Assembly: GCA_002104945.1 (NCBI GenBank)
Contig: MCFH01000027.1
Location: 1-64,000 of the forward strand
DNA length: 64,000 nt
DNA from: Piromyces finnis finn
Lineage: Eukaryota; Fungi; Neocallimastigomycota
Reading direction: 5' to 3'
The notes beneath the pieces were generated by a model. The model did no database searches. It saw nothing but the letters and a program-made list of their open reading frames with translations, and was not told the origin of the DNA. Shown here piece after piece: positions 1 to 64,000 of this stretch (positions within the stretch are counted from its first letter, which is position 1; each line of letters starts with the position of its first letter). The translations under genes and the position numbers were made by a program.

Positions 1-26312: not shown

Positions 26313-27125
26313 TATAATAAATAATAAAATTAATAAATATAAAATTATTATTATACCTGATTTTTAAGTTAACCCTAAAAGTAACTTAAAACAAGTTATA
26401 GTTTAATTAAGTACCTTACCAAAATTCTTAAATAAAATTAATCCTAAACACTGCATATATTTTGATTATTGAAAGAAAATAATAAACTTTAATTAATCGA
26501 GATCAAAATATATAACTTTTGTTAAATTAATTATTAAATTAAATGTTTAATAACTTCGTTAGTAAATTACACTTTAAAAGTAAACAAATATAATAATTCA
26601 TGTTATAAAATAATATAATTAAACACCTTTATTAAAACATTAAAAATAATTATTACTTTAATTAATTGTAAAATAAACAACTTTTTATATTCTTTAACTT
26701 TTAATTATTTCTTTTATTGTTATTTCTAATTACTTTTATTACTTTTATTGTAAATAGTTATTAATATTATTGTTTTAATGTAAATAGTTTAAATTTAAAA
26801 GAAAATATAAATACATGTAAATATTCTTATTTTAATCATTATTATTATTATTAGTAAAGAAATATTATATAGTTAGATTAATATTTTATAATTTTAATAA
26901 TCACTTTTATACTTAAATAAATAAAATTTTAAATATTTAAATATTAGAAAAACAAGTGTTTCTAATAAAACAATTTAGTGTTTTAACAAAACAATTTTAT
27001 TAATTTTTATAAAAACGATTTTAAATCTTAATCAATATAACTTATATAGTTATAACAAAAGATATAATATAATAATCACTTTTTGAAGTAAAATTCAAAG
27101 TTAAGATTATTATCAAATTATATCA
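26313..27125 (+). mobile_element. Family C LTR-like repeat (about 800 bp), 12 bp upstream of tRNA-Arg
   Basis: Near-identical to 60460-61251 and to the reverse complements of 42252-43066 and 45552-46111. Consensus terminus TGTGATAAATAATG, here TATAATAAATAATA. Other end and TSD unresolved. Confidence 0.7.
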
Positions 27126-29467
27126 TTCATTGTTAAGGAATGAACATAAATAGTTGAATTAGCTAGAATTTTAGGATTTAACCTTCAACTATTTATATTC
27201 CTTACTAGTGTTTAACTCTATTTTTAAAATATAAAAATTATAATATATAATTTTTATACATTTTTCTAGTAATTATTAATATTTTTATTATATAGTTATA
27301 TTATTTGTATATAGTTATTTAAGACCTTTATTATTAGTATTAGTATAATTACTTATAATATTTTATACTTATAAAATTTTACAAAATTTTATTATTAAAA
27401 TAGTTATAGGTATTTTATTATTATTTAAGGTTTATTTTATTAATTAACTTTATTGTATAATATTTTATAATTTGAAATTATGACATAGAATTTAATTATA
27501 ATTTTTACTAAAAGAGGCAACTGTTACACACAAAACAGAAGATACCTCGACAGAAAAATTATTATTTATGTCTAAAAAAGGGCATAATTAATTGAATAAT
27601 ATAATTTTATTATATGTCATAATTAAATATATAATATATGATATGCAAAAATGTTACACATATCATAAATTAAAAATATATTAATTATAAATTATAAATT
27701 AAAAATTTTTCTATTCAAATATTAAGAGATTATTCATAATATATATTAAGGATTTAATTAATATATATTACAGTGAATGATCCATATATTATGAATGAAA
27801 TCAATTTAAATACTTAGCTATCCAAAACCATTAAATTTCAAATAATGGATAGTTGGAAAAAGTACGAGGATTTTTGAGAAAAAATTTTAAAAATTGAAAA
27901 ATCAAAAAATAAATTAAATGAATAAAAATTAGAATTAAATAAATTTTTATTTTTATAACTATTCAAGTGTTTTGTGATATCTTATTTGAACCGTAGCATC
28001 ATTGATACGTGACGAACAGAAAATACTACTTTTGGTAGAAATTCCAGGTTAATTCATATAAGGGTTAAGATAATAATAAATTAATAATAACTTTAATTAA
28101 TAATGAAATTAATTAATATGAAATTAATTAAAAAAAAATATTTAATATGTACTAATATAAATATAATTAATAATTAAATAATTAAAATGATGTTCTTGAT
28201 TTTGTAATTTAGTTCCAAAGATAATAAGATATAATAAAATGAGAAATTTAGTAGTAGTTTAGTAATATTAATAGTGAATAAGTAGTATATTTATATAGGA
28301 AATATAGTTATTTTAAATATGTATTATTAATAATAAATAAATGTAAAAATACTAATTATAATATATTTTAATAAAGATAAATATTTAATAATAATAAAAG
28401 GCTTATTTTGTTTATAATAATAACAATAATAATAATAATAACAATAAATAATAATAAATAAGTAAATAAATACATAATAACTATATCACATAATTATTAA
28501 TAACTGGAATATATTATTTCAGCAATATTCCTTATTACCACAACCTCAAAATAAATAATAATATTATGATATTTTATTTTATAACGTATCATCATCAAAA
28601 AGCGATTTTTTATTAAAGAAAAGTGTGGTAAGCACACTAGTTATATTAATTAACAAATAATACACTTTCCTATTGAAGGCGTAAAGCTAATAATATTTAT
28701 ATAAAGAAAATTAAATAATATTTTTATTTTAGCAATAACTTAATATCAGCATATATTAAGTTATTAAAAATATTAAAATTTTTAAAGTTTTGGGTTTTAT
28801 AGGAGTTTATAAATTCTATTAACTTTAAGTTAAAAAATTACTAACTCTAAAGCTTCGTAATTTTTGTCAATTTTTGTTCTTTTTATACATGAACAATTTT
28901 AATTATTACATTTTTAATTTTAATTAATTATTGTCTAATTATATAATATTTAATTTTTATAAATTAATAATTAATATAATTATTGTAAATAGTTAATAAA
29001 TTTAAAATAAAATTTTTAATAATAAAATTTTAATAATTTTAAAAAAATTTAATAATTTCAAATATTAGAAATTTTATACTTTGAAATTTTTTAATAAAAA
29101 TTTAAAAAATAAATTTTTTCCATATGTCCAAATTTTTTAAATTTTTATATATGTTATTGTGACAAATTTTGTTGTGTAAGAATATATACTTATTATTTAT
29201 TCTTAGTATTAAACATTATAAATAATTTATTTAGTTAATAATCATTAATCCATTAAATTATATTAATATATTATTATAGTTATTTGTTAAGTTAAATATT
29301 ATAAATATTTATTTAGTTAATAATTATTCATTCACTATATTAGATTAATTAATTTATTTAATTATATATTTATACATTCATTTATATACACTTGTATTAT
29401 AAAAGGTAAAACATATACTAATTACATTAATAATATTATATAACTATATATTAGTATGTAATAGGAA

Positions 29468-29605
29468 ATCGGATATTAAGGTTTTACCCGTTATCAATGG
29501 TTTTACTTAATATTACGATAATTGGTATGATTAGAATATCAATCAAATAACTTTTTAGGTTTTTCTTTTAGTCTTTTACTAAAAAGATTTTTGTTAAGAT
29601 TAGAA
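29468..29605 (+). ncRNA. Cis-acting structured RNA candidate: ENE-like stem, hairpin, H-type pseudoknot
   Basis: ATATTAAG/CTTAATAT lower stem, TTTT/TTTT internal loop, CCGTT/AATGG upper stem, then pseudoknot CTTTTTAG/CTAAAAAG with TTTTAGTCTT/AAGATTAGAA. Covaries with five other copies. Confidence 0.6.
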
Positions 29606-29903
29606 TGTTCTTAGAAATTTTAATTTAATAAAATAAAACATATAAATAGTACTCTTGAGTTCGATTTGAGAAATCAAGAGTTATTATTATAAGATTAATT
29701 ATAATAAATAACTTTATACAAAATAATAAGTAATAAAATAAATATTAAAAAACTATTAAATACACAAAATAATTCTGATACATTTGGTGTTTGTTTATTA
29801 TAATTTCTTATAATAAACTCATTAAGTTAAGTTTCTAATTTTATCTTTATTTTCACATTTTAATAATAATTTATATTATTAATTTGAAGCTAATAATTAT
29901 TAT

Positions 29904-30519
29904 TGTAAAGATATCAAACGCCTCAACTTGATATCTTTAATGTAACTTAAGCCATAAGTATTATTGTTTAAGTTACACAAATTATATTCAGAAAAAGAAA
30001 ATGAGACATAATTTATTTATTAATAATTAAAGTTTAAAACAAAATAAATTATTAATTTATTTTTAATGTTTAACAAGTAAATTAAAATTCTCAATTTAAA
30101 TCCCTAGTTTTAGTATTGTTTTTTTCATAGAAATAGATAAATAATATATAAATAATAAATGATTAATATATCAATAATACATGGGCACATATTCAAATTG
30201 AATAGTACTTAATTTGAATTGCCGATTGTATTTTACTAAAAATAGTTATAGTTTAAATATTTATTAATAATTAAGATTTTAGTGTAGATTTTAAATAATG
30301 ATATATAAGAAATAAATAGTTATAATATAATATAAATGTATTTAGGAAAAATATAAATAGAAGATATTTTTCATCATTTTATCGATGTAATTGTTATTAA
30401 TAAAATTTCTATTATAATAAAAGAGATTTTTAATAAAACAATTTTTATTTTTATTTTAAATTTAGTGTTATTGTAATAGAATAGATATCCTAATCTATTC
30501 TTCTAGTGTCAACATTACA
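29904..30519 (+). mobile_element. Family A solo LTR (616 bp)
   Basis: TGTAAAG...ATTACA, TSD ATTAT on both sides, same family as the 3' LTR at 41342-41959. Confidence 0.92.
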
Positions 30520-31153
30520 ATTATTATATAATAAATATAATATAATTATTACATGTTGTTAAGGAACCAACAAATAATGTTATTCTTGTCATAATTAATG
30601 ATTATAACCTAATCCATTATTGTTCCTAAATGTATGAAAACTTTACAATATTCTTATTTGTAAATTAATGTATACACTTAAATTATATTTAAAATTATTA
30701 ATAATTATTTTTATTGAACTTAAATTTTATTTTATTAAACTTAAAAATTAATTTAGTAATAATAATATATTGAAAATTATAGTTTATTGAACTTTTAGTT
30801 TAATTTATCAAGTTAATGAATTTTTATTAATTAAAATTATGAATAATATTTCTGTAATGTAGTAAAATTCTTTAGTTAAATATATTTGAAGTAAACTTTT
30901 AATAATGTATGTTAATCGATTCAATAATATGTATAAATATTTATTATAATAGTAATGTAATTTTATTATTAATTTAAAAGTAATTTAAATACTAAAATTA
31001 ATGTAAATAATTAAAGAATAATTCTTTTAATTAACACTACTTAATTTTTTACAAAAAGTATAAAAAGGTGTATATTATAAGAATTAGAGAAGAGACAGAT
31101 ATTTTTTTATTTTCATTTTTTTTATTTTATTTTTATAATTTTATATTTATACC

Positions 31154-31592
31154 TGTAATGAATACTAGAAATAACTAAATTGTCTTAGTGGTTAGTAGCT
31201 AAGACTTTGAGTCTGAATGACACTAGTTCGAGACCTCATAGATACTATTTTAAAAAAATTATAATTTTATTTTATTTTATTTTATTTTTAAATTTTATTT
31301 TATATGAAGATTATTGATTGGTTAAGAATTTTAAGTTGAAAAAATTTTATAAATTAATTTAAAAAATTTTTAGTATAAATACGAGTGAATTTTCCCAAAT
31401 ATTTTAAAGAATCGAGATTTTATTAATAAATAATTATATTATTAAACACTAACTTATTAAGTTAAATTCTATGTGTTTTTAATGATATTTTTATAAATTA
31501 ATAATTTACAGAATATTTTAAAGTGTTAATATTACTAAGTTATTTAGTAAATATTATAATTTGTTTTATTGTTAAAGACACATTTCTTTACA
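31154..31592 (+). repeat. 5' LTR of retrotransposon 1
   Basis: TGTAATG...CTTTACA. TATAAAT at 31374-31380. Confidence 0.97.
31181..31234 (+). promoter_or_regulatory. tRNA-Gln(UUG)-like A-box/anticodon/B-box cassette in U3 (copy at 37263-37316)
   Basis: Maps at canonical spacing onto tRNA positions 8-61, retaining T8, A14, G15, G18, G19, A21, C32, T33, TTG, A37, C48, G53, TTC, G57, A58, C61. Acceptor and T stems are not paired. Confidence 0.6.
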
Positions 31593-31602
31593 ATAAAATC
31601 TC
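31593..31602 (+). promoter_or_regulatory. Self-priming type PBS
   Basis: ATAAAATCTC directly after the LTR is the exact reverse complement of GAGATTTTAT at 31414-31423 inside the LTR. No TGG-type tRNA PBS present. Confidence 0.7.
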
Positions 31603-32483
31603 CTTATAATATAAAAGCTTAATACCTTAGTGTTTAAGAAATTGTTATAGATAAAACTTTTAAGTTTTATTGTTGAAGCTTTTCTTTAAAGAAATATTTT
31701 TACTTAAAGTAGTAGAATTAGTACGCTTTAGAAGCGGTATATAATTCAAACTATAAAAAGTAAAAGATTAACGGGATCGAGTTTAACCTGTACAATAATT
31801 GGGTTGGCAGGCTCTGAGCTATTCTACTTTGAATAAGGAAGTAGGAGAATCCGAGGTACACCACGTACAAGACGCTGTAATAAGCAAGCTGGCGTGAGAT
31901 TTATAGTTGTATACTATCTTTTGCTGTTTGATTATAGACCGGAAAATAGCCGGAAATGCCTTACTTTAATAAAATAATATTTCTTAATTAATACATTTTA
32001 AAATTAAGTTTTCTAATAAAACAATTTCTAATTTTTAATTATAATTATTAATTGTTAAGACAATTTATTAAAATTGTAATAATATAAAATAATATTCTTT
32101 ATAACTCCTTTAGCGTGAGAAGTTAAACTCTTATACATAATACTTCTACGTTCGGATAAGGTTGATATAGGGAAAGAAAACCTGTAATAATTTTTATTGC
32201 TAACAATAAGTTAGACACTAAAAAAAATTTTTACACCGTTCCTTTCTTTTATTAATTTAATTAATATTAACAATCGACTTTATACGTGTTATCGTGAAGA
32301 GCTACGAAGGACTTATTATAAAGAATAAAACAGGTTATATATTTGATGGTTTAACACTATATAATCTGGTTTGTATTATTATTTAATAAAAAGATTTACT
32401 CAATTAATAAATATAATTAAATACTTTATTCTATTATTTTTACAAATTTATTAAAGCTTATTAAAGAAAACATCATAAGTACT

Positions 32484-35400
32484 ATGGAAGAGAACGAAAA
32501 CAACCACATGGATAATAATAATATTTTCGAAAACGCAACTCTTAAGGATGGTTTTGCAGGGGATCGCAGGTATCTGAAGGGTTTCTTAGCTAAGGTGGAG
32601 CTAGTGTTTATGCTATATCCTGAACGGTATCAAGACGACGCAACCAAAATTCTCTATATAATATCAAGACTTTATGGGGACGCTATGAATTGGGCTGCTA
32701 CTCTTATAAACAACCATGATCCGTGTCTTAATAACTACCAAGCTTTTGTTGACAGATTTAAGGCTTTTTATGGTTATAACGATGCTACCTATGTTGCAAA
32801 TCAAATGCTTAGAACCTTAAAACAACGCCGATTAGGAGGAATTAGAGGCTATATCTTGGAATTTAACCGCTATGCTGATGAATCAAACTGGAATGAACAA
32901 GCCAAAATGGATGCATTTATAGCTGGCCTTAATCAACAAGTTGCAGTTCGTATTTTGGAAATGTTTCCGGGTCCTAGGGATCTTCTTTCATTACAGACTA
33001 TTGCTTCAAGAATCGATTCAAGATTATCTACACACCATACCTTTTTCCCTTCTGGTTCAAACAATGACCAAAACCGAAAGAAAAGATCTTTTCATCACTC
33101 TTCAAAAATAACAAAGTCCATTACAAACAGGAATAACCATGGCCCTATCTCAAACGAAGAAAAGGAAAGAAGAAAGAAAGAAAATCTTTGTGTGTATTGT
33201 GGTGCTTCAAGTCATAAGATTAATAATTGTCCAAAAAGAAAGAATAAAGATCGTGAAAATCCTTCACTAATATCTATTCCCACACTTATATCCGCTCCTA
33301 AAGAAGAAAACAAAACTCATAATAAAATGACAACTAAATTTAAACTTTCTTATGAACTAAATACGGATATTCTTATTGACTCAGGATCCAAACTTAATTT
33401 AATTGATGTAGATTACTGTAACGATAATAACATTCCTTATCATGATGATGGTAACCTCCCAAATATCGTTGGTATCGGTGGTCGACAATCTCTTTTTGGA
33501 ATTACATCTCCTTTGAATCTTCGCTACAAAGATCATCTCTGTCGAACACAATTCTATGTAACTGATCTACCTTATTATCCTTGTATTCTTGGAATAGACT
33601 GGCTTAAAGAACACAATCCTTCTATCGATTTCACAAAGAACAAAATTTCATTTGTATCCGATTACTGTTATAATCGTTGTATAACACTCTCCAATAATGT
33701 CTCTGAATTTCCTGAAGAAAGATCTGCTTTTCCTGCAATGGAAGATCCTTCCTACGAACCTCCGCATGATTCATTCGCTTACCCTATATTTGTCGATAAA
33801 CAAAACATCCAATCTCAAAACGAAACTAATCGTACTTGTACTATTCTCTGTTCGGGTTCTTCAAAAAATATTAACAATTCTGTTTCTAAGAAGTCTTCTG
33901 TTAACTTTTCTACTTCGTCTCTCTCAAATCAAGAACCAACTTCTGTTTTGACTTCTTTTTCTGATTCTAATATTCATTCCAATTCTATTCTCAAATCCGA
34001 TTCAAACTCTAAATCAGAACCCAATTCTTCTATTATACTTCCGGATGTTCTCTCTGACTTTGCTGATGTCTTCAATGAATCTAATGCTGAAAAACTTCCT
34101 CCACACCGTCCATACGATTGTGAAATAAAACTCAAAGAAAATTCAAAACTGTTTTATGGACCGATTTATCCTCTAACAGAAACCGAATCAATTGCTTTAG
34201 AAGAATATATAAAAGAAAATCTCAAGAAAGGATTTATTAGAAAATCAAAATCGCCTGCGGGAGCTCCTATTCTGTTTGTACCTAAGAAAAACGGTCAACT
34301 TCGTATGTGTGTTGACTATCGCCAATTAAACTCCATAACTATTCGTGATTCTTATCCCCTTCCTCTTATACAAGATATGCTTGAACATCTTGGAAAAGGG
34401 AAGATTTTCTCAAAATTGGATCTTCGTTCTGCCTATAACTTGGTCAGGATTAAAAGTGGTGATGAATATAAAACCGCTTTTACTTGCAAGTTAGGTCATT
34501 TTGAATACTGTGTGATGCCTTTTGGGTTGAAAAATGCACCTGCTGTTTTTCAACATTTCATTAATGATGTTCTTGAAGACGTTCTTGGTAAATTCGCTTT
34601 CTCTTACATAGATGATATTATTATTTTTTCCTCTGATTATAAATCTCATATTTCTCATGTCAAAACTGTTTTGAAACTCCTGAGGGATGCTGGGCTCTAT
34701 GCTAAATTGGAAAAATGCGAGTTTTTTGTTTCTTTTATTGATTTCCTTGGTCATAGGATTTCTACTGATGGTATTCACATGGACCCAAATAAAGTTTCTT
34801 CTATTTTAAACTGGCCTACTCCATCTAATGTTAAAGAGGTTCAATCTTTTCTTGGTCTTGCGAACTACTACCGTCGATTTATTCCAAATTTTGCAAAGAT
34901 CGCTCATCCTTTGCATAAACTTTTGAAGAAAAATGTTAAATTTGTATGGTCTAAAGAAGCTCAAGATGCTTTCGATTCACTCAAGTCCTTATTTGTTTCT
35001 GCTCCTGTTCTTATATTTCCTAATCGTGAACTTCCATTCATAGTCGAAACTGATTCAAGTAACTTTGCCATTGGTGCTATTCTCTCGCAAGTCTCTCCAA
35101 TTGATAATATGACCCATCCAGTTGCTTTCTTTTCTCGCTCTCTTACTGGTCCTGAACGTAATTATCCAATATATGATAAAGAGCTCTTAGCTATCGTTGC
35201 TGCTCTTGAAACATGGCGTCATCTACTTAAAGGCTCTTCTTCTACTTTTAAGATTTACTCGGATCATCGAAATTTACTCTATCAAAAGAAACCTGAAAAA
35301 ATGTCTCAACGTCTTGTTCGCTGGGCTTTGTTTCTCTCTGAATTTAACTTTGTTATTATTTATCGTTCTGGTTCTTCTAACGGTAAGCCTGATGCTCTAT

Positions 35401-36338
35401 CTCGTCGTCCTGATTATGCTATCAATTCGAATTCCTCTTCTGATGTTCCTTTTAATGTTCTTCGCCCTGAAAACTTTTGTGCCATTGTGACTTCTGTTTC
35501 GTCCATTAGTGATTCTTTTCTTTCCGAATATATAAATGATGACTTTTACAATAAAATCTGTGAATATCTTGATTGTAGGAAACCTCCAATACCTCACCCT
35601 CAAATTGACAAATTTTCCTTAAGCAATAGTTTTCTCCTTTTTACTGACAGAATCTATGTTCCTCCAAATTGTCGTCTTTCAATTCTTAAACTCTGTCACG
35701 ACTCTCCTTCAGCTGGTCATTTCGGAATAAAGAAAACATCTTCTCTTATTGCTAGAGACTTCTGGTGGCCTTCTATTTCTTCTGATGTTAAAGACTACGT
35801 TCGTTCTTGTGAAGTTTGTTGTCGTTCAAAAACCTTTCGTCATAAACCTTATGGTCTTCTGAATCCTCTTGATATTGCTGAGCGTCCTTGGTCATCCATT
35901 TCAATGGATTTCATTACAGATTTGCCTTCATCTTCTGGTTTCACTTGCATTCTTGTTGTTGTTGATCGTCTTACAAAAATGGTTCATCTCATTCCGTTCA
36001 AAAGTATTCCTTCCGCCGCCGAAACAGCCACAGCCTTTATTGATAATATTTTCCGTCTTCATGGCCTACCTGAATCTATTGTCTCGGATAGAGGTTCTCA
36101 ATTTACCTCTAAATTCTTCCAATCCATCTGTTCCTCCCTTGGCATTGAACTTAAGTTGTCTACTCCATTTCATCATCAATCAAACGGTCAGACGGAGAGG
36201 GTGAACTCCGTTATAGAACAATATTTAAGATGTTTCTCAAATTATAAAGGTTCAAATTGGAAAAGTTTTCTTAGTCTTGCAGAATTTAGTTATAACAACG
36301 TGGTCCAAGAATCATCCAAATTTTCTCCATTCTTTTGA
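32484..36338 (+). CDS. Gag-Pol polyprotein: capsid, CCHC knuckle, protease, RT, RNase H, integrase core
   Basis: [14 protein letters not shown] knuckle, LIDSGS protease, [21 protein letters not shown] RNase [13 protein letters not shown] and MDF..SDRG..E integrase motifs. Confidence 0.95.
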
Positions 36339-36925
36339 ATTACGGCTTTCATCCAAAATATTCACCAGTTATTCCAGACTTATCTAAAGTCCCAAGAGCA
36401 GAAGAGTTTACAAGAGATTTTAAAACTTTAATTAATACCTTAAAAGAAAATTTAAAATCTGCCATGGAAACCCAGAAGAAGCATGCTGACAAACGTAGAA
36501 AAGAAGCTCCGAATTTTAAAGTTGGTGACAAAGTTTGGCTGGATAGTTCTTTAATTATCCACAAAGGAAATAAAAAATTTAAGCCAAGAAAACTCGGCCC
36601 ATACAAAATCTTGGAAAAAATATCAAATGTTACATTTAAATTAAGTCTCCCAAAATCTATTAAGATTCATCCAGTTATTCATGTATCCAATCTCGAGAAA
36701 TATGTCGAAGATAAATTTGGAAGATCTCAACCACCACCGCCACCTATTACCGTTGACAATGAAGAAGAATACGAAGTTGAAGAAATTCTGGATAAAAGAA
36801 GACATTACGGAAAAATACAATACCTGATTAAATGGAAAGGGTATTCAATCAATGAAGCTTCGTGGGAGCCTGAAGAAAATCTAAATTGCAAGGGGCTACT
36901 TAAAAAATTTAATAGAAAGAAATAA
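36335..36925 (+). CDS. Integrase C-terminus with GPY motif and chromodomain, separated from the main ORF by a 1-nt frameshift
   Basis: [22 protein letters not shown]...YLIKWKGY...SWEPEENL. Adding one T to the run at 36333-36336 restores the reading FFLNYG. Confidence 0.9.
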
Positions 36926-37223
36926 AAAATAGTTAAAAAATTCAAATTATATTTATTATTAATATTAAAATCACAATTATTATTATTATCAAAACTTATT
37001 AATATCATTATCAATATCAATTTTATTATTAAACAATTTATTAATATCAAATTTATCAATATTTTATTTTTAACTTTAGTAATATTAAAAAAAAAAAAAT
37101 GTATTTTATTATATTAAATGTATTTTTATAATTAAGAAAATTCACTCCTTAGTTTAGTTTATTAAAAAAGAAAAACATATATTTAAATATTAAAATTCTA
37201 GATTCGTCTGGTATCCGAATCCT

Positions 37224-37235
37224 GGAGGAGGACCA
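37224..37235 (+). promoter_or_regulatory. Polypurine tract of retrotransposon 1
   Basis: GGAGGAGGACCA immediately before the 3' LTR. Confidence 0.8.
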
Positions 37236-37674
37236 TGTAATGAATACTAGAAATAACTAAATTGTCTTAGTGGTTAGTAGCTAAGACTTTGAGTCTGAAT
37301 GACACTAGTTCGAGACCTCATAGATACTATTTTAAAAAAATTATAATTTTATTTTATTTTATTTTATTTTTAAATTTTATTTTATATGAAGATTATTGAT
37401 TGGTTAAGAATTTTAAGTTGAAAAAATTTTATAAATTAATTTAAAAAATTTTTAGTATAAATACGAGTGAATTTTCCCAAATATTTTAAAGAATCGAGAT
37501 TTTATTAATAAATAATTATATTATTAAACACTAACTTATTAAGTTAAATTCTATGTGTTTTTAATGATATTTTTATAAATTAATAATTTACAGAATATTT
37601 TAAAGTGTTAATATTACTAAGTTATTTAGTAAATATTATAATTTGTTTTATTGTTAAAGACACATTTCTTTACA
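37236..37674 (+). repeat. 3' LTR of retrotransposon 1
   Basis: Copy of 31154-31592, followed by TSD ATACC. Confidence 0.97.
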
Positions 37675-38327
37675 ATACCCTAATAAAAACAAATTTATTA
37701 ATAAAACGATTTTTCTTATTTCATTTTAATATTATTCTTGAGTATTAATAAATTTATTAATATTTTATAAATAAAATTAAAATTCCTCGAACCGTAACAT
37801 TGTGATAAAGAATGAAATTTATAAATAATGAATTAATAGAATAGCTGATTTTAAAATTACATAAACTTAATATAAATTAAAATAATAGTAAATAATCAAA
37901 ATAATATAAAATATAAATGTTTAATTAAATTTTAAAAATGTAAAATATAAACAACTTTTGTTTATAAACAAACTTAAATGTAATTATTTATTATAAATAT
38001 AAATAGAAAATATTATTTTAAAAACTGTTACTAATTAGCCAGGAAAATTAGAATATTTTAATAATAAAATAATAAATTAATATTTTTTTTATAATACATA
38101 GCGAGATGTATTATATATTTATTTTAAATAAATAAACTAATATTATAAAACAAGATGTGTTTTCTAATTTTTAAACTTTATTTATAAATTATATAAAACT
38201 TGTAGAATGAGCAAGTAAAAATAAATCATTCAAATACACACCAAATATACCATTTTCTAAGCTTATTTAGTATTTATAAATTATATAAAACTTGTAGAAT
38301 GAGCAAGTAAAAATAAATCATTCAAAT

Positions 38328-38977
38328 TGTAAAAGTATAAAATTTAAAACAGATTTCATACTTAAAACAAAACAATTTTTATTAACACAAAAATAAAAAA
38401 ATAAAACAAAACAATTTTTATTAACACAAAAATAAAAAAATAAAACAAAACAATTTTTATTAACACAAAAATAAAAAAATAAAACAAAACAATTTTTATT
38501 AACACAAAAATAAAAAAATAAAACATTAAATTTTTATTTTAAAAATCATTTTATTTAAAACTCTTAAAAAGATTATTAACTATATAATAGTTAATAATTA
38601 AAAAATTGAAAATAACAATTACATCGATTGAATAAACAAAAATTACATGTATTTATATTTTTTCATAATTATATTCTAATATATTATTCTATTTAAATAA
38701 ACATATATTTAATATAAAATAAACAAAACTAATTTAATTAAATAATAAAATAACAGAACTAAACTAAACTAATTCATTATACTTTTAATTCAATTTGAGT
38801 AAACTCAAAATTGAATAAAGCCCATGTATTTTCTATAAATTAATTTAATATTATCAATACTATTCTTAATATATTTCCTATTGAAATATAAATAAATCTA
38901 TTTTTAAAACTAAGTTAAAATTATTAAACTATTCTAAATTTAAATAAGAAAGTATAATCTAAAATAACCTTTATGTT
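38328..38977 (-). mobile_element. Family H LTR-like repeat (diverged relative of family A), truncated and joined to an RT fragment
   Basis: Matches 62525-63015. Its reverse complement shares AATACATGGGC and ATCGATGTAATTGTTATT with family A at similar spacing. Contains a 39-bp unit x4 at 38364-38519. Confidence 0.7.
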
Positions 38978-41305
38978 AAATTAGAAAAATGTGAGTTTGA
39001 TGTTGAGAAAGCCACTTTTCTTGGTTATGTCATTTCAAAAGATGGGTTGCAAATGGATGAGAATAAAGTTAAAGCAATTCTCGATTGACCGGTTCCTAAG
39101 AATGTTAAAGAGGTTCAGTCTTTTATTGGTTTATGCAACTATTACAGAATTTTTATTAAAGACTTTGCTAAAATTGCAAACCCTCTTCACAAACTCACTA
39201 GAAAGAATGTTGCTTTTAACTGGGTGAAAGAAGATCAGGACGCTTTTATTTTATTAAAAACTCTGTTCACGTCAGCTCCTATTCTGAAACATGCGGATAG
39301 TAATAAACAATTTATTGTAGAAACTGATGCTAGTAATTATGCTGTCGGTGCTATTCTCTCTCAAGAATTTGATGGCAAATTACATCCTATTGCATTTCTT
39401 TCTAAAAGTTTGACGAGTTGTCAAAGAAACTATCCTATATATGACAAGGAACTTTTAGCTATTATAGTTGCTCTTGAAGAATGGCGTCATTATTTAGAAG
39501 GTGCACGCCATCCGTTCATAATTTATACTGATCACAAGAATTTAACATTTCCTAGAAAACCTGAAATGTTATCTCAGAGACAAATTAGATGGAATTTGTT
39601 CTTATCTAGATTTGATTTTAAACTCATTTATAGAGCTAGAAAGAAATCCGGTAAGCCTGATATCCTGTCTCGTAGAAGTGACCATTCAGTGAATAATATT
39701 AATTCTGATGTTTCTTGTCTTACTATTTCGCTTCATCATAGCGATAACAAACCGTTAATCGATTCTATTTTATTAGAACTTAAAAATGACGATTTGTATA
39801 ATTCTATTGTCCAATTTAAAATGAATGGTTCTGCATGTAATGCACCTATTAAAAATATTGATAAAGTTATTATTGATAATGAAGGATTTTTATTATATAA
39901 TAATCTTATTTATGTTCTTAAATCTCTTAGGACAAGAATTTTGGAGCCTCATCATGATTCTGTTGCTGCTGGTAATTTCGGTATTAAGAAAACCACTGAA
40001 CTGATTTCTAGAAACTTTTGGTGGCCAAGATTTCATTCAGATGTTAAATCTTTTATTAAATCTTGCGTGACTTGTTGCAAATCCAAAGTCCCCAGACATA
40101 AGCCTTATGGATTGTTATCCCCCTTGGACACTCCCAGTAGGCCCTGGTCTGATATTTCTATCGACTTCATTGTCGACCTTCCTAAGTCCAGAGATATGAC
40201 AACACTTATGGTTGTTGTCGATAGATTTACTAAATTTGCTCACGCCATTCCTTTACGTTGTCTTCCTACTGCTTCGATTGCTGCTGATGCTTTTATTGCT
40301 AATGTCTTTCGTTTGCATGGTCTTCCTGATTCCATCATTTCTGATAGAGGCTCGCAATTTACTTCTGATTTTTGGTCAAGACTTTGTGACCTTCTCAATA
40401 TCAATCATTCATTATCAACTGCTAACCATCCGCAGACAGATGGTCAAACGGAGAGGGTGAACGGCATATTAGAACAATATTTCCGTTGTTTTATAAATAA
40501 AAAGCAGAATAACTGGGTTGATCTTATCCCATTTGCTGAATTTGCATATAATAATACTTTACAACAATCTATAAATCAATCCCCATTCTTTGCTAATTAT
40601 GGTTTTCATCCAAAGTTCAGCTTAGAAATTCCAGCTAATGATAGACCTAGTAGAGCTGAACAAAGAGTAATTGATATGAATGAAAACTTTAAATTATTAA
40701 AAGAAAACTTAGAAAAAGCATAAGAAACATATAAGAAATATGCCGATATGAAAAGAATGATTCCCCCGGAGTTCGAAGTAGGAAAGAAAGTATGGTTATT
40801 GAAAGATTCTCCTGGAACTAACTTAAAGAAAAAATTAGCACCTCAAATGCTTGGCCCATTTGAGATAATTGAAAAAGTTAGTTCCCTCGCTTTCAAATTG
40901 AAACTTCCAAAGACAATGAGATGTCATCCAGTCTTTCATGTCTCATTGTTAGAACCATACTTTGAAAACGAGTTTAACGATAGGTCTAATCGTAGGAAGA
41001 GGAACATTCACCTTAACACAGATTTGTTTGAGAAAATCCCAGAGAAAATTGAGAAGATGAAATCTGTTAATGGTGAAACATTTTATAAGTTATCGTGGAA
41101 AGGATTTGACAAATCCACCTGGATTTCTGAAGATCATATTCCAGATAAACAATTAGTACAAGAGTTTGAAAGAAACTCTAAAAAGTCAAAATATAAGTCG
41201 AACGACACCTCCATGAAAATTAAAAAGAATAAAGTTGGTAATCTAATCAAGCACAGATACCAACCATTTGTAATTGAAATTCCTTCGAGAAAAGATTCCC
41301 TATAA
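38978..41305 (+). pseudogene. Retrotransposon 2: 5'-truncated pol relic (end of RT, RNase H, integrase, chromodomain-like tail)
   Basis: One continuous frame from KLEKCEF with in-frame stops at 39086-39088 (TGA at a conserved Trp) and 40721-40723 (TAA). Motifs ETDASNYAVGAIL, SDRG, HPQTDGQTER, LGPF, YKLSWKGF. Confidence 0.92.
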
Positions 41306-41341
41306 ATTAATCTCGCAGGAGCTCGACTTAGAGAGAGAGAT

Positions 41342-41959
41342 TGTAAAGATATCAAATGCCTCAGCTTGATATCTTTAATGTAACTTGAGCCACAAGTATT
41401 ATTGTTTAAGTTATACAATTTATATTACAGAAAAAGAATATGAGACATAATTTATTTATTAATAATTAAAGTTTGAAACAAAATAAATTATTAATTTATT
41501 TTTAATGTTTTACAAATAAATTAAATTTCTCAATTTAATTTCTTAGTTTTAGTATTGTTTTTGATAGAAAAAGATGAATAATATATAAATAATAAATGAT
41601 TAATATATAAATAATACATGGGCACATATTCAAATTAAATAGTATTTGATTTGAATTGCCTATTTAATTTTACTAAAATAATTATAGTTTAAATATTTTA
41701 TTAATAATTAAGATTTTAGTGTAGGTTTTAAATAATAATATATTTTAAATAAATAGTTATAATATAATATAAATGTATTTAGGAAAAATATAAATATAAG
41801 ATATTTTTCATCATTTTATCAATGTAATTGTTATTAATAAAATTTCTATTATAATAAAAGATATTTTTTAATAAAACAATTTTTATTTTTTTATTTTAAA
41901 TTAAGTGTTATTGTAATAGAATAGATATCCTAATCTATTCTTTCTGTGTTGCCATTACA
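41342..41959 (+). repeat. 3' LTR of retrotransposon 2 (family A, 618 bp)
   Basis: Preceded by the polypurine tract AGAGAGAGAGA; TGTAAAG...ATTACA ends. Confidence 0.92.
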
Positions 41960-42251
41960 TAAACTAACTAATTAACTAAAACTAACTAAAAATATTAATA
42001 AAAACGCGTCTTTCTCCTTTCTTTAAATAATTATATTTTTCGTCATTATATTAAATTATAAAAAGTTTTTTATACTTTATTGAATTATTTATAAGTTATT
42101 AATTTAATTTAATTTACTATTCTTATTATTACTATCGCTATATCAATTTATTAAATAAAAATATTTATATATATATATATTTTATAAGGGTTATTTCATT
42201 TGTCAAATATATGGATTTATTACATTTTTCTGAATGTATTGTACCAAAAAG

Positions 42252-43066
42252 TGATATAATTTGATAATAATCTTAATTTTGAATTTTACTTCAAAAAGTG
42301 ATTATTATATTATATCTTTAATTATAACTATATAAGTTATATGAATTAAAATTTAAAATTATTTTTATAAAAATTAATAAAATTGTTTTATTAAGACACT
42401 AAATTGTTTTATTAGAAACACTCGTTTTTCTAATATTTAATTATTTAAAATTTTATTTATTTAAGTATAAAGTGATTATTAAAATTATAAAATATTAATC
42501 TAAACTATATAATATTTCTTTATATTAATAATAATAATAATGATTAAAATAAGAATATTTACATGTATTTATATTTTCTTTTAAATTTAAACTATTTACA
42601 TTAAAATAATAAAATTAATAACTATTTACAATAAAAGAAATAAAAGTAATTAAAAATAACAATAAAAGAAACAATTAAAAGTTAAAGAATATAAAAAGTT
42701 GTTTATTTTACAATTAATTAAAGTAATAATTATTTTTAATGTTTTAATAAAGGTGTTTAATTATATTATTTTATAACATGAATTATTATATTTGTTTACT
42801 TTTAAAGTGCAATTTACTAACGAAGTTATTAAACATTTAATTTAACAATTAATTTAACAAAAGTTATATATTTTGATCTCGATTAATTAAAGTTTATTAT
42901 TTTCTTTCAATAATCAAAATATATGCAGTGTTTAGGATTAATTTTATTTAAGAATTTTGGTAAAGTACTTAATTAAACTATAACTTGTTTTAAGTTACTT
43001 TTAGGGTTAACTTAAAAATCAGGTTTAATAATAATTTTATATTTATTAATTTCATTACTTATCAAA
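42252..43066 (-). mobile_element. Family C LTR-like repeat
   Basis: Reverse complement of 26313-27125 and 60460-61251. Confidence 0.75.
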
Positions 43067-43067
43067 A

Positions 43068-44226
43068 TGATGCGTTGACCGATATATTTTTGAATAATAT
43101 AATGTTTTTAATAAATAATAAATTCTATATTATTATGATGAAACAATAAATTTAAAATAAAATAAAAAATATGTTTTATAATTAACAAATAAATCACTCA
43201 AAACTCGAAAATAAACTCTTATTATGTTTTAAATTAAATATTTATTATATTTTATAATTTATTTATTATCTGTTTATTGTCTTTTTTATTCTCTATTTAT
43301 TGTCCCCTTCTTTATAAAGAAGAATTTTATCTTCCTTTTATACATTTTCATTTATTAAATGTATTATTATTTTTAACTATTAAATATTATTATTACTATT
43401 GTTATTATTTATTAAAATTAAAAGAATAAATTAAAATTATGTCTTAGTATTATAAAATATTATAGAATATTACTTATTTGATTTTCTTATTACTTCAAAA
43501 TGTTTAAATTTAGAAAAATTATTATAAATTATCATTGACTATCATTAAATGTATAATACCTTGAATAAAATAATTAAAATTTAAAATTAAAATAATATTA
43601 AAATAAAATTAAAATAAAATTAAAATAAAATTAAAACAAAATTAAAATATTAAAGGTATCAATTATTATAAACACTCATTTTATACAGAAACATAAAAGA
43701 GTTCTGTATTTTATCTTTAGAATTGTTATTATTGTTCTATTTCCAGGTTTTAAGTTTATCATTTTAGTAATAATTACTCAATTAGTTATTTATCAATTTA
43801 TAAGTTTAAGAGAATTTCTAAAGAACACTTGGATAAACACTAGAATTCATAATTTGATGTATACCATTTTATTTTCAGTTTATTCATTTTTATTTATTTA
43901 TTATTATTTTATTATTTTAGTACATTATTGGATTAAGTCGTTTTATTTTATTTAATAATTTACTTTATTTAATAATTTACTTTATTTAATAATTTACTTT
44001 ATTTAATAATTTATTTTATTATTATCACTATTAGGTCGTTTTTACTCAGAATTTATTATATAATAAAGATAATATTATTTATTTAAAGAAAGGGTTATAT
44101 TTTCATAAAATTATTATTCATTCATTTTTAAGAGTTATTATCGTTTATTTTTATTATAAGTTACTATGGGTTAAGTCGTGTTTATTCAGTTAGTTTTTAT
44201 TATGTTTTTATGTGAGTAGCGTATCA
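43068..44226. mobile_element. Possible solo LTR-like insertion (1159 bp)
   Basis: TGATGCG...CGTATCA imperfect inverted termini and a reconstructed TSD CAAAA/CAAAT. Single copy in the window, so weak. Confidence 0.3.
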
Positions 44227-44229
44227 CAA

Positions 44230-45015
44230 TGTAATAATTCCATTATAAATTATTATATAATAGAATTATTAACTACAATTTATTGATAAATTGAGAATAA
44301 AAAGAAAATAAATATTAATACTTATCTTTAAGTTCGAGTTTATTATAAGAGTAGAAATAATTTTACACTTTAATAAGTTAATATGTTTTATTATAACTAA
44401 GTTAAGTAAAATAAAATTAAAAAACACTTTTATTATTATAATTTGTTTCTTATAATAATAACTCTTGATTCCTTAGAAGAGAATCAAGAGTCTTTATTTA
44501 TATTATTTAATAAATTTAAAGTTTAAATTAAAATTTTATCTAATCTTAACAAAATAATTTTTTGTTTAGGAAAAGATTAGAAGAAAAACCTAAACAAAGT
44601 TCGATCAATATTCTATACATATTGATCATCGTATATTTTAAGTAAAACCAATTATTTTAGAAATTGGAAAAACCTTAAAATATCGATTCCTAAACAATGA
44701 ATAATTATTTTAAAGTAATTAATTAAATAAATAATTAAATATATTTGATAAAAATATAAAGTTAAATAAAAGTAATTAATTAAATTAATTAATTAAATGA
44801 ATAAATATAATTAATAAAAATATTAAATAAAATATTAATGAATAATATAATTAAATGGCTAAATGTAATTTAAGATATTAAAATTAAGTGAAAATAAATA
44901 ATTAAAACAAATTTAAATGAGAATAATTATTTAAATAAACTAATATTAATAACATTAATTAATGATTTTAACTAAGAAATATTAATTATGTATCAAATAA
45001 TTATTATTTCTTACA
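44230..45015 (-). mobile_element. Family B solo LTR (786 bp)
   Basis: TGTAAT...CTTACA, TSD CACAA/AACAA (4 of 5), second copy at 58336-59814. Carries the ENE/pseudoknot module at 44539-44687. Confidence 0.85.
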
Positions 45016-45021
45016 AACAAA

Positions 45022-45551
45022 TGTTATGGTTCGAGGAATTTACTTTTATTTATAAAATATTAATAAATTTATTAATACTCAAAAATAATATTAAAATGAA
45101 ATAAGAAAAATTGTTTTATTAATAAAATTGTTTTATTAAGATATTAATATAAAATTATAAAATAAAATAAAAATAAAAATAAAAATATCTGTATATTCTC
45201 TAATTCTTATAATATACACCTCTTTATACTTTTTGTAAAAAATTAAGTAGTGTTAATTAAAAGAATTAGTCTTTAATTATTTACATTAATTTTAGTATTT
45301 AAATTACTTTTAAATGAATAATAAAATTACATTACTATTATAATAAATATTTATACATATTATTAAATTGATTAACATACATTAAAAGTTTACCTTAAAT
45401 ATATTTAACTAAAGAATTTTACTATTTTACAGAAATATTATTCATAATTTTAATTAATAAAAATTCATTAACTTGATAAATTAAACTAAAAGTTCAATAA
45501 ACTATAATTTTCAATATATTATTATTACTAAATTAATTTTTAAGTTTAATA
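45022..45551. mobile_element. Family D repeat (empty-site copy for retrotransposon 1), truncated and fused to family C
   Basis: Starts TGTTATGGTTCGAGG; reverse complement of the sequence flanking retrotransposon 1. Confidence 0.75.
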
Positions 45552-46111
45552 CTATATAATATTTCTTTAATAATAATAATAATAATGATTAAAATAAGAA
45601 TATTTACATGTATTTATATTTTCTTTTAAATTTAAACTATTTATATTAAAATAATAAAATTAATAACTATTTACAATAAAAGTAATAAAAGTAATTAAAA
45701 ATAACAATAAAAGAAATAATTAAAAGTTAAAGAATATAAAAAGCTGTTTATTTTACAATTAATTAAAGTAATAATTATTTTTAATGTTTTAATAAAGGTG
45801 TTTAATTATATTATTTTATAACATGAATTATTATATTTGTTTACTTTTAAAGTGTAATTTACTAACGAAGTTATTAAATATTTAATTTAACAATTAATTT
45901 AACAAGAGTTATATATTTTGATCTCGATTAATTAAAGTTTATTATTTTCTTTCAATAATCAAAATATATGCAGTGTTTAGGATTAATTTTATTTAAGAAT
46001 TTCGGTAAAGTACTTAATTAAACTATAACTTGTTTTAAGTTACTTTTAGGGTTAACTTAAAAATCAGGTTTAATAATAATTTTATATTTATTAATTTCAT
46101 TATTTATCACA
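45552..46111 (-). mobile_element. Family C repeat, truncated, 13 bp upstream of tRNA-Ala
   Basis: Ends TTATCACA at 46111; matches the other C copies. Confidence 0.75.
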
Positions 46112-46124
46112 AAAGGCAGTAGCT

Positions 46125-46196
46125 GGGGATATAACTCAGTGGTAGAGTGCTTGCTTTGCATGCAAGAAGCCTCGGGTTCGATCCCCGATATCTCCA
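46125..46196 (+). tRNA. tRNA-Ala(TGC)
   Basis: GGGGATA/TATCTCC acceptor, CTTGC-TTTGCAT-GCAAG anticodon arm, GGTTCGATCC T-loop. Confidence 0.96.
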
Positions 46197-46934
46197 TATA
46201 TTAATTTTAACTTTTTATTAATAGTAAATTTTTAAAATTATCAAATAGGTAAAGAAATTCTTATTTTATTGTTTTATAATTTTCTAAATACTATATTTTG
46301 TACTTTTGTTAATTAAGATTAAAAAGTGTTTTATTTAAAGTCTTAAATAATTGAATTAGATATTTTATATGTATATAAAAATATATTGTAATTTTTCTTA
46401 ATTAAATTTATATAGTTCATTATATTAATTATTTCTACAATGAAATAATTTAATGTATAACAAACGTAAGAATATGTAAAGCAAAAGAATAAAGTAAATG
46501 TACGGTTCATATAATTCTGGTATTATCATAATTGAACAATTAGCCTTATTAGTATAAACAAACTAAAGAGTAATTATTTTTAAAAAAGGTTTCTTGCTTT
46601 AGTTAATTTTATATAGTTAATGATAACAATAAACGTTATAGTATTTAGAAACAATAAAACTATTGATACGTAATAACTAATATAGTCAATTACTTTTTAT
46701 TTTAATTAATTTATTTAATTCTAGAACATTTTTAAAATATTTTATTATTTAATTAAACTTTATTTATGAACAAAATATTTTCTGTATAATGTTCATATTT
46801 ACTTTAATAAAAACTTCTCTTTCTTTATATTTTATATAAATCCTAATACAGCTTTACGTCTAATAATATTAAATTATATATATCTTAATAATTTAAAATA
46901 TAGAAGAAAAAATATTTTATTTACATAAAAATAT

Positions 46935-47006
46935 TGCCTATTGACGGAATTGAACCACCGACCTTCGCTTTACAAGAGCGACGCTCTACCACTAAGCCAA
47001 ACAGGC
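46935..47006 (-). tRNA. tRNA-Thr(TGT)
   Basis: Reverse complement GCCTGTT TG GCTT AGTGGTA GAGC G TCGCT CT-TGT-AA AGCGA AGGTC GGTGG TTCAATT CCGTC AATAGGC A. Confidence 0.94.
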
Positions 47007-47072
47007 ATTGCATTCTATTACTGATAAATAATAATTATAAATATATTATAAATTTGATATTTGTAGAACGTT

Positions 47073-47833
47073 TGTCACGAATACTAGTGAAATTACAATT
47101 TCAAGATCACTTGGAATTGTGAAATCACTTATGAAAATTCAAAATCAACAAATATTTTATTTTCAAATAAATTATAAAATTTTATTAAGAAATATTTAAA
47201 AATTTAGGAAAGGTTAAAATATGACCTTAACCCTTAATAATTTTTATAATAAATAACTTTAACCCTTATCGTTAAAATGGAATAAGAAAAAACACGCGTA
47301 TCTCCTCAACGAATGACGATTTTTGAATAAAAATATTTTGGTTATAATTACGTTCGTTAGAAAGCCACGCTCGAGACAAACAACATATCTTAAAATCAGC
47401 CTTAGTATTATAAAATATATTATGAATATAATCATGTACTAAAAAGTTATTTTAGTATTAAATGTAAAATTACAAATAGTATAAATAGTTTAGAATAGTT
47501 ATGAAATTAAAATCTTTGTAAAAATTATTAACTATAAATTATTAACTATAAATTATTAACTATAAATTATTAACTATAAATTATTAACTATTAATAATAA
47601 TTAATACTTAATGAGTATTACTACTAAATAATCTTATTATTATATTTTAGCAATATATTATTAAATAAAATAAAAGAAATTATTTTAACCATAATATATA
47701 ATTTAATTATTCATTTATAAATCAATTAAGATTATTTTAATAAAACATTTTTTTTTCTAACCTAGTTATCTTTTAACCTTTTATTTAATTTAATATTTTA
47801 ATATTAAATTATAAGTTTAGTAAAACTTTTACA
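47073..47833 (+). repeat. 5' LTR of retrotransposon 3 (761 bp; internal deletion; 14-bp repeat x5)
   Basis: Aligned by eye to the 3' LTR. Confidence 0.93.
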
Positions 47834-47898
47834 ATAATCTTTACCGCGTTTTTTACCATAACTACCTTAGGAAAAAACTTAATTTAAAAATTTAAAAA

Positions 47899-48810
47899 AT
47901 GACTCAACCAACACCTAAACCAGTTCAACAATTCCTAAAGCCTCAAGATTTAGAAGAATTTAAAAAAAATCTTTGTGGTGAATTAGACAAGTATATCACT
48001 CAACAATTGGATAAAAATACCACCTCCTTGTTAGAACGTATGGATGCTATGTTAAAGGAACTTAAGAGTCGTGCTAATTATACTGAAACCGAGGAATCTT
48101 CTACTGATTATGATGAAGATCATGATGTTATAATGCGTAATAGAACCTATCCTATCAAACAAGTACCAGATCCAGGATTCTTTACCGGTGATACTACTCA
48201 GACTGAGTTATTCTGCGAACTCTGCCAAGCTACCTTTAAAACTCCACCTAACAATCAACTATCTGAAGAAGTAAAAATTAACTTTGTTGTTGTTAGATTA
48301 CGTGATTCTGCCAGAACTTGGTATCATATTAAATATAAAGATGGTATTACTCCTATGACTATGAACGAACTATTAAGTGAATTAAACAAAGCTTTTTCAA
48401 ATGTTACCAGTACCAAATTAGCCATGATTCAATTAATAGAATTAAGACAAGCTTATGGAAAAGTGAACGATTATATTAACAAATTTAGAGATTTAAGTCG
48501 TTGTTTAGAGATAGATGACATTAGTCTTTCACTAATATTTTTAAATGGTTTACATCCAAAATATAAGAATGAAATTAAGAAAGCTGATATTTTACCTAAC
48601 ACTTTAAGTGAAATGGTTACAAAGTGTATAATTTTTGAAAATTCTCTTGCTACTAATAATAAATTAAATATCAATAATAATAATAATAAAAATCAACATT
48701 ACAATAAGAGAAACAATAGGAAATTCAATAAGAATAAAACCCATTATCAAAATTCAAACAATAATAATAATTATGTCAATAAAGTTCAAAAAATGAACTC
48801 AAAAAACTAA
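47899..48810 (+). CDS. Gag (303 aa), no zinc knuckle evident, Asn-rich C-terminus
   Basis: Position after the 5' LTR and capsid-like motifs (PDPGFFTG, RLRDSARTWY, VNDYINKF, FLNGL). Confidence 0.85.
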   Translation: MTQPTPKPVQQFLKPQDLEEFKKNLCGELDKYITQQLDKNTTSLLERMDAMLKELKSRANYTETEESSTDYDEDHDVIMRNRTYPIKQVPDPGFFTGDTTQTELFCELCQATFKTPPNNQLSEEVKINFVVVRLRDSARTWYHIKYKDGITPMTMNELLSELNKAFSNVTSTKLAMIQLIELRQAYGKVNDYINKFRDLSRCLEIDDISLSLIFLNGLHPKYKNEIKKADILPNTLSEMVTKCIIFENSLATNNKLNINNNNNKNQHYNKRNNRKFNKNKTHYQNSNNNNNYVNKVQKMNSKN

Positions 48811-48845
48811 GAAATGAACTCTCAAGAGAGTCTAAGAGAGTTCAT
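48801..48845 (+). promoter_or_regulatory. -1 programmed ribosomal frameshift signal
   Basis: A AAA AAC heptamer in the gag frame just before TAA, 6-nt spacer, perfect 10-bp stem ATGAACTCTC/GAGAGTTCAT. The -1 frame is open from 48783 into pol. Confidence 0.88.
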
Positions 48846-51800
48846 AATACAAAAATAATACATTACAACTTTCCTACATATGACTCTAAAATAAATAAAA
48901 AATTGCCTACAACATTTTTCAACTTAAAATTTTTTATCCCAATTAAATTAAACAAACTTTATGATTTAAAAAATTCAATTAATAAAAATCAATACAATTT
49001 AATTTTAGATAGTGGCTCATATTGCAACTTTATTTCAATCAACTTGGTCAATAAATTAAAACTAAAACCACACAAATTATTACACTCAATTGAAATAAAT
49101 GGAATTAGTGGTTCAATATTTATTGATACATACACCTTCTTATATTTTAAGACTACTATCTATATTAATCATTCAAAATTTTTAATTACTTTTAAAGAAA
49201 AATTTCTAATTATTAAAAATCTTCCAACAGATTTGTTATTAGGCAATAAATTTTTACACAAATATCAACTACATTTTAATTATAATAAAAATTTTGTATA
49301 TTCAAGTTTAAATTTTAACAATTTTAAAAAATTAAATTCTAATAAAATTATATATAAAATTAATAAAAACCGATTGAATAAATCCAAAAATTTAAAAATT
49401 AAAAACATTAATCATAATAAATTAACTTCCAATACATCTTTTAATAATTTGAAAAATTGCTCTAAACCAAAATATCAAAATTTCAGCTATAATTACTTTA
49501 TTCACTCATTTTTAGCTAATAGTGAAAAAGATTATAATACTGATGATGAAGATGATAATGAAGAAGACTTCAAATTAGAAGAAGTACCAGAACCATATCG
49601 TGATTTAGCGGAAGTTTTCAGCAAGGTTAAGGCTGATAAACTACCACCACATAGGCTAACGGATTGTAAAATCGTTTTACAAAAAGATGCTTCTTTACAT
49701 TATGGTCCTATATATCCTCTATCTGAAGATGAATCTCTAGTTCTTAAAGAATACATAGATGAAAATCTCAAGAAAGGATTCATTAGACCATCTGAATCTC
49801 CAGCTGGTTATCCTGTTTTATTTCAGAAAAAGAAGGATGGATCGTTACGTCTTTGTATTGATTACAAAAAATTAAATGCAGTTACAATTCGCAATTCTTA
49901 CCCACTTCCTCTAATTACTGATATTATCGAAAGAGTGAAAGGTGCTAAATTCTTTTCAAAATTAGATCTTCGTTCTGCTTACAATTTAGTGCGTATTCGT
50001 GAAGGAGACGAATATAAGACAGCTTTTAGAACTAAATATGGTCACTATGAATATTTAGTAATGCCTTTTGGTCTAAGAAATGCCCCTGCTACATTTCAAT
50101 CATTTATTAATTCAGTATTACGCCCTTATTTAGAAAAATTTGTTATTTTATATTTAGATGATATTCTGATTTATTCGAAAACATTAGATGAACATATACA
50201 ACATGTTCGTACTATTCTCCAAACATTGCTCAAAAATAATTTATTTGCTAAATTAAAGAAATGTGAATTTCACAAGCCAGAAGTTGAATTTTTAGGACAC
50301 GTTATATCAGGCAATGGTATATCTACTGATCCAAAGAAAATTAAATCTGTCCAAGAATGGCCTACACCTAATTGTGTAAAAGATGTTCAACGCTTTGTTG
50401 GATTATGCAACTATTATAGAAGATTTATAAAAGATTTTGCTACTATTGCTAAACCGCTTCACAATTTAACAAAGAAAAATACTAGTTTTAATTGGAATGA
50501 TAAATGTAATAACTCATTTTTAGAATTAAAAAAGAGACTAATCTCTTCACCTATTTTATTACATCCAGATCCAACCAAACCATTTATTGTCGAATGCGAT
50601 GCTAGTAATTTTGCCATTGGTTGTATACTTTCTCAAAAGGATGAAGATAACAAATTACATCCTGTAGCATATTATTCAAGATGTTTAAACAATGCTGAAT
50701 TAAATTATTCAATTACTGAAAAGGAACTTTTAGCTATAAAATGTGCATTTTCTACCTGGAGACATTTATTACTAGGTGCTAAATACCAAGTAACCGTTTT
50801 TACTGACCATAAAAACCTTCTATACACCTTAGGTGGTAAAGTCGGAAACCAACGTCAACATCGTTGGCATTTACTTTTCCAAGAATATAATTTTCAATTA
50901 ATATACCGCCAAGGAAGAAAAAATGGTAAACCTGATAGTTTATCAAGAAGACCTGATTACGAGAAAAATAATGTTGAACCTAAACCAGAACATATATTAG
51001 ATTATAAAAACGTTCCCGATACTCCATGTTTTGTTGGTATTGTTGGTTCCCTCATTGATCAAATAATAGAAAATTATAAGGATGATGAAAATGCGAATAA
51101 TATTTATCTTTACTTTAGTCCTAATAATGCTAATCAAGGTTACTTTTACAGGCCTTTCAGAAAAATGGAAAAATTTAAAATAAAAAATAATTTAATTTTA
51201 TATAATAATTTAATTTATGTACCAGAAAAACTTCATGTAGATATTTTAACCAGGTACCATGATAACGCTACTGCTGGACATTTAGGTATTCGAAGAACTG
51301 AAGAACTAATTAACCTTAATTTTTGGTGGCCCAAAATGCATCAAGATATCGTAAATTTTGTCAATTCTTGCGAACAATGTTCCAGAAATAAAGTTAATAG
51401 ACATAAAAGATATGATCTTTTAAGACCTTTAGAAATTCCTGATCGCCCTTGGAAATCTATTGAAATCGATTTTCTTTGTGGTCTCCCTGAATCAAAAAAG
51501 TTTTCCGTTATAATGGTTGTTGTAGATCGCTTTTCAAAAATGATTCACCTTATTCCGTTCAAAGAAATACCTACAGCTGAAGAAACTGCCAAAGCTTTCC
51601 TAAAAAATATTTTTAAACTCCATGGACTACCTACAGATATTTATACGGACAGAGGAACACAATTTACTAGTGCTTTATGGATAGAAATTATGGAAAAATT
51701 GCGTGTTAAGCCAAAAATAGCTACCACAGATCACCATGAGACCGTTGGTCAAGTAGAACGTTGTAACTCTTTCATTGAACAATATTTACGTTGCTATTCA

Positions 51801-52508
51801 AGAACATTTTTCCACGATGACTGGATTGAATGGTTACATCTAGCTGAATTTGTTTATAATAATACAGTTCATGAATCTACAAAACAAACTCCATTTTTCA
51901 TTAATTATGGATTCCACCCACCTATGGATGATGTCTTTTTGTTTCAAGGTTCTGATTCAAACTTTAAATACATTAAAGATGTTAGTAAAAATTTCCTTTT
52001 AGTTAAAGATGTTTTGCTTAGATCTCAAGATTTATACAAAAGAGCTGCCGATAAGAAAAGAATTATTGCTCCTGAATTGAATGAAGGACAAAAAGTTTGG
52101 ATTCATGCACCTCCTGCTTTTGCTACTACTGAAAATGCCAAACTAGCGCCTCGTAAGTATGGTCCTTACAAGGTTTTAGAAGTTTTAAACAATGGTAATT
52201 ATAAAATAGATATTTCAAAATCACCTTTTCCAAAACACCACCCTGTATTTCACATATCGGAACTTGAACCTTATGTATCTACGCCAGATAAATTTAAAAA
52301 TAGATTTAAATATAAAGAAACTAATGCAGAAATTATAGAAATTGGTGACTTTAGGACAAATTATAAAGAAAAACGCTACGAATATAAAATTCGTTATAAA
52401 CACCGCCTAAGTTGGCACTGGGTTCCTGCTACAGTAATAGAAAGTGACCCAAGATATCAAGAATTATTAATTCAATTCAATAAAAGTATTAGAAAACACA
52501 AAATCTAA
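48801..52508 (+). CDS. Pol (protease, RT, RNase H, integrase, degenerate chromodomain), expressed as a Gag-Pol fusion
   Basis: LILDSGS, YLDDIL, ECDASNFAIGCIL, YHDNATAGHLG..C..C, IDF..TDRG..E, YGPYKV. No internal stops; frame stays open upstream of the TTG used by the ORF track. Confidence 0.94.
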   Translation, partial: KKLRNELSRESKRVHNTKIIHYNFPTYDSKINKKLPTTFFNLKFFIPIKLNKLYDLKNSINKNQYNLILDSGSYCNFISINLVNKLKLKPHKLLHSIEINGISGSIFIDTYTFLYFKTTIYINHSKFLITFKEKFLIIKNLPTDLLLGNKFLHKYQLHFNYNKNFVYSSLNFNNFKKLNSNKIIYKINKNRLNKSKNLKIKNINHNKLTSNTSFNNLKNCSKPKYQNFSYNYFIHSFLANSEKDYNTDDEDDNEEDFKLEEVPEPYRDLAEVFSKVKADKLPPHRLTDCKIVLQKDASLHYGPIYPLSEDESLVLKEYIDENLKKGFIRPSESPAGYPVLFQKKKDGSLRLCIDYKKLNAVTIRNSYPLPLITDIIERVKGAKFFSKLDLRSAYNLVRIREGDEYKTAFRTKYGHYEYLVMPFGLRNAPATFQSFINSVLRPYLEKFVILYLDDILIYSKTLDEHIQHVRTILQTLLKNNLFAKLKKCEFHKPEVEFLGHVISGNGISTDPKKIKSVQEWPTPNCVKDVQRFVGLCNYYRRFIKDFATIAKPLHNLTKKNTSFNWNDKCNNSFLELKKRLISSPILLHPDPTKPFIVECDASNFAIGCILSQKDEDNKLHPVAYYSRCLNNAELNYSITEKELLAIKCAFSTWRHLLLGAKYQVTVFTDHKNLLYTLGGKVGNQRQHRWHLLFQEYNFQLIYRQGRKNGKPDSLSRRPDYEKNNVEPKPEHILDYKNVPDTPCFVGIVGSLIDQIIENYKDDENANNIYLYFSPNNANQGYFYRPFRKMEKFKIKNNLILYNNLIYVPEKLHVDILTRYHDNATAGHLGIRRTEELINLNFWWPKMHQDIVNFVNSCEQCSRNKVNRHKRYDLLRPLEIPDRPWKSIEIDFLCGLPESKKFSVIMVVVDRFSKMIHLIPFKEIPTAEETAKAFLKNIFKLHGLPTDIYTDRGTQFTSALWIEIMEKLRVKPKIATTDHHETVGQVERCNSFIEQYLRCYSRTFFHDDWIEWLHLAEFVYNNTVHESTKQTPFFINYGFHPPMDDVFLFQGSDSNFKYIKDVSKNFLLVKDVLLRSQDLYKRAADKKRIIAPELNEGQKVWIHAPPAFATTENAKLAPRKYGPYKVLEVLNNGNYKIDISKSPFPKHHPVFHISELEPYVSTPDKFKNRFKYKETNAEIIEIGDFRTNYKEKRYEYKIRYKHRLSWHWVPATVIESDPRYQELLIQFNKSIRKHKI

Positions 52509-53430
52509 TTCTTTAAATTGCATTTCAACAATTTTATTTTTTAAAAATTTATTAATATCTTTCACTAACATTATGTTTTATTATAATTTGTATTACTCAT
52601 CTAATACATTTCAACACAAATTTCAAAAATTTTTTTCTATGAATGTTAAATTTCAATTCAATAATTTTTGATCCAACAATTTTATCAATTTATTTAATTT
52701 AAAACACAAAATTTTTATAATGAAAATTAAATATTTAAAGAGAATAATTTTCAATTTATTTTAGCAGTACAATTACAAATATTTATATGTTGTTAATGCT
52801 TATTTTATTCTCTATTCAATAGTATCAATTTCAATATTGTCACTATCTCGATCGATCATTAAAATCAATATTTTTCAGTGACATTTTTTCAAAAAGTTTA
52901 GTTCAAAATTTTTTTTGTATTTAATGAAAAAATTTTTTATTATTAAAAATTTTTCAAAAATTTCAAAAATTTTTTTTTTTTTCAAAATCATATTAATTAA
53001 AGTTTATTTGATCAATTTTTGAAATTTCAATTATTTTAGCAAATGTTAACATTTTTCAAAAATAAAAAGTGTTTCATTATCCTAGGAATAATATTTCTTA
53101 TTCAAATTTTAATTTTTCGTACGAATTTCAATTTTTTCACTCAATGATCAATTTAAATTTCAACATTTCTTTCAAAAATTTTATGAATTTGACTGAATGT
53201 TACACAAGAAAATGTTTTTTAATTTTTTTTCATATATTGCAATATATTCATCATATTATATTAAATATATTCTTTATTTAGTTACCATTTTATTTCATGT
53301 TACACATACAACTATATATTGGTTTATATTTAATATATACTACTTCAATTTATTTCAATTATACTTTATTATACAACTTTATTTTATATTATTTCAATCG
53401 CCTGGTATTCGATTTTTTTTGGCGGAGCGA

Positions 53431-54646
53431 TGTCACGAATACTAGTGAAATTACAATTTCAAGATCACTTGGAATTGTGAAATCACTTATGAAAATTCAA
53501 AATCAACAAATATTTTATTTTCAAATAAATTATAAAATTTTATTAAGAAATATTTAAAAATTTAGGAAAGGTTAAAATATGACCTTAACCCTTAATAATT
53601 TTTATAATAAATAACTTTAACCCTTATCGTTAAAATGGAATAAGAAAAAACACGCGTATCTCCTCAACGAATGACGATTTTTGAATAAAAATATTTTGGT
53701 TATAATTACGTTCGTTAGAAAGCCACGCTCGAGACAAACAACATATCTTAAAATCAGGTCAATATCTCTGCTGGTTCATGAGATATTCCAATTTAAAGAT
53801 ATTTTGTTAGCAATGATTAATTGTTTATTCAGAGAATGATCACCCCTGATATATCAAACATAAATCATTCACTCAAAGTATAAAAATTATTGTTTAATTA
53901 AATCAAAATTATTTTCCGGAACTAATTAACTTTATTTTATAATAATTATTTCAATAACATAATTTATAATCTTTGAACTAGAGGATTATAATTATTGATA
54001 TTATATTCAATGAATTATATTATAATTAAGAAATAATTAATATTATGAATATTATAAACAATAGTTATTTTTTAATAATTAGGAATAAGTCTTAAGTTTA
54101 GTTTAAGTATTATAAAATATATTATGAATATAATCATGTATTGAAAAATTATTTTATTATTAAATGTAAAATTACAAATAGTATAAATAGTTTAGAATAG
54201 TTATGAAATTAAAATCTTTGTAAAAATTATTAACTATAAATTATTAACTATAAATTATTAACTATAAATTATTAACTATAAATTATTAACTATAAATTAT
54301 TAACTATAAATTATTAACTATAAATTATTAACTATAAATTATTAACTATGAATTATTAACTATGAATTATTAGCTATAGATTATTAACTAGAAATTATTA
54401 ACTATTAATAATAATTAATACTTAATGAGTATTACTACTAAATAATCTTATTATTATATTTTAGCAATATATTATTAAATAAAATAAAAGAAATTATTTT
54501 AACCATAATATATAATTTAATTATTCATTTATAAATCAATTAAGATTATTTTAATAAAACATTTTTTTTCTAACCTAGTTATCTTTTAACCTTTTATTTA
54601 ATTTAATATTTTAATATTAAATTATAAGTTTAGTAAAACTTTTACA
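53431..54646 (+). repeat. 3' LTR of retrotransposon 3 (1216 bp; 14-bp repeat x13 at 54224-54405)
   Basis: TGTCACG...TTTTACA followed by TSD ACGTT. Confidence 0.93.
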
Positions 54647-55782
54647 ACGTTTTATTATAAAAATAATTATTAAATAATTTTATATAGTTTAGCATAAAAA
54701 TATAATTTACATAAAATCAAATATTTTATAAATTTATATATTTGATTGGGTTAAATTATAAAAATAATTTTTAATATAAAGAATAATAATAATTTTTAGT
54801 AGAAAATAGGAAGACTTAACATATTAATAAGAAGTTGAATTTTTAATAATAGTTAATATAGTTAGTTAAATAATACATAATAATAATTAAAAGACAAAAA
54901 TAAGTTTTTATATAATAAAAATTATTGTTAAAAAAGAGTATAAAAACAATAAATAAAAGAAAATATAAAAACGAAATTAAACTTGTCTAGTTTGTAATTA
55001 TTGTGTTAATAATAAATAATATTTTATAGAATAAATCTGGTGTTATTATTCTATATAAATATTATTAAATAATAAAACTATAAATATTATAAAATAAATT
55101 AAAATAAATAATAAAACAAGTAGATATTGTTAAAGCTCGTACAATAGCTGTCGAGATAAAACAATATAAGGTAACGAATAAGTAGTTTAAAAAGTTGTAG
55201 AATAACTACCATTCCGTTATCATTACTGATACGTTACCTCTATAAAAATAAGAAATTAGCATAAATTCTAGGTAAAAAGTAATTTAGGTTAGAAAATAGT
55301 AATAATATAATATTGTAGAATAAATTATTAATGTACATTAATGTACATAGTCAATAATAGTAATAATAATTCTAATAATATAGCGGAGTTATAGGAAAAA
55401 TGATATAAAAATAGTATAAAAAGAACAAAGAGAAAAAAAAAAAGGAATAATTAGTTGGGGAAGAATATTTTGGAAGAGAATTATTTAAAGGAGTTAAATA
55501 ATTCTATTAGGTTATATTATTTGTTCTTAAATATAAATTATTCTTATTCTTTTAATTGTAAAAAACCTTTCATTCATTAATTATAAATAAAGATTGAAGA
55601 TATAACAAAAATATTATATAAATTACATGTTTCTTTCTTTCTATTTTACTTATTAAAAGTATTGAAATTGTTATTATTAATTTCCTTTATTAGAATATAT
55701 TATTTTATAATTCCCTATTTGCTTTGTCCTAAAATAAATAAATTATTTTGTGGTACTTTATGAAAATATTGTATCATTACTG

Positions 55783-57552
55783 TGTAATAATTATATTATA
55801 TTTATTATATAATAATAATTATTAGCTTTAATGTGAAGATATTAACTGGATTTAAAACAAATTCAGATAATATCTATAATTAATTAAACATAATAATTAG
55901 AATTAAATAATCCCAATAATTATTTTAAAACACCTTTAAAAGTCACCTTTTAAATTTTGGTTCAGTGAAAGGGTTATGATTTCAAAAAATTTAATATCAA
56001 TACACTATAACCCTTAACCAAAAATAAACAAACACGAAACAAGGTGTAACTCGCCAAAAACGATCGCTACGGCTGTAAGTGATACGGCTATGAAACCAGG
56101 TTTATTAGAAAGCTTAAGGAAAAAGCTACATTTTGGTACAATCGCGGTCCTTCTAACAGGTCATTTAAGGAAGATATGATCATTCGAAGATTTTAATAAG
56201 TAAATTAAAATTAATATGATATCAAGTATGGATCATAGACATTTCTTATGATTTGACGAAAATTAAAAAGATATCAATAGAAATTCTAATTATATTAATT
56301 TAATTAATGATAGTGACTGTTACTAAAAATAGAACTAAACCATTTAGGTGTAACGGTTAACATTTATAAATTAAATAATTTTAATTATTATAAAATAGGT
56401 TAATGGATCAAGTGTTTAAATGATTAATCATATGTTTATTTTATTTTATGTCATGACAAAACAAACAAACAAACAAACAAACAATCTTATTATATTATTA
56501 ACATATTACATGTAATACTTTATTTTTATCAATTTAATAATCTGAACAAAGAATATAAAATAGAATGAATTGAATTCGATTTTAATTCTTTGTAAAGATT
56601 ATAGTTATAATCTTAATTATATAGTTATTAAATATATTATCATTTATATTATTATTAATAAATAAATAAAATTTTATAAAAAAGTTATTCTAAAGAATAA
56701 ATATTAATTTCTCATTTGGAAGTTTAAAGGGTTATTTTATATTTAAATTTAATTTCTTAAAAAACATATTTACTATATAATTGATAACATTCTGACCTGG
56801 CCGCATAACCAAATCCAAAAACTTAACATTTAAATTAATAATATAAACTATTATTAAAATGTGAAAATAAAGGTAAAATTAGAAACTTAACTTAATGAGT
56901 TTATTATAAGAAATTATAATAAACAAAACCAAATGTATCAGAATTATTTTGTGTATTTAATAGTTTTTTTAATATTTATTTTATTACTTATTATTTTGTA
57001 TAAAGTTATTTATTATAATTAATCTTATAATAATAACTCTTGATTTCTCAAATCGAACTCAAGAGTACTATTTATATGTTTTATTCTATTAAATTAAAAT
57101 TTCTAAGAACATTCTAATCTTAACAAGAATCTTTTTAGGAAAAGACTAGAAGAAAAACCTAAAAAGTTATTTGATTGATATTCTAATCATACCAATCATC
57201 GTAATATTAAGTAAAACCGTTGATAACGGGTAAAACCTTAATATCCGATTTCCTATTACATACTAATATATAGTTGTATAATATTATTAATGTAATTAGT
57301 ATGTGTTTTATCTTTTATAATACAAGTATATATATAAATGAATGTATAAATACATAATTAAATAAATTAATTAATCTAATATAGTGAATGAATAATTATT
57401 AACTAAATAAATATTTACAATATTTAACTTAACAAATAACTATAATAATAAATAAATATATTAATATAATCTAATGGATTAATGATTATTAACTAAATAA
57501 ATTATTTGTAATGTTTAATACTAATAATAAATAATAAGTATTTATTCTTACA
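55783..57552 (-). mobile_element. Family E solo LTR with nested family G insertion
   Basis: Reverse complement of 29175-30553, TSD TACTG/TATTG (4 of 5). Module at 57112-57249. Confidence 0.85.
55832..56828. mobile_element. Family G solo LTR-like insertion (997 bp)
   Basis: TGTGAAG...CTTAACA with TSD TTTAA. Its removal restores the E sequence seen at 29870-29900. Confidence 0.85.
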
Positions 57553-58335
57553 TATTGATACAAGATGCATAGAAAAATATAATATTTTAAATATTTTATG
57601 AATAATATCTAATCCTTTTATAAATTGTATATCAATACTAGTGTTAATAATAATTAAACTATATTAGTATAAATTATTATGACGCAAATGTTACACATAT
57701 ATTAGAATAATTAATTACACAAGAAATGAAAAGATATAAAAATAGTGATAAAGAACAAGATATAAAAAAAAAGAGAGAACTTTTCATTTATAAATAATAT
57801 TTGATATTTTAGTTTTAAGTATAAGTTCTATTTTATTTTATTTTAGTTACAGTTTATTTTAGTTTAGTTTTAGGTTACTAATTACGTATTTAGTATTTAT
57901 TATATTTAATTCAGTTTAAAATATTAATTATAAAAGAAAAGAATAATTATTGTTTATTTTTATTATTTCAAAAAGTTATATTTTATTATTAATAAGAATT
58001 TTATCAACATATTTTTATATTTACATTTTATATTTAACTATTTATATTTATTAAATAATAACTTTCGATTCTACTAGTATTGAATGTTATTAATCTTATA
58101 ATCATAATAATAATAATAATAATTAAATAAAGAAACTTTAAACCAAAATCTATTTAATTATATTATTATAAAATCTATTATTTTTATTATTTATTTTTAT
58201 TATTTATTTTTATTATTATAAAATAGAAATAAATACAATATTATCTAATATATTATTCAACTATCATTCCCTATTGCTAACGTTCACAATTATATTTTAT
58301 TTATGGTGTTTTTGAAATATATTGCATCATTGTTG

Positions 58336-59814
58336 TGTAATAATTCCACTATAAATTATTATATAATAGAATTATTAACTACAATTTATTGATAAATTGA
58401 GAATAATAAAAAAAAAATAAATATTAATACTTATCTTTAAGTTCGAGTTTATTATAAGAGTAGAAATAATTTTACACTTTAATAAGTTAATATGTTTTAT
58501 TATAACTAAGTTAAGTAAAATAAAATTAAAAAACACTTTTATTATTATAATTTGTTTCTTATAATAATAACTCTTGATTCCTTAGAAGAGAATCAAGAGT
58601 CTTATTTATATTATTTAATAAATTTAAAGTTTAAATTAAAATTTTATCTAATCTTAACAAAATAATTTTTTGTTTAGGAAAAGATTAGAAGAAAAACCTA
58701 AACAAAGTTCGATCAATATTCTATACATATTGATCATCGTATATTTTAAGTAAAACCAATTATTTTAGAAATTGGAAAAACCTTAAAATATCGATTCCTA
58801 AACAATGAATAATTATTTTAAAGTAATTAATTAAATAAATAATTAAATATATTTGATAAAAATATAAAGTTAAATAAAAGTAATTAATTAAATTAATTAA
58901 TTAAATGAATAAATATAATTAATAAAAATATAAAGTTAAATAAAAGTAATTAATTAAATTAATTAATTAAATGCATAAATATAATTAATAAAAATATTAA
59001 ATAAAATATTAATGAATAATATAATTAAATGGCTAAATGTAATTTAAGATATTAAAATTAAGTGAAAATAAATAATTAAAATAAATTTAAATGAGAATAA
59101 TTATTTAAATAAACTAATATTAATAACATTAATTAATAATTAATAATTAATGTGTAAAGACATCAAACGCCTCTGTTTGATATCTTTAATGTAACTTAAG
59201 CCACAAGTATTATTGTTTAAGTTACACAAATTATATTCAGAAAAAGAAAATGAGACATAATTTATTTATTAATAATTAAAGTTTAAAACAAAATAAATTA
59301 TTAATTTATTTTTAATGTTTAACAAGTAAATTAATATTCTCAATTTAAATCCCTAGTTTTAGTATTGTTTTTTTATAGAAATAGATAAATAATAAATGAT
59401 TAATATATCAATAATACATGGGCACATATTCAAATTAAATGGTACTTAATTTGAATTGCCAATTGTATTTTACTAAAAATAGTTATAGTTTAAATATTTA
59501 TTAATAATTAAGATTTTAGTGTAGATTTTAAATAATAATATATAAGAAATAAATAGCTATAATATAATATAAATGTATTTAGGAAAAATATAAATAGAAG
59601 ATATTTTTCATCATTTTATCGATGTAATTGTTATTATTAAAATTCTATTATAATAAAAGATATTTTATAAAACAATTTTTTATTCTATTTTTCAAATTTT
59701 TGTGTTATTGTAATAGGTTAGATATCCTAATCTATTCGGTTTAGTGTCTGACTTTACATAATGATTTTAACTAAGAAATATTAATTATGTATCAAATAAT
59801 TATTATTTCTTACA
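58336..59814 (-). mobile_element. Family B solo LTR with nested family A LTR
   Basis: TSD TGTTG, near-identical to 44230-45015, internal 66-bp duplication near 58860-58990. Module at 58647-58795. Confidence 0.9.
59153..59758 (+). mobile_element. Family A solo LTR (606 bp)
   Basis: TGTAAAG...TTTACA, TSD TAATG. Empty site visible in the other B copy near 44960. Confidence 0.92.
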
Positions 59815-59919
59815 TGTTGATAAGGAATAATGATATAATGTTTTTATTATTAAAATAGCTTAACCATTTATCATTATTATCATATTTAAGTTAACTAAAT
59901 TTTTAATTAATAAATTAAT

Positions 59920-60261
59920 ATTATTTATCTAGGTGTAAATATTTTAATTAAATTTTATTTTTATTAAATTGAACTAATATTATATTCTAAATTAAACTTA
60001 TTTTTAAATTATTAAACTATATTATTTTATAAATTAAACAACTTATTAATTATTTTTATTGTTTAGTTATTAAAATATCTTTTATTTATTATTATTTATC
60101 TAGGTGTAAATATTTTAATTAAATTTTATTTTTATTAAATTGAACTAATATTATATTCTAAATTAAACTTATTTTTAAATTATTAAACTATATTATTTTA
60201 TAAATTAAACAACTTATTAATTATTTTTATTGTTTAGTTATTAAAATATCTTTTATTTATT
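59920..60261. repeat. 171-bp tandem duplication
   Basis: AGGTGTAAAT at 59931 and 60102; the two units look identical. Confidence 0.9.
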
Positions 60262-60459
60262 AAGATTTTAATGTATTTTTTTTTGTTTATTTCCGAAATT
60301 AATAATTAAAATATTGATAATTGATATTAAACTTTAAATGTATAAATTTATATAAAATAAAAAGAGAAGTTCTAATAAAAACGATATACAAGAAAAATAA
60401 AAATAAGCATTAAAATTTAAATATTTATTATCCCCTATTATTTAACAGAACCTTACCAT

Positions 60460-61251
60460 TGTGATAAATAATGAAATTAATAAATATAAAATTATTATTA
60501 AACCTGATTTCTAAGTTAACCCTAAAAGTAACTTAAAACAAGTTATAGTTTAATTAAGTACTTTACCAAAATTCTTAAATAAAATTAATCCTAAACACTG
60601 CATATATTTTGATTATTGAAAGAAAATAATAAACTTTAATTAATCGAGATCAAAATATATAACTCTTGTTAAATTAATTGTTAAATTAAATATTTAATAA
60701 CTTCGTTAGTAAATTACACTTTAAAAGTAAACAAATATAATAATTCATGTTATAAAATAATATAATTAAACACCTTTATTAAAACATTAAAAATAATTAT
60801 TACTTTAATTAATTGTAAAATAAACAACTTTTTATATTCTTTAACTTTTAATTGTTTCTTTTATTGTTATTTTTAATTACTTTTATTACTTTTATTGTAA
60901 ATAATTATTGATTTTATTATTTTAATGTAAATAGTTTAAATTCAAAAGAAAATATAAATACATGTAAATATTCTTATTTTAATCATTATTATTATTATTA
61001 ATATAAAGAAATATTATATAGTTTAGATTAATATTTTATAATTTTAATAATCACTTTATACTTAAATAAATAAAATTTTAAATAATTAAATATAAGAAAA
61101 ACGAGTGTTTCTAATAAAACAATTTAGTGTTTTTAATAAAACAATTTTAAATTCTAATCCATATAACTTATATAATTATAATCAAAGATATAATATAATA
61201 ATCACTTTTTGAAGTAAAATTCAAAATTAAGATTATTATCAAATTATATCA
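60460..61251 (+). mobile_element. Family C LTR-like repeat
   Basis: Starts TGTGATAAATAATG; matches 26313-27125. Confidence 0.75.
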
Positions 61252-61259
61252 ATTGTAAT

Positions 61260-61842
61260 TGTAAGAATTTAATATATAATTTTAATTATATATGTACATT
61301 CTTAACTACAATGTAATAATACACTGTAAGTAATATAATAATATAACTATATACACAAAATAATTAAAGCGTATCTTTAATGTTTGTTTTATTCTTATTT
61401 TAATTTATTTAATAATTTTTCTTTTGATATAATTTTTAAAAAATTTTTATTAAAAATTCTCTTAATAAGTTTTGAGTTTATTTTTTCTTACAAAGAAAAA
61501 ATAATAACTCTTGAATTTTTTAATTAAATTCAAGAGTTGTTTTATTTATAGGAATTTTAAAATTTTAGGTTAAATTAAAGAATTTTCTAGTCTAACAAAT
61601 AAATCTTCTAGGGAAAGACTAGATAAGAAAACCCTAGAATAATTTCGATTAATAATATATTCTTATTAATCACCGAATAATTAAATCAAAACCTATTTGT
61701 GATAGGAAAAATATTTAATATCCGGTTCCTATTAATTTTACTTTAATTTTAATTTAGATAATAATATAAACTAAATAATTAAATAAAATGTTTAATATAA
61801 TTAAACTAAAACTACAATTTAATTTACATTACAAATATTACA
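61260..61842 (-). mobile_element. Family F LTR-like repeat (diverged relative of B/E)
   Basis: Same hairpin, pseudoknot and ENE layout (61586-61726) at the same distance from a TGTAAG end. Right boundary uncertain. Confidence 0.55.
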
Positions 61843-61954
61843 TAATAAGTATTGTTACATTTATAAAATATTAATAAAATAAAACATGAAAAATGTATAC
61901 ATTTTAATAAGAAATATAGAATTACTTAAGTTTAATTCTAATTTCATACAGTGA

Positions 61955-62383
61955 TGTAAGAAATATAGAAATAAATTCTATATTTCTTAAGTATTATTAA
62001 GTATAAATTTATATTAAATTTATTATTTATTATAATTCTATTTTATAATTAAATTAAACAAACCTTAAAGAATATAGAAATTTACTCAATTCATTCAATA
62101 ATGTTCAATTAAAAAAATATAATAAATAGAAATATCCAGTAAAAGAAATATTTAGATTAATTTTTAATATATATAAATTAAGTCATTAATATTAAAAATA
62201 AATTAAATAATATTTTTCCAAAATCAATTTGGTTTTTTAATTATTTAATTCAACAAGTAATTCTTCAGGTTTTTCTTCTAGTCTTTTCCTGAAGAAACAA
62301 CAACCAGACTAGAATCCAATAAAAAGCCATAAATAACAAATTATTAATCAATTTAATAAATTAAAATTTCATGATTTAATATA

Positions 62384-62463
<80 letters not shown>

Positions 62464-62524
62464 TTATAACAAAATAAAAAAAATTCTTAAAAAACATTTT
62501 TAACCCTTTTCGTCTTTAAGTGTC
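61955..62524 (+). mobile_element. Diverged B-like LTR remnant carrying the ENE/pseudoknot module (62201-62314)
   Basis: Starts TGTAAGAAATA like the sense 5' end of family B, with the module 246 bp in. Interrupted by family H at 62525. Confidence 0.5.
62384..62460. repeat. (AAT)25 microsatellite
   Basis: Direct observation. Confidence 0.95.
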
Positions 62525-63132
62525 TGTAAAAGTATAAAATTTAAAACAGATTTTATACTTAAAACGAAACAATTTTTATTAACACAAAAATAAAAAATAA
62601 AACATTAAATTTTTATTTAAAAAAAAACATTTTTATTTAAACTCTTAAAAATATTATTAACTATATAATAGTTAATAATTAAAAAATTGAAAATAACAAT
62701 TACATCGATTTAATAAACAAAAATTACATGTATTTGTATTTTTCATAATTATATTCTAATATATTATTCTATTTAAATAAACATATATTTAATATAAAAT
62801 AAACAACACTAATCTAATTAAATAATAAAATAGCAAAACTAAACTAAAACTAATTCATTATACTTTTAATTCAATTTGAGTAAACTCAAAATTGAATAAA
62901 GCCCATGTATTTTCTATAAATTAATTTAATATTATCAATACTATTCTTAATATATTTCCTATTGAAATATAAATAAATCTATTTTTAAAACTAAGTTAAA
63001 ATTATTAAACTATTCTGTAAAAGTATAAAATTTAAAACAGATTTTATACTTAAAACAAAACAATTTTTATTAACACAAAAAATAAAAAAATAAAACATTA
63101 AATTTTTATTTTAAAAAAAAACATTTTTATTT
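62525..63132 (-). mobile_element. Family H repeat plus a partial tandem copy (63016-63132)
   Basis: TGTAAAAGTATAAAATTTAAAACAG at 62525 and 63016; matches 38328-38935. Confidence 0.75.
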
Positions 63133-63544
63133 CCACTTGATTGGGTAAAGCAAATAAACTTTCTATTTAATTAATAACCATTAATATATGGTTATACATA
63201 ATTCTGGCCAATAAATGTTAACCAGAATATATGGTTTGTTAGGTTTTTCACTTCGGTTGAGTCAGAACGTACTATTTTACCCTAAATTGTTAAATAAATA
63301 ATTAAATAAATAAATAAATACTATTTTATTAATTAACTTTATTTATTAATAAAATTTTTAAAGAAAGATTTTTTATTTATTAATTATTATTATTTTATTA
63401 GAGTAAATATTTAAATTAATGAACTCTCGAAATTCCTAATGATAGGAATTTCCTTAAGTATTTATACTATCTTTTAATATTAAAGGAATACATCTAATAT
63501 TTAATACATGATCACTTGTTTATATTAATTAACTATTCTATAAA

Positions 63545-64000
63545 TGTAAAGATATCAAACGCCTCTGTTTGATATCTTTAATGTAACTTAAGCCATAAGT
63601 ATTATTGTTTAAGTTACACAAATTATATTCAGAAAAAGAAAATGAGACATAATTTATTTATTAATAATTAAAGTTTAAAACAAAATAAATTATTTATTTA
63701 TTTTTAATGTTTAACAAGTAAATTAAAATTCTCAATTTAAATCCCTAGTTTTAGTATTGTTTTTTCATAGAAATAGATAAATAATATATAAATAATAAAT
63801 GATTAATATATCAATAATACATGGGCACATATTCAAATTGAATAGTACTTAATTTGAATTGCCGATTGTATTTTACTAAAAATAGTTATAGTTTAAATAT
63901 TTATTAATAATTAAGATTTTAGTGTAGATTTTAAATAATGATATATAAGAAATAAATAGTTATAATATAATATAATTGTACTTAGGAAAAATATAAATAG
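63545..64000 (+). mobile_element. Family A LTR, cut by window end
   Basis: TGTAAAGATATCAAACGCCTC..., near-identical to 29904 onward. Confidence 0.9.

What the first reader, a model, noticed from the sequence alone, without database searches (positions are those of the whole stretch)
29468..29519. ENE-like domain: every stem covaries while both U tracts are invariant
Upper stems in the predicted sense strand are CCGUU/AA(U/C)GG (E), CCAAUU/AAUUGG (B), CCUAU/AUAGG (F) and CCAAA/UUUGG (62218), all with CC/GG next to the U tracts. Lower stems are AUAUUAAG/CUUAAUAU (E), AUAUUUUAAG/CUUAAAAUAU (B), AUUAAAU/AUUUAAU (F) and AAUUAAAUAA/UUAUUUAAUU. The basal helix is AUCG/CGAU in B and E but ACCG/CGGU in F. 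A purine-purine mismatch (G-A, or A-G in F) borders the loop. G-U pairs occur on one strand only, which fixes the RNA strand and hence the orientation of these otherwise unoriented solo LTRs.
Basis: partly seen in the sequence, partly recalled or inferred. Interest (0 to 1): 0.8.

Follow-up and report, generated by a model that had tools for sequence, protein, structure and literature searches.

The report
ENE-like RNA hairpin in retrotransposon LTRs
A small RNA hairpin with two facing runs of U is conserved, with many compensating base changes, in the long terminal repeats of gypsy-type jumping genes of a gut fungus, and it looks like a known kind of element that grips the RNA's poly(A) tail, though that action is untested here.

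Summary
At 29468-29519 (+) the sequence folds into a basal helix, a lower stem, an internal loop with two facing U4 tracts, and a CC/GG-closed upper hairpin. Five more copies lie in the window.

The host repeat is the LTR of intact Ty3/gypsy retrotransposons. In six of six full-length elements from six families the U-tract reading is on the gag-pol sense strand. The genome holds roughly 300 copies. Related elements in five other metagenome or Logan samples carry the same architecture with different stems.

On 19 distinct sequences, 97.7% of cells pair and 11 of 17 pairs change on both sides (0 of 500 shuffles reach this). The U4 cores and the CC/GG pairs do not vary.

The motif sits 127-142 nt upstream of a conserved TATAAA. 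It is therefore most likely in U3, which is present only in the 3' UTR of the element's RNA.

ENEs embedded in plant and fungal LTRs are already described (Tycowski 2016). I class this as a new member of a known kind, in an anaerobic gut fungus.

Copy E1 is a 5' LTR of a disrupted element, not a solo LTR.

The scan had already noted this module elsewhere in this window (s1-185384).

The parts
29468..29519 (+). ENE-like hairpin, copy E1: basal helix 29468-71/29516-19, lower stem 29473-80/29506-13, G.A mismatch 29481/29505, upper hairpin 29488-29500
29482..29485 (+). 5' U tract (U4, followed by A C)
   Evidence: U4 core invariant in all distinct variants
29501..29504 (+). 3' U tract (U4, followed by A)
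57198..57249 (-). ENE-like hairpin, copy E2 (family-majority form, upper stem CCGUU/AACGG)
58736..58795 (-). ENE-like hairpin, family B copy
   Evidence: z = -5.0
44628..44687 (-). ENE-like hairpin, second family B copy (identical)
61672..61726 (-). ENE-like hairpin, family F copy (basal ACCG/CGGU, mismatch A.G)
62201..62250 (+). ENE-like hairpin, family G copy (all A-U lower stem, U5/U6)
29175..29888 (+). LTR of a family E Ty3/gypsy element; a 5' LTR of a disrupted element, 95% identical to intact copies
29521..29543 (+). Second hairpin of the module (covaries between families)
29551..29605 (+). U-rich hairpin whose loop pairs with 29596-29605 (pseudoknot; subject of another finding)
29641..29648 (+). 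Conserved TATAAATA, 127-142 nt after the motif core and 32-36 nt before TCAAGAG
29652..29680 (+). Third hairpin (CTCTTGA...TCAAGAG); stem sequence conserved rather than covarying
29812..29820 (+). Conserved AATAAACTC block, candidate poly(A) signal

Best explanation
The motif is a conserved RNA structure on the sense strand of the LTR of an active clade of Ty3/gypsy retrotransposons in an AT-rich anaerobic gut fungus. The assembly statistics match Piromyces finnis. The motif lies in the part of the LTR upstream of the conserved TATA box, so it is most likely in U3. On that reading it is present once in the genomic RNA, in the 3' UTR between the pol stop and the poly(A) tail. Shown here: the hairpin exists, its three helices are kept by compensatory changes, and the two U4 cores and the flanking CC/GG pairs are constrained. 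Inferred: the two U tracts clamp a run of A from the poly(A) tail as four to five U.A-U triples stacked under the G-C pairs. That would slow deadenylation and raise the level of the element's RNA, as shown for the KSHV PAN ENE and the Arabidopsis Evade ENE.
For: - **Architecture and folds:**
- **Covariation against shuffled and slid controls:**
- **Variety of stems:** 15 upper and 12 lower stem variants, with invariant U4 cores and CC/GG.
- **Sense strand:** six of six full-length elements carry the motif on the gag-pol strand. ORFs are intact and LTR pairs are 99.1-100% identical.
- **Copy number:** about 300 copies.
- **Other samples:** the same architecture, with new stems, sits at the same place after the pol stop and polypurine tract in contigs from other samples.
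- **Fixed place in the LTR:** the motif core ends 127-142 nt before a conserved TATAAA, and a conserved AAUAAACUC lies further downstream.
- **Short upstream part in one relative:** in L117 the motif starts only about 75 nt after the LTR start, which leaves little room for U3 plus R upstream of it.
- **Decayed copies:** single copies do carry U-tract and CC/GG mutations, so these sites are not mutational cold spots.
- **Precedent:** ENEs embedded in LTRs of plant and fungal TEs are described (PMC13541005, PMC7583470). The Evade ENE lies hundreds of nt from the tail and still works (PMC12501189).
Against: - No triplex test was possible.
- No Rfam family matches at E <= 10.
- The U tracts give only four or five triples.
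- The lower stem is A-U rich and separated from the loop by a purine-purine mismatch. Families F and G lack the G-C pair there, whereas G-C pairs next to the U tracts were essential in Evade (PMC12501189).
- If AAUAAACUC is the poly(A) signal, the motif lies about 220-320 nt from the tail.
- All families descend from one ancestor, so invariance is partly inherited.
Confidence: 0.55

Rival explanations
1. The hairpin is a real, selected RNA structure, but its U-rich internal loop is a binding site for a protein (the element's Gag/nucleocapsid, or a host U-binding factor) or serves packaging, dimerisation or reverse transcription. It does not hold the poly(A) tail.
For: The structure and loop constraint do not say what binds the loop. 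The motif is the first part of a longer conserved module with a second covarying hairpin and a pseudoknot, as in viral 3' UTRs that recruit proteins. The lower-stem G-C requirement of ENEs is only loosely met.
Against: Two facing, nearly equal U tracts closed by G-C pairs are the specific signature of ENEs. LTR-embedded ENEs are known in fungi. No protein partner is indicated by anything found here.
Confidence: 0.25
2. The U tracts take part in a larger tertiary fold of the whole module (hairpin, second hairpin, pseudoknot) and pair with A-rich segments of the same RNA rather than with the tail. An example would be a nuclease-resistant or tRNA-like 3' structure.
For: The downstream element has the same 'AGG-U5-C ... 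C-U4-(A/C)C' layout and is weakly hit by the hairpin model. The spacing between module parts is conserved. The 246-nt region folds better than all 200 shuffles.
Against: The only nearby A run (3' strand of the pseudoknot stem) covaries with its own partner and is not conserved as A's in families B, F and L111. L111 lacks the middle hairpin yet keeps the ENE-like hairpin.
Confidence: 0.12
3. The conservation acts on DNA. The two GGTTTT(W)C boxes are direct repeats that bind a transcription factor in the U3 promoter, and the stems are incidental palindromes.
For: The motif lies 127-142 bp upstream of a conserved TATA box. The two U-tract boxes are direct repeats.
Against: A DNA site does not explain 11-12 helix positions changing on both sides while staying complementary. 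It also does not explain G-U pairs that would be A-C mismatches on the other strand.
Confidence: 0.05

Closest known systems
ENEs of plant and fungal transposable elements (Tycowski, Shu and Steitz 2016, Cell Rep 15:1266; as summarised in PMC7583470 and PMC13541005)
   Same: Stem-loop with a U-rich internal loop next to G-C pairs. Sense strand of a TE transcript. Some are embedded in LTRs. No more than about five predicted triples (the last point is from my recollection of the abstract).
   Different: I could not read the paper or its sequences, so homology is untested. Here the U4 core is short. A purine-purine mismatch sits between the loop and the lower stem. The element is single-domain, whereas most plant TE ENEs are double-domain. 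A hairpin and a pseudoknot follow it. The host is an anaerobic gut fungus.
Evade (Copia93) ENE of Arabidopsis (PMC12501189)
   Same: An LTR retrotransposon 3' UTR element, hundreds of nucleotides upstream of the tail. Its U tracts and adjacent G-C pairs were needed for oligo(A)-dependent melting, RNA stability and mobility.
   Different: Evade's element lies in a spacer before the 3' LTR, has four U tracts (two domains), and belongs to a copia element. Here the element is inside the LTR of gypsy elements and has one domain.
KSHV PAN RNA ENE (Mitton-Fry 2010, via PMC7583470)
   Same: Single-domain hairpin. U tracts face each other and are closed above by C-G pairs. An unpaired A follows the 3' tract (the A is from memory).
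   Different: PAN has U5/U5 giving five triples, plus three A-minor contacts with G-C pairs of the lower stem. Here the tracts are U4-U7 and U4-U6, and the lower stem is mostly A-U.

Membership tests
ENE (poly(A)-binding triple-helix element) | Stem-loop with an internal loop made of two facing U tracts | tested here: met
   The 5' tract is U4-U7 and the 3' tract U4-U6 in all 31 parsed variants. The same MFE architecture appears in 9 of 9 variants folded.
ENE (poly(A)-binding triple-helix element) | G-C pairs directly flanking the U-rich loop (stacking and A-minor receptors) | tested here: inconclusive
   Above the loop, two C-G pairs are invariant in multi-copy lineages. Below the loop, the first pair is G-C in 19 of 31 variants and A-U or U-A in 12. 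It is preceded by a purine-purine mismatch in most lineages.
ENE (poly(A)-binding triple-helix element) | Lies in the 3' part of a polyadenylated transcript, upstream of the tail | tested here: inconclusive
   The motif is on the sense strand in six of six elements and lies after the pol stop in the 3' LTR. It is upstream of a conserved TATAAA and AAUAAACUC.
ENE (poly(A)-binding triple-helix element) | Forms U.A-U triples with oligo(A) or the poly(A) tail | not testable with these tools
   Needs melting, gel shift or a solved structure.
ENE (poly(A)-binding triple-helix element) | Raises RNA stability or protects the tail from deadenylation | not testable with these tools
   Needs a reporter or mutant assay.
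ENE (poly(A)-binding triple-helix element) | Match to a curated covariance model | tested here: not met
   No Rfam 15 family matches at E <= 10 on the window copy or on three related loci. I do not know whether TE ENE models are in that library.
Double-domain ENE (dENE) of plant and fungal TEs | Two U-rich internal loops in one stem, separated by a short duplex | tested here: not met
   There is one internal loop per hairpin. The next U-rich element is a separate hairpin or pseudoknot about 30-45 nt downstream.
Ty3/gypsy LTR retrotransposon (host element) | Paired LTRs around a gag-pol with protease, RT, RNase H and integrase in that order | tested here: met
   Match to the Ty3 Gag-Pol structure 7q5b at E = 1.8e-146. 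LTR pairs are 99.1-100% identical. Pfam domain order on related contigs agrees.

The most novel reading that the evidence does not exclude
The hairpin is the first part of a composite 3'-UTR device peculiar to Ty3-like elements of anaerobic fungi. On this reading it is an ENE-type clamp that works with only four U.A-U triples and uses a purine-purine platform in place of G-C A-minor receptors. It would be coupled to a second hairpin and a U-rich pseudoknot of the same ancestry, and together they would capture or measure the poly(A) tail. That would be a new structural subclass of tail-binding element, evolved in a genome where nearly every transcript is A/U-rich.
Probability: 0.15. Interest if true: 0.7.

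Novelty: new member of a known kind. Interest (0 to 1): 0.45.

Why it matters
If it works as an ENE, it extends poly(A)-clamping triple helices to the Neocallimastigomycota and to Ty3-like, tRNA-targeting elements that still look active. It would also supply a natural series of about 20 stem variants around a minimal U4 core, useful for asking how few triples and which flanking pairs such a clamp needs. It marks the sense strand of some 300 LTR copies. It may help explain how these elements keep their RNA stable in a genome that is 13-20% G+C between genes.

Tried and rejected
- I did not send it again, and no query holding it or its copies went to a DNA-pattern, genome, paper or findings search. 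Loci and the window that contain homologous LTR stretches were scanned locally with my covariance models and read in local scripts.
- **Exact look-up of two gag-pol proteins.** Neither sequence is in the collection.
- **Contigs of no use.** L113 and L114 stop 240 nt after the stop codon, before the motif. L116 and L118-L124 are truncated or unrelated and showed no motif.
- **More distant element.** A chromodomain gypsy element with 48% integrase identity (L251) shows no motif in the 716 nt after its stop. This is one negative only.
- **Thermodynamics alone.** This is weak for E1 (z = -0.84 for 71 nt, -1.96 for 56 nt).
- **MAFFT alignments.** A1 and A4 put the upper stem out of register. Counts were therefore made on model-based alignments, which lean towards the model's structure.
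- **Alternative TATA.** The TATAAAAG at LTR position 233 of family E, upstream of the motif, is not conserved in other families.
- **Rejected readings.** Chance hairpin, and a DNA-only palindrome.

Full report
**Observation.**
Window 29468-29519 (+) reads as follows:
- a basal helix AUCG/CGAU
- a bulged G
- a lower stem AUAUUAAG/CUUAAUAU
- an internal loop with G-UUUU-AC on the 5' side and UUUU-A on the 3' side
- an upper hairpin CCGUU-AUC-AAUGG

This is the minimum-free-energy fold of the isolated stretch. It survives when 246 nt of context are folded (z = -3.1).

A pattern and parser search finds five more copies in the window:
- E2 at 57198-57249 (-)
- B at 58736-58795 (-) and 44628-44687 (-)
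- F at 61672-61726 (-)
- G at 62201-62250 (+)

Six full motifs in the 41-kb AT-rich part of the window compare with 0.025 expected from dinucleotide shuffles. Among 80 unrelated metagenome contigs that match the bare core (AGGUUUUUCC ... GGUUUUAC), only one also has both stems.

**What carries it.**
A 106-nt query around the motif hits dozens of places in the genome, several in pairs about 5 kb apart.

One such pair (L031) is a 5.7-kb element:
- 727-bp LTRs that are 99.9% identical
- a 1344-aa open reading frame that matches the Ty3 Gag-Pol structure at E = 1.8e-146

Full-length elements of five further families have the same layout. In all six the U-tract reading lies on the gag-pol strand, in both LTRs.

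The G-U pair in E1 is a private C-to-U change in a decayed copy, because the family majority has G-C.

E1 is not a solo LTR. Its LTR (29175-29888) is followed by 16 nt of leader, then a nested insertion, then more leader at 30520-30553.

The genome has 56,455,805 bases in 232 contigs. The three largest contigs match the published Piromyces finnis assembly.

Copy number is about 300:
- 137 matches to the 3' half of the E/H-type motif, against 0 for the reversed control
- more than 100 B candidates
- 19 F copies, 12 G copies and 11 K copies

**Is the structure selected?**
My parser found 31 distinct variants, with 15 upper stems and 12 lower stems.

Count on 26 distinct sequences aligned with a covariance model:
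- 97.2% of cells form standard pairs, against 86.7% in shuffles
- 12 of 17 pairs change on both sides
- the covariation score is 0.289 against 0.119
- no shuffle out of 500 reaches any of these values
- sliding the partner by 1-3 columns drops pairing to 27-41%

A lineage-focused set of 19 distinct sequences gives 97.7% and 11 of 17.

These alignments are fitted to the model and the sequences are related, so the numbers overstate independence. The many different stems still cannot be explained without a structure.

In the same alignments the four U of each tract, the second C and the two G next to them never vary. Stem columns and the terminal loop vary freely.

Single decayed copies do carry changes in the U tracts and in CC/GG:
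- L086 has UUAU in the 3' tract
- L094 has GA in place of GG
- L074 and L076 have CU in place of CC

These sites therefore mutate like others after insertion. Their constancy among multi-copy lineages reflects selection in the active lines.

It is not the right test.

**Other samples.**
A word search with the last 300 residues of the integrase found relatives at 68-81% identity in JGI, ENA and Logan assemblies. I pulled the contigs that encode them. The same architecture sits just after the pol stop, the polypurine tract and the TG start of the LTR.

New stems seen in these contigs:

| Locus | Lower stem | Upper stem |
|---|---|---|
| L111 | AUUUAUUAAAG/CUUUAAUAAAU | CCA/UGG |
| L115 (first motif) | AUGUUAAUUGAA/UUCAAUUAACAU | CCGAU/AUCGG |
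| L115 (second motif), L117 | UCAAUUAGG/CCUAAUUGA | not listed |
| L248 | not listed | CCAAAUAU/AUAUUUGG |
| L250 | not listed | CCAGUA/UAUUGG, with a G-U pair |
| L252 | not listed | CCAGA/UCUGG |

Model R2 was built only from sequences of this genome. It finds these motifs at E of 1e-10 to 1e-12.

A more distant chromodomain element shows none. That is one case with limited sequence.

**Place in the LTR.**
The distance from the LTR start to the motif core varies from 176 to 424 nt. The distance from the core to the LTR end is 387-424 nt.

Downstream of the motif lie, in order:
- a second hairpin that covaries
- a U-rich hairpin whose loop pairs with a downstream segment (a pseudoknot, the subject of another finding)
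- a TATAAA box
- a third hairpin
- a conserved AAUAAACUC

The TATAAA box follows the motif core by 127-142 nt in six families. It precedes TCAAGAG by 32-36 nt wherever that word is present.

In L117 the motif begins only about 75 nt after the LTR start.

The simplest reading is that transcription starts about 30 nt after the TATA box. On that reading the motif is in U3 and appears only in the 3' UTR of the genomic RNA, about 220-320 nt before a tail added after AAUAAACUC.

If instead UAUAAA is the poly(A) signal, the motif would lie about 150-170 nt from the tail. Either way it is upstream of the tail. These boundaries are inferred.

**Mechanism and rivals.**
The best reading is an ENE. The two U tracts would bind a run of A from the tail as four to five U.A-U triples under the invariant C-G pairs, hindering deadenylation.

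This matches the defining anatomy in the reviews (PMC7583470, PMC13541005). It also matches the experimentally tested Evade element, which likewise lies far from the tail (PMC12501189).

Weak points:
- the tract is short
- a purine-purine mismatch and a mostly A-U lower stem stand where G-C pairs are expected
- no Rfam family matches
- there is no binding or expression data

Rivals are a protein-binding or replication role for the loop, a role inside a larger fold with the downstream hairpin and pseudoknot, and a DNA-level promoter site. The last does not account for the covariation.

**Novelty.**
[quoted passage not shown] I could not read that paper or compare sequences. I found nothing on such elements in Neocallimastigomycota in the library.

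I file this as a new member of a known kind, well supported as a structure and plausible but untested as a poly(A) clamp.

The scan had already noted the same module at 62201-62314 of this window, and a follow-up agent reached a similar view. My tests were made independently and agree.

Noticed in passing
L099:6734-6824, L125:6701-6789, L126:507-595: Three of six full-length elements end 14-17 bp from the 5' end of a tRNA gene: tRNA-Arg(TCT) 16 nt after the B element, tRNA-Gly(GCC) 17 nt after H5, and tRNA-Thr(TGT) 14 nt before H1. This is Ty3-like targeting of Pol III genes. The window also has tRNA genes at 24896, 26227, 46125 and 46935 among LTRs.
   Followed up: partly
window 29551-29605 (and the same place in B, F, L111, L115, L117): A hairpin whose 20-nt U-rich loop pairs with a segment about 10 nt downstream (UUCUAAUCUU with AAGAUUAGAA; CCAAAUCUU with AAGAUUUGG in L115). 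Both helices covary. Its flanks (AGG-U5-C ... C-U4-A/C-C) mirror those of the ENE-like hairpin, which suggests an old duplication.
   Followed up: partly
window 29521-29543: A short hairpin between the two U-rich elements covaries strongly between families (GAUUGAU/AUCAAUC, GAUCAAU/GUUGAUC, GAUCGAUAU/AUAUCGAUC). It is absent in L111.
   Followed up: partly
window 1-23000: Nearly three rDNA units of 8534 bp (18S, 5.8S, 28S). Each has a 5S rRNA gene on the opposite strand in the spacer. They abut the AT-rich transposon field at about 23 kb.
   Followed up: no
window 28901-30179 vs 56493-57809: The E1 and E2 LTRs share about 78% identity that extends into both flanks. In both, the leader fragment lies 0.6-1 kb beyond the LTR. 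The two loci look like copies of one disrupted insertion (a segmental duplication).
   Followed up: no
L084:374-503, L094:230-288: The pseudoknot hairpin is tandemly duplicated (71-nt period) in some H-type LTR copies.
   Followed up: no
L113, L114, L249 (contig ends): Metagenome contigs of related elements repeatedly break at or just before the conserved module. This is as expected if the module is shared by several LTR families in those samples.
   Followed up: no

What the first reader, a model, noticed from the sequence alone, without database searches (positions are those of the whole stretch)
62201..62314. Conserved two-part structured RNA in LTRs: ENE-like triple-helix stem plus telomerase-like pseudoknot (six copies, four diverged families)
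Seen in sequence: this is the clearest copy. Lower stem AATTAAATAA/TTATTTAATT, U5/U5-6 internal loop, upper stem CCAAA/TTTGG. Ten nt later comes an H-type pseudoknot: S1 TTCTTCAGG/CCTGAAGAA, L1 TTTTTC, S2 TTCTAGTCT/AGACTAGAA, L3 ACAACAACC. The same order recurs at 29468-29605 (+), 44539-44687 (-), 57112-57249 (-), 58647-58795 (-) and 61586-61726 (-), although the surrounding LTR sequence differs between families. Established: ENEs (KSHV PAN, MALAT1, and plant and fungal transposon RNAs) use such U-rich internal loops to clamp the poly(A) tail in U-A-U triples and block decay, and the telomerase pseudoknot has a U-rich L1 and an A/C-rich L3. Inference: this is a 3'-LTR RNA-stability or translation module of an LTR retrotransposon clade. 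I do not know of an ENE coupled to such a pseudoknot being described, or of ENEs reported from this fungal phylum.
Basis: partly seen in the sequence, partly recalled or inferred. Interest (0 to 1): 0.92.

Follow-up and report, generated by a model that had tools for sequence, protein, structure and literature searches.

The report
Structured RNA module in retrotransposon LTRs
A hairpin with facing U-tracts followed by a pseudoknot is conserved, with many compensatory base changes, in the long terminal repeats of one clade of gypsy-type retrotransposons of an AT-rich gut fungus; it most likely acts on the 3' end of the element's RNA, but whether it clamps the poly(A) tail like known ENE elements is untested.

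Summary
All six copies exist at the stated places. They form four families: A and B (two copies each), C and D.

The fold rests on covariation, not only on sequence. 29 of 46 pairs change on both sides, against 15.4±1.8 in shuffles. This includes the second pseudoknot stem.

The module lies on the sense strand of LTRs of full-length Ty3/gypsy elements. The genome holds at least 150 copies, and related elements in gut metagenomes carry it too.

Three points are new:
- These elements carry a Tf1-type self-primer 12-mer, 26-38 nt after a conserved TATA box. Its exact complement sits just after the 5' LTR. This puts the module in U3, so it would be transcribed only in the 3' UTR.
- A third hairpin (H2) lies between the two parts in most families.
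- The pseudoknot is the most widely kept part. One relative has it without the U-loop hairpin.

The ENE reading is plausible but unproven. The loop strands are RUUUU(U/C) and UUUUA, closed by invariant C-G pairs. No Rfam family matches.

The likeness to the telomerase pseudoknot is weak. First-stage readers noted the same module on other DNA of this genome.

The parts
62201..62250 (+). D copy, hairpin H1. Lower stem 62201-62211 / 62240-62250; 5' loop strand ATTTTT 62212-62217; upper stem 62218-62222 / 62228-62232; 3' loop strand TTTTTTA 62233-62239.
   Evidence: Sequence. The minimum-energy fold gives this hairpin with the internal loop. Model hit of 34.7 bits.
62261..62314 (+). D copy, H-type pseudoknot. 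S1 62261-62269 / 62288-62296; L1 62270-62275; S2 62276-62284 / 62306-62314; L2 62285-62287; L3 62297-62305.
   Evidence: Sequence. Covariation in S1 and S2.
61585..61731 (-). C copy: H1, H2 and pseudoknot.
   Evidence: 73.5 bits. The C family is the LTR of the full-length element L061.
58646..58800 (-). B2 copy: H1, H2 and pseudoknot.
   Evidence: 182 bits.
44538..44692 (-). B1 copy: H1, H2 and pseudoknot. The LTR ends at about 44230 and no PBS follows, so it is a solo or 3' LTR.
   Evidence: The B family is the LTR of the full-length element L054.
57112..57255 (-). A2 copy: H1, H2 and pseudoknot.
   Evidence: 92.9 bits.
29462..29605 (+). A1 copy: H1, H2 and pseudoknot. This copy is slightly decayed, with S2 TTTTAGTCT and S1 3' arm ACTAAAAAG.
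   Evidence: 71.1 bits.
29175..29904 (+). A-family LTR holding A1. It starts TGTAAG. Its last ~45 bp are replaced by the start of another LTR.
   Evidence: Full-length A elements have 775-bp TG..CA LTRs and the target duplication AAAAC.
29641..29648 (+). Conserved TATAAATA downstream of the module, taken as the likely TATA box. The same box follows A2 (57076-57069), B1 (44502-44495), B2 (58610-58603) and C (61550-61543), all on the - strand.
29676..29687 (+). AAGAGTTATTAT, the putative self-primer and inferred start of R. It is the 3' arm of hairpin 3. The same 12-mer follows A2 (57041-57030), B1 (44466-44455), B2 (58575-58564) and C (61512-61501), all on the - strand.
   Evidence: Its exact reverse complement lies directly after the 5' LTR in full-length A, B and C elements.

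Best explanation
The module is a cis-acting RNA structure of about 115-160 nt. It is encoded in the U3 part of the LTR of one clade of Tf1-like, self-priming Ty3/gypsy retrotransposons. The host is a very AT-rich fungus, probably an anaerobic gut fungus.

It has three parts:
- H1, a hairpin whose internal loop has two facing U-tracts: 5' R-UUUU-(U/C) and 3' UUUU-A. Two invariant C-G pairs close the loop above. A G-C pair closes it below in most families.
- H2, a 9-bp hairpin that the D-type families lack.
- An H-type pseudoknot: S1 of 8-10 bp, L1 UUUUUC, S2 of 8-9 bp, L2 UUU, L3 of 9-14 nt.

The inferred transcription start lies downstream of the module. The module would therefore be absent from the 5' end of the genomic RNA and present once, in its 3' UTR. 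That places it roughly 125-250 nt before the predicted poly(A) site.

The most likely mechanism is protection or control of the polyadenylated 3' end. H1 would act as an ENE-type clamp that takes the poly(A) tail into U-A-U triples. The pseudoknot would be a second, independently folded element that braces it or blocks exonucleases.

Shown: the fold, its strand, its place in LTRs, and its conservation in relatives. Inferred: the U3 position and transcription start. Not shown: any interaction with poly(A) or any effect on RNA stability.
For: Structure:
- 29 of 46 pairs change on both sides against 15.4±1.8 in shuffles (0 of 500). Slid controls give 6-15.
- The result holds on an unfitted MAFFT alignment of the pseudoknot.
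- S2 varies as UUCUAAUCU/AGAUUAGAA, UUCUAGUCU/AGACUAGAA, UCAUAAUCU/AGAUUAUGA and CCAAAUCU/AGAUUUGG.

Strand:
- Many G-U pairs exist on the sense strand only.
- The sense strand folds more stably in A, B and C.

Context:
- Full-length elements have a gag-PR-RT-RH-IN ORF in the same orientation as the module.

U3 position:
- TATA(A/T)A(A/T)R lies 26-38 nt before AAGAGTTATTAT in all families.
- The exact complement of that 12-mer lies directly after the 5' LTR. This matches Tf1, where the first 11 nt of the RNA pair with the PBS (PMC7175516, PMC4600332).
- A conserved AATTATAATAAATAAC about 30 nt later is a likely poly(A) signal.

ENE likeness:
- The loop strands are invariant while both stems covary.
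- The C-G pairs next to the loop are invariant. Such flanking G-C pairs are essential in the Evade ENE (PMC12501189).

Conservation:
- Between families A and B, the LTRs align only from the module to just past the primer.
Against: - There is no RNA evidence. The transcription start, the poly(A) site and even expression are inferred.
- No Rfam family, ENE or other, matches at E<=10.
- The U-tracts have only 4-5 U per strand.
- Three family types have A-U or U-A, not G-C, below the loop. These are C, D and the metagenome relative L088 (5 of 20 distinct sequences).
- In a genome with 13-15% G+C outside genes, runs of U are cheap.
- One related family (L083) keeps the pseudoknot but has no U-loop hairpin. 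The hairpin is therefore not indispensable.
- H1 lies about 250 nt from the predicted poly(A) site.
Confidence: 0.4

Rival explanations
1. It is a 3'-end-processing enhancer. Being U-rich, structured and present only in U3, the module would activate cleavage and polyadenylation at the 3' LTR. The identical poly(A) signal in the 5' R, which has no module upstream of it, would stay silent. This is how the HIV-1 U3 upstream element works (from my own knowledge).
For: - The likely AAUAAA lies inside the inferred R, about 30 nt after the start site. Both ends of the RNA therefore carry it, and the element needs a way to tell them apart.
- The module is always upstream of it, at 15 to about 220 nt from the TATA box.
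- L1, L2, L3 and the H1 loop are U-rich.
Against: - Known upstream elements are short, unstructured U-rich or UGUA motifs.
- Five covarying helices are more than such a role needs.
- No data on poly(A) site use were obtained.
Confidence: 0.2
2. It is a protein-binding platform in the 3' UTR, for nuclear export (as with the MPMV CTE), for Gag or nucleocapsid packaging, or for a host U-binding protein. The motif AGGUUUUUC occurs twice, in the 5' strand of the H1 loop and at the S1-L1 junction, and would be the contact.
For: - The repeated GGUUUUUC motif is invariant in both places.
- The conserved H2 loop G(A/U)UUAGA and the conserved S2 sequence suggest sequence-specific recognition as well as shape.
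Against: - No binding protein is known.
- The packaging signals of studied retroelements lie in the 5' leader (from my own knowledge).
- None of this was tested.
Confidence: 0.2
3. It helps reverse transcription. A structure in U3 next to the 3' R would promote the first strand transfer, or bridge the 5' and 3' ends of the genome. Parallels are the Ty3 bipartite PBS and the Ty1 CYC5/CYC3 pairing (from my own knowledge).
For: - The module sits 15-220 nt upstream of the 3' R, where minus-strand DNA lands.
- It occurs only in elements that have the self-priming architecture.
- Hairpin 3 spans the U3/R border, so in RNA it can form only at the 3' end. There it would hide the primer sequence.
Against: - I found no conserved complementarity between the module's loops and the 5' leader.
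- Its distance to R varies widely.
Confidence: 0.1
4. The module lies in R, not U3. Transcription would start upstream of it, so it would stand at both ends of the RNA and act as a 5' leader structure, like TAR, for translation or dimerisation.
For: - TATA-like strings also occur upstream of the module, for example TATAAAAG at 29399 in family A.
- No start site has been mapped.
Against: - In DNA this AT-rich such strings are everywhere, and the upstream ones are not conserved between families.
- The TATA box at a fixed 26-38 nt before the self-primer is conserved in every family.
- In Tf1 the primer is the very 5' end of the RNA (PMC7175516).
Confidence: 0.07
5. It is not an RNA structure. The inverted repeats would be DNA-level promoter or enhancer sites in U3, or chance palindromes of AT-rich DNA.
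For: - The module sits just upstream of the promoter.
- A generic scan for 8+8-bp pseudoknot-like arrangements finds many chance hits in this AT-rich DNA.
Against: - Compensatory changes occur in all five helices. Stem sequences differ completely between families, for example the H1 lower stem of L088.
- G-U pairs are tolerated on one strand only.
- Binding sites conserve sequence, not pairing.
Confidence: 0.03

Closest known systems
ENEs of plant and fungal transposable elements (Tycowski, Shu and Steitz 2016, as cited in PMC12501189 and PMC7583470), and the Evade/Copia93 ENE (PMC12501189)
   Same: - A stem-loop with opposed U-tracts in an internal loop, closed by G-C pairs.
- It sits in the 3' part of an LTR-retrotransposon RNA.
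- In Evade, the known role is to protect the poly(A) tail from deadenylation.
   Different: - Here there is a single U4-5/U4 loop. Most plant TE ENEs have a double domain.
- It lies inside U3 of the LTR, not between the ORF and the LTR as in Evade.
- It is always followed by a pseudoknot.
- The elements are Tf1-like gypsy elements, not copia.
- No model match and no functional test exist.
KSHV PAN RNA ENE
   Same: [quoted passage not shown] The crystal structure shows five U-A-U triples plus three A-minor triples (PMC7583470).
   Different: - The lower stem here is almost all A-U, so the G-C-rich A-minor platform is missing.
- Only 4-5 triples are possible.
- The RNA is a retroelement genome, not a viral lncRNA.
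Telomerase RNA pseudoknot with triple helix
   Same: - An H-type pseudoknot with a U-rich first loop.
- The three S2 pairs nearest the junction (UCU/AGA) are invariant. They could accept up to three loop-1 triples. This is inference only.
   Different: - S2 is not a run of U-A pairs.
- L3 is U-rich in most families.
- A 3-nt L2 separates the stems.
- The module is multi-copy in LTRs and has no template or TERT context.
Tf1/Tf2/Tj1 self-priming LTR retrotransposons of fission yeasts
   Same: - The PBS pairs with a sequence in the 5' LTR taken to be the start of the RNA (PMC7175516, PMC4600332).
- The polyprotein is of Ty3/gypsy type, with a Tf2-1-like SH3 domain in the integrase.
   Different: - To my knowledge no U3 structured module has been described for Tf1, Tf2 or Tj1.
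- The primer here is 12-13 nt, not 11.
HIV-1 U3 upstream polyadenylation element and the MPMV constitutive transport element
   Same: Both are cis elements present only in the 3' part of a retroelement RNA. They act after transcription.
   Different: They share no sequence or fold. I list them only as functional analogies for the rival explanations.

Membership tests
ENE (triple-helix RNA stability element) | A stem-loop with an internal loop made of two opposed U-tracts | tested here: met
   Among 20 distinct sequences with a scorable H1, the 5' strand is mostly GUUUUU, AUUUUU, GUUUUC or GUUUUA. The 3' strand is UUUUA in 17, UUUUG in 2 and UUUUUUA in 1. The minimum-energy folds leave these strands as an internal loop.
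ENE (triple-helix RNA stability element) | G-C pairs directly flanking the U-rich loop (essential in Evade, PMC12501189) | tested here: inconclusive
   Above the loop there are two C-G pairs: CG 17 with UG 2, and CG 19. Below the loop the pair is G-C in 15 of 20. It is U-A or A-U in the rest, which include families C and D and L088.
ENE (triple-helix RNA stability element) | It lies in the 3' part of a polyadenylated transcript, or next to an encoded A-rich tract | tested here: inconclusive
   The U3 position is inferred from the conserved TATA box, the self-primer and the PBS complement. No reads could be laid, and no conserved encoded A-tract was found.
ENE (triple-helix RNA stability element) | It forms U-A-U triples with oligo(A) and stabilises a reporter RNA | not testable with these tools
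   This needs melting curves, SHAPE or a decay assay.
ENE (triple-helix RNA stability element) | A match to a curated covariance model | tested here: not met
   Rfam 15 gives no hit on any copy, at gathering score or at E<=10. I could not check which ENE models this release holds.
Telomerase-type triple-helix pseudoknot | An H-type pseudoknot with two stems supported by covariation | tested here: met
   S1 has 6 of 9 and S2 3 of 9 pairs with changes on both sides, on an unfitted alignment.
Telomerase-type triple-helix pseudoknot | A U-rich L1 facing a run of A-U pairs in S2, and an A-rich L3 in the minor groove of S1 | tested here: not met
   The S2 3' strand is AGAYUAGAA, broken by pyrimidines. 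L3 is U-rich (for example AUUCUUGUUA) except in the D type, where it is ACAACAACC.
Tf1/sushi-type self-priming LTR retrotransposon (host element) | A PBS complementary to a sequence in the 5' LTR, not to a tRNA 3' end | tested here: met
   AAGAGTTATTAT occurs once per LTR. Its exact reverse complement occurs once, directly after the 5' LTR, in L001-L003, L054 and L061 and in metagenome relatives.
Tf1/sushi-type self-priming LTR retrotransposon (host element) | A Ty3/gypsy polyprotein | tested here: met
   Pfam finds gag, RVP_2, RVT_1, RNase H, Integrase_H2C2, rve and SH3_Tf2-1.

The most novel reading that the evidence does not exclude
The module would be a new composite 3'-end device of retroelements. 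An ENE-type poly(A) clamp would be joined to an obligatory pseudoknot, and the pseudoknot would be the older core. The pseudoknot could be a new class of exonuclease-blocking or poly(A)-site-selecting structure. It would be confined to U3, so that only the 3' copy of the LTR makes it. If so, it would be a structured-RNA family with no Rfam counterpart, amplified to hundreds of copies in an understudied fungal phylum.
Probability: 0.3. Interest if true: 0.8.

Novelty: new variant of a known kind. Interest (0 to 1): 0.62.

Why it matters
ENE-type triple helices are one of the few known ways in which an RNA protects its own poly(A) tail. In 2025 one was shown to drive the mobility of a plant retrotransposon.

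This module is naturally diverse: about 15 families, each stem with many compensatory changes. That makes it ready for structure probing and reporter assays. If poly(A) binding holds, it would extend ENEs to Tf1-like gypsy elements and, apparently, to a new fungal phylum.

The conserved pseudoknot is the more interesting half. It has no described counterpart in LTRs, and it persists where the U-loop hairpin is lost.

The inferred layout is also worth testing. The module and the 5' arm of hairpin 3 exist only in the 3' copy of the RNA. That suggests how a self-priming element might tell its two ends apart.

Tried and rejected
1. RNA evidence.
- The look-up of sequencing runs found three runs that hold the B element, but their kind is only guessed.
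It was still counted.
- The transcription start, poly(A) site and strand of transcription are therefore unmapped.

2. Transcript ends from metagenome contigs.
- I hoped the contigs carrying related polyproteins were transcripts with informative ends.
- They break at A-runs and are circularly permuted across the LTR, so they look like DNA assemblies.

3. Rfam. Nothing matches at gathering score or at E<=10.

4. Metagenome pattern scan. It gave five loci, of which only L064 holds a true module.

5. More distant relatives. The P0022 family (53% identity) and P0023 (42%, DNA of 46% G+C) have no module.

6. The D family in this genome.
- It consists of seven decayed copies.
- I could not define its element. 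The D copy abuts a microsatellite and an unrelated LTR of about 495 bp at 62521-63016.
- Its LTR status rests on the D-type relatives L080 and L089.

7. Weak model hits in rDNA ITS1 (939-1049 and its repeats, 21.7 bits) are taken as chance.

8. A PBS-like 12-mer at 44141-44130 (- strand) is not adjacent to the end of the B1 LTR and is unrelated to it.

9. The Tycowski 2012 and 2016 papers are not held in the library. I could not check their list of fungal taxa or their ENE consensus.

Full report
**Setting**

The window starts with three rDNA repeats (1-23 kb). The rest is a very AT-rich field of nested LTR elements, with 13-30% G+C. It includes Ty3/gypsy ORFs.

The assembly has 56,455,805 bases in 232 contigs. 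From memory, those figures and the base composition fit the anaerobic gut fungus Piromyces finnis. I could not verify this. One relative of the element's protein carries an Orpinomyces label.

**The observation**

Base-by-base coordinates are in the parts list. The other five copies are present.

Families A, B and C also have a 9-bp hairpin, H2, between the U-loop hairpin (H1) and the pseudoknot. D lacks it.

I built a covariance model from the two identical B copies only. It modelled H1, H2 and S1 as pairs and left S2 unpaired. It finds all six copies at 182 to 35 bits. The hits fall into many discrete score classes, which are LTR families.

**Is the fold real?**

I fetched one representative per score class, D-like and C-like copies, and relatives from gut metagenomes.

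- On 22 distinct sequences aligned to the model, 95.2% of cells pair against 82.5% in shuffles.
- 29 of 46 pairs change on both sides against 15.4±1.8 in shuffles. None of 500 shuffles reaches this. Sliding the partner by 1-3 columns gives 6-15.
- That alignment leans towards H1, H2 and S1, because the model fitted them. I therefore also aligned the pseudoknot alone with MAFFT. There S1 has 6 of 9 and S2 3 of 9 pairs with changes on both sides. 92.5% of cells pair against 83.9%, and slid controls give 2-5.
- S2 was never part of the model. Its variants are UUCUAAUCU/AGAUUAGAA, UUCUAGUCU/AGAUUAGAA (G-U), UUCUAGUCU/AGACUAGAA, UCAUAAUCU/AGAUUAUGA (L083) and CCAAAUCU/AGAUUUGG (L088). The pseudoknot pairing is therefore supported by compensatory change, not only by two conserved 9-mers.
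- The H1 lower stem of L088 (AUGUUAAUUGAA/UUCAAUUAACAU) shares nothing with the other families, yet it frames the same loop.
- Many G-U pairs exist on the sense strand only. Families A, B and C fold better on that strand.

Between families A and B, the LTRs align only from the module to just past the primer.

**What carries it**

Family A is a 775-bp TG..CA LTR with a 5-bp target duplication. It flanks a 1,344-aa gag-PR-RT-RH-IN ORF in the same orientation as the module. Family B (L054) and family C (L061) are built the same way.

For D, I could not define the element in this genome. D-type modules, with H1 and the pseudoknot but no H2, do sit in the LTRs of related elements in metagenome contigs L080 and L089.

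**Where in the LTR**

Downstream of the module every family has the same three features:
- TATA(A/T)A(A/T)R.
- A hairpin, here called hairpin 3.
- The invariant string TCAAGAGTTATTATTATAAG.

The 12-mer AAGAGTTATTAT occurs once per LTR. Its exact reverse complement occurs once per element, directly after the 5' LTR, where a PBS belongs. This is the signature of Tf1-type self-priming. In Tf1 the first 11 nt of the RNA pair with the PBS and are cut off by RNase H to serve as primer (PMC7175516). The same layout was used to infer self-priming in Tj1 (PMC4600332).

The TATA box lies 26-38 nt before the 12-mer. I therefore infer that transcription starts at the 12-mer. This puts the module in U3, so it would be present in the RNA only near the 3' end. 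About 30 nt later comes a conserved AATTATAATAAATAAC, and conservation stops after it. That is a likely poly(A) signal and implies a short R.

Hairpin 3 straddles the inferred start. In RNA it can therefore form only at the 3' end, where it would hide the primer sequence. All of this is inference, because no start or end has been mapped.

**How far it reaches**

| Polyprotein identity to the B element | What is present |
|---|---|
| 73-75% | Full module |
| 68% (L088) | Full module, with different stems |
| 64-65% (L089, L080) | D-type: H1 and pseudoknot, no H2 |
| 59% (L083) | Pseudoknot only, 15 nt before the TATA box; no U-loop hairpin |
| 53% and 42% | Nothing |

The pseudoknot therefore looks like the core of the module. 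H1 and H2 look like additions, or parts that can be lost.

**What it does**

The ENE reading fits in four ways:
- The loop strands are invariant while both stems covary.
- Two invariant C-G pairs sit above the loop, and a G-C pair sits below it in 15 of 20. Flanking G-C pairs are essential in the Evade ENE (PMC12501189).
- The inferred location is a 3' UTR.
- ENEs are known to be associated with LTR retrotransposons of plants and fungi (PMC12501189, PMC7583470).

Against it:
- There are only 4-5 U per strand.
- The lower stem is almost all A-U, where PAN uses G-C pairs for A-minor contacts.
- Rfam has no match.
- U-runs are cheap in this genome.
- L083 does without H1.

The telomerase analogy is weak. 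S2 is not a run of U-A pairs, and L3 is U-rich outside the D type. At most three triples near the junction, on the invariant UCU/AGA pairs, are conceivable.

I put 0.4 on ENE-type protection of the 3' end. The rest is spread over a U3-only polyadenylation enhancer, a protein platform, a reverse-transcription aid and a leader structure in R.

**Limits**

I did not send those letters to any search tool again. The key ENE papers are not in the library. A literature search found nothing that links this phylum with ENEs or LTR pseudoknots.

First-stage readers noted the same module on other pieces of this genome. None of those notes had been followed up.

Noticed in passing
window 29652-29687 (+); also L054:1189-1224 and all other families: Hairpin 3 (ACTCTTGA...TCAAGAGT) spans the inferred U3/R border. 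Its 3' arm is the putative self-primer. Its 5' arm resembles the PBS (AACTCTTC). The primer would therefore be sequestered only in the 3' copy of the RNA. This is a possible way for a self-priming element to tell its two ends apart.
   Followed up: partly
window 29524-29546 (+), and the equivalent place in A2, B and C: The H2 loop G(A/U)UUAGA nearly repeats the S2 3' arm AGAUUAGAA. The S2 5' arm could therefore kiss the H2 loop instead, as an alternative conformation. In L037 the loop GACUAGA is a perfect complement of UCUAGUC.
   Followed up: partly
window 26310-26873 (+) beside tRNA-Arg at 26227-26300 (-), and 45551-46114 (-) beside tRNA-Ala at 46124-46197 (+): Two 97%-identical copies of another LTR-like repeat each end about 10 bp from the 5' end of a tRNA gene, in the same relative orientation. 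This looks like targeting upstream of Pol III genes, as known for Ty3 and Tj1. Element 2 (its LTR starts at 47073) also lies 66 bp from tRNA-Thr.
   Followed up: no
window 1-23000: The rDNA repeats have a period of 8,534 bp. Each carries a 5S gene on the opposite strand in the spacer (5379-5497, 13913-14031, 22447-22565).
   Followed up: no
window 31151-37677 and 47073-53757: Two intact-looking Ty3/gypsy elements have identical or near-identical LTRs (99.8% and 100%). They belong to other families, and their LTRs lack the module.
   Followed up: partly
L083:4849-4870, L089:4786-4800 and L091:100-120: In the more distant relatives an encoded A8-A10 tract lies directly before the TATA box. It is absent from families A, B and C. 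It could be an encoded partner for the U-tracts, or it could be meaningless in AT-rich DNA.
   Followed up: no
window 25223-25980: A 15-bp tandem repeat array of about 50 units overlaps a spurious 178-aa ORF.
   Followed up: no
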